In this document: piece after piece, positions 1 through 64,000 of the stretch | Position numbering within the stretch: position 1 is the stretch's first letter | How the letters are laid out: every line of letters starts with the position of its first letter | Origin: Actinomycetota bacterium | Lineage (GTDB): Bacteria > Actinomycetota > Actinomycetes > Actinomycetales > Microbacteriaceae | Direction: 5' to 3' | DNA: 64,000 bases | NCBI GenBank assembly: GCA_037033365.1 | Contig: JAZBLS010000001.1 | Coordinates: 18,937 to 82,936 of the forward strand | Notes under the pieces: model-generated | What the model saw: the letters and a program-made list of their open reading frames with translations, nothing else | The model's database searches: none | Told to the model about the DNA's origin: nothing | Position numbers and translations under genes: made by a program

Positions 1-2
1 TG

Positions 3-707
3 GTTGAGGCGGCGGTGCAGGACGGTCTCGCACCCAGCAGCACGTTCGCGGAGGCGACTCTCGGCGCCCCGGTGCCGAACCCCGCGAAGGTACTCTGCAT
101 CGGACTGAACTATAGCGACCACGTCGCCGAGACCGGTCGTGCGCTGCCCCAGTACCCGGACGTGTTCCCGAAGTTCGCGACCAGCCTGGTGGGGCCGCGC
201 GACGCCATCGGTGGACGCGACATCACGGATCAGCTCGATTTCGAAGGCGAGCTCGCCATCGTCATCGGACGGACGGCGAAGAACGTCGCCGAGGAGGATG
301 CGCTCGACTACATCGCCGGTGCGACCGTTCTCAACGACATCACCGCCCGCGACCTTCAGTACCGGGGCACGCAGTGGCTTATGGGCAAGGCCGTCGACGC
401 GAGCACGCCCAGCGGGCCGGCGCTCGTCACGCTCGACGAGGTGGGAGACCTCCAGGACCTCGACATCTCCACTCACGTGAACGGCGTGGAGATGCAGAGT
501 TCCAACACGAAGAACATGATCTTCCCGATTCGGACCATCGTCTCGTACCTCTCTCGCACTATAACGCTCGAGCCTGGCGACATCATCGCCACCGGGACGC
601 CCGAGGGCATCGGTGCTAAACGCACGCCGCCCGTGTGGCTCCAGTCCGGCGACGAGGTCACCGTCTCGTTGTCCCGCGTCGGTGTGCTCTCGAGCACCGT
701 CGGCTGA
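3..707 (+). CDS. Fumarylacetoacetate hydrolase family protein (5'-truncated by window edge)
   Basis: KVLCIGLNYSDH, DFEGELAIVIG, NDITARDLQ, GDIIATGTPEGIG are FAH-family motifs; frame is open back to the window start. Confidence 0.9.
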   Translation, partial: VEAAVQDGLAPSSTFAEATLGAPVPNPAKVLCIGLNYSDHVAETGRALPQYPDVFPKFATSLVGPRDAIGGRDITDQLDFEGELAIVIGRTAKNVAEEDALDYIAGATVLNDITARDLQYRGTQWLMGKAVDASTPSGPALVTLDEVGDLQDLDISTHVNGVEMQSSNTKNMIFPIRTIVSYLSRTITLEPGDIIATGTPEGIGAKRTPPVWLQSGDEVTVSLSRVGVLSSTVG

Positions 708-821
708 CACCCGCGAACGAGGTGTCCCAAAACGGGACGTTCATGTTCGCGTCTGAAACGTAGTTTCGAAGGACCACATCGGCGGCGCGTGCCCGAGCAG
801 CGCCCCAGGCAGGAGAACAGC

Positions 822-2351
822 ATGACCATCGACGATCAGGCCCGTTTCGCGGAGCGAATCGCCGCGCACCGGAAGTCCACCCCGGTCGTGGTGCCGCACT
901 ACGTGAACGGTAAGGAGTCCTTCGATGGACCCCTCATCGAGCGCGAAGACCCCAGCCGTCCGGGCATCATCGTGAGCGGTTGCCATGACGCCCCCGAGGC
1001 TCTCGTCCTCGAAGCGGTCGCGGCCAGTCGCGCCGCTCAGAAGCAGTGGGCGAAGGTCCCTCTCGTCCAGCGCATCGAGCATGTCCGCCGAGCCATCCCA
1101 CTCATCGAGTCTCGTATCGAGGACTGGGCTGTGCGCGTCGCAGTGGAGGTCGGTAAGCCTCACGCGGCGGCTCGGGCCGAGGGAGCAGAGGTCCTCGCCC
1201 TGCTCGAGCAGTACTCGGACTACGCCGAGGCGCCGGGTGCCTTCGAGGATGAGCGCACTGCCGACCCGAGTGGATTCGCGGGCGACGCCGTGCTGAAGCC
1301 CTACGGCGTCTTCGGTGCCATCACGCCTTTCAACTACCCCATCGTCCAGGCTGCAGGACCCGTCATCGCCGGGATCCTCGCCGGCAACGGGGTCGTCGTG
1401 AAGACATCTCACCACGGCCCGTGGTCGGGCAACGCGGTCGCGGAGTTCGTGCAGGCCATGGACCTGCCGACCGGACTCGTCAACGTCGTGCACGGTGCGG
1501 ACGACCCCGGTCGTGTGCTCGTGGCTTCCGAGATCGACGGCATCTGCTTCACGGGATCGGTCAGCGTGGGCCAGTCCATCGTGCGTGACTTCGCCAACGG
1601 GCCGTTTTCTCGTCCGGTCATCGCTGAGATGGGTGGCAAGAACCCCGTCATCGTCACCGACACTGCAGACCTCGAACTCGCGGCAGACGGCATCGTGTTC
1701 TCCGCGTTCGACCTGAGTGGACAGAAGTGCAGCGCGCTCTCGCGAGTCATCGTCACCCCGGGGGCGCACAGCCGACTCGCCGAGCTGGTCGCGGAGCGTG
1801 TCGCGAAGCTGCAGATGACCGACCCGTCACATCCGGATGCGTTCGGTGGTCCCGTCGTGACCCCCGAGGCCGTGGAGCGGCATGCACGGCTTCTCAACGA
1901 GGCGACGACGGCCGACTTCGCTGTGACGACCGGGATCACGGGTGACGAGGGGTATTTCGTTCCCGCCGTCGTCGTCGACGGCGTCCCGGTCGAGCACGAT
2001 CTCGCGACGGTCGAGCACTTCCTCCCGTTCCTGACGATCAGCGAGGTCGAGAGTTTCGACGCCGCTCTTGAGGCCGCGAACAACACCACGATGGGCCTCA
2101 CCGCCGGCATCTACACCGGAGACCGCACCGAGGCGGAGCAATTCCTGGACACCATCGAAGCCGGGTGCGTGAATGTCAACGTGCCCGGACACGCGACCAC
2201 TGGCTGGTGGCCGGGGCCTCAGACGTTCGGTGGCTGGAAGGCGAGCGGGACGACGGGCAAGCAGACTCTCGGTAAGTGGTACTTCCAGCTCTTCGCTCGC
2301 GAGCAGGCGCGTAAACTCCCGGTAGAGCTGGAATCCCTGCTGACGTACTGA
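822..2351 (+). CDS. NAD-dependent aldehyde dehydrogenase (P5C-dehydrogenase-like)
   Basis: ITPFNYP, FTGSVSVG, EMGGKNP, catalytic GQKCSA, FGGWKASG; AGGAG RBS at 811-815 before ATG 822. Confidence 0.9.
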   Translation: MTIDDQARFAERIAAHRKSTPVVVPHYVNGKESFDGPLIEREDPSRPGIIVSGCHDAPEALVLEAVAASRAAQKQWAKVPLVQRIEHVRRAIPLIESRIEDWAVRVAVEVGKPHAAARAEGAEVLALLEQYSDYAEAPGAFEDERTADPSGFAGDAVLKPYGVFGAITPFNYPIVQAAGPVIAGILAGNGVVVKTSHHGPWSGNAVAEFVQAMDLPTGLVNVVHGADDPGRVLVASEIDGICFTGSVSVGQSIVRDFANGPFSRPVIAEMGGKNPVIVTDTADLELAADGIVFSAFDLSGQKCSALSRVIVTPGAHSRLAELVAERVAKLQMTDPSHPDAFGGPVVTPEAVERHARLLNEATTADFAVTTGITGDEGYFVPAVVVDGVPVEHDLATVEHFLPFLTISEVESFDAALEAANNTTMGLTAGIYTGDRTEAEQFLDTIEAGCVNVNVPGHATTGWWPGPQTFGGWKASGTTGKQTLGKWYFQLFAREQARKLPVELESLLTY

Positions 2352-2377
2352 CGCATCAGCGACAAGGAGGTCGACGC

Positions 2378-4207
2378 GTGGCACCCAAAGAGTGGGCTTC
2401 GAGCATCACGCCGGCCGCCGCGAGCATCGGCCTCCTTTCCAACACGAAGATCCATTCCCTGCGGGAACGCTTTCTCAGCGACCCGCAGGGAACGGATCTC
2501 AGTGCACTGAGGCCGGTGATCGCCCGCTCCTGGCAGCGCAGTCTCTCCTGGAATGTGGTCTCGCAGCCCACAGCGTTGGCGTCCACGTCCGACAGCCGGA
2601 TCGATGAACAGCTGCTGCTCGCTGCCGAGCCGGTCCTCACCGAACTCGAACGCGTGTGCGTCGATGTCGGCGGATCGGTCGTGCTGACGGATGCCGACGG
2701 AACTCTCGCGATGATCCGTGGTCATGCGTCGGAGATGCGTCGCGCCGAGCAGCTCTTCCCGCTCGTCGGGGCGCGCATGGGGGAAGACCTCATCGGCACG
2801 AACTCCGATGGGACCGCCATCGAAGAGAACCACGCGGTTCAGGTGTGGGGTGCAGAGCACTTCAACGAGGCGCTTCAGGGAAGCTATTGCACCTCCGTCC
2901 CGATCCGTGACCCACTCCGCCGCTCCACTCGCGGCGTCATCGGGCTCATGCTCCCCGAGTCCATCGGTCGGGACATCTCTCCACGCTCGGTGCTGATGCT
3001 CGTCGAGGGCGCCGCGGCCGACATCTCCCGACGGCTCGCCGAGCGACTCGCTGCGCGCGAGCAGGCCCTGCTGTCGGAATACATGCGCGAGGTCAGGAAG
3101 CGCGGTGCAGATGCCGTCATCGCCATGGACGACCGCACCACTATCGCCAGCCGCAGCGCACTGAGCATGCTGGATCAGAGCGACTTCGCTGTTCTCGCAG
3201 CCCTCGCCCGCGAGGCCGAGCCCGGTCAGCAGGCCAAACACTCTCTCAGCGTTCGGAGCGGGCGGGAAGTGCAGCTGCACCTGCGTCCCATGGAAGGGAC
3301 CGAGTTCGGGACAGGCGGAGCCGCGGTGATGCGGATGCATGTCCCCGACGAGCCGAGGCGGTTGGAGGCCGCGCCCGCATCGCGGCCAGCGCGACGGTTC
3401 CCCGGTGTGGTGGGTGACAGCCCCGCCGTCCGCCGTGCTCTCGACGCGGCAACCACCGCGACGGCTCGGAAAGTGCCCGCCTACATCGTCGGCGAAAAGG
3501 GCACCGGCAAGCGTCTGCTTGCCGAGGCGATCGCCGGGTCACTGTCATCCGATACCTCGACCATCGTGTTCCCCGCGACAGCCACCGCCGTTCAGGTCCT
3601 TGACGACATCGACGCGACGCTCAGCCGTGGCGCGTCCATCGTGCTGCACCGGATCGACCGGGCAAGTCAGGATCTTCTCGAGGAACTCGCCGCTCTGCTC
3701 CAACTGCTCGACCAGCCACAGGTCGTCGTCACGGCAGGCGTCCTCAACGACGACGTCGCCTCGGTCGTCGCGGCGCTCAGAGGAATCGAGATCGTGCTCC
3801 CGCCGCTGCGGTCGCGCCGCGACGACGTGCCGGCGCTGGTGCGAGCGTTCCTCGACAGCGGAGGACACGATGACCTACGAATCTCGGACAAGCTCCGCGA
3901 TACCCTCGTCGCCGCTGACTGGCCGGGAAACGTCGATCAGCTCCGCTCGGTCGTCGACACCAGTGCCGCTCGCGCCGCAACGAGCGAGATCCGTCTCAGC
4001 GACCTCTCCGAGGTGCATCTGCGTTCTCTGCAGGTCAGTCGCCTCACACGACTCGAGGAAGCTGAACTCCACCAGATCCGAGAGGCGCTGATCGAGTCTG
4101 GAGGCAATCGGCTCAAGGCAGCGACGCTGTTGGGTATCGGTCGGTCCACCCTCTATCGCAAGCTCGAGGGCTACGCAGGGCGAGGATTCGACGTCGAGCT
4201 GGAGTGA
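2378..4207 (+). CDS. GAF + degenerate AAA+ + Fis-HTH transcriptional activator (AcoR/DhaR-like)
   Basis: IARSWQRS, GTNSDG/EHF GAF signature, GEKGTGK Walker A, WPGNVDQL, C-terminal GNRLKAATLLGIGRSTLYRKL. Confidence 0.88.
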   Translation: MAPKEWASSITPAAASIGLLSNTKIHSLRERFLSDPQGTDLSALRPVIARSWQRSLSWNVVSQPTALASTSDSRIDEQLLLAAEPVLTELERVCVDVGGSVVLTDADGTLAMIRGHASEMRRAEQLFPLVGARMGEDLIGTNSDGTAIEENHAVQVWGAEHFNEALQGSYCTSVPIRDPLRRSTRGVIGLMLPESIGRDISPRSVLMLVEGAAADISRRLAERLAAREQALLSEYMREVRKRGADAVIAMDDRTTIASRSALSMLDQSDFAVLAALAREAEPGQQAKHSLSVRSGREVQLHLRPMEGTEFGTGGAAVMRMHVPDEPRRLEAAPASRPARRFPGVVGDSPAVRRALDAATTATARKVPAYIVGEKGTGKRLLAEAIAGSLSSDTSTIVFPATATAVQVLDDIDATLSRGASIVLHRIDRASQDLLEELAALLQLLDQPQVVVTAGVLNDDVASVVAALRGIEIVLPPLRSRRDDVPALVRAFLDSGGHDDLRISDKLRDTLVAADWPGNVDQLRSVVDTSAARAATSEIRLSDLSEVHLRSLQVSRLTRLEEAELHQIREALIESGGNRLKAATLLGIGRSTLYRKLEGYAGRGFDVELE

Positions 4208-4374
4208 TTCGACTCCGCTATGGGTCAAGTTGGGACAGTTCGAAGAATCGCGTCTCACGAGTATTGGGCTAAGCCGTTGGAGAACCGCCTACATCCACAG
4301 TTCGCCCCCTGGATCTCCATACCCGGCAACCCGATTCCGCGCCACTCACTGGTGAGTGCGCCATTAAAAGGAGC

Positions 4375-5856
4375 ATGACGATGACGGATCACGTCAGTAC
4401 CACTGCACCACAGGACCACGTTCCGCCCACTGAGCCGCCGACGACGACCTCCACATACGCGCTGCGCGGCAGGATGGGTACTTTCGGTCTGCTCACCACT
4501 GTGCTGGCGTTCACTGCGCCCCTCGGTGTGGTCTTCGGATTCGTGTCTGTGAACATCTCATTCGGCATCGGCGTGCCCATCGCTTTCATCGCCGTCGCCA
4601 TCCTCATGGCTCTCTTCGCGCTCGGCTTCACCAGCATGTCGAAGGCTATCCCGCGTCCCGGTGCCTTCTACACCTACATCCGCGAGGGCCTCGGGCGGCC
4701 GCTCGGGCTCGGAGGGTCGTTCCTGGCCCTCGGAACCTACGGATTCAACATCACCTCATGCATCGTCGTGTCCGGCATCGCGGTGAACAACCTCGTCAGC
4801 GCATTCGTCGGCGACTCGGCGTTCCCGTGGTGGCTATGGAGCGCTGTGATGCTCGCCGCTGCCTGGATCCTGAGCTACTTCAACGTGGAGCTCTCCGCGA
4901 AGGTGCTCGCCACCGTCCTCGTGGTCGAGGTCATCGTCGTCACCGTCTTCGACGTCGTACTGATCGCGAACGGCGGCCCCGAGGGCCAGTCGTTCGAGCC
5001 CTGGAACCCGGCCAACCTCCTGACGCCGACGATCGGTGTGCTGCTTCTGTTCAGCATCGGTGTCTTCAACGGCTTCGAAGCGACCGCCATCTATCGTGAC
5101 GAAGTTCGCCAGCCCGAGAAGACCATCCCGCGTGCGACGTTCCTCGCCGTCGCGTTCCTCGGTGTGTTCTACGCGATCTCGGCTTACGCACTCATACTCT
5201 CGGTCGGCACCTCGAACGCTGTCGAGACGGCGCAGACGGATGCGCCGGGAATGATGCCGAACGCGCTGCTCATGTACTTCGGCATGTTCGCCAACCAGCT
5301 GATCTCGATCCTCCTGGTGACGAGCTTCTTTGCGTCGATGCTGTCGCTGCAGAACATCCTGTCGCGCTACACCCACTCGCTGGCAGTCGACGGGATCTTC
5401 CCGCGCGTGCTCGCCTCGGTGCACGAGAAGCACGGTTCACCGCACCGCTCCGCGGTCGCGGTGGGCGCGATCCTCGCGGTCGTCCTCATCGTCCTCGTTC
5501 TGTCGGGAGGCGACGAGAACGCTCTGTACGCGGCCGCCGGTGGTGTCGCGTTCTACGGGATGCTTCTTCTGTTGAGCCTCACCGCAATCGCCATCATCGT
5601 CTACTTCCGCCGGCACAAGGACGAGGGATCGGTGTGGCGCACTCTCATCGCTCCGGCAGTGGCGCTCATCGGAATCGGCTTCGCGTTGCTGACAGCGTCC
5701 TTCAACATGGAGCTTCTGGTCGTCGGCTCCCCGTTGCTCCTCGGCATCCTCCTCGCGATCCCCTATGCGGCAATCGTGATCGGAGTCGTCGTCGCACTCG
5801 TGCTTCGACGCCGGAACCGCGAAACCTACGAGCGGATCGGTCGAGCTATCGAGTAA
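4375..5856 (+). CDS. APC family amino acid/amine permease
   Basis: About 12 hydrophobic segments; GAFYTYIREGLG, FNGFEATAIYRDEVRQPEKTIPRA motifs. Confidence 0.88.
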   Translation: MTMTDHVSTTAPQDHVPPTEPPTTTSTYALRGRMGTFGLLTTVLAFTAPLGVVFGFVSVNISFGIGVPIAFIAVAILMALFALGFTSMSKAIPRPGAFYTYIREGLGRPLGLGGSFLALGTYGFNITSCIVVSGIAVNNLVSAFVGDSAFPWWLWSAVMLAAAWILSYFNVELSAKVLATVLVVEVIVVTVFDVVLIANGGPEGQSFEPWNPANLLTPTIGVLLLFSIGVFNGFEATAIYRDEVRQPEKTIPRATFLAVAFLGVFYAISAYALILSVGTSNAVETAQTDAPGMMPNALLMYFGMFANQLISILLVTSFFASMLSLQNILSRYTHSLAVDGIFPRVLASVHEKHGSPHRSAVAVGAILAVVLIVLVLSGGDENALYAAAGGVAFYGMLLLLSLTAIAIIVYFRRHKDEGSVWRTLIAPAVALIGIGFALLTASFNMELLVVGSPLLLGILLAIPYAAIVIGVVVALVLRRRNRETYERIGRAIE

Positions 5857-5870
5857 CGCCTCTGGGTGAC

Positions 5871-5908
5871 AAGCCGAGCTGCCCATCGGGGGATTGGCAG
5901 CTCGGCTT
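5871..5908 (+). terminator. Hairpin terminator after APC permease
   Basis: AAGCCGAGCTGCC / GGCAGCTCGGCTT 13-bp perfect stem. Confidence 0.7.
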
Positions 5909-6052
5909 TGTCGTACCCGAAAGACGGCGGGCATCAGCGCCCGTCGGCGATGCACCAAACCGGAACAGTTCCCGACCGACGGCCCCCGTAGCGTCGGAGA
6001 TAGACACGAGCCGTCCGGACAATCGACGTCCGGACCCCGAAGGAAGAGTCTC

Positions 6053-7024
6053 ATGACCATCTCACAGCAGCAGCCGATTCCCACCGAGGGGCGGTACATC
6101 CTCGTCGCTCCCCATCACTTCCCTGACCTGGACCGGGAGCACGCGCTCGCCGCAGAACTCGGTGTCGAGATCGTCGCCGCGCATGACGCAGAGCATTTCC
6201 GCGAGGCGCTGCCCGGCGCAGCGGTCGTGATGGTCACTCCCTACGTAAAACTCCTCGCAGACGACCTCGCGACAATCGAACGCCCCGCGGTCATCGTCAG
6301 GTACGGCATCGGCTACGACAACATCGACGTCGCTGCAGCGGTCGAAGCGGGGATCCCGGTCTCCATCGTTCCCGACTCGTCGTCGGAGGAGGTCGCCTCC
6401 CACGCCTTCGCCATGGGAGTGGCGCTCGTTCGACGACTCCCGGCAGGCGACAGTGCCATCCGTCGTAGCGAATGGGCCGGAACTATTGCATACGAGGCTC
6501 CGACGTTCGGCGACCTCACGGTCGGCGTCATCGGCTTCGGCAGGATCGGTCGCCATGTCGCGCGCCTGTATGAAGCAATAGGCGCCAAGGTTCGCGCCTA
6601 TGACCCGTTCATCGAAGTCGACGAGAGAGTCCGCGCCGAGCTTGACGAGGCGCTCACCTCGTCCGACATCATCACCCTTCACGTGCCGCTCAGCGACGAC
6701 ACGAAGAATCTGATCTCGCGTGATGTTCTCGTACGCGTCAAGCCGGGGGCTGTGATCGTCAACGTTTCGCGCGGTGGGCTTATCGACGAGGAGGCGCTTG
6801 CGGACGCGCTGCGCGAGGGCAAGATCAGTGGAGCGGGCCTGGACACGTTTTCGACGGAACCACTCGGCGCCACCAATCCGCTTCGAAATGCTCCGAACGC
6901 GCTGCTGACGCCGCACATCGCATGGCGTTCAAACCTGTCTGTAGGGGCATTGCAGGCCGGTGCGGTCGATCGGGCACGAATCGCGCTCACTGGTGGCTCG
7001 CTCGTCGATGTCGTGACGAAGTGA
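6053..7024 (+). CDS. D-isomer-specific 2-hydroxyacid dehydrogenase (CtBP/SerA-like)
   Basis: RYGIGYDNID, GVIGFGRIG, LHVPL, NVSRGGLIDE, TPHIAW. Confidence 0.9.
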   Translation: MTISQQQPIPTEGRYILVAPHHFPDLDREHALAAELGVEIVAAHDAEHFREALPGAAVVMVTPYVKLLADDLATIERPAVIVRYGIGYDNIDVAAAVEAGIPVSIVPDSSSEEVASHAFAMGVALVRRLPAGDSAIRRSEWAGTIAYEAPTFGDLTVGVIGFGRIGRHVARLYEAIGAKVRAYDPFIEVDERVRAELDEALTSSDIITLHVPLSDDTKNLISRDVLVRVKPGAVIVNVSRGGLIDEEALADALREGKISGAGLDTFSTEPLGATNPLRNAPNALLTPHIAWRSNLSVGALQAGAVDRARIALTGGSLVDVVTK

Positions 7025-7144
7025 TTCGTTCGGTGGCCCGGTAACGGCCATCTCTCCGTGGGCTCGGGACGTTTGCGCGTCTCGAGCCCGCTCTCTTTTG
7101 GGAGGTTCGCACGGAGCAAGCATTCCTTGTCTGCAAGGCGAGGG

Positions 7145-7173
7145 TTGACAGACGGAAATTCCCGGGATACCTT
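7145..7173 (+). promoter_or_regulatory. Housekeeping-sigma promoter of the transketolase/kinase operon
   Basis: TTGACA 7145-7150, 17-bp spacer, TACCTT 7168-7173; quasi-palindrome TGAATAGGTATGCA just downstream may be the SorC-type operator. Confidence 0.65.
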
Positions 7174-7212
7174 TTTTGAGCACATCCCGTCACTAATGAA
7201 TAGGTATGCAAG

Positions 7213-8091
7213 ATGATCGACAAAGACGTCACGCAGATCGGGCGCTGGAGCGAGTGGCGCGACCGCATCTCAGAAGCCGAAGGCACTGAACAGGACGCCC
7301 TCCTCCACGAGCGCGCGCAGTGGACACGCCGATCCACCCTCCAGATGATCGCGACGGCGCAGGCTGGCCATATCGGCGGCGACTTCTCGGTGACCGACAT
7401 CCTCACGGTGCTCTTCAATCACGTGCTGAAGATCGATCCGGCCAACCCTGAGTGGGCCGAGCGAGACCGCTTCATCCTCAGCAAGGGTCACTGCGCTGCG
7501 GCGTTGTACTCGACTCTCGCCTGGGCGGGGTTCTTCTCGCCGGACGAACTCACGACCTTCATGGCGCCTCTCTCGGCGCTCAACGGCCACCCCAACCGTC
7601 GCAAGGTGCCCGGGGTCGAGACCAACACCGGTCCTCTCGGGCACGGGCTTCCGGTCGGTGTGGGTGCGGCGATCGCTGCTCGTCTCGCACGAGGCCCGGA
7701 GCGTGTTTTCGTCGTCCTCGGCGATGGCGAGATGCAGGAGGGCAGCAACTGGGAGGCGCTGATGTCGGCCGCGCACTACCGGTTGGACAACCTTTTCATC
7801 ACAGTGGATCGGAACCGCCTGCAGCAGGGTGCGCGCACGGAGGACACGAACGGTCTCGACCCGCTTCCGGAAAGGCTCGACGCCTTCGGCTGGGAGGTGC
7901 GTGAGGTGGATGGACACGACTACGGCGCACTGATCTCGGCCTATCAGCCTTCCCGCACGGGCAAGCCCGTAGCCGTGGTCGCAAACACCACGAAGGGAAA
8001 GGGCGTGTCTTTCATCGAGGACCGCGTCGAGTGGCACCACAAGGTGCCGAACGCAGAGCAGGTCGAACTGGCATTGAAGGAGCTGTCATGA
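7213..8091 (+). CDS. Transketolase N-terminal (ThDP-binding) subunit, AptA-like
   Basis: GHIGGDFS, DRFILSKGH, NTGPLGHGL, GDGEMQEG..WE..N ThDP motif. Confidence 0.9.
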   Translation: MIDKDVTQIGRWSEWRDRISEAEGTEQDALLHERAQWTRRSTLQMIATAQAGHIGGDFSVTDILTVLFNHVLKIDPANPEWAERDRFILSKGHCAAALYSTLAWAGFFSPDELTTFMAPLSALNGHPNRRKVPGVETNTGPLGHGLPVGVGAAIAARLARGPERVFVVLGDGEMQEGSNWEALMSAAHYRLDNLFITVDRNRLQQGARTEDTNGLDPLPERLDAFGWEVREVDGHDYGALISAYQPSRTGKPVAVVANTTKGKGVSFIEDRVEWHHKVPNAEQVELALKELS

Positions 8092-9047
8092 GCGTCGATA
8101 CCCCCGCCGCCGGAATGTACGACAACCGCACGGCATTCGCCGAGGAGCTCATCGCCCTCGCTGAAACCGATGAGCGCATCGTTGCCGTCTGCAATGACTC
8201 CGTCGGTTCGAGCAACCTCACTGGATTCCGTGACCGCTTCCCCGACCGCCTGATCAATGTCGGGATTGCCGAGCAGAACATGGTCGGCGTCGGGGCCGGA
8301 CTCGCCGATCGGGGTCTGATCCCGTTTGTCTGCGCGGCTGGCCCCTTCCTCACCGGGCGGTCACTCGAGCAGATTAAGGCCGACATCGCGTACAGCGGTC
8401 ACAACGTGATCCTCTGCGGAATGAGCCCCGGCATGGCATATGGAGAGCTCGGACCGACACACCACTCGGTCGAGGACTTCTCCTGGTTGCGCGCGCTCCC
8501 CGGGCTCGACATCGTCGTGCCGGCAGACCGGGAGCAGACGCGGCGCGCTGTTCGCGACGCCGTAGGCGCGCCGAGACCCACCTACATCCGTGTCGGCCGG
8601 CACAAGGTGCCGGATGTCACGGCAACGGACACTCCGTGGGAGCGCGGACGCATGCAGACGCTTCGCGAGGGAGAGGATGTCACCCTGATCGCAACAGGAA
8701 CACTCGTGTCGCGCGCGCTCCAGGCAGCAGACCAGCTCGCTACCGAAGGCGTAGGAGCACGTGTGCTCAACGCATCCTGGCTGGCTCCCTTCGATGACGA
8801 GGCAGTTGCACGTGCGTCTGTCGAGACGCGGGGAATCGTCGTCGCCGAGGAGGCGAATGTAGCGGGCGGTCTGGGCGCTGCGGTTGCCTCCGTCGTGGCG
8901 CAGCTGCCGGCGAGTCGTGCGCGCGTAAAGCTTCTCGGACTTCGCGAGTTCGCTCCGACCGGCAGCACCGACTTCCTTCTCGACTACTTCGGACTCACGT
9001 CCGCCGGGTACGTCGAAGCGGCCCGCGAGGTGTTGAGCGGTGTCTGA
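8088..9047 (+). CDS. Transketolase C-terminal subunit, AptB-like
   Basis: NVGIAEQNMVG, GPTHHSVED, EEANVAGGLG; ATGA overlap with upstream subunit. Confidence 0.9.
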   Translation: MSVDTPAAGMYDNRTAFAEELIALAETDERIVAVCNDSVGSSNLTGFRDRFPDRLINVGIAEQNMVGVGAGLADRGLIPFVCAAGPFLTGRSLEQIKADIAYSGHNVILCGMSPGMAYGELGPTHHSVEDFSWLRALPGLDIVVPADREQTRRAVRDAVGAPRPTYIRVGRHKVPDVTATDTPWERGRMQTLREGEDVTLIATGTLVSRALQAADQLATEGVGARVLNASWLAPFDDEAVARASVETRGIVVAEEANVAGGLGAAVASVVAQLPASRARVKLLGLREFAPTGSTDFLLDYFGLTSAGYVEAAREVLSGV

Positions 9048-10506
9048 GAATGTCGTTGTCGGTCCCGTCACCATCGCAGTGGACCAGGGGACGAGTGCGA
9101 CCAAAGGACTTGCGGTGGACGAGCGAGGTGTCGTCGTCGCGCGAGCGACTGCGACGTTGTCGCAGTCGCATCCGCGGCCGGGGTGGGTCGAGCAGGACCC
9201 GACGGCGATCCTCGACAGTGTGCACACCGTGGTGCGGTCGTTGCTTCACGGCCTCGAGCGACCCGTCGCCGGCGTCGGGTTCAGCACCCAGCGCGAATCG
9301 GCGGTGGCGTGGGACCGTGAGACGGGACGGCCCCTCTCGCCCGTGCTCGGCTGGCAGGACCGAAGAACCGCAGATCGCGCCCTCGCTCTTGCGGTCGACG
9401 CCGAGAGGATCCGGCGCATAAGCGGGCTGCCGCTCGACCCGATGTTCTCGGCGCTGAAACTCTCGCGCATTCTCGATGACGTCGACCCGGATCGTACCCG
9501 CGCGAGATCCGGTCGGATCGCCATGGGGACCGTGGATTCGTGGTTGTTGTGGAGCCTCACTGCCGAGCATCGCATCGAGGTGGGGAACGCGAGCCGCACG
9601 CAATTGCTCGACCTCGCCACGGGCGAGTGGAGCGACGAGTTGCTCGAGATCTTCGACATCCCGAGGGCGTGCCTTCCCGAGCTGGTGACGTCGGATGCTC
9701 CGGCCAACGCGCCGGTGTTCGATCGAATTCCACTCCGCGGCGTGCTTGGTGATTCGCACGCAGCCCTTTACGGCCACGGAGTGCGAACGCCAGGACTGGT
9801 CAAGGTGACCTATGGAACCGGCTCGTCGGTGATGGGTCTGACAGATGCGATCGTCACCGGGCCGGGGCTTGTCGGAACCATTGCGTGGAGCACTGCGGCC
9901 GGCGGCATCGCCCGCGCCTTCGAAGGCAACATCCTGGCGACGGGTGCGACGGTGCAGTGGCTCGCGCAACTTCTTGGATCCACTCCCGATCAACTCGACA
10001 CGCTCGCGAGAACGGTCTCCGACACTGGCGGGACGGACATCGTTCCCGCGTTCGCCGGACTCGGGGCCCCATGGTGGGATGAGCAAGCTGTCGCGATCAT
10101 TGCCGGTCTGCAACTCGGCACATATCCCGCACACCTCGCGCGGGCCGCGTTCGAATCGATCGCGCTACAGATCGAGGACGTGCTGACCGCTGCCGAACAT
10201 GAAGTCGGCACTGCTCTGACAACGGTGCTCGCAGACGGCGGGCCGAGTCGCAATTCCTGGCTCATGCAGCTGCAGGCAGACCTCTCCGGGCGTATCGTCG
10301 CTCGCCACGACGGCGCCGATCTTTCCGCGCTCGGTGCGGGGCGGCTCGCGGCCGTCACCGCGGGACTCATCGACCACGATGCGCTCGCCAGCAGCGCCCA
10401 TACCGATTTCATCCCCGACCCGACGTTCGATTCCGCTGAGCGCCGCCGCCGCTGGGCAGCCGCGATCGAGCGGTCCCGTCGCACCTCAGATCACGCTCGA
10501 CGCTGA
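9040..10506 (+). CDS. FGGY carbohydrate kinase (glycerol kinase/AplK-like)
   Basis: AVDQGTSATK, STQRES, WQDRRT, NASRTQL, GDSHAAL, TYGTG, DGGPSRN. Confidence 0.9.
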   Translation: MSENVVVGPVTIAVDQGTSATKGLAVDERGVVVARATATLSQSHPRPGWVEQDPTAILDSVHTVVRSLLHGLERPVAGVGFSTQRESAVAWDRETGRPLSPVLGWQDRRTADRALALAVDAERIRRISGLPLDPMFSALKLSRILDDVDPDRTRARSGRIAMGTVDSWLLWSLTAEHRIEVGNASRTQLLDLATGEWSDELLEIFDIPRACLPELVTSDAPANAPVFDRIPLRGVLGDSHAALYGHGVRTPGLVKVTYGTGSSVMGLTDAIVTGPGLVGTIAWSTAAGGIARAFEGNILATGATVQWLAQLLGSTPDQLDTLARTVSDTGGTDIVPAFAGLGAPWWDEQAVAIIAGLQLGTYPAHLARAAFESIALQIEDVLTAAEHEVGTALTTVLADGGPSRNSWLMQLQADLSGRIVARHDGADLSALGAGRLAAVTAGLIDHDALASSAHTDFIPDPTFDSAERRRRWAAAIERSRRTSDHARR

Positions 10507-10530
10507 GCCGATCCCACCAAGGAGTTTTCT

Positions 10531-11340
10531 GTGTCAACGACGACCTCATCCCTCGCTCTGTACGACAAGCACTTCACCGACCGCACGGTCGTCGTCACCG
10601 GCGGCGCCAGCGGTATCGGCCTGGGCGTAGCCCGCGCCTTCGCTGCGGCCGGTGCGAGCGTCGCCATCGCAGACCTGAGCGCCGAAGTGCTCGCTGTCGC
10701 CGAGAACGCGCGCGCTGATGGGCTCGACATGACGGGCGTCCGTCTGGATGTCACCGACGAAGCCGCCGTCATCGACTTCTTCGCCGACCTCGCTCAGCGC
10801 TGGGATCACCTCGATGTCCTTGTCAACAACGCCGGCATCATCCGCATCAACGACCTCGGTGACACCTCGCTCGCCGATTTCAATGCCGTTCTCTCGGTCA
10901 ACACGACAGCGGCCTTCCTCGCTTCACGCGAGGCACTGCCTCTGCTTCGACAGCGAGGGGGTTCTATCCTCAACGCCGCTTCGGGGCAGGCGAGGCAGGG
11001 GTTCATCTTCACGCCCGCATACGCGGCCAGCAAATTCGGCATCGTCGGCATGAGCCAGTCGCTCGCGAAGGAACTCGCTCGCGACGGCATCCGAGTCAAT
11101 TGCTATTGCCCGGGCATCGTTCGTACGGAGATGTGGGAGTACAACGACCGGGAGTGGGGCTCCCGGCTTGGCGACTACAAGCCGGGAGAACTCATCCAGG
11201 AGTGGATCAACGGCATCCCGCTCGGTCGTCCTGCGGAGAGCGACGACGTCGCCGCGCTCGTGCTGTTCCTCGCATCGGATGCAGCACGCTACATCACCGG
11301 ACAAGCCGTCAATATCGACGGCGGCATGTTTATGAACTGA
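10531..11340 (+). CDS. SDR oxidoreductase (polyol/acetoin dehydrogenase-like)
   Basis: TGGASGIG, NNAG, YAASK, YCPGIVRTEMW, TGQAVNIDGG. Confidence 0.88.
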   Translation: MSTTTSSLALYDKHFTDRTVVVTGGASGIGLGVARAFAAAGASVAIADLSAEVLAVAENARADGLDMTGVRLDVTDEAAVIDFFADLAQRWDHLDVLVNNAGIIRINDLGDTSLADFNAVLSVNTTAAFLASREALPLLRQRGGSILNAASGQARQGFIFTPAYAASKFGIVGMSQSLAKELARDGIRVNCYCPGIVRTEMWEYNDREWGSRLGDYKPGELIQEWINGIPLGRPAESDDVAALVLFLASDAARYITGQAVNIDGGMFMN

Positions 11341-11368
11341 TCGACCCTCTCGAACCGACGGAGTTTCC

Positions 11369-12388
11369 ATGAGTACCCAACCTTCCACCCAGCCCACCGA
11401 AACGGCTCTGATCCGAGGCGCCGGTTCATCAGCGGCAGCGGCCCGCACCCCGCTCTCCCGCCTGCTCTCCGGATCCGGCGGCGCGTTGCTCGGCTTCATC
11501 CTTCTCTTCGCGATCTTCTCGCTCACAACACCCCGTTTTTTCTCGGTCAACAATCTGGTCAACGTCGTCGACCAGGTGACTGTGATCGGAGTGCTCGCGA
11601 TCGGCGCGACGGCCGTCATCATCACCGGAGGTATCGATCTGTCGGTCGGCTCGGTGCTCGCGCTGAGCACGATGGTGCTCGGCTGGCTCTCCCATGACGG
11701 AGGCGTTCCGATGTGGGTCGCGATGCTCGCGGCAGTCGCCGTCGGTGCACTCGCCGGACTCCTCAACGGCCTGGGGGTGTCAATCGCCGGTCTGCCCCCT
11801 TTCATCGCCACGCTGGCGATGATGTCGATCTGCCGCGGTTTGGCGAACCTCGTCACCGACGGCCAGCAGATCGTGGGATATCCCGAGTGGTTCTATTCCC
11901 TCGCCTCGACCCGCTACCTCGGATTCTTCTCCGTCACGGCGATCGTGTTCATCCTCCTGGCCGTTGTGGCGACCGTCGTCCTCAAGTACCGGCCAGCAGG
12001 CCGAAAGGTCTACGCGATCGGCGGAAGTGCCGAGGTCGCTCGTCTCGCGGGGATCAAGGTCCGGAGCGTCACGACGTGGGTCTACGTCGCAGCCGGAGCG
12101 CTCGCCGGAGTCGGAGCAATCATCCTCGCATCGCGTCTCGACTCCTCGCAGCCGAGCGCAGGAACAGGGTATGAGCTCGACGTCATCGCCGCAGTCGTCA
12201 TCGGCGGCGCCAGCCTCAGCGGCGGTTCGGGACGCATAGCAGGCACCGTCATCGGCGTTCTGATCATCGGGGTGCTGCGCAACGGGCTCAACCTCCTCGG
12301 TGTATCGCCGTTCCTTCAGCAGATCGTCATCGGACTCGTCATCGCCGGTGCCGTCATCGTCGACGTACTGCGTCGTCGTTCGCACTGA
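11369..12388 (+). CDS. Sugar ABC transporter permease (RbsC family)
   Basis: GGIDLSVG, GRKVYAIGGSAEVARLAGI, GYELDVIAAVVIGGASL. Confidence 0.92.
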   Translation: MSTQPSTQPTETALIRGAGSSAAAARTPLSRLLSGSGGALLGFILLFAIFSLTTPRFFSVNNLVNVVDQVTVIGVLAIGATAVIITGGIDLSVGSVLALSTMVLGWLSHDGGVPMWVAMLAAVAVGALAGLLNGLGVSIAGLPPFIATLAMMSICRGLANLVTDGQQIVGYPEWFYSLASTRYLGFFSVTAIVFILLAVVATVVLKYRPAGRKVYAIGGSAEVARLAGIKVRSVTTWVYVAAGALAGVGAIILASRLDSSQPSAGTGYELDVIAAVVIGGASLSGGSGRIAGTVIGVLIIGVLRNGLNLLGVSPFLQQIVIGLVIAGAVIVDVLRRRSH

Positions 12389-12435
12389 AACCCTTCCGTC
12401 CAGAGTCGGACGGATCCATCAGAAAGGGAAATCAT

Positions 12436-13401
12436 ATGTTCAAACTCCGCAAGGTGGCCGCGTTCTCCGCGATGGTCGCCGCCGCATCCATCGCCCTGTC
12501 GGGATGCGCCATCACGCAGGCCGCCAACGACGATGGCGGTGACGACGAGATCGTCATCGGTCTCGCCGTCGCAAACCAGCAGGCCGACTTCTTCAATCAG
12601 ATCCGACAGTCGGTTGAGGCCCGGGCTGAAGAGCTCGGCGATGTCAAGGTCATTGTTGCCGACGCCAAAGGCGACGCCGATACTCAGGTGAGTCAGATCC
12701 AGGACTTCCTCACGCAGGAAGTTGATGCGATCATCTACATCCCCGCCGGAGCGACGGCGGCCACCGTCCCTGGGCGCCGGGCGAAGGACGCCGGGATCCC
12801 GGTCGTCACCGTCGATCGTAACCCTGACGGAGAGCCCGGTGACACGTTCATCGCGACCGATTCTGTGGCTGCGGCCCGTGAGCTCGCGCAATGGGTGGGG
12901 GAGCAGACCGGCGGTACGGGGGCCGTGGGCGTCATCCAGGGCCAGATCGGCACGACCCCTGAGCTCGATCGGGATGAGGGCTTCAAGGAGGGGCTCGCCG
13001 ACTATCCCGACCTCGTCGAGGTGGCCCGTCAAGCGTCCGACCAGTGGGCGCAGGACGAGGGCTTCGACATCGCCACGGACATGCTCCAGGCGCACCCGGA
13101 AATCACGGTGTTCTTCGGTCGTGCGGATGCCCTGGCACTTGGTGCGGCAAGCGCTGCCCGAACCGCGGGACGTGATGACATTCTCATCGTGGGGTTTGAC
13201 GGTGATGTCGCCGGTCTCGAAGCCGTGCGGGACGGTGAACTGGATGCGACCGTCACGCAGCCCACGCAGGCGATGGGCGCCCTCGCGCTCGATTCGGCCA
13301 TCAAGCTGGCCAACGGTGAAGAGGTGCCGGCCGAGCAGCTCCAGGCCGGAGTGCTGACCACCGCGGACAACGTCGAACCGTTCATCGAGAAGCACCCGTG
13401 A
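12436..13401 (+). CDS. Sugar/polyol ABC transporter substrate-binding lipoprotein (RbsB family)
   Basis: Lipobox LSGC; AGIPVVTVDR, GFDG; periplasmic binding fold motifs. Confidence 0.9.
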   Translation: MFKLRKVAAFSAMVAAASIALSGCAITQAANDDGGDDEIVIGLAVANQQADFFNQIRQSVEARAEELGDVKVIVADAKGDADTQVSQIQDFLTQEVDAIIYIPAGATAATVPGRRAKDAGIPVVTVDRNPDGEPGDTFIATDSVAAARELAQWVGEQTGGTGAVGVIQGQIGTTPELDRDEGFKEGLADYPDLVEVARQASDQWAQDEGFDIATDMLQAHPEITVFFGRADALALGAASAARTAGRDDILIVGFDGDVAGLEAVRDGELDATVTQPTQAMGALALDSAIKLANGEEVPAEQLQAGVLTTADNVEPFIEKHP

Positions 13402-13405
13402 TCCG

Positions 13406-13436
13406 TCGGGGTCCGCGGTTCAGCCGCGGGCCCCGA
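13406..13436 (+). terminator. Intercistronic hairpin after SBP gene
   Basis: TCGGGGTCCGCGG / CCGCGGGCCCCGA stem (one G-U pair). Confidence 0.6.
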
Positions 13437-13476
13437 TGCCCCCACCCATCGAAGTCTTCTGTCCGAGGAGGTACAG

Positions 13477-14976
13477 ATGAATACCGAGAACACGCCCGGG
13501 CTGGTGGTGCGCGGCGCGCGCAAGGTCTACCCCGGCACAATCGCGCTGGACGGCGTCGACTTGGAGGTGCGACCGGGTGAGCTCGTCGCTCTGCTCGGTG
13601 AGAACGGCGCAGGCAAATCGACCCTCTCCACCATCATCTCCGGCGCCACGAGGGCGACCGAGGTCGAGATGACCTGGAACGGCGTTCCTTACGCTCCGGC
13701 TGACCCGCGGGAGGCGATCGCGATGGGGATCGGGCTCATCCACCAGGAGATGCGACTGCTGCCGGACCTCTCGGTGGCTGAGAATGTTGCGATCGGCCGC
13801 TGGCCGATGGCTCGCGGCGTGCTCGATTCGCGAACGATGCGCCGCCAGGCGATGAAGCAGCTGGACCGGCTGGGCTTCACCGGCCGTCCCGACCAGCTCG
13901 TCTCGGAGCTCAGCGTCGCCGGACAGCAGCAGGTCGAGATCGCGAAAGCGTTGATGCTCGATGCGAACCTACTCATCCTCGACGAGCCCACCGCAGCGCT
14001 CGGCGCGGCCGAGACCGATGCCCTCTTCGAAACTGTGCAGCAACTGAAGAAGGAGGGCATGAGCTTTATCTACGTCAGCCACCGCCTCAGCGAGATTCGC
14101 CGGATCGCTGATCGGATCGTCGTCCTGCGGGATGGCGCGAAGGTGGCGGAGCACGCCCGCGGAGATGTTGATCCGGAGCAACTCGTCAGAGAGATGGTGG
14201 GCAGATCCGTTGAGAGACTGTTCCCCGAGATCCCGGTGCCTGATGCCACAGCAGCGCCGGTGCTACAAGTCGAGGGCTTCACAAGTCGTCGTGGTGAGTT
14301 CACAGACGTCACATTCGACGTCAAGCCGGGAGAGATCTTCGGCATTGCCGGCATCGTCGGCGCAGGACGTACAGAGATCGTGCGCGCGGTGGCATCCGCC
14401 GATCCGCACGTCGACGGCTCGGTGCGAGTGGCTGGGAAGTCTGTACGGCGTCGGCATCCGTCTGATGCGATCGACGCCGGTATCGTGCTCATACCTGAGG
14501 ATCGCAAGCACCAGGGTTTGGTGCTCGAGCACTCGATCGCCGACAACGTTGCGTTGCCGAATCTTGCGATACTCGGGCGCGGCGGATGGATCGGCGCCAA
14601 AGCGGTGCAGGAGCTTGCAGCCACGGTGGGGCACAAACTCGGGGTGAAGGGGCGAGCGCAGGATCCCGCTTCCTCGATGTCGGGAGGCAACCAGCAAAAG
14701 GTGGTGATCGGAAAATGGCTGCAACGGGATCCGAAGGTCATCATCCTGGACGAGCCGACTCGCGGAATCGATGTGGGTGCCAGAGCCGCGATCTACGAAG
14801 TGATCGCCGACCTCGCGCGATCCGGCGCCGGCGTGGTCGTGGTCAGCTCGGACCTCGATGAGGTGCTCGGCCTCGCGCACCGAGTGATGGTCGTCGCGGA
14901 GGGCCACATTCGCGGCATCCTGCCGCGAGATGAAGCGACCCCCGAGCGGGTCATGGGTCTCGCCGCGGCACAGTGA
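13477..14976 (+). CDS. Sugar ABC transporter ATP-binding protein (two ABC domains)
   Basis: GENGAGKST, LDEPT twice, SGGNQQK. Confidence 0.93.
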   Translation: MNTENTPGLVVRGARKVYPGTIALDGVDLEVRPGELVALLGENGAGKSTLSTIISGATRATEVEMTWNGVPYAPADPREAIAMGIGLIHQEMRLLPDLSVAENVAIGRWPMARGVLDSRTMRRQAMKQLDRLGFTGRPDQLVSELSVAGQQQVEIAKALMLDANLLILDEPTAALGAAETDALFETVQQLKKEGMSFIYVSHRLSEIRRIADRIVVLRDGAKVAEHARGDVDPEQLVREMVGRSVERLFPEIPVPDATAAPVLQVEGFTSRRGEFTDVTFDVKPGEIFGIAGIVGAGRTEIVRAVASADPHVDGSVRVAGKSVRRRHPSDAIDAGIVLIPEDRKHQGLVLEHSIADNVALPNLAILGRGGWIGAKAVQELAATVGHKLGVKGRAQDPASSMSGGNQQKVVIGKWLQRDPKVIILDEPTRGIDVGARAAIYEVIADLARSGAGVVVVSSDLDEVLGLAHRVMVVAEGHIRGILPRDEATPERVMGLAAAQ

Positions 14977-15006
14977 CTGCGGCCTGAAAACAGAAGGAGA
15001 CAGCAT

Positions 15007-15774
15007 ATGAGTGTGGATTTCGCGCTGCGCGACCGAGTGGCGTTCGTCACCGGGGGAGCGAGCGGCATCGGCCGTGCGATCGCCGTGGGCATCGCGACTC
15101 AGGGCGGCGCAGTCGGACTCTTCGATCGACCAGGAGCCGCATTCGACGAATCGATCGCGGAGGTCGAGGCCGTCGGCGGGCGGGCACTGGTGCTTGAGGG
15201 CGATGTGACGGACAAGGCTTCGTTGGATGCCGCTGTCGATGCGCTCGAAGAAGCCTTCGGCGGGCTGACCCTTGCCGTCAACGCGGCGGGGATCGCGAAC
15301 GCAGCGCCGGCGGAGGAGATGAGCCTCGAGCAGTGGTCGACCCTCTACGATGTCGACGTGACCGGCGTGTTCCTCAGTTGTCAGGCTGAGGCGCAGGTCA
15401 TGCTCGCCGCGGGCCGGACAGGATCAATCGTCAACATCGCGTCGATGTCGGGGTCGATCGTGAATCGTGGTCTGCTGCAGGCTCACTACAATTCCGCCAA
15501 GGCCGCGGTCGTGCATCTGTCGAAATCGCTCGCCGTAGAGTGGGCCGAACGCGGAATCCGCGTCAACGCGCTCAGCCCCGGCTACACTGCGACTCCGATG
15601 AACACTCGTCCCGAGATGATCGACCGCATGCGGATGTTCGCCGAGCAGGTGCCGATGCAGCGCGTCGCCGAACCGCAGGAGATCGCGGGGCCGGCCGTAT
15701 TCCTGCTGTCGGACGCGGCCAGTTACGTCACCGGCATCGATCTGCTCGCAGACGGTGGGCATTGCGCCTGGTAG
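15007..15774 (+). CDS. SDR oxidoreductase (polyol dehydrogenase-like)
   Basis: TGGASGIG, NIASMSG..NRGLLQAHYNSAK, SPGYTATPM. Confidence 0.88.
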   Translation: MSVDFALRDRVAFVTGGASGIGRAIAVGIATQGGAVGLFDRPGAAFDESIAEVEAVGGRALVLEGDVTDKASLDAAVDALEEAFGGLTLAVNAAGIANAAPAEEMSLEQWSTLYDVDVTGVFLSCQAEAQVMLAAGRTGSIVNIASMSGSIVNRGLLQAHYNSAKAAVVHLSKSLAVEWAERGIRVNALSPGYTATPMNTRPEMIDRMRMFAEQVPMQRVAEPQEIAGPAVFLLSDAASYVTGIDLLADGGHCAW

Positions 15775-15815
15775 TCGATTCGGGGCGCCGACCGAGCGGC
15801 ATTACCCTGGGGACT

Positions 15816-16826
15816 ATGGCAGATCAGCCGCGAAAGGCGGGCAGCAGGCAGAGCGTGGAGCGCCTGCGCCTGCTGGCCAAGGTGGCGCGCATGTACTACG
15901 AGCAGGGAATAAGGCAGCCCCAGATCGCGGCGACTCTAGGTATGTCGCAGTCGCGGGTCTCTCGCTCTCTGAAGGAAGCGACAGCGCTGGGCATCGTCCG
16001 CACGATCGTGCTCCCCCCTCCTGGAGTGTACGGAGACGTCGAGGATCGGGTACGAGATCGCTTCGGTTTGCGCGACGTGGTCGTGGCGGATACCCCGGAC
16101 GACTCGGAAGCGTCGATTCTGCGCGCGCTAGGAGCAGCAGGAGCAGCGTATCTCGAGAGCACTCTGACAGGAGATGACCGCGTGGGAATCAGTTCCTGGT
16201 CGTCGACGCTTCTCGCCACCGCTGATGCGATGACTCCGAGCACGGCGCGCACCGCCGTCGAGGTCGTGCAGATCATCGGCGGCGTCGGAGACCCCAGCGT
16301 GCAGGTGAATGCGACCCGTCTCGCCGAACAGTTCGCGCGGGTCACAGGAGCGGCACCGCGGTTCCTTGCCGCGCCGGGAGTCGTGAGCAGCACGGCGCTG
16401 CGGGATGCTCTTCTGGAGGATGCGTTCATCGCTGAGCTTGCGCGATCGTGGTCGCGACTGTCCGTCGCGCTCGTCGGCATAGGGAGTGTGGAGCCCTCTC
16501 CGCTGCTCAGACAGTCGACGAATGCTCTCGGGGTGGACGATCTCGGGGAGCTTCGTGAACTCGGTGGAGTCGGTGACGTCTGCCTGCGGTTCTACGACAA
16601 GCGCGGCCGCTCGCTGCATTCGCACCTCGAAGATCGCATCGTCGGCATCTCTGAGGAACAACTGCGTGCCGTGCCGAGAGTGATCGGAATCGCCGGCGGT
16701 GCACGCAAGTTCTCCGCGATCCGTGGAGCCGTGCTCGGCGGATGGATCAACACCCTCATCACAGATCTCGACACGGCCAAGGCGCTTCTCGCCGACGGCG
16801 CAACCACACTCAAGGAGCAGTCATGA
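15816..16826 (+). CDS. SorC/DeoR family sugar-binding transcriptional regulator
   Basis: VARMYYEQGIRQPQIAATLGMSQSRVSRSL HTH, VGDVCLRFYD, AGGARKFSAIRGAVLGGWINTLITD. Confidence 0.9.
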   Translation: MADQPRKAGSRQSVERLRLLAKVARMYYEQGIRQPQIAATLGMSQSRVSRSLKEATALGIVRTIVLPPPGVYGDVEDRVRDRFGLRDVVVADTPDDSEASILRALGAAGAAYLESTLTGDDRVGISSWSSTLLATADAMTPSTARTAVEVVQIIGGVGDPSVQVNATRLAEQFARVTGAAPRFLAAPGVVSSTALRDALLEDAFIAELARSWSRLSVALVGIGSVEPSPLLRQSTNALGVDDLGELRELGGVGDVCLRFYDKRGRSLHSHLEDRIVGISEEQLRAVPRVIGIAGGARKFSAIRGAVLGGWINTLITDLDTAKALLADGATTLKEQS

Positions 16827-17266
16827 CTTCGACCCTCTCGATCGCATTCCTCAAAGCGGGCTGGCACGCCGACATCGTCGACCAGGCCCTTGCGGGCTTC
16901 ACCGCCGAAATGCAGGATTCTGGCCTACCGCACGAGATCACGGTGCTGGACGTACCGGGTGCCTTCGAACTCCCATTGCAGGCGAAGCGGGCAGCGTCGA
17001 CGGGACAGTATGGAGCTGTCGTCGCAGCTGCCCTGGTCGTTGACGGCGGTATCTACCGACATGACTTTGTCGCTCAGGCGGTGGTTGACGGTTTGATGCG
17101 CGTGCAACTCGACACGGACGTTCCCGTTTTCTCGGTAAGTCTCACGCCTCATAACTTCCAGGAGACTGCCGAGCACATCGGCTTCTTCTCGGAGCATTTC
17201 GTCAAGAAGGGGCGGGAAGCGGCCCGTGCCGTCCGAAGGATCGCCGCGCTGGACTCGGCGGTCTGA
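16823..17266 (+). CDS. ribH: 6,7-dimethyl-8-ribityllumazine synthase, type II (RibH2-like)
   Basis: WHADIVD, DVPGAFELPL, VDGGIYRHDFVA, TPHNFQET..H..FF..HF.KKG; ATGA overlap with regulator stop. Confidence 0.88.
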   Translation: MTSTLSIAFLKAGWHADIVDQALAGFTAEMQDSGLPHEITVLDVPGAFELPLQAKRAASTGQYGAVVAAALVVDGGIYRHDFVAQAVVDGLMRVQLDTDVPVFSVSLTPHNFQETAEHIGFFSEHFVKKGREAARAVRRIAALDSAV

Positions 17267-17311
17267 TCTGCACCGAGCCGGGGGACGACCACGACGGCCG
17301 TCCCCCGCACA

Positions 17312-18127
17312 TCAGTCGGAGAGCGATTCGATTCGCGCCCTGGCGCTCTCGAGAGAATCGATGATCCGCTGAGCGTGGTCGATCGCGAAACCCCAGGTGG
17401 TCCGGTGCGTGACGATGATGTACTCCCCGCGCAGGAGCCCGTCGATCCCCGCGCGGGCGACGTCGGCCGGATCCTGCGCGAGCGGCAGAATCGCTGCGGC
17501 GGCCTCAATAGAAGCCTCTGTCATCTCAATAATGCGTTCGGTAAGGATCCATCCGGGAGCGAAGAGCGACACCTGCACACCACTACCGGCGAAATCCCGG
17601 CGAGCGGTGTCGGTGAACGCCAACGTCGCGTATTTGCTCACCGTGTAGGCGCTGACGGCCATCACGTGTGGTGGGACTCCCAGGGAGTGCTCCGAGCCGA
17701 CATTGAGGATCGCGGCCTCCCCGCCGGACGCGGCTGTGGCTCGGAGCGCGGGCGCGAACGCGTGGATGCCGTTGAACACACCGGCTATGTTGACGTCGAA
17801 GACACGGTGGGCACTCGCCGGGTCGATCATGTCCAGGCCCCCGAGTCCGCCCTCGGCAGCCGCGTTGTTGATCACGAGGTTCACGCCACCATGAGTCCTC
17901 TCCACATGCCTCGCGAGTGCGGCGACCTCGGCGTACTCCGCGACATCGGTCCGCACCCACTCCGCCGTACCGCCGGCAGCACCGATCTCTCTGACCGTGG
18001 AGGACGCGTCGCTCTGAGAAGCGATCACGACCGTCGCTCCACGACGCGCGGCTTCCAGCGCTAACGCACGCCCGAGACCGACTCGACCACCCGTGACGAC
18101 CGCGACCGAACCGTTCAGATCAGTCAT
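17312..18127 (-). CDS. SDR oxidoreductase
   Basis: TGGRVGLG, NNAA, YTVSK. Confidence 0.85.
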   Translation of the reverse strand: MTDLNGSVAVVTGGRVGLGRALALEAARRGATVVIASQSDASSTVREIGAAGGTAEWVRTDVAEYAEVAALARHVERTHGGVNLVINNAAAEGGLGGLDMIDPASAHRVFDVNIAGVFNGIHAFAPALRATAASGGEAAILNVGSEHSLGVPPHVMAVSAYTVSKYATLAFTDTARRDFAGSGVQVSLFAPGWILTERIIEMTEASIEAAAAILPLAQDPADVARAGIDGLLRGEYIIVTHRTTWGFAIDHAQRIIDSLESARARIESLSD

Positions 18128-18140
18128 GAGCTCAGCGCCT

Positions 18141-18974
18141 TCACAAACCGAACGCGGTTCGAATGACGCGGTCGAACCCACGATCGGGGAGCAGCCATCG
18201 GAGTGCGAGCATCGGAGCGGCTCCGAAGCCGACGCGGTAGCGGGTGCGAGGTCGTCGCGTTCGAGCGATCTTTACGACCGTCTTGCCAATGAGCTCGGGA
18301 GCTGAAGTGTTGCGCGCGTTTGGCGCGGAACTCGCGGCGAGCGTACTCGCGACCTTGGCGGCCATCGTCGCGTACGCGCCGGCTGCCGAGGTCTGGGTGA
18401 GCGTCTCGGCGGCGATCGCTCCCCATTCGGTGCGGATGGAACCCGGTTCGATGACCACCGTGTGCACGCCGAATCGACTGGCCTCGATGCGCAGAGCGTC
18501 GCTGAGCGCCTCGACGGCGTACTTGCTGGCGTGATACCAACCGCCCAGCGGCGTGACGAGCTTGCCGCCCATGGAGCTGATGTTGATGATCGTGCCGGAC
18601 TTCTGCCGACGCATGTGCGGCAGCACCAGTTGAGTCAGACGCGCGAGCCCGAAGACATTCACGTCGAGCTGCTGGCGAGCCTCGCTCAGTGGCACGTCTT
18701 CGATCGATCCGTAGGAGCCGTAGCCGGCATTGTTCACTAGCAGGTCAATCCTCCCGGTGTCGCGGATGATCGTCTCCACGGCAGTGGTGAGTGATGCCTC
18801 GTCGGTGACGTCGAGCGCGATAGTTCTCACCCCATCACGCTCAAGGTCCTTCATCCGGTTCACGCGGCGCGCAGCGCCGTATACGATGAATCCCTCATTC
18901 TTCAAGCGAATCGCTGTGTCTGCCCCGATTCCGGAGGAGGCTCCGGTGACTAAGGCGACTCTCGTGGTGGCCAT
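18141..18974 (-). CDS. SDR oxidoreductase
   Basis: TGASSGIG, NNAGYGSYG, YHASK, EPGSIRTEW. Confidence 0.9.
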   Translation of the reverse strand: MATTRVALVTGASSGIGADTAIRLKNEGFIVYGAARRVNRMKDLERDGVRTIALDVTDEASLTTAVETIIRDTGRIDLLVNNAGYGSYGSIEDVPLSEARQQLDVNVFGLARLTQLVLPHMRRQKSGTIINISSMGGKLVTPLGGWYHASKYAVEALSDALRIEASRFGVHTVVIEPGSIRTEWGAIAAETLTQTSAAGAYATMAAKVASTLAASSAPNARNTSAPELIGKTVVKIARTRRPRTRYRVGFGAAPMLALRWLLPDRGFDRVIRTAFGL

Positions 18975-18997
18975 GATGATCCTCTTCTTCAACTCGC

Positions 18998-19810
18998 TCA
19001 GCGACGCTCAGCGAGTGCCGCGATCGGTGCAGTGGTCTGCCACATGGCGAGACGCTGCTCGTAGACGTGCTGGGCGATCCCCTGCGGTGTGGTTCCGAAG
19101 AACACCCGTGCGGGCGACGGAGACGCATCAACGACCGCGAGGATCGCGGCGCCGACGCCGGCCGGGTCGGCTCCACCGGCCGCCGCCGCGATCATCTGCT
19201 CGCGAATGGGCAGGTAAGATTCCTGGCTCTCAGCCCACACCGAGCTTGATCCAGCCCAGTCGGTGCCGTAAGAGCCGGGCTCGACGAGAGTGACGTCGAT
19301 CCCGAAGCCTGCGACCTCCTGAGCCAGCGACTCGGTGAAACCTTCAAGGGCCCACTTCGAGGCGTGGTATGCGCCCAGCAGAGGGAATGCGACGACACCG
19401 CCGATCGAAGAGATCTGGATGATATGGCCTCCGTGCTGTTCGCGCATGATCGGGAGAACCGCTTGGGTGACGTGGAACGGTCCGAACACGTTGACATCGA
19501 GCTGGCGCTGGAACTGCTCCGCGGTCACCTCTTCGATCGCGCCGAACAGCCCGTAGCCCGCGTTGTTGATGACGATGTCGATGCGGCCAAAACGTGCGTG
19601 CGCTGATGCGACGGCGTCGAACACCGCATCCCGGTCGGTCACATCCAAGGCGAGGGCGAGCACCGCGTCTCCGAACTGCGCGACGAGTGCGTCGAGAGTC
19701 GAGATGTCTCGTGCGGTGGCGGCGACTTTGTCGCCCCGCTCGAGAGCGGCACGGGTGAACTCCCTGCCGAATCCGCGGCCCGCTCCGGTGATGAACCATG
19801 TCTTGCTCAC
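18998..19810 (-). CDS. SDR oxidoreductase
   Basis: TWFITGAGRGFG, NNAGYG, YHASK, EPGSYGTDW; GTG start inferred. Confidence 0.88.
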   Translation of the reverse strand: MSKTWFITGAGRGFGREFTRAALERGDKVAATARDISTLDALVAQFGDAVLALALDVTDRDAVFDAVASAHARFGRIDIVINNAGYGLFGAIEEVTAEQFQRQLDVNVFGPFHVTQAVLPIMREQHGGHIIQISSIGGVVAFPLLGAYHASKWALEGFTESLAQEVAGFGIDVTLVEPGSYGTDWAGSSSVWAESQESYLPIREQMIAAAAGGADPAGVGAAILAVVDASPSPARVFFGTTPQGIAQHVYEQRLAMWQTTAPIAALAERR

Positions 19811-19871
19811 GTGCTGTCTCCTCTTGTCGTCAATGCGTCCAAGCGACGCAATGAACACATCATGCAACAAA

Positions 19872-19886
19872 TGACACCTGGTGTCA
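19872..19886. promoter_or_regulatory. Palindromic operator between divergent SDR and TetR
   Basis: TGACACC-T-GGTGTCA perfect inverted repeat. Confidence 0.65.
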
Positions 19887-19908
19887 ATAGTGTCCCACCT
19901 GTTACGCT

Positions 19909-20547
19909 ATGTTTATGATGACGGGCAACGAGCGCAAAGTCGGGCTGCGCGAGCGCACTCGACAAGCTGTAACTCGCGAGATCACCGAGACCGCCAACGC
20001 GCTCTTCATCGAGCGCGGGTACGAATCGACCACCATCGACGACATCGCCGAAGCGGTGGGCATGTCGCGCCGCAGTGTTTTTCGATACTTTTCGACCAAG
20101 GAGGACCTCGTCCTGGGAAAGCTCGCTTTTTCAGGTCAAGAGGTGGTCGAGCAGTTCCGCAACAGGCCCGCCGATGAGCCGGTGTGGGAATCGCTGAGAG
20201 AGGTGTTTCGCCTGATCGCCCCTGCCGTCGACAACCTCGACAAAGACGCCGTCGCCGCGCCGATGCAGCGGGTGATCTTCTCCACGCCATCCCTTCTCGC
20301 GGCCTATCTCGGTATGCAGCAGGGGCTGCAGGACGCCATTATGAACGAGATTCGAGATCGCGCTGCGCGGCGCGGTGCGCCATACCCGAAGTCGGATCCA
20401 TTCCCCCGCGCGGTCGCAGCTGCGGCATTCGGATGTTTAGTCGCCGCGCAACAGACGTGGCTGGAAGACGAGTACGACGAGACATTCGCGAAGGCGATCG
20501 ACGAAGCGATGGATGCAGTGGCGGCAGCGTCTGGGCGTGCGGGCTGA
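19909..20547 (+). CDS. TetR family regulator
   Basis: GYESTTIDDIAEAVGMSRRSVFRYFSTKEDL. Confidence 0.92.
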   Translation: MFMMTGNERKVGLRERTRQAVTREITETANALFIERGYESTTIDDIAEAVGMSRRSVFRYFSTKEDLVLGKLAFSGQEVVEQFRNRPADEPVWESLREVFRLIAPAVDNLDKDAVAAPMQRVIFSTPSLLAAYLGMQQGLQDAIMNEIRDRAARRGAPYPKSDPFPRAVAAAAFGCLVAAQQTWLEDEYDETFAKAIDEAMDAVAAASGRAG

Positions 20548-20616
20548 GGTTCGCCTTCACGCCCGCGTTCGTCGATCGTCCGCAGGATCTCGAACCGCAA
20601 GACGATCGGTCGCCGG

Positions 20617-21717
20617 TCACATGTCGATCTCGACCAGGCCGACGGACCGACAGAGTTCTTCGAGGCCTCGGGAGTCGAAGGCTTGAAGTGGTCCCAACAC
20701 TCCATAGTGTTCGACCGATCCTTCGGCCAATCGAAGCGCACCGGCGGCGATCAGTTCACCTGTGAGTGAATAGATGCTGGGGCCTTCCAGATGCGCGGAT
20801 GCGATGAGCTCTCCGCGCGCGTCGAAGGCCTCTGCGGTAGCGTGAGTGAGTGTCTTCGAGCGCTCGCTCGCGTCTGGTCCGCCTGGAGGGCCTGCCAGAG
20901 CCATGCCGAGTCGCTCGATGGCCCTCCTGCCTCCCGGTAGTCTTGCGGCCGCGCTGGCGATGCCGGATCCGGCTTGCGCGAGTCGCGCCAGATTCGGAAA
21001 CCACCCGTTGTATACCTCAACCGCTTGCAACTCCGGGAAATCGGCCGGGAGGAAGAGCGACTCCGTGCCGGCCGCTAGGAAGCCGTCTCGACGGCGATCG
21101 CGTACGCGGAAACGGTGAACGAGATGTGCTGCTCGCTCTTCGTGCAACGACCCGTTGCGGTAGACGCTGACTGGTCGCAGGATGCCGTCCATCAGCGTTG
21201 CGCGTGTGCCCTGACTCAGCCCGTTCCGCACTGATCCCGTGGCGAAGTACCCGATGCGGAGGGTTCGCGCCTCGTGGTTCGATGCAGTGACCGCTAGTGC
21301 GCCTGCCAGGGTGCCGGGAACGAAGTCGTACCCGAACGCCGGCAGTAGGGTCGAGCCGGCCCGGGAGGCGCCATCGTCGTGTTTCCGTTGAAGTTCGCGC
21401 ACGAATCCGATCTCACCCGTCGAGTCGATGTAGTGGGCACCGACCGATACTGCGGCGGCAGCCACCGGGTGCCCGTACTTCTCGAACGGGCCGACGGTTG
21501 ACACAAGCACTTCGCCCTTCTCGACGAGCGCGCGTAGCGAGTCGGTGTCGCCCGCGTCTGCGAGGCGATACTCAAGTCCACCGTGCTCCTCGGAGAGAGC
21601 GGTGATAGAGCGTTCGTTCCGGCCGGCGATTATGGGGCGATGGCCGCGCCGTGCGAGAGCGGCGACGACGAGTCGGCCCGTGTACCCCGTTGCTCCAATG
21701 ACGACGATCTTGCTCAT
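20617..21717 (-). CDS. Saccharopine dehydrogenase-like NAD(P)-binding oxidoreductase
   Basis: GATGYTG, STVGPF..YG, HYIDSTGE, GYDFVPG. Confidence 0.85.
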   Translation of the reverse strand: MSKIVVIGATGYTGRLVVAALARRGHRPIIAGRNERSITALSEEHGGLEYRLADAGDTDSLRALVEKGEVLVSTVGPFEKYGHPVAAAAVSVGAHYIDSTGEIGFVRELQRKHDDGASRAGSTLLPAFGYDFVPGTLAGALAVTASNHEARTLRIGYFATGSVRNGLSQGTRATLMDGILRPVSVYRNGSLHEERAAHLVHRFRVRDRRRDGFLAAGTESLFLPADFPELQAVEVYNGWFPNLARLAQAGSGIASAAARLPGGRRAIERLGMALAGPPGGPDASERSKTLTHATAEAFDARGELIASAHLEGPSIYSLTGELIAAGALRLAEGSVEHYGVLGPLQAFDSRGLEELCRSVGLVEIDM

Positions 21718-21776
21718 GAGTGCTGGATCCTGACTCTCAGACGATTGCTAGTTCTCAAGGAGAGACCTGGTCGATA

Positions 21777-21797
21777 TTTTAGAATAGCATTCTAAAA
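21777..21797. promoter_or_regulatory. Palindromic operator between divergent oxidoreductase and TetR
   Basis: TTTTAGAAT-AGC-ATTCTAAAA, 9-bp perfect arms in an AT-rich intergenic gap. Confidence 0.7.
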
Positions 21798-21814
21798 TTG
21801 GAAGTCCATCAAAG

Positions 21815-22468
21815 ATGGCATACCGTGGACGGATGGATGAACCGAGCCAGACTTCCCACACCGGCTACCGGCGGCGGGTGACGTCGACACGGCGCGCGAT
21901 CGTGCAGGCAGCGGGGGAACTCCTCCTTGAGCATGGCGAGGCCGGTGTCACGATCGAGGCCATCAGTTATCGTGCGGAGGTCGCGAAACAAACCATCTAC
22001 AACAGGGTTGGGAACAGAGCAGCGGTGCTTGCGGCGGTGGCGGAGGATGCCATTTCGGCCAATGAGCTCTATCTGAATGCTGCCTACGACACACCCGGGT
22101 CTGTATTCGAGAGAGCTCAGGCCGTCGCAGACGCGTACCTGCGCTTCGCGGTCGACCAGCCTCAGGCGTTTCGCCTGATCTCGTTCCCCCCGCCGGGCAA
22201 GGGTGCAGGCATGGATGTCGTCTCGTTCATCGAGATGCAGAATGCGAAGCTCGCGGAGCTCATCGATGAAGGTGTCCGTACCGGGGTGATCGCGACGGGT
22301 GTCAAACCCGGGGTAATTGCCATGGTGCTCTGGCGTTCGTGGGATGGCGTGATAAGCCTGCTGCACCGCCCCGACGACCTGCAGGCGTCGGAGGAGACCG
22401 TTCGCGGGCTGCTGCTGACTCTAAGTCAGGTGATTCAGTTCGGGCTCGGGTCGGGTGAAAGGCCGTGA
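21815..22468 (+). CDS. TetR family regulator
   Basis: VTIEAISYRAEVAKQTIYNRVGNR HTH. Confidence 0.85.
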   Translation: MAYRGRMDEPSQTSHTGYRRRVTSTRRAIVQAAGELLLEHGEAGVTIEAISYRAEVAKQTIYNRVGNRAAVLAAVAEDAISANELYLNAAYDTPGSVFERAQAVADAYLRFAVDQPQAFRLISFPPPGKGAGMDVVSFIEMQNAKLAELIDEGVRTGVIATGVKPGVIAMVLWRSWDGVISLLHRPDDLQASEETVRGLLLTLSQVIQFGLGSGERP

Positions 22469-22605
22469 CGCTGGAGGGCGCAGTCTGAAGGCTCTATCAC
22501 GACGACGTGCCTTCGGTCGGGTGCCGTGGGCCCCAGATTGCAGTTACTGCCAATGAGCCTCGAGCCATCACGGGCGACCGTCTAATGCCTCGCTCGGGAC
22601 CCGTC

Positions 22606-22832
22606 CTGCTCAAGCACCTCAGCCATTCCGTCGACGAGGGCGCACGCGTCGTGAAGATCTTCAGCGTCACCGGTCTGATGATGTGCTCGCGTTCGTGAAC
22701 CCCGACGGCAGTCTGGTCCTCGTCATGCACAACTCGCTCCCCGAGAGCGCGACCACGCATGTCGTCGCCGAAGGCCAGCATCTCGCTCCGGTGCTGCCGG
22801 GGGGCTCGTTCTGCACCCTCGTTTTCGGATGA
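22606..22832 (+). pseudogene. Frameshifted C-terminal remnant of a GH30 glycosyl hydrolase
   Basis: LLKHLSHSVDEGARVV in one frame, DVLAFVNPDGSLVLVMHN...LPGGSFCTLVF-stop in another; no N-terminal part present. Confidence 0.65.
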
Positions 22833-22965
22833 TCGCATCCGCGGCGAGGTGGTCACAGACCCGCACGCGGGGAGGGTGCAGATGGCACTGATCCCGCGGG
22901 AGCCGTTCACGGCTGCGCGGCGTCGGCGCGGTGCCGGCCGACCGACTTTCACCGCCCGAGGCGGC

Positions 22966-24042
22966 TCATCCGCGCGGACGCGGTGCGGGACCGGTCGATT
23001 CGCGGATCATGACCGTGACGGATGGGGGATCGGGTGCCGAATCCCGGTCCTCGGGCTCGGTGGTGACTCCGAGCTCGGTCAGCAACGTCTCCAGCACCTG
23101 ACGTCCCTGCGCGCGGAAGTCCAGACGCACCGTGGTGAGCGACGGTGTGAAGTAGGGCGACTCGGGCGTGTCGTCGACGCCGGTGACACTGACGTCGCGG
23201 GGGACGTCCAGGCCGAGACCGCGAAGGGCGTGGATCGCTCCGAGCGCCATCTGGTCATTGGCCGCGAGGATCGCCGTCGGCAGATCGTCCGCATCCATAT
23301 GCTGTACGAGCGCACTCGCGGATCGCGCCGACCAGTCGCCGTGGACGACGCCGAACGGGCGCAGCCCGTGTGCGCGGACGGCGGTGTCGAACGCCTGCAG
23401 TCGGTTTCGCGCGGCCGACCAGTCGGCCGGCCCCGCGATGTGCAGCATTCTGCGGTGGCCGAGATCGTGGAGGTGATCCACCAGGTCGTGGATCCCCCGG
23501 CTCGCGGTGTGCACGTGAGGAATGGTCGCGGGCTCGTCGTCCTCGGCCGCGAGCACGACAGGGACCCCGAAGTCGGTGCCCTCGAACACGGCGCGCGTGC
23601 TGTCGGTCGATGCGAAAGCGAGAATGCCGGCGAGGTCGTACTGCATGAGCAGACCCAGCGCGCGGTTGATGTCGGCACGGTCGCCCATGTCCAGGGCGAC
23701 GACATCGAGGAGGTATCCGGCGTCTCGTGCTGCGGCCGTCGCCCCCTGGATGATCATGCTCGGGCCGATCTGATGCGTCTCGTGGGTGAGCGCACCGATG
23801 CGGAGGGAACGCCCGGTGATGAGCGCCCGGGCGGAGAGGTTCGGCTTGTACTCGAGCGTCTCCAGTGCCTTCTCGATCTTCGCTTTCGTGCCGGGGCGCA
23901 TTCCCATGCCGCGCATGTATCGGCTCACCGACTGATGCGAAACGTCCGCCGCGCGTGCGACGTCATAGATCGTCGTGCTTCTGCGGGTGCCTGCGGGGGC
24001 GGTCGTGGAACCGCTCGGTTCTCCGTCGACTGTCATGGCCAC
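22966..24042 (-). CDS. LacI family regulator
   Basis: TIYDVARAADVSHQSVSR, YKPNLSARAL, NDQMALG, SVTGVDD, PSLTTV. Confidence 0.93.
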   Translation of the reverse strand: MAMTVDGEPSGSTTAPAGTRRSTTIYDVARAADVSHQSVSRYMRGMGMRPGTKAKIEKALETLEYKPNLSARALITGRSLRIGALTHETHQIGPSMIIQGATAAARDAGYLLDVVALDMGDRADINRALGLLMQYDLAGILAFASTDSTRAVFEGTDFGVPVVLAAEDDEPATIPHVHTASRGIHDLVDHLHDLGHRRMLHIAGPADWSAARNRLQAFDTAVRAHGLRPFGVVHGDWSARSASALVQHMDADDLPTAILAANDQMALGAIHALRGLGLDVPRDVSVTGVDDTPESPYFTPSLTTVRLDFRAQGRQVLETLLTELGVTTEPEDRDSAPDPPSVTVMIRESTGPAPRPRG

Positions 24043-24076
24043 CTCGCTCGCACCTCAGAAACACTAGTTGCAATCT

Positions 24077-24125
24077 GAACTGTTCTCGATAACAATAGCC
24101 GCACGAGGAACTGTTCTCGATAACA
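24077..24125. promoter_or_regulatory. Tandem LacI-type operators
   Basis: GAACTGTTCTCGATAACA at 24077-24094 and 24108-24125, core TGTTCTCGATAACA near-palindrome. Confidence 0.7.
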
Positions 24126-24157
24126 GTTTGAGCGTCGAACAATGGAGTACGAACCGG

Positions 24158-26254
24158 ATGTCTGCTGTGCCGCCCCTTCCGCCCGAGGTTCTCTTCGGGG
24201 TCGCCTACTACCCCGAATACCACCAGAGCGAGCGATACGTCGAAGATCTCGACCTCATGGTCGCTGCCGGCATCACCGTGATCCGCGTCGGCGAGTCCGT
24301 CTGGTCGACCTGGGAGCCCCGCAACGGAGTGTTCGACCTGGATTGGCTCGAACCCGTGCTCGACGCCGCGCATGACCGGGGGATCTCCGCCATCCTCGGC
24401 ACGCCCACCTACGCCGTGCCGCCGTGGCTGCAGGCGACCTATCCGGACATCGCCGGAGAGCGCCGCACGGGGGAGAAGATCGCGTGGGGGGCGCGGCAGG
24501 AGGTCGACTACTCGCACGCGGCCTTCCGGTTCCACGCCGAGCGGGTGATCCGCAAGATCATCGCACGTTACGCCGGTCACCCTGCGGTCATCGGCTATCA
24601 GGTCGACAACGAGCCCGGCCTCGAGCTTCTGCACAACCACGGGGTCTTCACGGGGTTCGTCCAGAGCCTCAAGGATCGTTTCGGCGACGTGGACACCCTC
24701 AACCGGGAGTGGGGCCTGACGTACTGGTCTCATCGCATCGGAGACTGGAGCGAACTCTGGCGCCCCGATGGCAACTCGTTCCCGCAGTACGACCTGGCCT
24801 GGCGGCGCTACCAGGCTGAGGTCACCAGCGAGTTCATCGCGTGGCAGGCCGAGATCGTGCGGGAGTACTCGAGCGACGACCAGTTCGTCACCACATGCTT
24901 GCAGTATCCGCGTCGCGGCCTCGATGACCGCCACCTCTTCGAGTCCCTCGACTACACCTCCGGCAACCCGTACTACGGATTCCAGAGGCATCTGGATGCC
25001 GGGGAGGATCTCGAGGCGCTCAACTACTGGACGACATCGGGCGTCGACGGCGTGTTCCGGCAGGCGGACCGTCTGTACTCCTCGAAGCAGGACCGGTTCC
25101 TGGTGACGGAGACGAACGCGCAGGCGATCGATGCCAGCGAGAACAATCACCCGCCGTATCCCGGACAGCTTCGTCAGGCCGCGTTCGCATTCATCTCCCG
25201 CGGCGCGGCGATGATCGAGTACTGGCACTGGCACACGCTGCCCTACGGCGCGGAGACGTATTGGGGAGGGGTGCTGCCGCACAGCCTGGTTCCCGGTCGC
25301 ATCTACCGCGAGGTTAGCGCCATCGGGGCGCAGCTGGCGTCCATCGGCGCCGATCTGCAGGGCTACGTCCCCGACGCCGACGCGGCGATCCTGTGGTCGA
25401 ATCCGAGCCGCTATGCGATGCAGTTCATGCCACCGTTCGCACGACAGGGCCTCGCCGACGATCAGGCCTACGAGCGTCTCTTCGACGCCTTCTACGGCAG
25501 CCTCGCCGCGGTCGGCGCGCAGACCCGCATCCTGCACGTCGAGCAGGCACTCGCACTCGGTGCGCAGGAGCTGGCGAGCCGATTCCCCGTGCTCATCGCC
25601 GCCGGCGTCTATATCACCACCGATGAGGACATCGCGCTCCTGCGAGAGTACGTCACGGCCGGAGGGCACCTCGTCCTCGGACCGCGCACGGCATACGCCG
25701 ACGAAGAGGCTCGCGCCCGAGTCGCCACGGCACCCGCCGGACTGGCCGACATCGCCGGAGTCTGGTATGAGGAGTACTCGAACCTCGATGCACCCGTCGC
25801 AGCGACCAGGGGCGGCGAAGACATCGGCGCCGGGAGGTTCTGGGCCGACGGACTCATCGCGACCGAGGCCGAGGTCGTCGCGGGTTACTCCGACAGGGGA
25901 CTCGAGCGCTTCGCCGCCGTCACCTCGCATCTTTCCGGCGCGGGGCGCGTGACCGTGGTGGGAACCGTACCCGATCGGGAGCTCGCGCGACGCATCGGCG
26001 AGACCGTCATCGGCACACCGCGCTCCCTCTTCCACGCGAAGCCCGACAGCGTCACGGCGGCGTCGGGCTCGACGGGCGAACATCGATTCTGGTTCGTCTT
26101 CAACTGGGGATGGGAGGCGCAGGAGGTCTTGCTCGCCGGTGACGCTGCGGATGCCGTGACAGGGGAGATGCTTCGCGCCGGGGACCCTCTGCCGCTCGAC
26201 GCGTGGGACGTGCGCGTGCTCCGCGTCTCCACGAGGACGGAGACGGAGAAGTGA
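24158..26254 (+). CDS. Beta-galactosidase-like, GH42 family
   Basis: FGVAYYPEY, RVGESVWSTWEP, ILGTPTYAVPPW, YQVDNEP, TETNA, YWHW; start codon inferred. Confidence 0.88.
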   Translation: MSAVPPLPPEVLFGVAYYPEYHQSERYVEDLDLMVAAGITVIRVGESVWSTWEPRNGVFDLDWLEPVLDAAHDRGISAILGTPTYAVPPWLQATYPDIAGERRTGEKIAWGARQEVDYSHAAFRFHAERVIRKIIARYAGHPAVIGYQVDNEPGLELLHNHGVFTGFVQSLKDRFGDVDTLNREWGLTYWSHRIGDWSELWRPDGNSFPQYDLAWRRYQAEVTSEFIAWQAEIVREYSSDDQFVTTCLQYPRRGLDDRHLFESLDYTSGNPYYGFQRHLDAGEDLEALNYWTTSGVDGVFRQADRLYSSKQDRFLVTETNAQAIDASENNHPPYPGQLRQAAFAFISRGAAMIEYWHWHTLPYGAETYWGGVLPHSLVPGRIYREVSAIGAQLASIGADLQGYVPDADAAILWSNPSRYAMQFMPPFARQGLADDQAYERLFDAFYGSLAAVGAQTRILHVEQALALGAQELASRFPVLIAAGVYITTDEDIALLREYVTAGGHLVLGPRTAYADEEARARVATAPAGLADIAGVWYEEYSNLDAPVAATRGGEDIGAGRFWADGLIATEAEVVAGYSDRGLERFAAVTSHLSGAGRVTVVGTVPDRELARRIGETVIGTPRSLFHAKPDSVTAASGSTGEHRFWFVFNWGWEAQEVLLAGDAADAVTGEMLRAGDPLPLDAWDVRVLRVSTRTETEK

Positions 26255-27150
26255 TGTCGGACGTGATCCCGAAGTCGCGGGTGAAGAGGCGCGACTGGCG
26301 AGGGTGGCAGTTCACCGGGCCGTTCGCCGTGGTGTTCGTGCTGGTGTTCATCGCACCGCTCGCATACGCCCTGTATCTCAGCCTCTTCCAGAACCGCCTC
26401 ATCGGCGGCGACACCTTCGTCGGTGTCGACAACTACGTCGTCGTGCTCACCGACTCGAAGTTCTGGGACGGTTTCACCCGGGTGGTGCTGTTCCTGCTGA
26501 TCCAGGTCCCGATCATGCTGTTCCTCGCGCTCACCGCCGCGCTCGCGATCGACAGCGCCCGCCTGTACGCCCGGGGCCTGTTCCGAATGGTGGTGTTCCT
26601 GCCCTATGCGGTTCCGGCCGTGGTGGCCGTGCTCATCTGGGGCTTCATGTACGGCGACAACTTCGGTCTGACGGCGAACATCAACGAGCTCCTGGGGGCG
26701 GACATCCTCCGCCCGTTCGCCCCGGAGTGGGTTCTCGCCTCGATCGGCAACATCGTCACGTGGCAGTTCATCGGATACAACATGCTGATCTTCTATTCGG
26801 CACTCAAGACGATCCCCGCCGACCTGTACGAGGCTGCCGAGATCGACGGAGCCCGAGGGTGGCAGGTCATCAAGGCCATCAAGCTGCCGGCGGCCCGCGG
26901 CGCCATGGTCATCGCGACGATCTTCTCGATCATCGGCAGCTTCCAGCTGTTCAACGAGCCGAACATCCTCCGACCTCTCGCCAACAACGTCATCACGACC
27001 TACTTCACGCCGAACATGTACGCCTTCAATCTGTCCTTCGCCGGACAGCAGTACAACTACGCGGCAACGGTCGCCATCGTGATGGGCGTCATCACCGCAG
27101 CCATCGCCTACGTCGTCCAGCTCCGCGGGACAAGGAAGGAAGAGCGATGA
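26254..27150 (+). CDS. Carbohydrate ABC transporter permease
   Basis: IPADLYEAAEIDGA EAA motif, SIIGSFQLF. Confidence 0.92.
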   Translation: MSDVIPKSRVKRRDWRGWQFTGPFAVVFVLVFIAPLAYALYLSLFQNRLIGGDTFVGVDNYVVVLTDSKFWDGFTRVVLFLLIQVPIMLFLALTAALAIDSARLYARGLFRMVVFLPYAVPAVVAVLIWGFMYGDNFGLTANINELLGADILRPFAPEWVLASIGNIVTWQFIGYNMLIFYSALKTIPADLYEAAEIDGARGWQVIKAIKLPAARGAMVIATIFSIIGSFQLFNEPNILRPLANNVITTYFTPNMYAFNLSFAGQQYNYAATVAIVMGVITAAIAYVVQLRGTRKEER

Positions 27151-28046
27151 CCACTGCGCTCCGCACCGTCAACCCTCGTGCCCGGAAGAGCTTCTCGGTC
27201 GCACGCCCCCGCCGATCCATCGTGCTGACCCTCGTGATGCTGATCTTCCTCGCCTACGCGTTGACACCGCTCGCCTGGCTGCTGATCAACGCGAGCAAGA
27301 CCCAGGCCGACCTGTTCAGCTCCTTCGGGCTCGCGTTCGGGGACTCCTTCGCGCTCTGGGACAACATCGTCGCGACCCTCGCGTACAACGACGGGATCTT
27401 CCTGCGCTGGTTCGGGAACACACTCCTCTACGTCGTCGTGGGGGCCGGGGGAGCGACGCTGCTGGCGACGCTCGCCGGCTACGGGCTCGCGAAGTACACG
27501 TTCCCGGGTCGCAAGGCCTACTTCGCCGTGGTCATCGGCGCCGTGGCGGTACCGGGTACCGCGCTCGCCGTTCCCACGTTCCTGCTGTTCAGTCAGGTGG
27601 GTCTGACGAACACCCCGTGGGCCATCATCATCCCGTCCCTCATCAGCCCCTTCGGGCTGTATCTGATCTGGGTGTACACGCTCGAGTCCGTGCCGACGGA
27701 GTTGTTGGAAGCCGCCCGCCTCGACGGTGCGGGGGAGCTGCGCACCTTCTTCACCATCTCCATCCGCCTCCTGGCGCCGGGAATCGTGACCGTGGCGCTC
27801 TTCGCGATCGTGGCGACGTGGAACAACTACTTCCTCCCGCTCATCATGCTCAGCGATCCCGCCTGGTACCCGCTCACGGTGGGCCTCAACCAGTGGAGCT
27901 CGCAGGCATCCGGTGTCGCCGCCGAGCCCATCTACAACCTGGTCATCACCGGGTCGCTCCTCACCATCGTGCCCATCGTCGCGATCTTCCTCTTCCTCCA
28001 ACGCTTCTGGCAGTCCGGCCTGAGCGCGGGAAGCGTCAAGCAATGA
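27147..28046 (+). CDS. Carbohydrate ABC transporter permease
   Basis: VPTELLEAARLDGAGE, WNNYFLPL. Confidence 0.92.
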   Translation: MTTALRTVNPRARKSFSVARPRRSIVLTLVMLIFLAYALTPLAWLLINASKTQADLFSSFGLAFGDSFALWDNIVATLAYNDGIFLRWFGNTLLYVVVGAGGATLLATLAGYGLAKYTFPGRKAYFAVVIGAVAVPGTALAVPTFLLFSQVGLTNTPWAIIIPSLISPFGLYLIWVYTLESVPTELLEAARLDGAGELRTFFTISIRLLAPGIVTVALFAIVATWNNYFLPLIMLSDPAWYPLTVGLNQWSSQASGVAAEPIYNLVITGSLLTIVPIVAIFLFLQRFWQSGLSAGSVKQ

Positions 28047-28095
28047 CCTCCTCCTACCGACCAACGCACCACACAATGAAGTGAAAGGAATCACC

Positions 28096-29439
28096 ATGTC
28101 CCCGTCACCTACGCATCGCCCGAGGCGTATCGTCACAGCCCTCGCGTTCGCCAGCATCGCCGCCATCGCCCTTGCCGGGTGTTCGACAGGAAGCGCCGGA
28201 GGAAGCGGCGGGAGCGACTCCGACCTGGACGCCGCGCTCGAGAAGGGCGGTGAGCTCACCTACTGGACGTGGACTCCATCCGGAGAGGCGCAGGCCGACG
28301 CGTTCATGAAGGAGTACCCGAACGTGAAGGTCAAGGTCGTCAACGCGGGGACTGCGACGGATGAGTACACCAAACTCCAGAACGCGATCAGCGCCGGATC
28401 CGGCGCACCGGACGTCGCTCAGATCGAGTACTACGCCCTTCAGCAGTTCGCCCTCTCCGACAGCCTGCTCGACCTCAGCCCGTACGGTTTCGAGGACCTG
28501 AAGGAGGACTACACAGCCTCGACGTGGGGTGCGGTCAACCTCAACGAGGGCATCTACGGGCTGCCGCAGGACTCGGGCCCCATGGTCTTGCTGTACAACC
28601 AGGAGATCTTCGACGAGTTCGGACTCGAGGTCCCCACGACGTGGGACGAGTACATCGCCGCCGCTAAGAAGCTGCACGAGGCTGACCCCACGAAGTACAT
28701 CACCAACGATGCCGGCGATCCCGGCTATGCGCAGCCGCTGATCTGGCAGGCGGGCGGTCGTCCGTTCCAGACCGACGGCACGAACGTGACCATCGATCTT
28801 CAGGATGAGGGAACGAAGCTCTGGGCGGACACCTGGAACCAGCTGCTCGAACCGGACCTCCTCGCCCCGATCGGCACTTGGACCGACGACTGGTGGAAGG
28901 GCCTCGGCAACGGCAGCATCGCCACGATCGTCACGGGTGCCTGGATGCCCGGCATCCTCGAGGGATCCCTCCCGGAGGGCGCGGGCCAGTGGCGGGTCGC
29001 CCCGCTGCCCAGCTACGACGGGTCCCCGGTCACGGCGGAGAACGGCGGAAGCGCTCAGTCGGTGATCAAGCAGACCAAGAACCCCGCGCTCGCCGCCGCG
29101 TTCCTGAAGTGGCTGAACAACTCGGACAGCAGCATCGACGTCTTCCTCGGCGAAGGGGGCTTCCCCTCTACCACCGCTCAGCTCAACGACGACGAGTTCC
29201 TGAGCGCGGCGCCGGAGTACTTCGGTGGACAGGAGATCAACAAGGTACTGGTCGACGCCTCGGAGAACGTCGCCGAGGGGTGGCAGTACCTGCCGTTCCA
29301 GGTCTACGCGAACAGCGTCTTCGCTGACACCGTCGGCCAGTCCTATGTAGCGAAGAGCGACATCACACCAGGGCTCGATGCCTGGCAGCAGAACCTCGTC
29401 GAGTACGGCGACTCCCAGGGCTTCACTGTCAACAAGTGA
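28096..29439 (+). CDS. Carbohydrate ABC transporter substrate-binding lipoprotein
   Basis: Lipobox LAGC, GAPDVAQIEY, GLPQDSGPM, ENGGS. Confidence 0.9.
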   Translation: MSPSPTHRPRRIVTALAFASIAAIALAGCSTGSAGGSGGSDSDLDAALEKGGELTYWTWTPSGEAQADAFMKEYPNVKVKVVNAGTATDEYTKLQNAISAGSGAPDVAQIEYYALQQFALSDSLLDLSPYGFEDLKEDYTASTWGAVNLNEGIYGLPQDSGPMVLLYNQEIFDEFGLEVPTTWDEYIAAAKKLHEADPTKYITNDAGDPGYAQPLIWQAGGRPFQTDGTNVTIDLQDEGTKLWADTWNQLLEPDLLAPIGTWTDDWWKGLGNGSIATIVTGAWMPGILEGSLPEGAGQWRVAPLPSYDGSPVTAENGGSAQSVIKQTKNPALAAAFLKWLNNSDSSIDVFLGEGGFPSTTAQLNDDEFLSAAPEYFGGQEINKVLVDASENVAEGWQYLPFQVYANSVFADTVGQSYVAKSDITPGLDAWQQNLVEYGDSQGFTVNK

Positions 29440-29444
29440 CCCCG

Positions 29445-29477
29445 CGGCGGGGGCGAGCTGTCAGCCCGCCCCCGCCG
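29445..29477 (+). terminator. Hairpin after SBP gene
   Basis: CGGCGGGGGCG / CGCCCCCGCCG 11-bp stem. Confidence 0.6.
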
Positions 29478-29539
29478 GATCCCCACCACTCCTGTACCAC
29501 CACCACTCCTCACCACCACACCCCTGAAGGAGGGGCTCC

Positions 29540-32257
29540 ATGCTGTCTTCAAAGAGGAAGAACAAGCTGCTGGCACGCACACTCGGCGTCGCGGCGGCCA
29601 CGACGATGCTGGTCGCCGGATCCGTCGTCAGCGCCCAGGCGTACGATCCGTCCCCCGATGTGCTGTATGAACTCGGTTCGCAGGCGTGCCTGAAGGGCAC
29701 AGGCAATTGCGTGATCTATCCGAAGTCGACGCAGTTGCCCAGCGGGCGCCTGCTCGTCGCGTTCGAGAAGTCCACGATCGGCGCCTCCGGCACTGCCGAC
29801 GGGCAGACCGTCCCCGTCATGAAGAGTGATGATTACGGACTGACCTGGCAGCCGCTCGCCGATGTGGCCGCCCCCGCTCACGTCAGCGATGACCCGGCAG
29901 TGGCGCCGTACATCAGCAACTGGACGAACCCGTATCTGTACGTGCTGCCGGAGGATGTCGGGGAGCTCCGGGCCGGGACGGTTCTGCTCGCCACCGTCGT
30001 ATCGGGCGAGGACGAGTACTTCGTGGAGCGCAAGGCGGCGGATCCGAACTGGATCCCCAGCAACGACGGCGATCGTCGCGATCTCGCTCTCGCTCTGTAC
30101 TCGAGCACGGATGACGGTGCGACCTGGAGCTTCGAGAACATCATCGCGAAGGGCGGGTGGCAGGGAGGCAGTGCGGGCAACATCGGCAAGGCGATCGCCT
30201 CGGCCAACACCCATGCGCAAGTAGATCCCCTCTGGGAACCGCATCTCGACGTGCACGACGGCGAGTTGGTCGCGTACTTCTCCGACGAGAACGACTACAC
30301 GGGCTTCGATCAGCAGACCGGCGCCCCCGTTCTCGATCCTGAGAACGACACTGCGGAGGACGCTCACAATCAGATCCTCGTGCACCGCACCTGGAACGGT
30401 GTGTCCGAGGCGTGGAGTGAGAGCGTCGTGGACATCGCCGGGCTGAAGAGTGACATGGGCGGTGGCAAGAGCATCATCGGCGGTGGTCGCCCCGGGATGA
30501 CGACGATCGCCAAGACCACCGATGACAAGTGGCTCATGACCTTCGAGTACTTCGGCGGGGGATCCAACGTGCGCTACAAGATCAGCGACGACCCGCTGGA
30601 CTTCCATTCCGACGGCGATGCGGAAGGGCTGGAGATCACTCAGCTCCCCGCCGCCTCCGGGTCTCGGTCGCTCGCTCGAGGTGGAAGTCCTGTCGTGACA
30701 ACCCTGCCCGATGGGCGTATCGCTTACAACGCAGCGGGGAGCGGGAACGTCTGGATCAACCAGAGCGGTCGCAGCGACGGGGCCTGGACCGAGCTGCAGA
30801 CCACGGTCGGTTCCGGATACAGCCGCACGATGCAGTACGTCGAGGGCACCGGGCGCATGATCCTCTTCCAGGGGGCATGGGGCGGGGCGAGTGCGGGGTC
30901 GGTCGTCCGGCACGCGGAGGTGGACTTCGGGCAGAGCGACGGGGCGTACTACCAGCTCGTGAACAAGGGCACCGGTCAGGTCCTCGGAACCGGGGGGCGT
31001 CAGAACGACGCCAACATCGGGAACAGCGACCGTCCCGACGTGCGCACAGAAGCCGCGAAAGCCGGGGACGCCACTCAGCAATGGCACCTCGCCGTCAAAA
31101 CCGACGGCAACGTGACTCTGCTCAACCGCTCCGGAGGTCGCGCCGCAGCGATCTGGACCGGGAACGCCACGGTCGGCCAGCGCCTCGGGCAGTGGGTGGA
31201 CGAAGGATCCACGGGACTGTGGAAGGTCATCGAGCAGGCGGACGCCACCGTGCGGTTCCAGTCGGTGAAGAACCCGGCGGTGTACCTCACGGCCACAGCG
31301 GACGGCACTGTATCCCTGCAGAATGCCCGCAACGACGGCTCGCAGGACTGGCGACGCGCCATCGACGCACCGACGAGCGCCACCCTCACGCCCGACCAGC
31401 GGAGCGCGGCGCTCGTCGGCCTCGACGGGGTGGAGGCCGGCTCATCCGTGACGCTGAACGCCACGTCTCGGACGCCTGCGGGAGTCGAGCGCAACGCGGG
31501 GGCCATCGGATCCGCGTTCCTCATCGTCGGAGACGGCGCCCCTCAGGACCTCGGGAAGGTCTCGTTCGACGCCGCGGCCACCGCCTCCGTCACCCTGCCG
31601 GGGGGTCTGGACGCCGGTGCCCGCGTGCGGATCGCCGTGCTGTTTGATGGCGCGCCGACACTGTGGGATGAAGCGACGGTGACAGCTCCCGCCGTCGACA
31701 CCACCCGGCCGGTGACGACCCTCGTGTCGCCCACCGCGTCCGGTCCCTTCCAGACCCTCAGCGTGTCGGTGTCAGCGACAGACGAGGGAGGGCTCCGGCG
31801 GATCGTGGCGAACATCTATCGCGACGGCGCACTGGTCAAGAGCACGCAGAGCGCAGCGGGCGGGGCGACGAGTGCCACTCACAACGCGACCGTGACGCTG
31901 CCCGACGGGGACTACGTCGTGAAGTACAACGCCCAGGATCTTGCGGGCAACATCTCGCAGACGCGGACGGCTGCGGTGACGATCGACGCGACGAAGCCCG
32001 CTGCAACCGTCAAGGAGGGTGCAGCGTTCACCGTCGGCGGGCCGACCGCATACGACAAGGTCAGCTTCAAGCTCCATGACGCGGGGAAGATCGACAAAGC
32101 CGTCATCAACGGAGTGGTGAAGGATCTGACCGACAACGCGTGGTCGGATCTGAACAACCTCGCTCCCGGCGTCTTCGGTGCCGTGCGAGGCCAGAACACC
32201 CTCGTCGTCTACGACGTCGCCGGGAACAGCAGCACGCAGGTGTTCACCCTGCGTTGA
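29540..32257 (+). CDS. Secreted modular glycosidase: GH93-like/sialidase-fold beta-propeller + ricin-type lectin + Ig-like domains
   Basis: Signal peptide ending AQA; SDDYGLTW and STDDGATW Asp-boxes; PYLYVLPE..G...AGTVLL, WEPHL, RPGM, FEY as in GH93; YYQLVN..TG and QQW ricin repeats. Confidence 0.75.
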   Translation: MLSSKRKNKLLARTLGVAAATTMLVAGSVVSAQAYDPSPDVLYELGSQACLKGTGNCVIYPKSTQLPSGRLLVAFEKSTIGASGTADGQTVPVMKSDDYGLTWQPLADVAAPAHVSDDPAVAPYISNWTNPYLYVLPEDVGELRAGTVLLATVVSGEDEYFVERKAADPNWIPSNDGDRRDLALALYSSTDDGATWSFENIIAKGGWQGGSAGNIGKAIASANTHAQVDPLWEPHLDVHDGELVAYFSDENDYTGFDQQTGAPVLDPENDTAEDAHNQILVHRTWNGVSEAWSESVVDIAGLKSDMGGGKSIIGGGRPGMTTIAKTTDDKWLMTFEYFGGGSNVRYKISDDPLDFHSDGDAEGLEITQLPAASGSRSLARGGSPVVTTLPDGRIAYNAAGSGNVWINQSGRSDGAWTELQTTVGSGYSRTMQYVEGTGRMILFQGAWGGASAGSVVRHAEVDFGQSDGAYYQLVNKGTGQVLGTGGRQNDANIGNSDRPDVRTEAAKAGDATQQWHLAVKTDGNVTLLNRSGGRAAAIWTGNATVGQRLGQWVDEGSTGLWKVIEQADATVRFQSVKNPAVYLTATADGTVSLQNARNDGSQDWRRAIDAPTSATLTPDQRSAALVGLDGVEAGSSVTLNATSRTPAGVERNAGAIGSAFLIVGDGAPQDLGKVSFDAAATASVTLPGGLDAGARVRIAVLFDGAPTLWDEATVTAPAVDTTRPVTTLVSPTASGPFQTLSVSVSATDEGGLRRIVANIYRDGALVKSTQSAAGGATSATHNATVTLPDGDYVVKYNAQDLAGNISQTRTAAVTIDATKPAATVKEGAAFTVGGPTAYDKVSFKLHDAGKIDKAVINGVVKDLTDNAWSDLNNLAPGVFGAVRGQNTLVVYDVAGNSSTQVFTLR

Positions 32258-32262
32258 TACGC

Positions 32263-32294
32263 ATTCGGGCAGGTGCCCGCGCCCCTGCCCGAAT
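32263..32294 (+). terminator. Hairpin terminator ending the arabinan/galactan locus
   Basis: ATTCGGGCAGG / CCTGCCCGAAT 11-bp stem. Confidence 0.65.
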
Positions 32295-32793
32295 CCGGAT
32301 CAAAGGGACGAGAGGCTGGCCGACGGTCGGCAGGTCCGCACTGCCTCCGGCCGCGCCGATGGCGCTGGTGATCTGCTTGTGTAGCGAAGCCGTCAGAGCC
32401 CCTGCGGTGACGCTGGAGCAGCTCCACGAGAGGGCTTGGAGCAACTCCAGGCTGCGATGTGGGTCGAGGAGAGAGAAAAGCGCAGAACTCTCGCCGTGCG
32501 TGACACCCTTCGGATAGTCCGGATAAGTGTTCTTATCGTGCCCAACGGGCCAGACGTTGAAGTGAGATGGGGCTGAGTTGGTGATCGGTGTTTGAGCAGT
32601 GCTCGAGCGGGATCGCAGGGGTTCCGGCGTCTGCAAAGTAGTGAGCCTGTCCGGTGACCTCGTCGCCGGTGGGCGGTGTCTCACGCTCCGGCGATCTGTC
32701 CCCCGAACGGTCTACAGACGAGTTTGAGGTGGGTACGTAGCGTGGAAGACGGTGGAGCGTCCACCATGAGATAAGACGCGAAGGAGCATCATC

Positions 32794-33468
32794 TTGAAAC
32801 TGAGGTCCGCCGTCATCGGCGTCGTTTCAGCTCTCACCCTGGCGTTGATCGCCTCGCCGGCACACGCATCCGAACCGGAGGTGGTCGCGAATCCCGCGGT
32901 CGCGGTGCAGGCTCCGTCCGGTGGCGAGGTCGCCCCGGACGGATACGAGATCACCGCTGAGGATGAGGCACAGCTGACGGCACTGGTCGCAGGGACAGAC
33001 GGGGACGCGCAGGTCTTCGACGCCGACGCTGCCCGTGATGCCGGTGCGTCGGAGCAAAGCGTCAGTGACTACGCCGCGGTGCTGGTCGGCGCTGGCTGGA
33101 CGATCTCGGGTCAGGCGCCGACTCCGAACCAGGCCTCGGACGCCGAGCTCAACCGAGCGGGAGCAGCGGTCGCTGCGTGCAAGGGCCAAGACGGATACAC
33201 CGGGTTCCACGGGATCTTCTGGCAGTGGGCGCTGAACTCCTGCAATACCGACGTGCTCATCACGCTCGCCGGCGCGGGCCCCGCATCGGTCACTGCCATC
33301 GGAGGCATGCTCGCCGCCGCCGGAGTTCCGCCAGGGGCGATCATCGCTGCGTCCGGAGCGATCATGGCGCTTGGGCTTATCCCGCTTATCGCGTGCAAGA
33401 ACGCGAGTGCAAACAACGCCATCTACGTCAACATCTTCCCCACCGGGGCCGGATGCTGGGGGCAGTGA
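32794..33468 (+). CDS. Secreted hypothetical protein, bacteriocin-precursor-like (signal peptide, acidic pro-region, 4-Cys hydrophobic C-domain)
   Basis: AAGGAG RBS, TTG start, signal ending AHA, Gly/Ala-rich hydrophobic helices, ends CWGQ; function inferred. Confidence 0.7.
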   Translation: MKLRSAVIGVVSALTLALIASPAHASEPEVVANPAVAVQAPSGGEVAPDGYEITAEDEAQLTALVAGTDGDAQVFDADAARDAGASEQSVSDYAAVLVGAGWTISGQAPTPNQASDAELNRAGAAVAACKGQDGYTGFHGIFWQWALNSCNTDVLITLAGAGPASVTAIGGMLAAAGVPPGAIIAASGAIMALGLIPLIACKNASANNAIYVNIFPTGAGCWGQ

Positions 33469-33470
33469 GC

Positions 33471-33701
33471 ATGTCACTTCGCGTGAACCTCGAGACGCCC
33501 GCTACCAGAGCACCCACGATTGCAGTACTGATCAGCTGCGCTCTGGCGATTGCTCTCGTCGTGACTCTGCTGATCTCGCTGCCCGCGATATCCGTTGGTG
33601 CAGCCGGTGACCTCTTGGGGTGGCTGCTGCCTCTCCTGGTTGCCGCGATCGTCGCTATCGTCATCTCCTCGGTGATCCTCACACGGAGAGCGAACCACTA
33701 A
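33471..33701 (+). CDS. Small two-TM membrane protein (candidate immunity protein)
   Basis: ATG 2 bp after upstream stop; 76 aa with two long hydrophobic stretches and basic C-tail. Confidence 0.65.
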   Translation: MSLRVNLETPATRAPTIAVLISCALAIALVVTLLISLPAISVGAAGDLLGWLLPLLVAAIVAIVISSVILTRRANH

Positions 33702-33719
33702 ACGCGCAGACGCGTGGTC

Positions 33720-33758
33720 GAACAGCCGTTCAGGGCGGATAGCTCTGGGCGGCTGTTC
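33720..33758. terminator. Hairpin terminator between convergent genes
   Basis: GAACAGCCGTTCAG / CTGGGCGGCTGTTC stem with two G-U pairs. Confidence 0.65.
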
Positions 33759-33855
33759 GCTGCTCGGATGGTCAGCGGGGTGATGCTAGGGCTGAACGCC
33801 GGTGACCCCGCGGGCAGGGCGTCTACTTCGTCGTAGGCACCGGCTCCTCGAGGGG

Positions 33856-33996
33856 TCAGGTGATCTCGCCAGCCTTCAGTGCGCGCTTGATCTCCTTCAG
33901 CGATCGCCAGGGGCGACCCTTCAGCTGGTCGTCCTGCAAGATGGCCATCGCTCGGATGTGCCGGGCGGTCTTCTTGTCGATCGTGGGCTCGCTCAT
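33856..33996 (-). CDS. Small hypothetical protein (46 aa)
   Basis: MSEPTIDKKTARHIRAMAILQDD...; protein-like composition, co-oriented downstream of PIN gene. Confidence 0.45.
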   Translation of the reverse strand: MSEPTIDKKTARHIRAMAILQDDQLKGRPWRSLKEIKRALKAGEIT

Positions 33997-34072
33997 GGGT
34001 ATGGTCTCTCTGGGTACGCGAAGAGCCGCCCAGCGCGATGCGCGCGGACGGCTCTTTCGGGATGGTGGTGGG

Positions 34073-34789
34073 CTAGAGCTGGCGGTCGTCGCTCTGAGGT
34101 TCGTCGGAGTCACCGAATCCGAAGCGGTCGACGGTGACGCCCCGCAGCTCGGGGAAGCGGTCCAGGCGTGTGGTCGCGCGGGACTCCGCAGCGGGACGCG
34201 GGGTGGCTGAGGGCGGTGTAGTCGATGAAGGTGTCGGAGCAGGAGCGCGCTGAGGCATCGGCGCGACGACGGGCGCCGCGGTGGATGAGCGCATCATGTG
34301 CGAGACGAACTGGCGCGGCTTGACGATGAGGCGGCCGTTCCACGCCGGGCCGAGGTCGGTCAGATGGTGATCCGAGGAGACGATGACGTCGGCGTCGACG
34401 GCGGGGTCTTTCGCGAGGGCGAGGATGTGGTTGTCCTCGTGGTCTCCGATGCCGTGGTCGCGGACGATCGGGTCGACGATCCCGCCGCCGGTGAGCTGAC
34501 AGGTCTCGACGATGAACTCGAGGAACTTCTGCCGGGTCTGATCGCTCTGGCCGTTCTCGTGCATGACCCGATTCACGTTCCGGAGAATGTGCGGGGACGC
34601 GAAGAGCGCGTAGCGATCGTCGAACGCGAGAGCGAGCGTGTCGGCAGCCGGCGAAGGGGAGGGGATGTCCGCCTCGGTGGGAAGCAGGATGCGACCCTCG
34701 GCGCGACCGATGTAGTCGAGGTAGACGTTGACGTCGAGGACGACGGGGATCTTGCGGGGTCCCGCTGCTGTGCGGGTGCTGTCGCTCAC
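34073..34789 (-). CDS. PIN-domain protein (putative toxin, PIN_3-like) with Pro/Ala-rich C-terminal extension
   Basis: VVLDVNVYLD, DHEDNHILALA, IVSSDHHL acidic PIN catalytic motifs. Confidence 0.8.
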   Translation of the reverse strand: MSDSTRTAAGPRKIPVVLDVNVYLDYIGRAEGRILLPTEADIPSPSPAADTLALAFDDRYALFASPHILRNVNRVMHENGQSDQTRQKFLEFIVETCQLTGGGIVDPIVRDHGIGDHEDNHILALAKDPAVDADVIVSSDHHLTDLGPAWNGRLIVKPRQFVSHMMRSSTAAPVVAPMPQRAPAPTPSSTTPPSATPRPAAESRATTRLDRFPELRGVTVDRFGFGDSDEPQSDDRQL

Positions 34790-35052
34790 GGCACCCGGAG
34801 GTCCTGGATGAGCGCGAGCGTCTCCTCGGTCGTGAAGACCTTGCCGCCACGCTCTGCGAGGGCTTCACCGTGGAGGGTCTCGACGCCGGCGCGGATGTCC
34901 TGGAGACGCTTCAGCCGCAGGCGCTCCTTGAACTCGGTCATGGCGACGCGCAGGAACTCGCTGCGGTTGCCGCCGCCGAACTCCGCGGAGAGCTCGTCGA
35001 GCAGGGGGACGTCGGCCTCTTCGAGGGCGAAGCTGATGGGTCGAGCGGCCAT
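34786..35052 (-). CDS. Ribbon-helix-helix (CopG-like) putative antitoxin
   Basis: ISFAL..DVPLLDELS....NRSEFLRVAM RHH pattern; 4-bp overlap with PIN gene. Confidence 0.75.
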   Translation of the reverse strand: MAARPISFALEEADVPLLDELSAEFGGGNRSEFLRVAMTEFKERLRLKRLQDIRAGVETLHGEALAERGGKVFTTEETLALIQDLRVP

Positions 35053-35204
35053 GGCGGGCCTCCTCACGCGTTAGTAATTGATTATTAAGGGTACTGCGCA
35101 CTTCACCCGAGGGCAATGGTGGAGCGCGATCAGGTGGGGTCTCCTACCAGCCGCCCGCGAGCGCCTCGGCGGGACGGTACTCGTAGCGTTCTTCTCCGCG
35201 TCCT

Positions 35205-35471
35205 TCACCGTGACGATGATCTTGTCCCGGACCACGATGACCGGGCGGGCCCAGGCCGCGGAGTGGGGGATTGGGGCAACATTCCGCTTTGCCCGCCCTG
35301 TGCAGCGTCGAGTCGCACCGAGTCGATCTCCGCCTTGAGCGCGGCATGGTCGTCGTTCCGAAACATCACGGTGATGTCCTCGCTCTTTCGGTAGACGCCC
35401 ACGACGGCACGCCATTGATTCTCGAGCACGATGAAGTCGTCGTCGAAGAGATCTTGGGCGCGCACGTTCAC
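35205..35471 (-). CDS. Small hypothetical protein, possibly frameshifted
   Basis: N-terminal about 55 aa look globular (beta-rich), the tail looks like read-through. Confidence 0.35.
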   Translation of the reverse strand: MNVRAQDLFDDDFIVLENQWRAVVGVYRKSEDITVMFRNDDHAALKAEIDSVRLDAAQGGQSGMLPQSPTPRPGPARSSWSGTRSSSR

Positions 35472-35563
35472 CGTGGTGATTGCCGGTCGGACGGCGCGAT
35501 GTCGGGTCGAGGTCTTGGGGTCTCGATTCGTTGGTAATGGACGAGGGGCCAGTGCCGGCGTCG

Positions 35564-35803
35564 CTATCGGCTGGCGCGCATGCGGGCGGTGCCTGGGGAG
35601 ACACCGAGAGCCTCGCCGACCTCATTCCAGGAGGGTCTGCTCTGCGGGGAGGTCATCAGCTGAGAGACACATTGGCCGATGAGCTCGTCGATGCCCTCTC
35701 GCGCCAGAGCGAGAGCACGAAGCTCGTGGAGGGCAGCAGGGTCTGTGGGTGAGATGCATCGCAGCTCAGCGATCGCAGTGCTCAGGGCGGCGGCGTCGTA
35801 CAC
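35564..35803 (-). CDS. Small HTH-containing protein
   Basis: SWNEVGEALGVSPGTARMR C-terminal HTH. Confidence 0.6.
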   Translation of the reverse strand: MYDAAALSTAIAELRCISPTDPAALHELRALALAREGIDELIGQCVSQLMTSPQSRPSWNEVGEALGVSPGTARMRASR

Positions 35804-35853
35804 GAGGGCTCCTTGATCGACGTGAGCGCACAGAATGTGCGCTTTAGAAGCGA

Positions 35854-36306
35854 TGTACCGTATTTGCTTCCCAAAACGGGTACACGGGTACGCAAGAGAA
35901 ACCGCAGTTCAGGGGACGGAAAAAGCGCGATGCACACGAGCGGTGCGTACCGTACTTGAGTACGCGAAAATTGAGATACGGTACGCAGGGATGGGCCTCT
36001 CCGCCTGTGTTTCCAAGGATCTAAGAGGGAAGAAGGGAGACTTGTACCCGATGTACCACCGATTTCGAGAAACTCCACACATGCGCGCATGCGCACGCAC
36101 ACGCATACAGTTCCTTCGAAAATCTGGTACATACGGTACGCGGTGGGTAAGGTCCCGGTGAGCGGGTAATTCGGATCGCGATGGCCTGGTACGCAAACGG
36201 GTACGCAATCCTCGCTGCGCGTGAAGCGAGGGAGCCAAAAAGCACTTCTTATCTGGCATTTTTATGGCTTCGGTCTGGCATGCGGTGCGTACCCGATCGG
36301 CGGTAC
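35854..36306. repeat. GTAC-rich iteron-like array A (origin-like)
   Basis: 15 GTAC in about 450 bp; TGTACC pair (36043, 36052) facing GGTAC pair (36126, 36135); several GGTACGC(A) copies in both orientations. Confidence 0.7.
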
Positions 36307-36538
36307 AAGTGTCTGACGTGTCGCCCGAAGACCGCTGTCGAGTAACGATCTGCTGGCGCGTCTCCCCTGCCACCCGGGGGTAGTGGGGTTGGTCTCGCCG
36401 ACGTCATAGTGCGGAGTCGGCGCTCCTGTCAGTACGCGCCGGACGAGGTCGGGATCTGAGGCGTCGGGGGTGATGGCCAGCAGCCACTGGCTATTCGTTC
36501 ATCGCAGGCGCCTGGTTGCCCTTGTCGGCCGTAGCCGC

Positions 36539-37174
36539 TTACTCGCCCTCGGAAGCCTCGCTCTCCTCGATCAAGTTGACCACGGGTGCTGCGTCCAGAC
36601 CGATGGCGAGCCACGTGTGCGGACTGATGGGCTCGCCGTGGATCGTGAGTCCTGCTTCGTGTGTAGCCATGAAGACATAGGTTCGCTGTGGCTCCCAGGC
36701 GGGCGGGATCGCGGCGACCACATCATGTAACCCTGGCAGGAGGCCAGTTCTTTCGTCGAACTGCCAGGTCGGATACCTGCGAAAGCGGCCGATCTTGAAG
36801 AAGTGCAGCTGTTTGTTCTGAGCGAGTCGTCTCACTTGTCGGAGTCCGACGTCCAAGAAGTATGCTGTTTCGTCGTCGCTAAATGAGTCGATGATGGCTT
36901 CAACTTGGGCGCGGTACTCTGGGCGCATTCTTCCGGCAGGATGAGCCGGACTCGCTTCGAAAAGAACGTCCGCACCTTTTTCGGAGATGAAGCCGGCGAT
37001 CGTAAGCACGAGCGACTTGACCAACTTCCAGTCGCGACCGTGCGCTGCCGCAGTGCCGATCAGACGCTCGAGAGCAGCCTTCGTTGATTCGACCTCAGTG
37101 GGTGTCTTGGAGCTGTCTTCGACGGGATTATCGCGCGTCGTCGGCGCGTCCACGGTTCCGTCAGTCGATGTCAT
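36539..37174 (-). CDS. Rv2175c/MbcA-Xre-like DNA-binding protein
   Basis: HTH-like ETAYFLDVGLRQVRRL, YPTWQF, C-terminal SPHTWLAIG..A.PVVNLI. Confidence 0.65.
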   Translation of the reverse strand: MTSTDGTVDAPTTRDNPVEDSSKTPTEVESTKAALERLIGTAAAHGRDWKLVKSLVLTIAGFISEKGADVLFEASPAHPAGRMRPEYRAQVEAIIDSFSDDETAYFLDVGLRQVRRLAQNKQLHFFKIGRFRRYPTWQFDERTGLLPGLHDVVAAIPPAWEPQRTYVFMATHEAGLTIHGEPISPHTWLAIGLDAAPVVNLIEESEASEGE

Positions 37175-37997
37175 GTTGGTAACCCTCCAGCAGGATCGCG
37201 ACGTGCAACGGATCGCACCCTTGAGACAGCCATCTCGTAGGCGTTTGGCTTTGACGATTGATCTTCAGGTGCCAGGTGGGTGTTGTGAAAAAGCGGTGTA
37301 TCCGCGGCAGCGTCCAATCGGAAGGCATCGAAGACACGATCAGGTTGATGCCGTTGACGACCGATTTGCCTTCTTCTGTTGAAAACTGCCACATCGGATA
37401 GCGCATCTCGTTCGGAGAGAGCGCGACGGCGTGCAGGAATCCGGCGCGCGTGACGCGGTCGAGATAACGGCGAGACGTGCGCAGGCGGATGACGGCTTGC
37501 TCTGGAGTCAGCGACGCCTTCATCGCAGCGCGCTTTGTTGTGTCGCTGTCCGCGGCCGCGGGTTCGCCGGCCATCGCGCCGATGCGCTCGTCTCGTGCCA
37601 CGAGCGCGAGCACGCGCCTGCCTGCTTGGAGGCTTTTGGGGACGCCTACTTCGTCACGGACATATCCGAGTCGACGCCATACAACGATCACCGCCCTCCA
37701 GAAGCGATGCCGCGCCAGATCCAAGTCCTTTCGCCCCCAGTCTTCGGCTAAGCGCGAAGGGAGGCCATCGGTGTCGGGGAAGAGATGCCTGAAGACATCA
37801 CGAACCGTTGGTCCCTCGTTGTAGCGACGGCGATGATGAACTATGTACAAGCCGGCCGCCAATCCCCACTGCGCCGCTGACCGGCCGGTCGTGAGCTCCG
37901 TGAAGAGGGCGCGCCATGCCAATGGGGCCGGGCGTCTCGCGGATGTCCACCAGTTTTCAGGACTCAAGTACCCAGAGTTCGCCATGGCAGTGGCCAT
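37161..37997 (-). CDS. Rv2175c/MbcA-Xre-like DNA-binding protein with extra N-terminal winged-helix-like domain
   Basis: GPTVRDVF (LexA-DBD-like), YPMWQF, FFTTP...TPTRWLSQG.DP.HV.ILL. Confidence 0.65.
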   Translation of the reverse strand: MATAMANSGYLSPENWWTSARRPAPLAWRALFTELTTGRSAAQWGLAAGLYIVHHRRRYNEGPTVRDVFRHLFPDTDGLPSRLAEDWGRKDLDLARHRFWRAVIVVWRRLGYVRDEVGVPKSLQAGRRVLALVARDERIGAMAGEPAAADSDTTKRAAMKASLTPEQAVIRLRTSRRYLDRVTRAGFLHAVALSPNEMRYPMWQFSTEEGKSVVNGINLIVSSMPSDWTLPRIHRFFTTPTWHLKINRQSQTPTRWLSQGCDPLHVAILLEGYQHDID

Positions 37998-38112
37998 CCT
38001 CTCGCTCGTCTACGGTCAACCCGGTCGGGCTTTCGATCGCCTCAGCGCTAGGTTCGCAAGCGGTCGCCCTATGGGTAGGCGCTCGCGAGACGCTGTCGGC
38101 TTCGAATCAGAA

Positions 38113-38135
38113 TATGGCTTACCAGTAAGCCCATA
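38113..38135. promoter_or_regulatory. Palindrome between divergent regulators
   Basis: GGCTTAC-CA-GTAAGCC with bulged TAT(G)/CATA extension. Confidence 0.5.
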
Positions 38136-38166
38136 CAAGGAAGCCATTCTGGCGACGCTTGTAACC

Positions 38167-38451
38167 GTGACAGGGCGACCGGGCGAGGCAGACGCCGAGT
38201 GGCGTGAGTTCGTCCTGCAGCTCTCGGTTCATCTCAGGCGCCTACGGCACGACGCTGGCCTCAGCCAAGAGGAAGTCGCCCATCGAGCTGGACTGAGCCG
38301 ATTCATCTATCGCCAGTACGAGAGCGGTGAATCGCGCCGCGGAACGGCCGCGAACCCCGCGCTGCGGTCGATCCTCTCGATCGCGCAGGTGCTTCAGGTG
38401 CCTATCGAAGAACTTCTGCCTAAGTCGATTCCGGACCTTCGTAGTCGTTGA
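38167..38451 (+). CDS. XRE family HTH regulator
   Basis: LRRLRHDAGLSQEEVAHRAGLSRFIYRQYESG..NP.L.SI..IAQVL. Confidence 0.85.
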   Translation: MTGRPGEADAEWREFVLQLSVHLRRLRHDAGLSQEEVAHRAGLSRFIYRQYESGESRRGTAANPALRSILSIAQVLQVPIEELLPKSIPDLRSR

Positions 38452-39562
38452 CCCGTCGCGCGGGTAATCTTCTGCGGTGCTGCTCAGCCCCTGAGGCTGT
38501 CCCGAGAGTCTGACCGAGACCGTGCTTCACTTCCTGAAGCCCTGGTTTCCCCCAGTAGTGCCCCGCGATCACTGCCAGGAGCGCCATCTCAAGAGCAGCA
38601 AGCTCGTCGCTTCGGAACGGCCTCGGGGCGGCCTCGGCGTGGTCACGAGAAGTCCTGATCAGGGCCAGCATAAGACCAGGAATCTTGCGTCTTAGTTGCG
38701 GCGACGTCAGCGTGTCCGTTGACGGCCTCCGTGCGGCCTCCAATTGCTCCCCTGCGGGGCCCCTGGTGGCCGCCGAGCTGTGTTTCGGTCGAGCGGCATC
38801 GGATGTGCATGCCATAGCTTGCTGTCGCGTGGTTCGATCCTGGATCGAGCCCAGAGGGGATGCCGTGAGGCGCACCCGCGCCGCAGAGCGATTGCCCAGG
38901 GCAACCACCTCCGGGCGGTTGCGTCGGGAGGAAGAACGCGCATCGAGCCAGAGCCAACCGCAGCGCTTCTTCGCTTCGCTCGAGGCGTATCCCCCCGGTG
39001 CCACTGGGTTCCAAACCGTGGTCCCACGCCACCCCCGACTTTCCGGGGAAAATGTATCGCCTCGTCCCCATGACCCCCTGTGGGTCCTTCGGATTCGGTC
39101 ATGGGGACATGGATGATGTCCCCAAGCTTTTTCCCTGATAAAACAACAAAAATGATCCCGATGCCTCGCGAAAGCTCGGCTTCGGGTCCGAAAGGAGTAA
39201 AGAGCATAAGGGGAGGTGGCCCCGGGCTGTGTTTCCCACCTCGCTGCGCTCGCCCGAAAACTTGCCCGGTGGTCGGCGTAGCCGACGCCTCCTCGGTCGA
39301 GGGTTCGACTCTTGCTCCGCTCGGTCTCCTGCCCTCCCTCGCCGACTTCGCTGCGCTTCGTCGGCCCTCACTTCGCAGCTACCGCTGCTCGCCTGAGGAC
39401 GCCCCACTGGGGCCTCCACAGGTTGCTACCGGAGGAGCCCGGGCTACGCTGCGCTTGCTGGCCACCTCCGATGGGAATGTGGTGAGAGGTCGATCGGGGA
39501 TCACTTTGCGAACGCCCCCAACTTTCGCCTCGAATCGGCAGCAGTTTTGTGGTGCACCAGTA

Positions 39563-39931
39563 GACCGTGTACCTTCACGCACCTGGAGGTCACCAGGTAC
39601 GCGGGGCGGCGGAGAAAGCCCGGGCCAGAGCGCAAAGCTGGAAATTAGCGTCGGATTCATCGAAATCAGCAATTTCGGCCCTGATCAGGATTTTTCAAAG
39701 ATGTACCTGCTGTACCTGCCGCTACGAACAAACCTATATACGAGAGCAGCATGTAGGTGCTCGGTTGGCGTGGGTGGGAGAGGGGTCAGCCTCCTTCTCT
39801 CTTACTAGATTGTCCAGGTACACCAGGTACAGGCCTTAGCAGGCCGTCCGAGAGCTGGGAGATCACGCGGACTTCGATGTAACTGGAGGTGTGCCTGGAC
39901 CCCTCGATTCGGCAGTTACACACCAGGTACA
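39563..39931. repeat. Convergent octamer iteron array B (origin-like)
   Basis: TGTACCTG at 39702 and 39711 facing CAGGTACA at 39815, 39824, 39924; CAGGTACG at 39594; TATATA in core. Confidence 0.72.
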
Positions 39932-40150
39932 CCGGCTCACTCTCCCGACCTTCGAGCGCGGCTACACCCCAGCCGGGAAATTGGGCGCTCGCCGCAGATA
40001 TATCCGACGTGCTGTGTACAGTCGTGAGCAAGCCTGAATGACACTAAAAGGGCAGGGCCACCGAGGGTCCGACCATTTGGATACGCCAAGCAACCGCTAA
40101 CGGGTTCGGCTACGAGGTCCTCTTGGAAGTTTGACTTCCAAGGGAGATCC

Positions 40151-40372
40151 ATGCCTCTTTTCACCCCCGCGAGCACTAGTCTGCTGGACTCGCTGATCAC
40201 GCCGGCAACACTCGCCGCTCGCCTCGGCACGAAAAGTCTGAGCGAATGGCGCATCACCGGCCGTGGTCCGAAGTTCATCCGCATCGGCCGCAGCCCGCGC
40301 TACCGGCCTGAGGCCGTCGACGAGTGGTTGCTCGCGCAGGAGCACGCGAGCACCTCCGAGGAAGCTGCCTGA
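40151..40372 (+). CDS. xis: Excisionase / AlpA-MerR-like HTH protein
   Basis: LITPATLAARLG...WRITGRGPKFIRIGRSPRYRPEAVDEWL; TGATG overlap with integrase. Confidence 0.85.
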   Translation: MPLFTPASTSLLDSLITPATLAARLGTKSLSEWRITGRGPKFIRIGRSPRYRPEAVDEWLLAQEHASTSEEAA

Positions 40373-41511
40373 TGGGTAGCGCGTACTCGTACGACACGAA
40401 GAACGGCAAGCGCTGGGAAGCGCGTTATCGCAAGCCCGACGGCAAGACCGCGCGTAAGGGTGGCTTTGCGCGCAAGCGGGATGCTGAGGCATACATCACC
40501 TCGGTGGAGTCGGCGAAGCTTCAAGGCGCGTACATCGCACCGGGGGAGTCTCGAGTCACCGTCGGAGAACTGGGTACTTCCTGGCTGACCGCCCACGCGA
40601 TCGCTGTCAAGCCGTCCACCTTCCATAGCGACGAGAGTGCGTGGCGGGTCCACGTCGAGCCGGCCTGGGGGCGACGCCGTGTCGGCACGATCCGGCACAC
40701 GGAGGTCGCGGCGTGGATTGCCGAGTTGAGTTCTGAGCGCTCCGCGACCACCGTGAAGCGGTGCCATGGCGTTCTCGCATCGATCCTTGACGGGGCCGTG
40801 CGCGATCGCCGGCTTCAGTCGAATCCCGCACGCGAGGTGAAGACCCCGCGCAAGGTCCGGAAGCAGAGGGCCTACCTCACGCACCAGCAGGTTGAACGAA
40901 TCGCAACGGCATCTCATTATCCGGATCTCGTGCGGTTCCTCGCCTACACGGGGCTTCGGTGGGGCGAGGCGACGGGCCTCACAGTAGCGAACGTGGATGT
41001 ATCGCGGCGCCGACTGAACATTTCGTCGAACGCCGTCATCGTGAACGGACATGTGATCGTCGGTACGCCGAAGACGCACGAGCGGCGCACCGTCGTCTAT
41101 CCGGCCTTTCTCGATGCTGCGATGATTCATGCGATCACGCTCAAGCGTCCGGATGAGCTGGTCTTCCCTGCCGATACCGGTGGCTACCTCCGGCCGGGCA
41201 ACTCCGTGTCCGGATGGTTCGCTGGAGCGTGCAAGCGCGCCCGACTCGCGGATGCCTCCGATGTTGCCGAGGCCAGGGCTCGGGGCGAGGGGATTCGGGC
41301 GGTTATGCCGCGCGTGACGCCGCACGATCTGCGGCACACTGCTGCATCGCTCGCGATCAGCGCCGGTGCCAACGTCAAGGCGGTTCAGCGCATGCTTGGG
41401 CATGCGAGCGCGGCGATGACGCTCGACACGTACGCAGACCTATTCGATGACGATCTTGACGATGTCGCCGCGGCGCTGGAGGCATCGCGCACGATTGCGC
41501 TTGGACGGTAG
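40372..41511 (+). CDS. int: Tyrosine recombinase / integrase
   Basis: N-terminal arm-binding WEARYR..GGF..K..A; catalytic TGLRWGE, K (PKT), HDLRH, GH, TLDTYADL. Confidence 0.95.
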   Translation: MGSAYSYDTKNGKRWEARYRKPDGKTARKGGFARKRDAEAYITSVESAKLQGAYIAPGESRVTVGELGTSWLTAHAIAVKPSTFHSDESAWRVHVEPAWGRRRVGTIRHTEVAAWIAELSSERSATTVKRCHGVLASILDGAVRDRRLQSNPAREVKTPRKVRKQRAYLTHQQVERIATASHYPDLVRFLAYTGLRWGEATGLTVANVDVSRRRLNISSNAVIVNGHVIVGTPKTHERRTVVYPAFLDAAMIHAITLKRPDELVFPADTGGYLRPGNSVSGWFAGACKRARLADASDVAEARARGEGIRAVMPRVTPHDLRHTAASLAISAGANVKAVQRMLGHASAAMTLDTYADLFDDDLDDVAAALEASRTIALGR

Positions 41512-41764
41512 CCGGAAGTCGGCCACTTCTGTTCCGGGTTAGTCGGTCAAGCCGTTCAGGGAACGAGAAAGGGGCGAACTGTGTACCGCAGCGACATGCA
41601 ATGACTTCCGATGAATCATCGGCGCTGAGATCCAGACACTTCGCTCGGCGGCGCCCGGCGACACAGATGAACGATGCTAGATCGAATCGCCCAGGTCGAA
41701 CATGCACAGGTGGGCATGAGACGGGCTTTGCCCCCCTCGTCGACGATTCTGCAATGATCGGGGC

Positions 41765-43345
41765 ATGAGCCCAGCGATCTATCCCGGCATCCGATTTCCT
41801 GACCGTGCCGAAGCTTTGGAGGATTTCGAGGGATACCGCGTATTCCTCGAGCCCTGGAATCCAATTGCTGATGCTCTGCGCCCCCGGTGGGAAGCGGCCG
41901 CGCTCCGAGGTTCCTCGCACATCTTCGCGATCCACGGGCCGCAGGGCGCCGGGAAGACGCTACTCACCAGGAAGCTTGCGGGGGACTTCGAAACTACGAA
42001 GCTCGATCCGCATGGGCTTGAGCCTGATGCAAGCAACTTTTGGCACCGTGTCTCTGGAGGAAGCGCGCTTGAAGCGGGCACCATCCGTCATGCCACCGCC
42101 ATGACCGATTTCTTGACCATTCCAAACGTCAAGACCTGGCAGGGCGAAGTGGTGAGCTTCATCTCCGGACAGCGAGCGAACGCGCGTGTTCTGCTTGCGG
42201 ATAACGCAGAGCGCACCTATTTCCGGCAGGGCCTCGTCGAGATGACTGACATGGAGTACCTCTCTGCGGAGGGCCAGCCCGGGCTGAACCGCCTGGCAGC
42301 ACAACGTCTTGTCGACCAGCTGCGGACCTCGATGCGAGGAACACTTCTTGTCCTTCTAAGCAACTCAGCGGAATTCCTCAATGGTCTGCAGGATGAGGTG
42401 GAGCAGCAGCATGCCGGTTTGATGTCAGTCACTAACCTCGAGCTTCCTGGGCCACGTGACAAAGAGACGGTCATCCGGGTCAATACGAACCGGCTGAATG
42501 AGGCGTCGTACTGGGCGGCGATCGACCAAGGAACGATCGCTGATCGCGTGGCACTCAAGAGCGCGCTCAGCGGTGACACCACTTTCCCAGATTCCTTCCG
42601 CGCGGTCGACAGCGCGTCACGCAACCGAACCGGCCGCCCGGCGCTCCGAAACGTTATCTCGCTTCTAGTTCTTACGAATACTGAGGATGCGGCCGTCGAC
42701 CTATCGAGTATCGGCGCAGTGAAGCGCACCGAGGTGGATGATGCATGGCTGCGCGTTCAGGTCTTTGAGGAAGGGTGGGCTCCTCGAGAGATCGGCGATA
42801 GAGAGGCCGGACTTCTTGAGTCAGAGTGGTCGCTTCGTATCGCCGTTCTGGCACGTCCATTCGTGAGCGCACTTCTCGCAGGGCGAGAGGATCCGGCTCA
42901 GCGTGCGCAAGTCGCCGCGCTCTTGGATGAGCTGAAAACCTATCAAGGGCCAGGAACCCAGGCCTCTACGCGCGCAAACTACACGGAGCGGCTGCACAAA
43001 CACGTCGTTGAATGGATCGAACCGGACTACGACCTCGCCTCCTTCTGGGCAGCTGGTCAACACCGCTCCACCCAATACGAACCGGCGCTCGTTCAGGTGC
43101 TCCCGGGATACAACACATCCGCTAGCGGATTCCTTTCCTACCGACCCGACTTCGTGGTTAACGATTTCACGCCCTGCGCCGTGTCCGATGCCCCGGACGA
43201 GACTAACGACGCTATCCGCGCGGCTATCAGGCGGAGCGCGCACGTGTTCGAGTTCACGGCTATCGCGACAGGCGACCCGAGTCTCATGAAGTCTTACCTC
43301 GCGAGCAAGTTGCCCAACTATGTTCAGGTGACACAGGAACAGTAG
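41765..43345 (+). CDS. P-loop ATPase fused to C-terminal PD-(D/E)xK-like domain (candidate defence protein)
   Basis: GPQGAGKT Walker A, VLLADNAE Walker B-like, C-terminal YRPDFVV...VFEFTA. Confidence 0.7.
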   Translation: MSPAIYPGIRFPDRAEALEDFEGYRVFLEPWNPIADALRPRWEAAALRGSSHIFAIHGPQGAGKTLLTRKLAGDFETTKLDPHGLEPDASNFWHRVSGGSALEAGTIRHATAMTDFLTIPNVKTWQGEVVSFISGQRANARVLLADNAERTYFRQGLVEMTDMEYLSAEGQPGLNRLAAQRLVDQLRTSMRGTLLVLLSNSAEFLNGLQDEVEQQHAGLMSVTNLELPGPRDKETVIRVNTNRLNEASYWAAIDQGTIADRVALKSALSGDTTFPDSFRAVDSASRNRTGRPALRNVISLLVLTNTEDAAVDLSSIGAVKRTEVDDAWLRVQVFEEGWAPREIGDREAGLLESEWSLRIAVLARPFVSALLAGREDPAQRAQVAALLDELKTYQGPGTQASTRANYTERLHKHVVEWIEPDYDLASFWAAGQHRSTQYEPALVQVLPGYNTSASGFLSYRPDFVVNDFTPCAVSDAPDETNDAIRAAIRRSAHVFEFTAIATGDPSLMKSYLASKLPNYVQVTQEQ

Positions 43346-43740
43346 GGACTCGCCACAACTCGGGTAGCGCCCGAAGAGAGAGCACCGAGAACTCCGCGAT
43401 GTGCGTTGGTCGGGGAGCTACCAGCTCGACAACCAGCAAAGCGGGGTGTTCCGACTGCCGAACATCGGCCACACTGATGCACACTTCGTCACCCTCATAG
43501 TCACTTTTCAGGCGAACCTGAACGGCTCTACCTGCTCGGCAATACTCCTGTCGACGGAAGCGCTGACGCGCTTTTTCGTGACGAGCCGACGAAGCCGGGG
43601 GTGATCAAGTAGATGCTTCTCACAGATGACCCATGGCGCGTGCATGGTCGAGCCTGCTCGGATGGGCAGAGGAGTACCGCTATACGGGACTACAGCTGCG
43701 CTGATCGGTACCTACTGCTGCAGTCCGGCCTCGTGGGCGG

Positions 43741-44199
43741 TCAGCGACTATCGTCGCCACCGCGGCGGCCCGCCGATCCCCATCCGCGAGCAGCGACGAC
43801 TACGTCGCCGCGGTGCGTGCGCCGCTCCACGAGCGGCGGCTCGGGGGCGTTCATAACCTCTCCGAGCGTTCGGAGAGGAATGTGATCGTCGTCGAGGGTT
43901 GCGAGTTCGTGCACGTCGTCATCGAGGGCATGTAGGAGTCTCACGTCGGCGCGATGGTGAGCCTGGAGCGTGTCCTTCAAGACGATGACGGTCATTTCGC
44001 GGGCTTCGCAATATTCGCTTGTGCAGTACAGCTCGAGGCGGCCGGTGTCACTCGCGATGTCACCGTAGGAGCGCTTGACGCTCTTGTTGCCGCAGAAATA
44101 GCAGTCCAAGTAGCCGGGGCCTTCCTGCCCCTGCTCGGGTCGGTGTGCGCCCTCGCGGCGCGCCCAGGGTGCTTCGTCAGGTCCCCAACCGGTAGTCAT
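43741..44199 (-). CDS. Hypothetical protein with putative zinc ribbon
   Basis: CYFC...YCTSEYC cysteine pairs. Confidence 0.6.
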   Translation of the reverse strand: MTTGWGPDEAPWARREGAHRPEQGQEGPGYLDCYFCGNKSVKRSYGDIASDTGRLELYCTSEYCEAREMTVIVLKDTLQAHHRADVRLLHALDDDVHELATLDDDHIPLRTLGEVMNAPEPPLVERRTHRGDVVVAARGWGSAGRRGGDDSR

Positions 44200-44286
44200 G
44201 TCGTCCCCTTCGCTCGGCGTTCTCATGATCGTCTCATGACCAGCACGGCCACAAGCTCCACGGCGCGTAGTCCGCCACCGAACCGG

Positions 44287-45267
44287 CTAACCCGGCGGCT
44301 CCAGAAGGTCGACGACGTCCCGAAGACTGGGTGTAACTAATGTGTCGTAGAGCCCCGGCACCTTCGCGGTGTTGAGCAGCCCGGACCAAAACTTCTCGGT
44401 CACCACGACGTCGCAGTATGGCACGGCTACCGCCAGCGCGGTGACGTCGTTCAGGTCGTTACCCTCCCACCGCTTCTGTGGGTTCGCTTGCCGGAGATGA
44501 CGCAGCTTCATGTCGACCTGGCGTGAGGGCATGTGCGCGATGAGCCGTGTGACGTTACGCGCGTCGACGAGGTCCTCCGGTGGTACACCCAACTCTTGGG
44601 CCGCTTCGATCGCGGGCTCAAGGATGTCTTGCATTGCCGTCGCCGCCATGATGTTGGGGAGCTTGGCCTTACCCAGCTTGTGCACCCAACCGGCGATTCG
44701 GTTCTGTTCGGTGACGAACTGAGAGTCGTAGTTCAGCATGTCCTGGAAGACCAGGCGTGTGCTCTCCGGGTACCCCGCGGGGGCGAGGCCGCCGAGAATC
44801 ATCTCTTCCCACTTCGGCACCGCAACCTCATACAACTGTCGCTTCTGCTCCTCTGACAGGTTGGTCCCGTCTACTTCGTCCGGTATGGGGTAGCGGAGGG
44901 AGGGTAGGGCATGCGCGTGCGCCGCAGTTTCGCCAAAAAGCTGCAACTCGGGGAGACGCACGTTCAGGTCGAAGACCTCGATGATCGCCCTTCGGATCTC
45001 CCACGGAACGATGACGTGCGGTGGGGCGATGCGATCCATGCCGGCGAGCCGCATCATCGTCTTGGCGAGGTCGACCCGTCGTCGCCGCTCCTGAGTCTTG
45101 CCTGTCTCGATGTAGTGCGCGACGCTGAGAGGGAAGGACGCGCGACCGTCATCAGCGGCCCTCTTGAACGCCTCGAGCGAGTCGACGTGCTGAGCTCCCT
45201 GAGGGTGCCCGGTTTCGGCGCGCGCCAGATCTATCCACTTCATCTGGTCGAGGTAGATCGTCATCAT
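44287..45267 (-). CDS. PIN-like domain protein (about 326 aa)
   Basis: IYLDQMKW N-terminal Asp, HYIET, NDLNDVTALAVAVPYCDVVVTEK. Confidence 0.7.
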   Translation of the reverse strand: MMTIYLDQMKWIDLARAETGHPQGAQHVDSLEAFKRAADDGRASFPLSVAHYIETGKTQERRRRVDLAKTMMRLAGMDRIAPPHVIVPWEIRRAIIEVFDLNVRLPELQLFGETAAHAHALPSLRYPIPDEVDGTNLSEEQKRQLYEVAVPKWEEMILGGLAPAGYPESTRLVFQDMLNYDSQFVTEQNRIAGWVHKLGKAKLPNIMAATAMQDILEPAIEAAQELGVPPEDLVDARNVTRLIAHMPSRQVDMKLRHLRQANPQKRWEGNDLNDVTALAVAVPYCDVVVTEKFWSGLLNTAKVPGLYDTLVTPSLRDVVDLLEPPG

Positions 45268-45842
45268 CACGACACTCAGTCTGCCTGCACAACCTGCTTG
45301 CAGAGCGAAGCACCCGTCGAGCCGCGGGCGGTGCGACCATGAACCCTCGCCACATACATTGCGCCGTGACTCGTGTGAGTGGCCGATTCGCGCGAACCCG
45401 ATCCCGGAGTTCAACCCGTTCTTGGGTAGATCACTCGCCGTCCTCCCATGTGCCCGGATCGGTGCAACCTGAGAGTCGACCCGACAATCGTCCACGCCGC
45501 CGCGGCGCCACAGTGGCCTTCCAGGGCGGACGCGTCTAGATTATCGCGGCTGAGGGTCTACTTCGCTGCGATGAGCTCCACACTGCTTCGCTGCGGCACG
45601 AGGCCTCCGGGGAACAACTCGTCGATGGCCGGGGTGGGACTGGTTCATGCTTCCACGCGCTGCCTACGACTGACTACTTCCGGAATGGCTCATCATGGGC
45701 ATACCCCGCGGTAGCGCTATGCGGTAACGCAGCAGTAACGGAATGCATGCGGGAGCACGGGAGCTGGCGTGAGTAGATGTGAGTGACTTCCCTACATTTC
45801 CGATGGTTCGTGAGAAGGTGACAAGGCCGCGGGGTCGCGAGA

Positions 45843-45869
45843 TGGGTTCAAATCCCACCGTCACCGCCA
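45843..45869 (+). tRNA. 3' fragment of tRNA-Ser (CGA-type acceptor stem); att core, not an intact gene
   Basis: TGGGTTCAAATCCCACCGTCACCGCCA = T-arm + acceptor 3' strand + G discriminator + CCA; no matching 5' half upstream. Confidence 0.8.
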
Positions 45870-45871
45870 CC

Positions 45872-45919
45872 ACGAAGGCCCCGACTCCCGTCGATATGAC
45901 TGGGATGCGGGGCCTTCGT
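45872..45919 (+). terminator. Hairpin downstream of tRNA fragment
   Basis: ACGAAGGCCCCG / CGGGGCCTTCGT 12-bp perfect stem. Confidence 0.75.
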
Positions 45920-46029
45920 CATGTCCGACGTCGGGCGAGCGGTAACGCAGAAGTAACGATCGATCGCTATCAACTCCCTCGGCGGCCGCCCCGCTGAAGA
46001 CGTCCTCTCCGTGGTGAAGTCATGCCGGA

Positions 46030-46890
46030 TCATCGCAGATGCCGGTTCAGCACCTCGGCGCTCTTTCGGAAGCTCGAGATCGGGGATCCGTCGATCCAGT
46101 TGCGGTGCGTCTCGAGGATCACGGCGGCGGTGCCGACCGCCTTCGCCTGCGCGATGAACGCCGGGATGTCGATGTTCCCAAGCCCTAGCTCCACGGCATC
46201 GGGCCTGTCGATGGGCGTCAAGGAGGAGCCGGTGCGGCGTGTGCCCCGGTCGGTGAGGTGCACGAGCTGCACTCGCTCCCCGAGGCCGCGCATGAGGGCG
46301 ATGGCGTCAACTCCCGCGGCCGTCGGCCAGTAGCAGTCGAACTCGAAGTTGACTACGGCGGGATCCGTCTCGTCGACAATCAGCGAGTACGCGGTACGGC
46401 CGGATTCGAGGCGCCGGAACTCGACGTTGTGGTTGTGATAGAGCAAAGAGACCCCGCCATTTGCGAGCGTGCGCCCGGCAGCGTTCAGCCGGCGGACGAG
46501 ATCGCGAACCCGCGCCTCATCGGTGTAGTCGAACCGGTGCATTCCGGTGATCACGACGCGCGACGTGTCGAAGGTCGCCGCTCGGGCGATCACGGCGTCG
46601 GGCTCGCGCTCGATCGTGCCGAGGTCTTCATGCAGGCCGACGACTTTCAGCGCGGAGTCACGGATGAGCCCGGGCCAATCCAGCCGTCCGCCGCGACCGA
46701 CCGGCATGCCGGATGCCCTCGTCAGCGCCCGAACGAACAGTGGCGTGGGTCTGGTCATGAAGCCGTTGAGCTCGATGCCCTCGAACCCGGCCTGCACCAG
46801 AGCCTCGAGCGTCTCGTGTGCCTGCTGTTCGGTCGACAGCACTGTGCCGATCTGGATCTGCTGGATCGCGCGGAGCGGACGCCCGCTCAT
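46030..46890 (-). CDS. Sugar phosphate isomerase/epimerase family (TIM barrel)
   Basis: GFEGIEL, LLYHNHNVEF, FEFDCYW, HLTD, ELGLGNID, ILET. Confidence 0.85.
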   Translation of the reverse strand: MSGRPLRAIQQIQIGTVLSTEQQAHETLEALVQAGFEGIELNGFMTRPTPLFVRALTRASGMPVGRGGRLDWPGLIRDSALKVVGLHEDLGTIEREPDAVIARAATFDTSRVVITGMHRFDYTDEARVRDLVRRLNAAGRTLANGGVSLLYHNHNVEFRRLESGRTAYSLIVDETDPAVVNFEFDCYWPTAAGVDAIALMRGLGERVQLVHLTDRGTRRTGSSLTPIDRPDAVELGLGNIDIPAFIAQAKAVGTAAVILETHRNWIDGSPISSFRKSAEVLNRHLR

Positions 46891-47522
46891 TCGACTGCTC
46901 CCTCTCGTGCCGCGGCCGGAGGCTGGGCTGCCACCAGCTTCATGAAGGTGGTGAGCAGGCCGAGGGCGTCGCGAGAAGGATCGAGCAGCGCCTGGATGCG
47001 CAGACCGTCGACCATGGCCAGAACGAGCGTCACCTTCTCGTCGGCTGTGAGCAGCTCGCTGTCGCTCGTGGGGAGAGGGCCGTCGGTGAAGCGCGACCGC
47101 ATGCGCTCGCGGCGACCGAGGAAGAAATCGTGCGCGGGGTGCTCGGGGTTCGTCGCGGCCACGGTGAGGGCCAGCCAGTTGCGCTGGAAATCGGAGTGCG
47201 AGAACTCGTCGGCGAGCACCGCGCTCAGGATCTGCTCGCCCGGGATGTTCGCCGTCATGATCCGCGCAGCGAGGTGCTCCTCGTGCTGCTCCCGCTGCGC
47301 GAGCGCTGCGGGGAGCAGCTCCTCCTTGCCGGCGAAGTGGCGCAGGAGTGCAGCGTGTGTCATGCCGGCGCGGGAGGCGATGTCGCGCAGCGACGCGCGC
47401 TCGTAGCCGTGCTCGGCGAAACTCGCGAGGGCCGCTTCGACGATCTGAGCTCGCCGCGCGGGGGTGGTCGCGCTCTGCCCTCGACGGCGGGGGGCGCGCG
47501 CGGCGGTCAACGGTGACGTCAT
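46887..47522 (-). CDS. TetR family regulator
   Basis: GYERASLRDIASRAGMTHAALLRHFAGKEEL. Confidence 0.9.
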   Translation of the reverse strand: MTSPLTAARAPRRRGQSATTPARRAQIVEAALASFAEHGYERASLRDIASRAGMTHAALLRHFAGKEELLPAALAQREQHEEHLAARIMTANIPGEQILSAVLADEFSHSDFQRNWLALTVAATNPEHPAHDFFLGRRERMRSRFTDGPLPTSDSELLTADEKVTLVLAMVDGLRIQALLDPSRDALGLLTTFMKLVAAQPPAAAREGAVE

Positions 47523-47549
47523 GCATTCACCCTCTCACTTTTGCCTTCT

Positions 47550-47566
47550 GTAACCAAAGTGGTTAC
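47550..47566. promoter_or_regulatory. TetR-type palindromic operator
   Basis: GTAACCA-AAG-TGGTTAC between divergent TetR and MFS. Confidence 0.65.
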
Positions 47567-47664
47567 TATCGCTCAGGATCGCAATCGGTTGCCAAACAGA
47601 TTTCGACCATCGCACGGCTGCCCAGTGGAGGGTGCCGGGATCACTGAACGATGAAGGAGTCCAG

Positions 47665-49017
47665 GTGACCAAGAGTGAATTCGACCGCAGCGACACGATC
47701 GACTCGATCGCCGCGGCGCAGCCCGTCGCCGGGAACACCCCGGACGACACTCCTCTCGAGGGAGTCGCTGTCGGCTCCGAGCCGACCGCCAAGGTGAGCG
47801 GCGGCTACATCTTCTGGCTGATGCTGGCCAACTTCGGCGCCTCCATCGCGATGATGGTGCCGTTGGCCTACGGCCTCGCACTGCGCATCACGGAGCTCGC
47901 CCCGGGACATGAAGAGGTGCTCGGCTACGTCACGGGTACCGCTCAGCTGATCTTCCTCGTGCTCAGCCCGATGATCGGCATCTGGAGCGACCGCACCCGT
48001 TCTCGCTTCGGCCGTCGCACGCCGTTCCTCTTCCTCGGGGCGGCCCTGGGGCTCGTGGGCGCCGTCATCATCGGCTTCGCCCCGAATCTGCTGCTCGTCG
48101 GCGCGGGCTGGGTCGTCGCGATGACCGGCTGGTCGACGGCCGGCGCGGCCATCCAGACGCTGCAGGCCGACAAGCTGCCCGAGGAACAGCGCGGCAAGGT
48201 CTCGGCGCTCACCGGTCTCATGACGCAGATCGCTCCCGTGCTCGGCATCGGCATCGCCTACGCCGTGTCGAATAGCACGTTCCTCGTCTTCTTCGTGCCC
48301 GCCGTGATCGGCGTCGTGTTCCTCGTGCTCCTGCCCACCTTCAAGAAGGAGGGCAGCTCGAAGGACCTGGTCGTCGACTCCTCGGTGACGCTCAAGAAGG
48401 TCATCTCCGGCTACGGCTTCAACGCCCGCAAGTACCCGGACTTCGCCTGGAACTGGGTCGGCCGCATGGTCTTCTTCATCGGCCTCTACTTCAACACGAC
48501 TTTCGGCACGTTCTTCTACGCGCAGCGGCTCGAACTGCCGGTGCGCGAGGTCGCCGGCGTGGTCGCCACGGTCGGCATGCTCGGAGTCGTGGCCGCGGCC
48601 GGTGGCGCGCTGCTCGGCGGATTCCTCTCCGACAAGCTCAAGCGACGTCGTCTGTTCGTCCTCATCGCGGCATTCATCTTCATCGGCGGCGCGTTCGCCG
48701 AAGCCTTCGCCTGGTCGCTGCCGCAGCTCATCATCGGGGCCGTGCTCATGCAGCTCGCGATCGCGGTCTTCGCCACGGTCGACCAGGCCATCGTCTACGC
48801 GATCATCCCCGACCGGGCCGAGTCCGGTCGCTATATGGCCGTGGTCGCGTTCGCCCAGAAGATCCCGAGTGCGATCGCCCCGCTGATCGCGCCGCTCATC
48901 ATCACGATCGGTGCGGTCGGCGCGGAGAAGAACTACACGCTGCTGTACCTGATCGGCGCGGCGTTCGCTCTCGTCGGCGGCCTCATCATCATGTTCAAGG
49001 TCAAGGGAGTGCGTTGA
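47665..49017 (+). CDS. MFS transporter (sugar/glycoside)
   Basis: GIWSDRTRSRFGRRTPF, GFLSDKLKRRR; about 12 TM; AAGGAG RBS before GTG. Confidence 0.9.
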   Translation: MTKSEFDRSDTIDSIAAAQPVAGNTPDDTPLEGVAVGSEPTAKVSGGYIFWLMLANFGASIAMMVPLAYGLALRITELAPGHEEVLGYVTGTAQLIFLVLSPMIGIWSDRTRSRFGRRTPFLFLGAALGLVGAVIIGFAPNLLLVGAGWVVAMTGWSTAGAAIQTLQADKLPEEQRGKVSALTGLMTQIAPVLGIGIAYAVSNSTFLVFFVPAVIGVVFLVLLPTFKKEGSSKDLVVDSSVTLKKVISGYGFNARKYPDFAWNWVGRMVFFIGLYFNTTFGTFFYAQRLELPVREVAGVVATVGMLGVVAAAGGALLGGFLSDKLKRRRLFVLIAAFIFIGGAFAEAFAWSLPQLIIGAVLMQLAIAVFATVDQAIVYAIIPDRAESGRYMAVVAFAQKIPSAIAPLIAPLIITIGAVGAEKNYTLLYLIGAAFALVGGLIIMFKVKGVR

Positions 49018-49018
49018 G

Positions 49019-51718
49019 ATGACCGGTGCATCGAACTCGGCATCTGCGCCTTCGGCGCCCCACGACCTGCGAATCGACAGCGGCGGTGACGCCTTCATCG
49101 TCTCGGAGGCCGCACCGCGGCTGTCGTTCACGGTTCCGGTCTCGGTCGAAGAGCCGACCGGGTTCGAGGTCGAGGCGACGATCGACGGCGAGCCGCAGGC
49201 GCGTGCCCACCTGACGGCCGGTTCGCACCTGTTCGTCGAATGGCCGTGGACCCCGCTGTCCAGCGGCCGGCGTGTGCAGTGGCGGGTTCGAGCGGTCACC
49301 GGCCACACATCATCCGAGTGGTCGGAGTGGGCATCGTTCGAGAGTGGCCTGCTCGATGCGGACTGGTCGGCCGCGTGGATCAGCCCGGTCGAGCACGGTG
49401 ACCCCGGATACGGTGCGCGGGGCGCGCACACGATGCAGCGTCGGTTCGACGCGGTGGATGTCGTCTCGGCGCGGCTCTACTCGACGGCGCTCGGAGTGTA
49501 CGAGGCGCGCCTCAACGGGCATCGTGTCGGTACGGCGGAGCTGTCGCCGGGATCGACGTCGTACGACCGCACGCTCTATGCGCAGGCTGCTGACGTCACG
49601 CACCTGCTGACCGACGGCGCGAACTCGCTCGAGATCGAGCTCTCCGACGGCTGGTATCGCGGACAGGTCGGCGCCTTCCGCCTGCCCGCCGGCTGGGGGA
49701 CCACCCCGGGAGCGCGTGCCGAGCTGCACCTCGAGCTGTCGGACGGGCGTCGCGACGTCATCCGCACCGACGGCGACTGGACGAGCACCGAGTCCGCCGT
49801 GACCCGCGCCGATCTCATGGACGGTCAGACCACCGACTTCCGACTCGCCCTCCGTGCGCCGGAGCCCGTCATCGTCGGAGCAGTGAACGGGCCCGCGATC
49901 TCGTGGTCTCCCGCGCCGCCGATCCGGGTCGTCGAGACGCGTGACGTCGCGCACGCCTCGCGCACCGCCGACGACACCTGGGTGCTCGACTTCGGTCAGA
50001 ACGCCTCGGGCTGGCTGCGTCTGACCGACCTCGGTCCCGCCGGAACCCGGACTGTCATCGACTACGGCGAGTACGTGACCCCCGGCGGCGATCTCAGCAC
50101 CGCGCATCTCGACTCGACCAAACCGGGCGAGCCCGACGTCGTGTTCGTGCAGCACGATGAGGTGGTGTCGGCCGGGGGTGATGAGACATTCGAGCCGCGA
50201 CACACCGTGCACGGTTTCCAGTACGCGCGCGTGACCCGCGTGGGCGGACCCTTCGACCCTGCGACCGCGCAGATGCGTGTCGTGCAGACCGACCTGCGCC
50301 GCACGGCATCCTTCGAGTCGAGCGATGCCGATCTCAACCGCCTGCACGAGATCGCCGACTGGAGTTTCCGCGGCAACGCGGTCGATGTGCCGACGGACTG
50401 CCCGACGCGCGAGCGCCTGGCCTGGACGGGTGACTATCAGGTGTTCGCTCCCACCGCCGCCCGCCTCTACGACGTGCTCGGGTTCACGCGCAAATGGCTG
50501 CAGTCGGTGCGCGACGATCAGCTCGACGACGGTCGGGTCGCGAACTTCTCGCCGGATGGCCGTCGCATCAAGCACAAGCTCGACGACCAGTTCGCGATGA
50601 TGACGGGCTCGTCGGGCTGGGGCGACGCGATCACGTTCGTGCCCTGGGAGATGTACACCGCATACGGGGATGCCCGCGTTCTGGACGAGAACTGGGACGC
50701 GATGGTGCGCTGGGTCGAGTGGGTTCTCGGCGCTGCACGCGCGAACCGGCATCACTCCCGCGTCGAGCGCTCGGCCGACCCGCTGCCGCACGAGGAGTAT
50801 CTGTGGGACGGCACGTTCCACTGGGGCGAGTGGACCGAGCCCGTCGCCAAGGCGGAGGACGGATCCCGCTTGGATCCGATCAAGACGAATCCCATGGCCT
50901 GGTTCATGGCCGACAAGGGAGAGGTGGGTACCGCCTACCTCTACCGCTCCACCCGGATCCTCGCTGACGCCGCCACCGTGCTGGATCGGCCGGAGGAGGC
51001 CGCGAAGTACACGACGATCGCCGATCGCGTGCTCGATGCGTGGCGCACCGAGTTCGTCACGGATGAGGGCAGGACGGCTCAGGACACACAAGCCGCCTAT
51101 GTGCGCGCTCTCTCGTTCGGCCTGATGCCCGAGCCGCTTCGTCCCGCGGCTGCTCGTCGGCTCGTCGAGCTCATTCACGGCGCGGGCACGCACCTCGGGA
51201 CCGGGTTCCTCTCGACGGGGGATCTGCTTCCCGTGCTCGCAGACATGGGTCATGCCGGCGTCGCCTACGAGCTGCTCTTCCAGCGCAGCGCTCCGTCGTG
51301 GATGTACATGATCGATAGGGGTGCGACGACCATCTGGGAGGACTGGGAGGGCATCGACGACGACGGTGCCGCGCATGAGTCGCTGAACCACTACAGCAAG
51401 GGTGCGGTGATCCGCTTCCTGCACACGCACACCCTCGGGCTGCGTCAGGACGCGGACTCGGTCGCCTGGGAGTCGTTCACGATCGCACCGGTGCCCGGCG
51501 GCGGGCTCGAATGGGCGAAGGGGCATCTCGACACCCCGCAGGGGCGGATCCGTGTCGAGTGGCGGATCGTCGGCGGTCGGATGCAGCTCGACGCCGATGT
51601 TCCGGCCGGAAGCCGTGCCACGGTGGTGTTCCCTGATGGGACGACGCACGATGTCGGGCCGGGAACGTTCACCGGCGTCGGCGGGCTGAGCGTCGGCGCG
51701 TTGAGCGCCGCGAACTGA
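49019..51718 (+). CDS. Alpha-L-rhamnosidase, GH78
   Basis: ARLYSTALGVYE, LDFGQNASGW, HTVHGFQY, VPTDCPTRERLAWTGD, GATTIWEDW, SLNHY. Confidence 0.92.
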   Translation: MTGASNSASAPSAPHDLRIDSGGDAFIVSEAAPRLSFTVPVSVEEPTGFEVEATIDGEPQARAHLTAGSHLFVEWPWTPLSSGRRVQWRVRAVTGHTSSEWSEWASFESGLLDADWSAAWISPVEHGDPGYGARGAHTMQRRFDAVDVVSARLYSTALGVYEARLNGHRVGTAELSPGSTSYDRTLYAQAADVTHLLTDGANSLEIELSDGWYRGQVGAFRLPAGWGTTPGARAELHLELSDGRRDVIRTDGDWTSTESAVTRADLMDGQTTDFRLALRAPEPVIVGAVNGPAISWSPAPPIRVVETRDVAHASRTADDTWVLDFGQNASGWLRLTDLGPAGTRTVIDYGEYVTPGGDLSTAHLDSTKPGEPDVVFVQHDEVVSAGGDETFEPRHTVHGFQYARVTRVGGPFDPATAQMRVVQTDLRRTASFESSDADLNRLHEIADWSFRGNAVDVPTDCPTRERLAWTGDYQVFAPTAARLYDVLGFTRKWLQSVRDDQLDDGRVANFSPDGRRIKHKLDDQFAMMTGSSGWGDAITFVPWEMYTAYGDARVLDENWDAMVRWVEWVLGAARANRHHSRVERSADPLPHEEYLWDGTFHWGEWTEPVAKAEDGSRLDPIKTNPMAWFMADKGEVGTAYLYRSTRILADAATVLDRPEEAAKYTTIADRVLDAWRTEFVTDEGRTAQDTQAAYVRALSFGLMPEPLRPAAARRLVELIHGAGTHLGTGFLSTGDLLPVLADMGHAGVAYELLFQRSAPSWMYMIDRGATTIWEDWEGIDDDGAAHESLNHYSKGAVIRFLHTHTLGLRQDADSVAWESFTIAPVPGGGLEWAKGHLDTPQGRIRVEWRIVGGRMQLDADVPAGSRATVVFPDGTTHDVGPGTFTGVGGLSVGALSAAN

Positions 51719-51747
51719 GCGATGGCGGACGGGCGTCGGGCCTCGGC

Positions 51748-52209
51748 TCAGCGCTCGTCCGCCACCGCCGCGTGCAATTCTCGGTTGATGGCGCGCAGGC
51801 CTGTCGCGAGCGCCTCCAGCTCGTCGACCGTGAGCCCGTCGAGGATGTCGGCTCCCATCTCGGGGCGTGCCGCCATGATCTTGCCGATGACATCGCGCCC
51901 GAGCGGCGTGGGCACCAGGCGTCGCACGCGCTGGTCGACGGCATCCGTCAGGCGTTCGACGAGGCCCTGCTCGACGAGCCTCTCCACGAGCTTCGACATC
52001 GTCGCAAGAGACACGTCGAACGACGAGGCGAGATCGCTGGTGGTGCTGCGGTCGGACACGACGATCTGCGTGAGCACCTTGAGCTGCTGGATGGTCAGCT
52101 GCGTGCTCAGCAGGGAGCCGATCATGCGGGGGAGCGAGCGCACCGAGACCGCCAGGGTCAGCGCGTCGATGTTCTCCAGCGCCTCCGCGCGTCTCCGATC
52201 TTCGCTCAC
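51748..52209 (-). CDS. MarR family regulator
   Basis: LTIQQLKVL, SLATMSKLVERLVEQGLVER..D..DQR. Confidence 0.88.
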   Translation of the reverse strand: MSEDRRRAEALENIDALTLAVSVRSLPRMIGSLLSTQLTIQQLKVLTQIVVSDRSTTSDLASSFDVSLATMSKLVERLVEQGLVERLTDAVDQRVRRLVPTPLGRDVIGKIMAARPEMGADILDGLTVDELEALATGLRAINRELHAAVADER

Positions 52210-52371
52210 CTCAGTACCGTAACGCTCATATCGGATTCCCAGGAACAATTACTTAGCCGCAAGCTAACCTTTTTCCAAGGAACCGATCCGGGGTCGTATC
52301 GGTCGCAGGATCACGTCGTCCCCAGTTCGCGTCGACCTGCGCTCGTGCCCCGGCGACAGGAGGACGGAACC

Positions 52372-54216
52372 ATGACGGTCCACGCACACGACACTGAAGA
52401 GCAGCTCAGTCATCTGCAGGCATTGAGGGAGAAGTACGCGCGGGAGCGGGAGCGGCGCGTCCGTCCCGACGGAGCGGGGCAGTACCGATCCGCTCTCGGC
52501 GAGTACGGCTACTACGCCAAAGACCCTTACACGCCGCGGGTCGATCGCGAGCCGCTGCGAGACCGGGTGGACGCACTCGTGATCGGCGCCGGCTTCGGCG
52601 GGCTGCTCACCGGCGCGGGCCTGCGTGATGCAGGAGTCGACTCGGTGCGCCTCATGGACGAGGCGGGTGACGTGGGCGGCACCTGGTACTGGAATCGATA
52701 CCCCGGCATCCACTGCGACATCGAGTCGTACGTGTACATGCCGCTCCTCGAGGAGACCGGGTATATCCCGAGCACGCGCTATGCGCCGGGCGAGGAGATC
52801 CGCCAGCACGCGGTGCGCATCGCGGAGCACTACGACCTCTATCGCGACTTCGTCGGGCACACTCGAGCGACGGGTCTCACATGGGACGAGGAGGCGACCG
52901 AGTGGGTCATCGAGACCGACCGTGGCGATGTGTTCCGGGCTCGGTACGTGATCACGTCGTCGGGCACTCTGACCCAGCCCAAGCTTCCCGGCATCCCCGG
53001 CATCGAGCGCTTCACCGGTCATACGTTCCACACCAGCCGTTGGGACTACGCCTACACCGGCGGTTCGGCTGACGGCGGCATGACGAAGCTCGCCGACAGA
53101 CGCGTCGCGGTGGTCGGAACCGGGGCCACGGGGCTGCAGGTCATCCCGCACCTGGCCGAGCATGCGCAGGAGCTGTTGGTCTTCCAGCGCACGCCGTCGA
53201 CCGTCGACGTGCGTGACAACCGTCCGACCGACCCGGAATGGGCGGCGAGCCTCGCGCCCGGATGGCAGCGCGAGCGGATGGACAACTTCCTCGAGGTGCT
53301 GGCGGGCGAGCCGGTCGAGTCGCTGGTGCAGGACGGCTGGACCACGACGCACCGGCTGCAGCGCAGCATCCTGTCGGGTAGCGTCGACGCATCGGTCTCC
53401 GAGGAGGATGGGCTGCTGCAGGAGGAGCTCGACGATGCGGCCAAGATGGATGCTCTCCGCGGTCGAGTGGAGGACATCGTGGAGGACCCCGCGACGGCGG
53501 CGGCACTGAAGCCCTGGTATCGCTACATGTGTAAGCGACCCGGGTTCAGCGACCTCTATCTGCAGTCGTTCAACCGCCCGAACGTGACCCTCGTCGACAC
53601 CGCCGACGCCCACGGCATCACGGCGCTCACCGAGACGTCGATCGTGGTCGGCGACACGGAGTACGAGGTCGACTGCATCATCTTCGCCACGGGGTTCGAC
53701 GTGGGAGTGTCGGGGGTGGTCTCGGGAACCCTGCCCGTCGTCGGCCGGGGCGGGCGTGCACTTCTCGAGGCGTGGGGCTACGGCCCGCGCACGCTGCACG
53801 GCTTCACGACGCATGGATTCCCGAATCTGTTCCAGCTCGGCCCGATGCAGAACGCCAACTCCGTCAACTTCGTGCACATCCTGCAGGAGCAGGCGGCGCA
53901 CATCACCGCCGTGATCGCGCGGGCGCAGCAGGTCGGCGCTCGCCGCATCGAGCCGACCGCCGAGGCGGAGGACGCCTGGTGCCGCACGGTCGTGGAGACG
54001 GCCAGGGATGTCTCCGACTTCCAGGCCCAGTGCACGCCGGGGTACTACAACGGCGAGGGGTCGCGGTCGATCGGCGGGCTGACGTTCTCGCCGGGGCCGG
54101 TCGTCTTCCACCGACTCCTGCGCGAGTGGCGGCAGGGTGACATGGCGGATCTGCTGGTCGTGTCCGACGCCGACGAGCGCGTGCGCGAGTCGGCCGAGAT
54201 CGGAGTCTCGGCGTGA
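52372..54216 (+). CDS. Type I Baeyer-Villiger monooxygenase
   Basis: GAGFGG, GGTWYWNRYPG.HCD, fingerprint FTGHTFHTSRWD, GTGATG, CKRP, ATGF; AGGAGG RBS. Confidence 0.9.
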   Translation: MTVHAHDTEEQLSHLQALREKYARERERRVRPDGAGQYRSALGEYGYYAKDPYTPRVDREPLRDRVDALVIGAGFGGLLTGAGLRDAGVDSVRLMDEAGDVGGTWYWNRYPGIHCDIESYVYMPLLEETGYIPSTRYAPGEEIRQHAVRIAEHYDLYRDFVGHTRATGLTWDEEATEWVIETDRGDVFRARYVITSSGTLTQPKLPGIPGIERFTGHTFHTSRWDYAYTGGSADGGMTKLADRRVAVVGTGATGLQVIPHLAEHAQELLVFQRTPSTVDVRDNRPTDPEWAASLAPGWQRERMDNFLEVLAGEPVESLVQDGWTTTHRLQRSILSGSVDASVSEEDGLLQEELDDAAKMDALRGRVEDIVEDPATAAALKPWYRYMCKRPGFSDLYLQSFNRPNVTLVDTADAHGITALTETSIVVGDTEYEVDCIIFATGFDVGVSGVVSGTLPVVGRGGRALLEAWGYGPRTLHGFTTHGFPNLFQLGPMQNANSVNFVHILQEQAAHITAVIARAQQVGARRIEPTAEAEDAWCRTVVETARDVSDFQAQCTPGYYNGEGSRSIGGLTFSPGPVVFHRLLREWRQGDMADLLVVSDADERVRESAEIGVSA

Positions 54217-55229
54217 AGGTGGGGCTGGCGACCGCGGCGAGCGTGGTCGGGGTGGCGGCTCTGCTGGTCGGATGCTCGCCGGCTGCGCCGGATCCGCTGT
54301 CGACGGATGCTGCGTCGGAGGGCGTGCCGGCGGACCAGGTGTCCGAGGAGCTGCTGCAAGTGACCGAGCCGCACGAGCTCACCGGAGGGACACTGCTCGA
54401 AGGGCCGACCTTCCATGACGACGGATCGCTGTTCCTGGTCGACGTCATGGCGCCGGCCGGTGCGGCCAAGGTGCTGCGCGTCGATGTGGAGGAGCGCACC
54501 GTCGATCAGGTCTTCACTGACGAGACGAGCGCATTCACGTCGGCGCAGTTCCACCCGAGCGACGGGCGGCTCTATCTCACGGACTTCCTCGGCGGCGGCG
54601 TCACCAGCATCACGGCGGAGGGTGAGGATCCGCGCTCGCACTTCTCGGGCGACGTCGACGGGGTGGCGATGCTGCCGGACGACATCGCGTTCCATCCCGA
54701 CGGCACGATGTTCGTGACCGACACCCGGGGGATGGACGGGCCGGGGTGGGAGACGCCGGGACGCGTGGTGAGGATCGATGCGGACGGGAACGCGAGTGTT
54801 CTCGCCGCCGAGCTGCCCTCGCCGAACGGGATCGTGTTCGACGAAGAGGATGCGGGGCTGTGGGTGGCCCAGTACAACGCGAACCGCATCGACTACTTCG
54901 CGCTCGATGAGGACCGTACGCGCGTCGTGTCGGCGTACCCCGCGATCCACGTGGACGGCGGGATCGGGCGTATCGACTCGACCGCGGTCGACGCCGAGGG
55001 CAACATCTACCAGGCGTTCCACGAGAAGGCCGAGATCGTGGTGTTCGCGAAGACCGGAGAGCAGATCGGCACCATCCGGGTGCCCGGCGAAGGGCTCGAG
55101 TCTGCCACGAACGTCGCGATCGCACCGGGCACCACCGACGGGTACCTGGTCGTCAGCGGCCCTGCGGGCGGATTCGTGCACACGTTCGAGGCGTACGGGG
55201 AGGGCATCCGCCAGTCGAACGGCGGGTGA
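54213..55229 (+). CDS. SMP-30/gluconolactonase (Drp35-like) lipoprotein
   Basis: Lipobox LVGC, LEGPTF, PDDIAFHPDG, PNGIVF, DSTAVDAEGNIY, ATNVA. Confidence 0.85.
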   Translation: MKVGLATAASVVGVAALLVGCSPAAPDPLSTDAASEGVPADQVSEELLQVTEPHELTGGTLLEGPTFHDDGSLFLVDVMAPAGAAKVLRVDVEERTVDQVFTDETSAFTSAQFHPSDGRLYLTDFLGGGVTSITAEGEDPRSHFSGDVDGVAMLPDDIAFHPDGTMFVTDTRGMDGPGWETPGRVVRIDADGNASVLAAELPSPNGIVFDEEDAGLWVAQYNANRIDYFALDEDRTRVVSAYPAIHVDGGIGRIDSTAVDAEGNIYQAFHEKAEIVVFAKTGEQIGTIRVPGEGLESATNVAIAPGTTDGYLVVSGPAGGFVHTFEAYGEGIRQSNGG

Positions 55230-55344
55230 GGCGCGTCGGCGAGGTCGCGGCCGAAAGGAGGACCGGCCGTGACCTCCCTTGAGAGCTCGGGCTCCGCTCG
55301 ACTACCATTGTGAAAATACAAGTTGACTCAGAATTGGAGCACCG

Positions 55345-56565
55345 ATGCCCACGTTCCCGAAGGACTTCCTCTGGGGTGCCGCCAGCGCGCCGCACCAGGT
55401 CGAAGGCAACAACGTCAACAGCGACTTCTGGATGCAGGAGCCGTACATGACCGGAGCCGATCGGAGCGGCGATGCGCTCGACAGCTACAACCGCTATCCG
55501 GAGGACATCGCCCTCGTTGCGGACTCAGGCCTCGACACCTACCGGTTCGGGATCGAGTGGGCCCGCATCGAGCCGGCTCCCGGTCAGTTCTCGACGGTGC
55601 AGCTCGCTCACTATCGGCGGATGATCGACACCGCACTGGCTGCCGGTGTGCGTCCCTTCGTCACGCTGCATCACTTCACCTCGCCCCGCTGGTTCGCCGA
55701 GGAGGGCGGATGGCGCTCGCCGCAGGCCATCGACAGGTTCCGCGCCTACGTGGAGGTCGCGGCGACGATCCTGGACGGCGTGGAGTGGGTCTGCACGATC
55801 AACGAGCCCAACATGCTCGCGATCATGGTCGGTGAGGCCGAGGCCGCTCTGGATCCGGACTCCGACGTCGCGTGGCTCAGTCCGACTCTCGAGGCGGACA
55901 CCCCGCGTCCGGTCAAGCCCGCGCCGTCCGAGGAGATCGGACGACGCCTCATCGAGGCGCACCATGCGGCGCGGGAGATCCTGCGCGAGCGCACCGACGC
56001 GAAGATCGGGTGGTCGATCGCCAACCGCGCCTTCGAGACGCGCCCCGGTGCGGAGGAGGTGCGGCGTCGCCTCGAATACGTCTGGGAGGACCTCTATCTC
56101 GAGGCCGCGGAGGATGACGACTTCATCGGAGTCCAGGCCTACTCCGCCCAATGGGTCGGTCCCGACGGCATCGAGCCGCACCCGGTGCACCCCGACAACA
56201 CGCTGGTGCGCACGGCCTACCGTCCCGATGCGCTCGGGATCGCCGTCCGCCACACGGCCGACGTGCTGCCGCGGGTGCCCGTGGTCGTCACCGAGAACGG
56301 CATCGCGACGTCGGATGACGGCCGCAGGATCGCGTACACGGATGCCGCTCTGCGGTCGCTCGCCGAGGCGATGCGAGACGGGGTCGACGTTCGCGGCTAC
56401 ATCCACTGGAGCCTGCTCGACAACTACGAGTGGGGCCACTGGGATCCGACGTTCGGTCTCGTCGCGGTGGATCGGAAGACCTTCGAGCGGCAGCCCAAGC
56501 CCAGCCTGGCCTGGCTCGGCGACCTCGCGCGCCGTAGTCGTGCAGGAGACGGCGACGAGGAGTGA
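55345..56565 (+). CDS. Beta-glucosidase, GH1
   Basis: FLWGAASAPHQVEG, YRFGIEWARIEP, TINEP, VTENG, DNYEW. Confidence 0.93.
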   Translation: MPTFPKDFLWGAASAPHQVEGNNVNSDFWMQEPYMTGADRSGDALDSYNRYPEDIALVADSGLDTYRFGIEWARIEPAPGQFSTVQLAHYRRMIDTALAAGVRPFVTLHHFTSPRWFAEEGGWRSPQAIDRFRAYVEVAATILDGVEWVCTINEPNMLAIMVGEAEAALDPDSDVAWLSPTLEADTPRPVKPAPSEEIGRRLIEAHHAAREILRERTDAKIGWSIANRAFETRPGAEEVRRRLEYVWEDLYLEAAEDDDFIGVQAYSAQWVGPDGIEPHPVHPDNTLVRTAYRPDALGIAVRHTADVLPRVPVVVTENGIATSDDGRRIAYTDAALRSLAEAMRDGVDVRGYIHWSLLDNYEWGHWDPTFGLVAVDRKTFERQPKPSLAWLGDLARRSRAGDGDEE

Positions 56566-56567
56566 GA

Positions 56568-56599
56568 CTGAGGGGCCCGCTCGGAAGCGGGCCCCTCAG
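56568..56599. terminator. Bidirectional hairpin terminator
   Basis: CTGAGGGGCCCGCT / AGCGGGCCCCTCAG 14-bp perfect stem between convergent genes. Confidence 0.75.
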
Positions 56600-57183
56600 T
56601 CCAGGGCGTCGGCCCCGAGCAGTGCGCCGATGTGCGCCTCGATCCGGGCCCTGATGTCGAACGCAGGGCCCTGCATCCACTGCAGCTGCAGCCCTTCCCA
56701 GGCTGCCAGAAGGAGGTGTGCGGCGGCGTCTGCGTCGACTGTCGCGGCGACTCGACCCGCCTCTTGCAGACGGCGGATGTCGGTAGCCACGACCGCGGTC
56801 GAGCGCGCCCACCGGGCCTGGAAGAACTCGTTGGCCGGGTGTTCCGGATCGGCGGCGGCTCCGGCGAGCTCGTTGTAGAGCCGCGCGTAATTCGTGCGCT
56901 GTACTCCGGCTTCGGCGCGCGCGCCCATATCGGCGACGGCACCGGCCTCGGAGCCTCGCGCGCGGATGTTCTCCTCGTCGTGCTGCGCGAGCGCCGCGAT
57001 GAACAGCGCCTCCTTGGTGGGGAAGTGGTAGAACACCGTCGCTTCGCTGGTCTCGGCGAGCTCCGCGATGTCCGACACCGACACGTTGCGGTGGCCGTGC
57101 CTGCGCACGAGGTCGAGGGCGGCTTTGCTGAGTGCCTGCCGCCGTTGGTCCGACTTCGCGTACGGACCTCTCTTCTGGGCCAT
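56596..57183 (-). CDS. TetR family regulator
   Basis: MAQKRGPYAKS..RR, VSVSDIAELAETSEATVFYHFPTKEAL. Confidence 0.9.
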   Translation of the reverse strand: MAQKRGPYAKSDQRRQALSKAALDLVRRHGHRNVSVSDIAELAETSEATVFYHFPTKEALFIAALAQHDEENIRARGSEAGAVADMGARAEAGVQRTNYARLYNELAGAAADPEHPANEFFQARWARSTAVVATDIRRLQEAGRVAATVDADAAAHLLLAAWEGLQLQWMQGPAFDIRARIEAHIGALLGADALD

Positions 57184-57252
57184 CCGGGTCCTTCCGATCG
57201 CTCTTGAGTGGGGCGCTCTGACAATGTTATGCTCATCGCGCCAAAGTAATAG

Positions 57253-57272
57253 TCGACTCAGAATTGAGTCGA
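57253..57272. promoter_or_regulatory. TetR-type palindromic operator
   Basis: TCGACTCA-GAAT-TGAGTCGA; core GACTCAGAATTG recurs upstream of GH1 gene at 55325. Confidence 0.7.
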
Positions 57273-57279
57273 GGGAAAG

Positions 57280-59457
57280 GTGAAGATGCCTGAGTCGACA
57301 GTCGATCGTCGCCGCCTCGTGCGGCGGCACAATCCTGTGCTGACGGCAGCTCATCCGACCGCAGCCCTGACCATCGGCAATGGTGACATCGCCATGACCG
57401 TCGACATCACGGGCCTGCAGACCTTCCCCGATTTCCATGAACTCGTGCCCGATCCGCACCGGGTCGCCGTCACGGGCGTCGACGGCCTCCCCGAGCAGCG
57501 CGTGCGCGTCTTCGACGCCGATGACTTCCAGATCCCGCTGTGTACGCAGTCCACCTGGGCGTGGTACCGCACCCGCACCGACCGCGCATTCGACCGTGAC
57601 GAGGTCGTCACGCGGTATGACACCGCCCGAGGATCGGTGCCGTACCTCGATCGCATGGGCCTGCAGCGCGCGGGCGACCCGATCGGTGAGGAGTTCGTCG
57701 CCGGAGCCTGGTTCCACTACAACCCGAGGCGTGCGCACCTCGGACGGCTGACGCTCACACCGCCGGCAGGCGAGGCTGAACACATCGAGGTCACCGCCGT
57801 GCACAGCCCGCGCACCGAGCTCGATCTGTGGACGGGTCGTGTCGATGCGCGCTACACGCTCGACGGCGAGACGGTCACCGTGACGACTGTCGCTCACCCG
57901 GACCGTGACGCCTTCGCCGTGAGGGTCGAGTCCGGTCTGCTTCTGCGCGGGTGGGGGGTCGCATGGGTCTTCGACGACCAGCCGGACGACCTCGCCGCGT
58001 TCGAGCTGCCGCTCGCCGTGTCGACCGACTGGACCCGCCACAGCGCCGCCCGATGGTCGGCTCGTCGGCAGCTGGAGGGGGCCTCGTACGACGTGGAGAT
58101 CGCGACGAGCGGCGTGCTCGACGCTCGAGGGGCGGATGCCGTCGCTGCCACGACAGTCGCCGATGAGGGCGCGCTCGAGGTCGTGGTGATCCCGCGCCCG
58201 AGCGGCGCTCCGGATGATTCGACGCACCTGTCGTTCCGGGATGTCGTGGGCGCAGCGGAGGCCTGGTGGGAGGGGTTCTGGTCGCACGGAACCGCTGTCT
58301 CGTTCGAGGGCAGCGACGACGAGCGCGCGGAGGAGCTCGAGCGCCGCATCGTGCTCTCGCAGTACCTCGCTGCGGTGAACAGTGCGGGATCGACCCCGCC
58401 GGCCGAGACGGGACTCACCTACAACACCTGGACCGGCAAGTTCCACCTCGAGATGCACTGGTGGCACGCCGCGCACTTCGCGCTCTGGGGGCGTGGCGAT
58501 CTTCTCGAGCGCAGCCTGGGCTGGTACCACTCGGCGCTTCCCGCAGCGCGGGCGACCGCGCAGTGGCAGGGCTATCGCGGCGCACGCTGGCAGAAGCAGA
58601 GCGACCCGAGCGGCGTGGAATCGCCGAGCAACATCGGCGTGTTCCTCGTGTGGCAGCAGCCCCACATCATCCACATGCTGGAGCTTCTGCGCAGAGAGGG
58701 CAGAGACGACGCGTTCCTGCGCGAGCACTATCCGCTCGTCGAGGCCACCGCGGAGTTCATGGCGGACTTCGTCGAGGAGCGCGATGGCGCGTTCGTGCTG
58801 CCGCCGCCGATCATCCCGGCGCAGGAGAGCTACCTCGCGGATCGCCGGTCGAACACGAATCCGACCTTCGAACTCGCGTACTGGTCGTGGGCGCTCGAGG
58901 TCGCGAACGACTGGCGATCGCTGCTCGGACTCGGTCAGGAGCGGCGATGGGAGCGAGTCGCCCGCAACATGGCACCGCTCCCGCGTCTCGCCGATGGGAC
59001 GTATGCCGCGCTGAGCACGCCCCCCTACCTCGTGCGCAAAGATCACCCGTCGATGCTGATGGCGCTCGGATGGCTCCCGCCGACCGACGCCGTCGATCCC
59101 GACATCATGCGCTCGACGCTCGAGACCGTCTGGGCGCGGTGGGATCTGCAGTCGAGCTGGGGGTGGGACTACCCGGTGATGGCCATGACTGCGGCATCAC
59201 TCGGAGACCTCGGCCTCGCGTTCGACGCCCTGCTGCTGCCGTCGCCCAAGAACCAGTTCCTCCCGAACGGCCACATGCCGCAGATCCCGGGCTTCCTGTC
59301 GCTGTACCTCCCGGCCAACGGAGGGCTGCTCGCCGCGATCGCCCACATCGTCGCGGCGATCGAATCCGGGGCGGCAGAGCCGCACGGGTGGCGCGTGACC
59401 TATGACGCGCCCACGGCATCCGCCTCGAAGCCTCGCGCCGCCTCCGGCGTCGCCTGA
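57280..59457 (+). CDS. Six-hairpin glycoside hydrolase-like protein (GH65/GH95-like, family unresolved)
   Basis: LVRRHNP, GNGDIAMTVDITGLQT, ETGLTYNTWTGKFHLEMHWW, WGWDYP, PNGH..Q, YLPANGGLL. Confidence 0.65.
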   Translation: MKMPESTVDRRRLVRRHNPVLTAAHPTAALTIGNGDIAMTVDITGLQTFPDFHELVPDPHRVAVTGVDGLPEQRVRVFDADDFQIPLCTQSTWAWYRTRTDRAFDRDEVVTRYDTARGSVPYLDRMGLQRAGDPIGEEFVAGAWFHYNPRRAHLGRLTLTPPAGEAEHIEVTAVHSPRTELDLWTGRVDARYTLDGETVTVTTVAHPDRDAFAVRVESGLLLRGWGVAWVFDDQPDDLAAFELPLAVSTDWTRHSAARWSARRQLEGASYDVEIATSGVLDARGADAVAATTVADEGALEVVVIPRPSGAPDDSTHLSFRDVVGAAEAWWEGFWSHGTAVSFEGSDDERAEELERRIVLSQYLAAVNSAGSTPPAETGLTYNTWTGKFHLEMHWWHAAHFALWGRGDLLERSLGWYHSALPAARATAQWQGYRGARWQKQSDPSGVESPSNIGVFLVWQQPHIIHMLELLRREGRDDAFLREHYPLVEATAEFMADFVEERDGAFVLPPPIIPAQESYLADRRSNTNPTFELAYWSWALEVANDWRSLLGLGQERRWERVARNMAPLPRLADGTYAALSTPPYLVRKDHPSMLMALGWLPPTDAVDPDIMRSTLETVWARWDLQSSWGWDYPVMAMTAASLGDLGLAFDALLLPSPKNQFLPNGHMPQIPGFLSLYLPANGGLLAAIAHIVAAIESGAAEPHGWRVTYDAPTASASKPRAASGVA

Positions 59458-59592
59458 CCCCTGCGACCCCCCGAGAGAGAGGATGATTCCCTGTAAGGCA
59501 ACCGGTTGACGGTCTGCTGATCAGCGTCTGCACCACGACCGCACCACCCAGCTATCGAACCGCGCGGCGGTTCGTCGTTCGAAGGATTTTCA

Positions 59593-60909
59593 ATGATGAG
59601 GACCACACGCACCACCCCGCACGCGGGCCGCACGCGGCGGCTGGCCGTCGTCGCCGGCGGATTCGTCGTCACGGCCGCGATCACTCTCTCGGGATGCTCG
59701 TCGCCCGAGCCTGCGGAGCCGTCCGCGGGTGCCGAAGACGTCACCCTGACGTTCATGAACCAGTCCCGGGGCCAGGAGGCCGCGCTCACGCAGCTCGCGG
59801 AGCAGTACGAGGAGGAGACGGGCGTCACCGTGACCATCGACTCTCCCGGACCCGCCGACTACCTGCCGAAGCTGCAGGCGAAGGCCCAGTCGAACTCGAT
59901 GCCCGACATCTACTCGTCCTTCCAGGCCACCGACATGGCTCCGTTCTACAAAGCCGGGTGGGCGATGGATCTCACCGACGAGCTCGAGGGGGAGTGGAGC
60001 GAGGACTTCAGTCCCGCGATCATCGAGATGTCGACCTTCGAGAAGGACAACAACCTCGATGTTCCCGAGGGGATCTACACGGTCCACTGGGAGACCCAGA
60101 CCTACGGCTTCCTGCTGAACCCGGGACTGACCGGCGTCACCCTGGAGGATGCACCCGAGACGACCGAGGATCTCATCGACGCGCTCGCCGCATCCGACGG
60201 GGGCAGCTTCTCGGTCGCCGCATCGCTGACGCCGCAGTTCCTGCAGGCGATCGCCTCCAACTGGCTGACGGACGACGAGATCGCCGCGACCTTCAACGGG
60301 GAGGAGAGCTGGGAACAGGATGCCTGGCGCGAGGCCTTCCAGGTGCTGGTCGACATGAAGGACGCCGGCGTGATCGCCAACGACGCGCTCGTCGGCGGCC
60401 AGGACGACAACCCCAACGTGGAGTCGTCGTTCTTCACCCAGGCGATGGGCTCGATCTTCGATGCGTCGCCGGGTGTGTCGGTGGGGCTGCGCACGAACCC
60501 GGAGTTCGAGGACTACTTCTCGGTCGGGATCCCGGCCGTCGACGGCGGCACGGAGGATCCTCGCTCACCCGGAGTCCCCGGAAAGGGCGCGGTCATCAAC
60601 CCCAAGGGCGAGCACCCGGACGAGGCTCTCGCGTTCGTGAAGTGGCTGACCGAGCCCGAGCAGCAGGCCGTGTTCGCCGAGGTCGGACGCATCCTGCCCA
60701 CCAACCCCGAGCTGCTCTCGAGCGGAGACGTGCCGGAGCAGCTCGCGGGCTTCGCCTCGGGAGTCGAGACCCTGCAGGTCATGTCCGCGACGTTCGCGAC
60801 CGACGTACGCACGGCGATCGTCGCCGAAGCCCAGCGCGTCGTGCTCGGAGAGGCGACCATCGACGAGGCTCTGGCCAACATCCAGGCCGCTCAAGACCGA
60901 GTGTCATGA
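59593..60909 (+). CDS. Carbohydrate ABC transporter substrate-binding lipoprotein
   Basis: Lipobox LSGC, MPDIY, ALAFVKWLT. Confidence 0.88.
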   Translation: MMRTTRTTPHAGRTRRLAVVAGGFVVTAAITLSGCSSPEPAEPSAGAEDVTLTFMNQSRGQEAALTQLAEQYEEETGVTVTIDSPGPADYLPKLQAKAQSNSMPDIYSSFQATDMAPFYKAGWAMDLTDELEGEWSEDFSPAIIEMSTFEKDNNLDVPEGIYTVHWETQTYGFLLNPGLTGVTLEDAPETTEDLIDALAASDGGSFSVAASLTPQFLQAIASNWLTDDEIAATFNGEESWEQDAWREAFQVLVDMKDAGVIANDALVGGQDDNPNVESSFFTQAMGSIFDASPGVSVGLRTNPEFEDYFSVGIPAVDGGTEDPRSPGVPGKGAVINPKGEHPDEALAFVKWLTEPEQQAVFAEVGRILPTNPELLSSGDVPEQLAGFASGVETLQVMSATFATDVRTAIVAEAQRVVLGEATIDEALANIQAAQDRVS

Positions 60910-61841
60910 CGTCGACCACTCTGTCGCTTCCTGCGCGGCGCCCCGACCGGGCGCCGCGCAGGAAGCACTCGCTTCGGGCCAACCTGCTGGGCTGGTTCTT
61001 CCTCGCGCCTGCCATCGCGCTCATCGGCATCTTCACGATCGTGCCGTTCGGGCAGGCGATCCTGCTCAGCTTCCAGACTTGGGACGGAGTGAGCCCGGAC
61101 ACTCCGTGGGTGGGGCTGGCGAACTACGAGTTCATCGCGAGCGATCCGGTCTTCTGGGCGTCCATGAGGAACGTGCTCTTCTTCGGAGTCGTCGGGTTCT
61201 TCGTCGGCAACGGCATCGCGCTCGGCATGGCGCTGGCCGTCAATCGCGTCACCCGGGGCAAGACGTTCTTCCGCACCGTGTTCTACCTCCCGGGAGTCCT
61301 CTCTGTCGTCGTCGTCGGCCTGCTGTTCTCGTTCATCCTCGCCCCCGGATCGGGTGTGCTGAACCGCGTGCTCGAGCTGGTGGGCCTCGGGGCCTTGCAG
61401 CAGAACTGGCTCGGGGATCCGTCTGTCGCGCTCCCCGCCGTGGCTGCCGTGTTCGTCTGGTTCCACTGGGGTTTCGGATTCCTGCTCTTCCTCGCGGGGC
61501 TGCAGGATGTGCCGAAAGAGCTGTACGAGGCAGCCGAGCTCGACGGCGCGAGCCCGTGGACGCAGTTCCGCTACATCACCTGGCCGCATCTCGCGCCGGT
61601 CACCTCGATCGTGAGCCTGCTCACGCTGCTGGCCGCGCTGCAGATCTTCGGCACCGTGCAGGTGCTCACAAACGGCGGACCGGGGTATCACACGATGGTG
61701 CCGACGCTCGCGATCTTCAACGAGGCGTTCGTCAACTGGCGCTACGGGAGCGCCGCGGCCATGTCCGTCGTGTTCGGAGGAGCGCTCGTGCTGCTCTCCG
61801 TCCTGCAACTCGCCATCACCGGGCGGAGGTCCCGCGCATGA
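60906..61841 (+). CDS. Carbohydrate ABC transporter permease
   Basis: VPKELYEAAELDGAS EAA motif. Confidence 0.92.
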   Translation: MTSTTLSLPARRPDRAPRRKHSLRANLLGWFFLAPAIALIGIFTIVPFGQAILLSFQTWDGVSPDTPWVGLANYEFIASDPVFWASMRNVLFFGVVGFFVGNGIALGMALAVNRVTRGKTFFRTVFYLPGVLSVVVVGLLFSFILAPGSGVLNRVLELVGLGALQQNWLGDPSVALPAVAAVFVWFHWGFGFLLFLAGLQDVPKELYEAAELDGASPWTQFRYITWPHLAPVTSIVSLLTLLAALQIFGTVQVLTNGGPGYHTMVPTLAIFNEAFVNWRYGSAAAMSVVFGGALVLLSVLQLAITGRRSRA

Positions 61842-62728
61842 CGCTCATCACCCGGCCGCCGGTCGACGAGGCTCCGTCCCCTGTGCAGGTCGCACGCCGA
61901 CCTCGTCGTCGGCTTCGCGCCGACAAGGTGGGGCTCTACGGGTTGCTCATCGTCGCTGCGCTCACCGCGCTGCTGCCCCTGCTGTGGATGCTCTCCGGGT
62001 CGCTCCAGAGCCTCACCGAGTTGCTGTCGAACGACAGCTTCCTGCCGGCGGACCCGCAATGGCAGAACTACGTCACCGCGTGGGTACAGGGCGATCTCGG
62101 CACCTACCTGCGCAACAGCGTGATCTACACGGGGTGCGCGGTCGCCGGCATCCTGCTCGTCTCGAGCCTCGCGGGCTATGCGCTCGCTCGGTTGGACTTC
62201 GCGGGCAAGGGGGTGTTCACCGTCATCATCCTGGCCGTGATGATCATCCCGGCTCCGGCGATGTTCCTCGCGCAGTACAAGCTGCTCATCTCGCTCGGGC
62301 TGACGAACAATCCGGTCGGCTACGTCCTGATCCTGATCACCTCGGGCATCCCGATGTCCACCCTCATCATGCGCAGCTTCTTCGTCAGTCAGCCCCGCGA
62401 TCTCGAGGAGGCCGCTGCGCTCGATGGGGCCGGTCCGCTGCGCATCTTCTGGAGCGTGATCCTGCCGTTGGCCAAGCCCGGCCTCGCCGCGGTGGCCGTG
62501 ATCCAGGGACTCGGCGCCTGGAACGAGTACCTCATGGCGCTCGTGCTGTTCGACGACAACGCCCTGATGCCGATTCAGCGGGGCCTGACGGCGTTCACGT
62601 CGGCCGAGACCCCGCAGCAGCAGATCCTGCTCGCGGCGACGACGATCTCGATCGTGCCGGTCGTCATCTTCTATCTGATGGCACAGCGGCACATCGTGAA
62701 GGGGATCGGAGCGGGCGCGATCAAGTGA
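61838..62728 (+). CDS. Carbohydrate ABC transporter permease
   Basis: PRDLEEAAALDGAG, WNEYLMAL. Confidence 0.92.
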   Translation: MTLITRPPVDEAPSPVQVARRPRRRLRADKVGLYGLLIVAALTALLPLLWMLSGSLQSLTELLSNDSFLPADPQWQNYVTAWVQGDLGTYLRNSVIYTGCAVAGILLVSSLAGYALARLDFAGKGVFTVIILAVMIIPAPAMFLAQYKLLISLGLTNNPVGYVLILITSGIPMSTLIMRSFFVSQPRDLEEAAALDGAGPLRIFWSVILPLAKPGLAAVAVIQGLGAWNEYLMALVLFDDNALMPIQRGLTAFTSAETPQQQILLAATTISIVPVVIFYLMAQRHIVKGIGAGAIK

Positions 62729-62769
62729 CGACGAGCGCGGGCCGTGGGATCTCTCCGCCGGCCCGTGCT

Positions 62770-63804
62770 TCAGCTCCTCGGGGCCGCGGTGGACTCCCGC
62801 ACGACGAGCTCGAGCGGGAGCACCACCTTCGAGGGGATGCGGTTCTGCGCGGGGTCGATGACCGTCGTCATCGCTCGCGTGCCGATCTCCCGCAGCGGTG
62901 AGTGCAGGGTGGTGAGCGCGGGAACCGCAAGCTCCGCGCTGAAGATGTCGTCGAAGCCGATCACACTGAGCTCCTCGGGCAGCCGCAGCCCCTCGGTCCG
63001 CGCCGCGCGGAGCAGGCCGTGGGCGACCAGGTCGTTGTATGCCAGGGCGGCGGTCACGCCGCTCGCGCGCACGCGGCGGAGTGCGGCGGCACCCGCATCG
63101 ACAGTCGGCGCCTCGACCGTGATCTCGACCACGGACAGGTCGCGCGAGATGGCGAGGTCGAGAGTGAGATCCCAGCGAGCCCGATTGATCTGAGCTCCGC
63201 CGAGCCCGAGATAGGCGACGGATCTGTGGCCGAGGTCGCGGAGGTGGTCCATCGCCGCGGACAGCCCCATCGCCAGATCCGGGATGACGCTGGGGAGCGT
63301 CGACGCGGCGTGATTCGCCGCGACGACCGGCTTCACCTCGGAGAGGGCCGCGAGCACCTCGTCGTCGAGGCGCGAGGCGACGACGAGCAGTCCGTCGACC
63401 GACGGCTGGAGGCTCTCGATGGTCTCGCGCTCGATGTCCGCGGAACCCTCGGTCTCGGAGATGACGAGAGTGAACCCGTGCGCCCGAGCGATCTGCTCTG
63501 CGCCACGGATCAGGTCGAAATGCACCGGGTTGGTGATGTCGGGCAGAACGATCGCGTACGTCCCTGATCTGCCGGTGGGCAGTGCCCGCGCCATGGGGTT
63601 CACGCGGTAGCCCAGTTCATCCGCGGCGGCGCGGATCCGCTGCTCCGTGGCGGAGTTCGTGCGACCGGGCTTGTTGAGCGCACGGGACACGGTCGACGGA
63701 TTGAGTCCGACCTTCTGAGCGATGTCGTAGATCGTGGGGCGGCGCACGGCACGGGCATCGTGCGCAGCATCCGCGTGCGATCCGTTCGTCTCGTCTGCGG
63801 GCAT
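62770..63804 (-). CDS. LacI family regulator
   Basis: TIYDIAQKVGLNPSTVSRAL, YRVNPMARAL, YNDLVAHG, SVIGFDD, PALTT. Confidence 0.93.
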   Translation of the reverse strand: MPADETNGSHADAAHDARAVRRPTIYDIAQKVGLNPSTVSRALNKPGRTNSATEQRIRAAADELGYRVNPMARALPTGRSGTYAIVLPDITNPVHFDLIRGAEQIARAHGFTLVISETEGSADIERETIESLQPSVDGLLVVASRLDDEVLAALSEVKPVVAANHAASTLPSVIPDLAMGLSAAMDHLRDLGHRSVAYLGLGGAQINRARWDLTLDLAISRDLSVVEITVEAPTVDAGAAALRRVRASGVTAALAYNDLVAHGLLRAARTEGLRLPEELSVIGFDDIFSAELAVPALTTLHSPLREIGTRAMTTVIDPAQNRIPSKVVLPLELVVRESTAAPRS

Positions 63805-63885
63805 CGAGTGCTCTCCTTCTTCGCAACCCGGGCATCCGGTTCCCCTGATCGTACGGGAGGGAGAGAGAACCTCCCGGTTTCCGCA

Positions 63886-63903
63886 TTGGCAACCGCTTGC
63901 CAA
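63886..63903. promoter_or_regulatory. LacI-type operator
   Basis: TTGGCAA-CCGC-TTGCCAA; related sites at 47581 and 59497. Confidence 0.7.
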
Positions 63904-63967
63904 AATATCAGAACCGTGGTTGTCTAGCGGGGACGTCAGGGCGGACGCCCCGGAGAGGATTCGTACG

Positions 63968-64000
63968 ATGCTTCGACCCCAGTGGTCCCCGACCCGCGAG
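63968..64000 (+). CDS. N-terminus of probable beta-glucuronidase (GH2), truncated by window end
   Basis: GGAGAGG RBS then MLRPQWSPTRE, resembling the UidA N-terminus MLRPVETPTRE; only 11 codons visible. Confidence 0.55.
   Translation, partial: MLRPQWSPTRE

What the first reader, a model, noticed from the sequence alone, without database searches (positions are those of the whole stretch)
35854..41511. Integrative element with two sibling origin modules but no replicase, relaxase or structural genes: possible new non-autonomous satellite class
Seen: two arrays 3.6 kb apart share a GTAC core, 9-bp tandem spacing and convergent symmetry but differ in flanking bases; between them lie only small DNA-binding genes and structured non-coding DNA; then xis-int. 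No primase, helicase, Rep, relaxase or capsid gene is visible in the window. Inference: either a minimal parasite replicated in trans by two different helper replicases, or nested relics of two related elements.
Basis: inference. Interest (0 to 1): 0.65.

Follow-up and report, generated by a model that had tools for sequence, protein, structure and literature searches.

The report
Orphan GGTAC-site arrays beside an integrase
Two dense, evolutionarily conserved clusters of a short GGTAC DNA motif sit upstream of the excision and integration genes of a Microbacterium genomic island at tRNA-Ser. No gene in the island or its relatives plausibly encodes the protein that reads them, so they look like docking sites (most like satellite replication origins) for a factor supplied from elsewhere.

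Summary
Array 1 (35855-36306) has 13 GGTAC sites and array 2 (39569-39930) has 7 exact sites plus variants. The genome average is 1.1 per kb, and the draft genome has no other such array.

Both arrays recur in the same order upstream of xis-int in four or five other Microbacterium species. The sites are positionally conserved (92-98% column identity) while the spacers drift (66-74%). The genes between the arrays, and the cargo after int, differ completely between species.

None of these relatives has a replicase, primase, helicase or relaxase between the arrays. The window and the neighbouring stretch of its contig have none either. Simple decay of a replicase and "two nested relics" are therefore both unlikely.

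The Int arm-type sites appear to be a different motif: GCAGTAACG tandem pairs flanking the tRNA-Ser(CGA) core.

attR lies at 45844-45869, and the matching attL lies 52.8 kb upstream, outside the window.

Best reading (about 0.4): the arrays are cis-acting assembly sites read by a trans-supplied protein. Their architecture is most like SaPI/P4-type origins. Rival readings are an operator, transfer or packaging role. Function is untested.

The parts
32513..32641 (.). 130-bp segment conserved with the close relative L176. It is the leftmost DNA shared with that element and a possible left limit of the conserved backbone.
   Evidence: blastn of window against L176: 80% identity over 131 bp
34073..35067 (-). 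RHH (34786-35067) plus PIN (34073-34789) pair, VapBC-like. It is also linked to an array-1 copy in G441 contig 8.
   Evidence: Pfam RHH_1 and PIN_3; 77% DNA match next to the array-1 copy in G441:C8
35564..35803 (-). 79-aa helix-turn-helix protein transcribed away from array 1. A homologue adjoins array 1 in some but not all relatives.
   Evidence: Weak Myb/AsnC-type HTH hits. 47% identity to the array-adjacent ORF in G441:C8. A similar ORF read by eye in L139 and a 79-aa ORF at the same position in L176. No homologue near array 1 of L047.
35855..36306 (.). Array 1: 13 GGTAC/GTACC sites (consensus about acGGTACGCA), arranged as opposed pairs around a centre.
   Evidence: 12 of 13 sites are conserved in position in at least 5 of 8 aligned copies (10 of them in at least 7) from 7 species
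36076..36109 (.). Centre of array 1: a 34-bp perfectly alternating pyrimidine-purine tract (CACACATGCGCGCATGCGCACGCACACGCATACA).
   Evidence: Read. The alternation is kept in all 8 copies despite substitutions and a 2-bp indel.
36539..37174 (-). 211-aa protein with an excisionase-type HTH_17 domain.
   Evidence: Pfam HTH_17, below cut-off
37161..37997 (-). 278-aa paralogue of the 211-aa protein; function unknown.
   Evidence: 27% identity over 114 aa to the 211-aa protein; only hypothetical relatives found
38180..38451 (+). XRE/Cro-type HTH protein. The ORF is open from 37843; the true start is uncertain.
   Evidence: Pfam HTH_31/HTH_3
38971..39505 (.). Conserved non-coding DNA. The core block 39200-39295 is nearly invariant in 6 elements, contains hairpins and keeps no reading frame.
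   Evidence: no Rfam match
39569..39930 (.). Array 2: 7 exact GGTAC sites plus CAGTTAC/CAGGCAC variants (consensus CCAGGTACA). It encloses the lowest-GC 60-mer of 33-47 kb (39642-39701, GC 0.40).
   Evidence: site columns 98% against spacers 74% identity in 4 species
40078..40111 (+). Invariant leader TGGATACGCCAAGCAACCGCTAACGGGTTCGGCT upstream of xis.
   Evidence: 100% conserved in 4 species
40151..40372 (+). xis (73 aa, HTH_17 excisionase type); its stop overlaps the int start.
   Evidence: Pfam HTH_17 and PHROG 66 excisionase
40372..41511 (+). Tyrosine integrase (379 aa) with an N-terminal extension of about 60 aa before the SAM-like domain, read from its motif as an arm-binding (AP2-like) domain; no family model matched that stretch.
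   Evidence: Pfam Phage_integrase, Phage_int_M and SAM_3; 525 relatives found, many beside the same tRNA-Ser core
41765..45495 (.). Variable cargo slot: 526-aa P-loop ATPase (+), 161-aa (-) and 402-aa (-) proteins.
   Evidence: In relatives this slot holds AAA_13 plus PIN-TPR-GreABC, a ResIII helicase, or a protein kinase plus TPR protein.
45721..45741 (+). Inferred Int arm-type sites in the P arm: GCGGTAACGCAGCAGTAACGG, a tandem pair.
   Evidence: Conserved in the window, L047 and L048. Its geometry matches the E1 arm pairs.
45844..45869 (+). attR core, identical to the 3' end of tRNA-Ser(CGA).
   Evidence: Exact copies at C1:3343 (in the tRNA), 11980 and 64780
45870..45958 (+). P'-arm-type remnant after the core (hairpin plus GGTAACGCAGAAGTAACG). 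It is not the native tRNA downstream sequence.
   Evidence: 85% identical to the sequence after core copy 2. The native flank in G008 and L048 is different.

Best explanation
SHOWN. The stretch is the conserved backbone of a family of Microbacterium genomic islands that integrate at tRNA-Ser(CGA). They use a tyrosine integrase plus Xis, and they carry variable cargo slots. The two GGTAC arrays are protein-binding cis elements under purifying selection.

INFERRED. Their reader is neither Int nor Xis, and it is not consistently encoded in the island. It is therefore supplied in trans, by the host or by another mobile element.

MOST LIKELY MECHANISM (inferred from architecture only). After Xis/Int excision, the arrays act as origin-type loading sites. 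A winged-helix or similar initiator/helicase binds short oriented repeats on both sides of an easily distorted centre. In array 2 that centre is the AT-rich tract at 39642-39701; in array 1 it is the 34-bp alternating Py-Pu tract. This is how SaPI origins work, and it resembles the P4 ori/crr pair. The difference here is that the initiator gene is absent from the element.
For: - Enrichment and uniqueness of the arrays.
- Site-specific conservation against drifting spacers: 8 copies of array 1 and 4 of array 2, from different species.
- Both arrays lie in the same order upstream of xis-int in the window, L047, L139, L140 and L176, while the genes between them are unrelated: XRE plus two HTH_17 paralogues; unknown 116/298-aa proteins; or hydrolase, PucR-like and T5orf172 proteins.
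- The only proteins shared by all array-bearing elements are Xis and Int.
- The arm-type sites of Int are inferred to be GCAGTAACG tandem pairs at -121 and +69 of the core. The neighbouring element E1 shows the same geometry with its own motif and has no internal arrays.
- An 85%-identical Int in L048, with a near-identical N-terminus, has no GGTAC array within 8 kb on either side.
- The architecture matches published SaPI origins: 6-12 penta/hexanucleotide iterons, half on each side of an AT-rich centre, with at least two per side pointing in opposite directions (PMC9371898).
- The lowest-GC 60-mer of the 14-kb region lies inside array 2.
- From my own knowledge, not checked here: P4 needs two octamer arrays, ori and crr, about 4.5 kb apart.
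Against: - No initiator was identified anywhere. This genome has no other GGTAC array, no Prim-Pol or D5_N gene, and no FtsK/SpoIIIE-domain gene beyond two large ORFs read as the chromosomal FtsK and an EccC-like protein.
- No similar arrays were found in plasmid or phage collections by BLAST. Viral-contig pattern scans gave only chance or coding hits.
- Every known satellite, even the minimalist PICMI, keeps its own primase or replicase (PMC10803314).
- The att-defined unit is 52.8 kb, which is large for a satellite.
- Apart from 39642-39701, the centres are only modestly GC-poor (0.52-0.54).
- Array 1 also occurs without xis-int, for example in a mercury/metal-resistance context, and array 2 is missing from L062. 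The two arrays are therefore separable modules.
- The array motifs resemble the arm-type motif (CAGGTAC / GGTACGCA against CAGTAAC / GTAACGCA), so Int binding is not excluded.
Confidence: 0.4

Rival explanations
1. Operator arrays. The GGTAC sites are binding sites for a transcription regulator, either host-encoded or the 79-aa HTH protein beside array 1. That regulator would control the xis-int promoter (array 2) and the divergent promoter at array 1, setting when the island excises.
For: - Array 2 sits directly upstream of the fully conserved xis leader.
- Array 1 abuts the start of a divergently transcribed HTH gene in the window, G441:C8, L139 and L176.
- Relatives with a divergent xis/int arrangement lack array 2.
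Against: - Ten to thirteen sites spread over 370-450 bp is far more than a promoter operator needs.
- The 79-aa HTH gene is absent next to array 1 in L047, and different genes adjoin the array in L142 and L144.
- No sigma-70-like promoter was found in 35.5-40.2 kb, though actinobacterial promoters are poorly modelled.
- Array 1 has no downstream gene start on its right side in the window.
Confidence: 0.25
2. Transfer or packaging sites used in trans. The arrays would be a clt-like locus read by a TraB/FtsK-type translocase, or a pac/cos-like site read by a helper phage small terminase. That would make the island an integrative mobilizable element or a satellite that borrows transfer rather than replication.
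For: - The cognate protein is not encoded in cis.
- Streptomyces clt loci are arrays of 8-bp repeats recognised by TraB (PMC4447253).
- The cargo slots hold defence-like genes, as in satellites and mobilizable islands.
Against: - clt repeats are described as direct repeats, not opposed pairs around a centre.
- No TraB-like gene is evident in this genome.
- No match to any phage or plasmid was found.
- A 52.8-kb unit is not obviously sized for a capsid.
Confidence: 0.15
3. Accessory Int/Xis sites. The arrays are extra arm-like sites bound by the integrase N-terminal domain or by Xis, serving autoregulation of xis-int or control of recombination direction.
For: - Xis and Int are the only proteins shared by all array-bearing elements.
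- The motifs resemble the inferred arm-type site, and variants such as CAGTTAC and GTAACC occur inside the arrays.
- Sites occur as tandem pairs, like arm sites.
Against: - The arrays lie 6-10 kb from the core.
- The att arms contain no GGTAC.
- E1 and L048 show that this integrase family works with one tandem pair per arm and no internal arrays.
- Pair spacing is 9 bp in the arrays against 10-11 bp in the arms.
- Array 1 occurs in islands without an adjacent xis-int.
Confidence: 0.1
4. Nested relics. Each array is a leftover of a different decayed element, or a chance or assembly artefact.
For: - The tRNA-Ser locus here is a composite of several elements with remnants: three cores, a truncated DUF6119 gene and an orphan P' arm.
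- The arrays are separable in some genomes.
Against: - The same array 1 - non-coding block - array 2 - xis-int order is kept in five elements from different species, with site-level conservation.
- No relative whose between-array genes were annotated has a replicase between the arrays.
Confidence: 0.05

Closest known systems
SaPI/PICI replication origins (Staphylococcus aureus pathogenicity islands)
   Same: Short 5-6 nt oriented repeats, 6-12 per origin, split on both sides of an easily melted centre, with at least two per side in opposite directions. Both lie in a tyrosine-integrase island that carries accessory cargo (PMC9371898).
   Different: SaPIs encode the cognate Pri-Rep immediately upstream of the ori, whereas no replicase is present here or in five relatives. 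There are two arrays with different flanking bases. One centre is an alternating Py-Pu tract rather than AT-rich. There are no packaging or capsid-remodelling genes. The host is a high-GC actinobacterium.
Satellite phage P4 ori and crr (own knowledge; not found in the searchable library)
   Same: Two separated cis-acting arrays of an octamer in both orientations, a few kb apart, in a tRNA-integrating element with a tyrosine integrase and defence-cargo hotspots.
   Different: P4 encodes the alpha primase-helicase that binds the octamers, and both P4 arrays use the same octamer. There is no sequence or gene homology to P4 here.
PICMI minimalist satellites of Vibrionaceae
   Same: Very reduced islands with int, an AlpA/Xis-type HTH protein and defence cargo, dependent on a helper for spread (PMC10803314).
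   Different: PICMIs are about 6 kb and still encode a primase needed for replication. No iteron arrays like these are described for them. Their integration site (next to fis) and their host are different.
Actinomycete integrative elements (AICEs) and TraB/clt transfer; integrative mobilizable elements
   Same: An actinobacterial tRNA-integrating element with a xis-int operon. The clt loci are arrays of short repeats read by a protein that can act in trans (PMC4447253, PMC3429521).
   Different: AICEs carry rep and traB, and neither is present here. clt repeats are direct, not opposed.
Classical arm-type sites of lambda/L5-type attP
   Same: Short oriented repeats, often in tandem pairs, associated with a tyrosine integrase that has an arm-binding N-terminal domain.
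   Different: The arm sites of this integrase are identifiable separately, next to the core, with another motif. The GGTAC arrays lie 6-10 kb from the crossover site and have many more copies.

Membership tests
tRNA-integrating tyrosine-integrase genomic island | Tyrosine recombinase with catalytic domain | tested here: met
   Pfam Phage_integrase 7e-19 plus central and SAM-like domains
tRNA-integrating tyrosine-integrase genomic island | Direct repeats of a tRNA 3' end bounding the element | tested here: met
   A 26-bp core identical to the 3' end of tRNA-Ser(CGA) occurs at C1:3343, 11980 and 64780. The same repeat structure is seen in G441, G442 and G443.
tRNA-integrating tyrosine-integrase genomic island | Empty site in a relative | tested here: inconclusive
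   G008 has a single core, with the native flank 11.8 kb from the shared TetR flank. The intervening DNA was not analysed.
PICI / SaPI-type phage satellite | Own primase/replicase adjacent to an iteron origin | tested here: not met
   Origin-like arrays are present, but there is no Rep or Pri in the element, the island or the relatives.
PICI / SaPI-type phage satellite | Packaging or capsid-interference genes (terS, cpm, ppi) or a helper cos site | tested here: not met
   No PHROG or Pfam hit of that kind. The only capsid gene is in the separate element E1, outside the window.
PICI / SaPI-type phage satellite | Helper-induced excision, replication and transduction | not testable with these tools
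P4-like satellite | alpha primase-helicase, psu/delta/sid | tested here: not met
   No D5_N or Prim-Pol gene in the genome; no such genes in the element.
AICE (actinomycete integrative and conjugative element) | FtsK-like TraB and a Rep gene beside xis-int | tested here: not met
   The only FtsK_SpoIIIE hits are two large ORFs on other contigs (916 and 1401 aa, the latter with two domains), read as the chromosomal FtsK and an EccC-like protein. There is no rep in the island.
Integrative mobilizable element | int/xis plus a cis-acting site used by a helper's machinery, and no transfer genes of its own | tested here: inconclusive
   int/xis are present and transfer genes are absent. Candidate cis sites are present, but no helper is known and no transfer has been shown.

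The most novel reading that the evidence does not exclude
A family of actinobacterial integrative islands carries one or two complete origin-type iteron modules but no initiator. One module has a Z-DNA-prone alternating Py-Pu centre in place of an AT-rich unwinding element. The islands would be amplified or moved only when an unrelated phage, plasmid or host factor that reads GGTAC sites arrives. That would make them replicase-less satellites, a class not yet described.
Probability: 0.2. Interest if true: 0.8.

Novelty: new variant of a known kind. Interest (0 to 1): 0.55.

Why it matters
If the arrays are origins or landing pads read in trans, these islands would be the first satellites or mobilizable islands known to dispense with their own replicase. 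They would also be the first such system in Microbacteriaceae, and they would lower the accepted minimal gene set for a hitch-hiking element.

Whatever the function, the arrays give a portable sequence signature: GGTAC sites in fixed positions around a centre. That signature marks defence-cargo islands in Microbacterium. It also points to an unidentified sequence-specific DNA-binding protein that could be fished out with a simple pull-down.

Tried and rejected
- **Other GGTAC clusters in the genome (C35, C135, C153, C9).** These are coding repeats or a small palindromic cluster upstream of a gene, and are unrelated.
- **Rfam on 33-48 kb.** Nothing at E<=1.
- **BLAST of both arrays and the non-coding block against plasmids and phages.** No match.
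- **Exact-pattern scans of viral contigs.** These returned only single chance hits or collagen-like coding repeats, never arrays. I therefore did not spend the metagenome scan on such short patterns.
- **PADLOC, PHROG and NCBIfam on island proteins.** Nothing beyond generic HTH and excisionase hits.
- **Small conserved ORF in the array 1 centre (MYR..PHMRA..).** Rejected because a 2-bp indel in L142 and L144 breaks the frame.
- **55-aa ORF in the non-coding block.** Rejected because of a 1-nt indel between homologues.
- **Covariation in the non-coding block.** The block is too invariant to support or reject an RNA structure.
- **Empty-site definition with close relatives.** The flanks are not collinear on the left.
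- **Native tRNA downstream flank of G008.** Not found in this draft genome.
- **P4 ori/crr literature.** Not found in the held library.
- **Loci from other genomes.** Mostly not available in the Python box, so cluster-type scans across loci were done with pattern searches only.

Full report
**1. Observation**

GGTAC is twice as frequent in the window as in shuffles (98 against 48 +/- 8). The excess comes from two clusters. Thirteen sites lie in 35855-36306 and seven in 39569-39930. The genome average is 1.11 per kb, giving Poisson tails of 1e-14 and 2e-7.

The 9-bp tandem pairs and the opposed geometry (GTACC GTACC ... GGTAC GGTAC) are as described. Array 1 reads about acGGTACGCA. Array 2 reads CCAGGTACA, with variants CAGTTAC and CAGGCAC.

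No other array of this kind exists in the 3.41-Mb, 278-contig assembly. The four other GGTAC clusters are coding repeats or a small palindromic cluster upstream of a gene.

**2. Genes**

GC3 drops between about 35.1 and 46.0 kb. That stretch contains the following genes.
- A 79-aa HTH protein divergent from array 1.
- A 211-aa HTH_17 protein and its 278-aa paralogue.
- An XRE protein.
- xis (73 aa) overlapping a 379-aa tyrosine integrase.
- A 526-aa P-loop ATPase and two unknown proteins.

An RHH-PIN pair lies just to the left. Every other sizeable ORF of the window is metabolic, transport or regulatory.

**3. Attachment sites and true extent**

The sequence at 45844-45869 is identical to the 3' end of tRNA-Ser(CGA). 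The intact tRNA lies at C1:3278-3368, outside the window, and a further copy of the core lies at C1:11980.

Between the tRNA and core 2 lies a separate 8.6-kb element, E1. It has its own integrase (53% identity), an XRE gene and an HK97-type capsid gene.

Core 2 is followed by a hairpin plus GCAGTAACGGAGCAGTAACTG. Core 3 is preceded, at -121, by GCGGTAACGCAGCAGTAACGG. The same P arm follows int in L047 and L048.

E1 has the same geometry with its own motif, GTGACAACAAC/GTGGCAACAGC, and has no internal arrays. I therefore take the GTAAC tandem pairs to be the arm-type sites of this integrase (inference).

By att sites, the Int-defined unit is 52.8 kb (C1:11980-64805). About 40 kb of it is metabolic genes. 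In G441, G442 and G443 the equivalent core-to-core distances are 102, 132 and 50 kb.

G008 has one core and the native downstream flank. Core 3 here is followed by another P'-type arm, not the native flank. The locus is therefore a composite with remnants.

**4. Comparative evidence on the arrays**

The integrase has 525 detected relatives. Many lie beside the same core.

Array 1 homologues occur in 7 of 400 other Microbacterium genomes sampled. Aligning 8 copies from 7 species shows that 12 of 13 GGTAC sites keep their position. Site columns are 92.5% identical and spacers 66%.

The centre of array 1 is a 34-bp perfectly alternating pyrimidine-purine tract. The alternation survives substitutions and a 2-bp indel.

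Array 2 is present upstream of xis-int in the window, L047, L139, L140 and L176. Site columns are 98% identical and spacers 74%. It is followed by a 34-nt invariant leader. The lowest-GC 60-mer of 33-47 kb (39642-39701, GC 0.40) lies inside array 2, flanked by sites.

A block of about 100 nt of non-coding DNA between the arrays is nearly invariant in six elements. It has no conserved frame and no Rfam match.

**5. What lies between and beside the arrays elsewhere**

| Element | Genes between the arrays |
|---|---|
| Window, L139, L176 | XRE + two HTH_17 paralogues (by position, size and, for L176, DNA identity) |
| L047 | unrelated unknown proteins |
| L140 | alpha/beta hydrolase, PucR-like regulator, T5orf172 protein |

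The slot after int is just as variable.

| Element | Cargo after int |
|---|---|
| L047 | AAA_13 + PIN-TPR-GreABC |
| L139 | ResIII/DEAD helicase |
| L176 | protein kinase + TPR protein |

No replicase, primase or relaxase is present between the arrays in any of them. The 79-aa HTH gene adjoins array 1 in the window, G441:C8, L139 and L176 but not in L047. Other genes adjoin it in L142 and L144.

L062 lacks array 2. L048, L049 and L050 have a divergent xis and, where the sequence was read (L048), no array. Array 1 also occurs apart from xis-int, in G441:C8 and in a metal-resistance context in G600.

**6. Inference**

The arrays are real binding-site arrays under selection. The only proteins common to all bearers are Xis and Int, and their own sites are accounted for near the core with another motif. 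An 85%-identical Int works without arrays.

The genome holds no candidate helper: no second array, no Prim-Pol or D5_N gene, and only two FtsK/SpoIIIE-domain ORFs, read as the chromosomal FtsK and an EccC-like protein.

**7. Mechanism**

Published SaPI origins consist of 6-12 penta/hexanucleotide iterons. Half lie on each side of an AT-rich centre, with at least two per side in opposite directions. They are bound by the winged-helix domain of a self-loading Rep helicase (PMC9371898). This is the closest architectural match.

From my own knowledge, P4 uses two separated octamer arrays, ori and crr. All described satellites, including PICMI, keep a primase or replicase (PMC10803314). An initiator-less version would therefore be a new variant.

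The alternatives are listed with odds under the rival explanations:
- operator arrays for xis-int control;
- clt-like or pac-like sites (PMC4447253);
- accessory Int/Xis sites.

None can be excluded without experiments. I put the origin-type, trans-read interpretation at about 0.4.

**8. Verdict**

There is no replicase anywhere, and this is not decay or nested relics. The unit is large and composite, however, and a replication role and a helper are unproven.
- Novelty: a new variant of a known kind.
- Interest: moderate to fairly high, because a conserved, portable array without a cognate protein in cis is unusual and directly testable.

Noticed in passing
genome contig C1:3369-12006 (left of the window): A separate 8.6-kb element lies directly after tRNA-Ser(CGA). 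It has its own integrase (53% identity), an XRE repressor-like gene and an HK97-type major capsid gene. It could be a capsid-forming satellite or a prophage remnant. Its arm-type pairs (GTGACAACAAC/GTGGCAACAGC) sit at both ends.
   Followed up: partly
window 39200-39295: A roughly 100-nt non-coding block (AAGAGCATAAGGGGAGGTGGC...GGTCGGCGTAGCCGACGCCTCC) is nearly invariant in six islands from different species. It contains hairpins, has no conserved frame and has no Rfam match. It could be a small RNA, an oriT/sso-like site or another protein site.
   Followed up: partly
window 40078-40111: A 34-nt leader upstream of xis is 100% identical in four species whose surrounding DNA is only about 72% identical. 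It may be a regulatory RNA or a protein site controlling xis-int.
   Followed up: no
window 36076-36109: A 34-bp perfect alternating pyrimidine-purine (Z-DNA-prone) tract. The alternation, rather than the exact sequence, is conserved in 8 copies.
   Followed up: partly
window 45870-46912 and C1:12007-12610: An orphan P'-type arm lies after the attR core, and a truncated DUF6119 gene lies after core copy 2. Both are remnants of further integrations at the same tRNA-Ser hotspot.
   Followed up: partly
L043 (G184:C2) 9494-11500: The three-gene module (XRE plus two HTH_17-like paralogues) also occurs in another Microbacteriaceae genus, next to two other tyrosine recombinases and without GGTAC arrays. 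It is an independent cassette of unknown function. I suspect, untested, that the C-terminal region of the paralogues may resemble antitoxin toxin-binding domains.
   Followed up: partly
L176 11431-12963: In the closest relative of the backbone (84% DNA identity), a large serine recombinase gene lies just left of the 79-aa HTH gene. A 130-bp segment shared with window 32513-32641 lies beside it.
   Followed up: no
L142 (G600:C1) 4172-10717: A copy of the array 1 centre lies next to genes that by their sequence look like merA/merB, a heavy-metal ATPase, an ArsR-type regulator and an Lsr2-like protein (read by eye, not scanned against family models). An integrase fragment is nearby. Array 1 therefore travels in other island types.
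   Followed up: no
window 41765-45495: The cargo slot after int holds a 526-aa P-loop ATPase and two unknown proteins. In relatives the same slot holds recognised or likely defence genes, so this trio is a candidate defence cassette.
   Followed up: no
window 39102-39124: A terminator-like hairpin with a T run lies in the second lowest-GC stretch of the region (39093-39152).
   Followed up: no

What the first reader, a model, noticed from the sequence alone, without database searches (positions are those of the whole stretch)
41765..43345. Single-gene ATPase-nuclease fusion downstream of the integrase: best candidate for an undescribed anti-phage system
Seen: a 526-aa stand-alone ORF with Walker A GPQGAGKT, Walker B-like VLLADNAE, a sensor-like LLVLLSN strand, a middle region with no recognisable motif, and C-terminal RPDFVV...EFT resembling a PD-(D/E)xK site with Lys replaced by Thr. 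It sits between int and att. Known: that position is a hotspot for defence cargo, and NTPase + nuclease fusions are a recurring defence architecture. Inference: a novel defence protein; I do not recognise it as a named system.
Basis: partly seen in the sequence, partly recalled or inferred. Interest (0 to 1): 0.75.

Follow-up and report, generated by a model that had tools for sequence, protein, structure and literature searches.

The report
Orphan AAA+ ATPase island gene
A real, strongly conserved but unnamed 526-aa gene beside an integrase joins an ORC/Cdc6-type ATPase to a domain unlike any solved structure; it is a credible but unproven candidate for a new single-gene defence protein, and no nuclease fold was detected.

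Summary
Residues ~29-286 are an AAA+ module of the ORC/Cdc6-STAND/clamp-loader type. Residues 288-526 fold confidently (pLDDT 91) but match nothing in the PDB (best E 0.44), Pfam, PHROGs or PADLOC, and do not resemble a RecB-type PD-(D/E)xK profile (hhalign 0.4%). The nuclease call is therefore unsupported, although R434/Y438/E439, P461/D462, R490, E496 and Y511/K515/Y519 are invariant and look like a functional site. The gene lies between xis-int and a genuine tRNA-Ser att core. A sister element shares exactly the xis-int-ATPase block (homology ends 2 bp after the stop), followed by a variable two-gene slot. It is absent from 36 other genomes of the genus, from phages, plasmids and viral contigs. 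It is under purifying selection (dN/dS 0.07) and has no conserved partner. In 6 of 28 loci it sits within 5 kb of known defence genes, twice inside a DISARM-like operon and once inside a Type I R-M operon. Best reading: an autonomous ATP-switch defence or anti-mobile-element protein (~45%).

The parts
41765..43345 (+). 526-aa ORF: AAA+ ATPase fused to a C-terminal domain of unknown fold (the finding)
   Evidence: ORF list. About 120 full-length homologs. AF2 model pLDDT 92.2, pTM 0.88. dN/dS 0.072 against the sister element.
41849..42622 (+). AAA+ module (res ~29-286): alpha/beta base plus helical lid
   Evidence: Foldseek matches ORC/Cdc6, clamp-loader and Lon AAA+ structures, E~3e-4, prob 0.96-1.00 among the top hits. 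Weak AAA_16 and AAA_22 hits in 28 and 27 of 33 members.
41936..41959 (+). Walker A, GPQGAGKT (res 58-65)
   Evidence: G63 and K64 invariant, T/S65.
42188..42211 (+). Walker B, VLLADNAE (res 142-149). D146 is invariant. The main clade has DNxE and the Myxococcota clade has DDxH.
   Evidence: Strand 140-145 in the model.
42344..42364 (+). Sensor-1 strand, LLVLLSN (res 194-200), with N200 invariant
   Evidence: Strand 193-199 in the model.
42461..42499 (+). Lid-helix block KETVIRVNTNRLN (res 233-245), nearly invariant. R238 is the candidate sensor-2 or arginine-finger residue.
   Evidence: Helix 230-244 in the model.
42626..43342 (+). C-terminal half (res 288-526): six-stranded alpha/beta domain with no detectable relative outside this family
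   Evidence: Model pLDDT 91.4. Best PDB Foldseek E = 0.44. No Pfam or PDB sequence hit. Never fused to another N-terminus.
43064..43321 (+). Invariant polar cluster R434, Y438, E439, P461-D462, R490, E496, Y511, K515, Y519: candidate catalytic or binding site
   Evidence: Invariant in 28 of 28 members down to 26% identity.
40151..40372 (+). Excisionase-like HTH_17 gene (xis)
   Evidence: Pfam HTH_17 E=7e-4. 85% identical in the sister element L039.
40324..41511 (+). Tyrosine integrase
   Evidence: Phage_integrase E=7e-19. 91% identical in L039.
40078..43347 (+). Conserved xis-int-ATPase block shared with an independent sister element (84% DNA identity). Homology ends 2 bp after the ATPase stop codon.
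   Evidence: blastn window against L039.
43348..45837 (.). Variable slot between the ATPase and att. It holds orf161 (43741-44226, -) and a ~326-aa ORF (44287-45267, -). The sister element has two unrelated genes here.
45838..45872 (+). att core: 3' end of tRNA-Ser(CGA) (T-arm, acceptor strand, CCA). It is the third copy in a tandem island array.
   Evidence: Sequence. The intact tRNA-Ser lies at contig position 3278-3368, upstream of the window, and exact 25-nt copies lie at contig position 11981 and window 45845. An identical 35-bp core ends L039.

Best explanation
The gene encodes an autonomous, horizontally mobile ATP-switch protein that most likely acts in defence against phages or other invading DNA. 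The N-terminal ORC/Cdc6-STAND-type AAA+ module binds ATP and probably oligomerises on a nucleic-acid or protein cue; this step is inferred from how that clade works. Through the highly conserved lid it then controls the C-terminal alpha/beta domain. That domain's invariant Arg/Tyr/Glu/Asp/Lys cluster carries out the effector step, and its chemistry is unknown. In this genome the gene rides with xis-int at the att-proximal end of a tRNA-Ser integrative element. Shown: gene reality, domain architecture, invariant sites, accessory and mobile distribution, lack of a partner gene, and co-location with defence genes in a minority of loci. Inferred: the defence function, oligomerisation, and coupling between the two halves.
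For: It is a rare family with a fixed architecture: 143 clusters among 1.84e9 proteins, all ~530 aa, and the C-terminal domain is never found elsewhere. The ATPase motifs are intact and the AAA+ fold is confirmed. Purifying selection acts on both halves, with dN/dS 0.064 and 0.081. It is present in 1 of 61 related genomes and in none of the 36 other genomes of the same genus. Its GC3 is 0.67, against 0.84-0.91 in flanking core genes. No neighbour family is shared by more than 3 of 28 loci. Strong defence genes lie within 5 kb in 6 of 28 loci: hsdM-hsdS-X-ATPase-hsdR in L013, an adjacent SIR2-type PDC-S65 in L010, a DruE/DrmA-like helicase, ATPase, DrmD/DpdE-like helicase and DrmMI-like methylase in L023 and L024, Type IIG R-M in L009, and DpdE in L006. 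It recurs next to tRNAs or integrases (window, L039, L002, L007, L010, L032, L042, L043). ORC/Cdc6-clade AAA+ proteins are known cores of defence systems, such as BrxC, BrxD and MtsA/DUF499 (PMC12839542; bioRxiv 10.64898/2026.09.23.753747).
Against: There are no functional data. It matches no PADLOC v2 model. About two thirds of the 32 loci examined show neither a recognised defence gene nor an integrase nearby; many are plain housekeeping neighbourhoods, some next to a tRNA. I could not compute a matched background rate, so 6 of 28 is suggestive only. In this element lineage the gene is as conserved as int and forms one block with it, which also fits an element-maintenance role. The effector chemistry is unknown.
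Confidence: 0.45

Rival explanations
1. One reading: the C-terminal region is a PD-(D/E)xK nuclease whose Lys has moved (E439...P461-D462...E496-x-T...K515), so the protein is an ATP-gated DNase.
For: E439, P461-D462, E496 and K515/Y519 are invariant in 28 of 28 members. The order helix(E) - strand(PD) - strand(ExT) - helix(K...Y) fits the motif order of the superfamily. Migrated lysines are known in this superfamily (my own knowledge, not tested here).
Against: A confident model (pLDDT 91.4) finds no nuclease among the top 50 PDB hits, with best E 0.44 and prob <0.1. There are no Pfam or PDB sequence hits for 18 C-terminal halves. hhalign against a PDDEXK_1 profile built here gives 0.4% probability and the motifs are not in register. 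The D- and E-bearing strands are 34 residues apart and joined through a helix, not the usual hairpin. The canonical Lys position is Thr, Ala, Cys or His.
Confidence: 0.2
2. It is an element-maintenance factor of the integrative element, for example a replication initiator or loader, or an accessory ATPase for excision and integration, rather than a defence gene.
For: The AAA+ module is of the initiator/clamp-loader type, and 21 of 33 members weakly match a PHROG annotated as a DnaA-like initiator. xis-int-ATPase form one conserved block in two independent elements.
Against: The arrays are absent from the sister element, whose ATPase is 90% identical and which carries different repeats. They are also absent from all the other loci, so they do not co-vary with this protein. 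Most homologs are solitary, intact genes with no integrase. Some are embedded in Type I R-M or DISARM-like operons. No winged-helix DNA-binding domain was detected.
Confidence: 0.2
3. It is not autonomous. It is an ORC/Cdc6-like loader or scaffold that works with methyltransferase and helicase partners, as BrxC or MtsA do, and solitary copies borrow host R-M components.
For: It is embedded between a DruE/DrmA-like helicase and a DrmD/DpdE-like helicase plus DrmMI-like methylase in L023 and L024, and between hsdS and hsdR in L013. MtsA and BrxC are ORC/Cdc6-clade AAA+ proteins that load or activate methyltransferases.
Against: No partner is conserved across loci. The window and most other loci have no methyltransferase or helicase nearby. 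There is no match to any PADLOC model, which includes BREX, DISARM and Dpd components. It is about half the size of BrxC or MtsA and lacks their wHTH modules.
Confidence: 0.12

Closest known systems
ORC/Cdc6-STAND assemblage of AAA+ ATPases (Pfam AAA_16, AAA_22, NB-ARC/NACHT; structures such as archaeal Orc1/Cdc6 2qby and 1w5s, and eukaryotic Orc4)
   Same: It has Walker A, Walker B, a sensor-1 Asn, a five-stranded base and a helical lid. Foldseek probability is 0.96-1.00 among the top hits over ~250-300 residues. Most members hit AAA_16 or AAA_22 weakly.
   Different: The window's protein falls below every Pfam curated cut-off. No winged-helix or repeat sensor domain follows the lid; instead there is a 240-aa alpha/beta domain of unknown fold. 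Walker B is D-N-x-E in the main clade. Extra invariant blocks (N91-x-W93-H94, KETVIRVNTNRLN) have no counterpart that I know of.
BrxC/PglY, BrxD and DUF499/MtsA: ORC/Cdc6-clade AAA+ cores of BREX and BREX-related (MANTIS) defence systems
   Same: They have the same AAA+ clade and a defence-island lifestyle. Two homologs sit in a helicase, ATPase, helicase, methylase operon that is analogous in composition.
   Different: There is no match to any PADLOC model, which includes the BREX components. It is about half the length, lacks the wHTH/alpha+beta/wHTH triad, is usually solitary, and has a C-terminal domain unique to this family.
AAA+ ATPase plus C-terminal restriction-endonuclease-like domain proteins (for example Pfam AAA_14 + DUF4143), recalled from my own knowledge
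   Different: AAA_14 matched only 1 of 33 members, at E 0.028, and DUF4143 matched none. No endonuclease fold was detected.
Int-proximal defence hotspots of integrative elements and satellites (P4-like satellites and P2-like prophages; PMC9122126)
   Same: It is an accessory gene or genes placed between the integrase and the att site, with a variable slot whose content differs between sister elements.
   Different: Here the ATPase itself is not the variable part. It is conserved together with xis-int, and the variable slot begins after its stop codon. The element is not a recognisable phage or satellite, and there are no hits in the phage or viral collections.

Membership tests
AAA+ ATPase (ORC/Cdc6-STAND/clamp-loader type) | Walker A GxxxxGK[ST] | tested here: met
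   GPQGAGKT is present; G63 and K64 are invariant and position 65 is T or S.
AAA+ ATPase (ORC/Cdc6-STAND/clamp-loader type) | Walker B acidic residue at the end of a hydrophobic strand | tested here: met
   D146 is invariant at the end of strand 140-145. The next residue is N (main clade, with E149 at +3) or D (Myxococcota clade).
AAA+ ATPase (ORC/Cdc6-STAND/clamp-loader type) | Sensor-1 polar residue at the end of strand 4, and a helical lid after strand 5 | tested here: met
   N200 is invariant after strand 193-199. Helices 230-286 follow strand 220-224. Foldseek matches ORC/Cdc6 and clamp loaders with prob 0.96-1.00.
AAA+ ATPase (ORC/Cdc6-STAND/clamp-loader type) | Score above the curated cut-off of a Pfam AAA+ family | tested here: not met
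   For the window's protein AAA_16 scores 18.8 bits against a cut-off of 32.6, and AAA_22 scores 15.7 against 27. The best E among 33 members is 1.3e-6.
ORC/Cdc6 proper | Helix-extension-helix insert after strand 2, and a winged-helix DNA-binding domain after the lid | tested here: inconclusive
   The model shows two helices (92-98, 104-112) before strand 114-118 and one after it. I could not inspect the coordinates. The region after the lid has no wHTH-like PDB match.
PD-(D/E)xK nuclease superfamily | Catalytic motif (P)D...(D/E)xK | tested here: not met
   P461-D462 and E496 are invariant, but the K position is T498 (A, C or H in others). An invariant K515 lies on the next helix.
PD-(D/E)xK nuclease superfamily | Restriction-endonuclease-like alpha-beta-beta-beta-alpha-beta fold | tested here: not met
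   Foldseek of the confident C-terminal model against 350,542 PDB chains gives best E 0.44, with no nuclease among the top 50. Caveat: only the PDB was searched, and the coordinates could not be inspected.
PD-(D/E)xK nuclease superfamily | Profile similarity to a member family (PDDEXK_1, RecB/AddB type) | tested here: not met
   hhalign probability is 0.4% and 0.3%. The reference profile shows the expected D, DxK and QxxxY motifs.
Named anti-phage defence systems (PADLOC-DB v2.0.0) | Match to any system-component HMM | tested here: not met
   There were 0 families at E<=0.1. Newer catalogues could not be searched.
Defence-island gene (guilt by association) | Homologs enriched next to known defence genes | tested here: inconclusive
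   6 of 28 loci have a strong PADLOC hit within 5 kb, and in 4 of them the hit is adjacent or the gene is embedded. No matched background was computed.
Cargo of a tRNA-targeting integrative element | Lies between the integrase and a tRNA-derived att repeat, and is absent from close relatives | tested here: met
   int is at 40324-41511 and the att core at 45838-45872. The intact tRNA-Ser and a second copy lie upstream in the same contig. 0 of the 36 other genomes in the genus carry the gene.

The most novel reading that the evidence does not exclude
This is the founding member of an undescribed single-gene immunity family. A compact ORC/Cdc6-STAND-type ATP switch directly controls an effector domain with a fold not represented in the PDB. 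That domain's invariant Arg/Tyr/Glu/Asp/Lys site may perform a new effector chemistry. The gene is portable enough to act alone, or to be plugged into Type I R-M and DISARM-like operons.
Probability: 0.35. Interest if true: 0.7.

Novelty: new variant of a known kind. Interest (0 to 1): 0.55.

Why it matters
If the defence reading holds, this adds a compact (1.6 kb) single-gene system with a structurally new effector domain to the immune repertoire. It is found from Actinomycetota to Myxococcota and Pseudomonas. It would also give a minimal model for how ORC/Cdc6-type ATP switches, the still poorly understood cores of BREX and MANTIS, are coupled to an output. Even if the function proves different, the C-terminal domain is a confidently predicted fold with an invariant polar site and no known relative, which makes it a clear target for structural and enzymatic work.

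Tried and rejected
1. Conserved partner gene: the 161-aa and 402-aa neighbours do not match the neighbours in Cellulomonas. All-vs-all BLAST of 339 neighbour ORFs found no family in more than 3 of 28 loci. Rejected.
2. Nuclease fold: PDB Foldseek on the C-terminal model, Pfam on 18 C-terminal halves, a PDB profile search, and hhalign against PDDEXK_1 were all negative.
3. Short proteins matching only residues 425-522: they have no Pfam domain, and many begin inside the family's conserved LESEW block. I take them to be gene fragments, not a stand-alone domain.
4. C-terminal domain fused to other N-termini: none found.
5. Phage, plasmid or viral carriage: none found.
6. ATPase as the cognate initiator of the GGTACA arrays: the arrays are missing from the sister element and from all other loci.
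7. tRNA or Rfam RNA inside the window near the gene: none at gathering thresholds. Only the tRNA 3' fragment is present. A mir-278 'hit' (E 0.04) is just the terminator hairpin.
8. Promoter and terminator scan: nothing above shuffle expectation.
9. Simple tandem-island model: the orientation of int relative to the att copy differs from that in paralogous elements (upstream element A and relative G011), where int abuts the tRNA convergently. However, the sister element L039 reproduces the window's order, so it is genuine. The left boundary of the element was not resolved.
10. PD-T4-6, AriA and mad3/mad8 hits among neighbours were treated as generic kinase or ABC-ATPase cross-hits and were not counted as defence genes.
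Full report
**Observation.** Walker A (GPQGAGKT), Walker B (VLLADNAE), the LLVLLSN strand, RPDFVV and EFT are all present. Composition marks window ~36-46 kb as a lower-GC stretch (0.60-0.64 against 0.65-0.70).

**Family.** Curated libraries give only sub-threshold P-loop hits (AAA_16 E=0.0024, 18.8 bits against a cut-off of 32.6). PADLOC gives nothing and NCBIfam nothing meaningful. The word-indexed search of 5.8 billion proteins returned about 120 relatives, mostly full-length (~530 aa), at 33-90% identity. Every named one is called 'hypothetical protein'; examples are Cellulomonas iranensis, Kocuria, Metapseudomonas otitidis, Pseudomonas, Asaia and Sandaracinaceae. The exhaustive phmmer scan of 1.84 billion cluster representatives found only 143 hits at E<=1e-3, all family members or fragments. 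A search restricted to residues 290-526 recovered only the same architecture. So this is a rare family with a fixed architecture, spread across several phyla.

**Conserved sites.** Two alignments, of 33 and 28 members reaching 26% identity, share these invariant positions:
- P12, R14, E16, Y24 and W31 in an N-terminal extension
- G63 and K64 (Walker A), N91, D146 (Walker B), R187, N200 (sensor 1)
- E234, R238, N240, N242, R243, N245, Y249, W250 and D254 in the lid
- R288, G290, W338 and E354
- in the last 100 residues: R434, Y438, E439, P461, D462, R490, E496, Y511, K515 and Y519

The residue after the Walker B Asp is Asn with Glu at +3 in the main clade, but Asp with His at +3 in the Myxococcota clade. 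T498, the position where a PD-(D/E)xK lysine would sit, is variable.

**Structure.** AlphaFold2 with the 33-sequence alignment gave pLDDT 92.2 and pTM 0.88. Foldseek against the PDB and BFVD matched only the first ~250-300 residues, to ORC/Cdc6, clamp-loader, Lon and related AAA+ modules (E about 3e-4, probability 0.96-1.00 among the top hits). Member-wise Pfam scans point the same way: AAA_16 in 28 of 33 members, AAA_22 in 27, NB-ARC in 14 and NACHT in 12. PHROGs adds weak hits annotated as DnaA-like initiator and clamp loader.

I modelled residues 288-526 separately, using 18 homologous segments taken from fetched loci. The model is confident (pLDDT 91.4, pTM 0.89) and shows six strands and about nine helices. 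Its best PDB match has E=0.44 and probability below 0.1. The top 50 are P-loop GTPases and phosphorylases at noise level, with no nuclease among them. Pfam scans of the 18 segments and PDB profile searches were empty.

The motif order E439...D462...E496...K515-xxx-Y519 reminded me of the RecB/Cas4 pattern D...ExK...QxxxY. To test that, I built a PDDEXK_1 profile from 18 AdnAB/RecB-type domains of related genomes. It shows the expected invariant D, DxK and QxxxY. hhalign against the family's C-terminus gave 0.4% and 0.3% probability, with the motifs out of register. In addition, the D- and E-bearing strands are joined through a helix and 34 residues rather than a hairpin.

The nuclease reading is therefore unsupported. 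It is not excluded, because I could not inspect the coordinates or search AFDB, and the invariant acidic and basic cluster clearly marks a functional site.

**Is it a working gene?** Against the sister element (90% protein identity), dN/dS is 0.072. The N-terminal half gives 0.064 and the C-terminal half 0.081, the same range as the integrase at 0.059. GC3 is 0.67, against 0.84-0.91 in the flanking core genes. In Cellulomonas its GC3 signal is likewise far below that of its neighbours. Both observations indicate foreign origin.

**Local context.** xis (HTH_17) and a tyrosine integrase lie immediately upstream. ARAGORN finds no tRNA in the window. However, 45843-45872 reads as the T-arm, 3' acceptor strand and CCA of a tRNA. 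The contig upstream of the window holds an intact tRNA-Ser(CGA) at contig position 3278-3368. Exact 25-nt copies of its 3' end lie at contig position 11981 and at window 45845. Copies 2 and 3 share 79 bp at 94% identity, including the native terminator hairpin. This is a tandem array of islands in one tRNA-Ser gene.

An independent metagenome contig (L039) carries a sister element. Homology runs from 73 bp upstream of xis to 2 bp past the ATPase stop codon (window 40078-43347, 84% DNA identity). It then disappears and resumes only at an identical 35-bp att core. Between the ATPase and att, the window has orf161 and a ~326-aa ORF, whereas L039 has a 199-aa ORF and an XRE-peptidase_M78 gene.

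But in this lineage the ATPase is part of the conserved xis-int block, and the hotspot starts after it. The gene is absent from all 36 other genomes of the genus and from 24 further genomes of the order. It is also absent from 50,697 phage records, 72,556 plasmid records and 2.9 million viral contigs.

**Contexts elsewhere.** I examined 32 non-redundant loci.
- No neighbour family recurs in more than 3 of 28 loci, and those that do are integrases, ABC ATPases and Ser/Thr kinases. The gene has no obligate partner.
- I scanned 277 neighbour ORFs within +/-5 kb against PADLOC and resolved the strong hits individually.
- Cryomorpha (L013): hsdM, hsdS, an unknown 412-aa gene, the ATPase, then hsdR overlapping the ATPase stop codon.
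- Anaeromyxobacter (L010): a SIR2-type PDC-S65 (E=1e-185) directly downstream, and a tRNA-Met 320 bp upstream.
- Two Polyangiaceae (L023, L024): a DruE/DrmA-like 1769-aa helicase, the ATPase, a DrmD/DpdE-like SNF2 helicase (E=6e-182), then a DrmMI-like methyltransferase.
- L009: a Type IIG R-M fragment 1.8 kb away, next to a copy of the ATPase that is split across three reading frames and is probably a pseudogene.
- Georgenia (L006): DpdE (E=8e-229) 4.3 kb away, with a WYL regulator in between.
- In total, 6 of 28 loci have an unambiguous defence gene within 5 kb, and in four of them it is adjacent or the ATPase is embedded in the operon.
- Integrases are nearby in the window, L039, L032 and L043. 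tRNAs or att cores are nearby in the window, L039, L002, L007, L010, L032 and L042.
- The remaining loci sit among ordinary chromosomal genes with no recognised defence gene or integrase nearby, for example rho/rpmE in Cellulomonas, ychF in Kocuria and fumC in Asaia.
- I could not compute a matched background rate, so the association is suggestive, not proven.

**Rival: element replication.** An earlier first-stage note (e1-5225263) pointed to origin-like GTAC arrays and the lack of a replicase in this element. That makes an initiator-clade AAA+ protein next to int a natural suspect. The arrays are real: four convergent GGTACA-N3-GGTACA pairs at 36043, 36126, 39702 and 39817, against 0.06 expected. 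But they are absent from the sister element, whose ATPase is 90% identical and which carries a different repeat set. They are also absent from every other locus. Together with the solitary and operon-embedded homologs, this argues against a cognate-initiator role, though a sequence-independent maintenance role is not excluded.

**Comparison with known systems.** ORC/Cdc6-clade AAA+ ATPases are established cores of BREX (BrxC, BrxD) and BREX-related systems (DUF499/MtsA of MANTIS). There they load or activate a methyltransferase and scaffold the complex (PMC12839542; bioRxiv 10.64898/2026.09.23.753747). The present family shares the ATPase clade and, in Polyangiaceae, a comparable operon composition. 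It differs in matching no PADLOC model, being about half the size, lacking the wHTH modules, being usually solitary, and having a C-terminal domain unique to itself. I therefore file it as working like an ATP-switch defence NTPase, not as a member of any named family.

**Verdict.** I put about 45% on an autonomous ATP-gated defence or anti-mobile-element protein with an effector of unknown chemistry. I put about 20% on an element-maintenance role, and about 12% on a non-autonomous loader for modification-based systems. Independently of those, I put about 20% on the C-terminal site being a divergent nuclease. Novelty: a new variant of a known kind (NTPase-plus-effector single-gene module) carrying a domain with no detectable relatives.

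Noticed in passing
window 45838-45921; contig upstream of the window (L038 3278-3368 and 11980-12058): Three copies of the tRNA-Ser(CGA) 3' end lie in one contig: the intact tRNA plus two fragments, the latter two sharing 79 bp including the terminator hairpin. This is a tandem array of at least two integrative elements. A 54%-identical integrase paralog (L038 4144-5232, -) abuts the intact tRNA.
   Followed up: partly
window 36043-36140 and 39702-39831: There are two arrays of convergent GGTACA-N3-GGTACA pairs, 4 sites against 0.06 expected by chance. They are absent from the sister element, which instead has three copies of GCGTCGCTkCGCTCCTT spaced ~65-70 bp apart (L039 2500-2716). They are probably binding sites for one of the element's variable HTH proteins.
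   Followed up: partly
window 44287-45267 (-) and 43741-44226 (-): The 402-aa ORF is really ~326 aa, since homologs align from Met77. It belongs to a widespread, unnamed actinobacterial family (about 200 hits; Mycobacterium, Nocardia, Arthrobacter, Microbacterium). The adjacent 161-aa ORF has a CxxC...CxxxxC zinc-ribbon-like motif. Together they fill the variable slot, and neither matches PADLOC or Pfam convincingly.
   Followed up: partly
L023 3294-18443 and L024 2993-12995: In these Polyangiaceae loci the operon order is a DruE/DrmA-like helicase (1769 aa), the ATPase-family member, a DrmD/DpdE-like SNF2 helicase, then a DrmMI-like methyltransferase. This may be an undescribed DISARM/BREX-related variant using this family as its ORC-like ATPase.
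   Followed up: partly
L013 4389-5624: An unknown 412-aa gene with no Pfam hit is co-embedded with the ATPase homolog between hsdS and hsdR of a Type I R-M operon in a Cryomorpha ignava MAG.
   Followed up: no
L009 10001-11573: The homolog in an uncultured Actinomycetota MAG is split across three reading frames and is probably a pseudogene. It lies next to a Type IIG R-M fragment and a ResIII-domain ORF.
   Followed up: no
L001 9059-13345: In Cellulomonas iranensis the homolog and two unknown ORFs (156 aa and ~242-285 aa) form a ~4-kb islet inserted between rho and rpmE. The homolog's GC3 signal is far below that of its neighbours.
   Followed up: no
window 36539-37997 (-): Two overlapping paralogous HTH_17 proteins (211 and 278 aa) share a YPxWQF motif. 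A 27-35% identical counterpart exists in the sister element (L039 ~979-1389).
   Followed up: no
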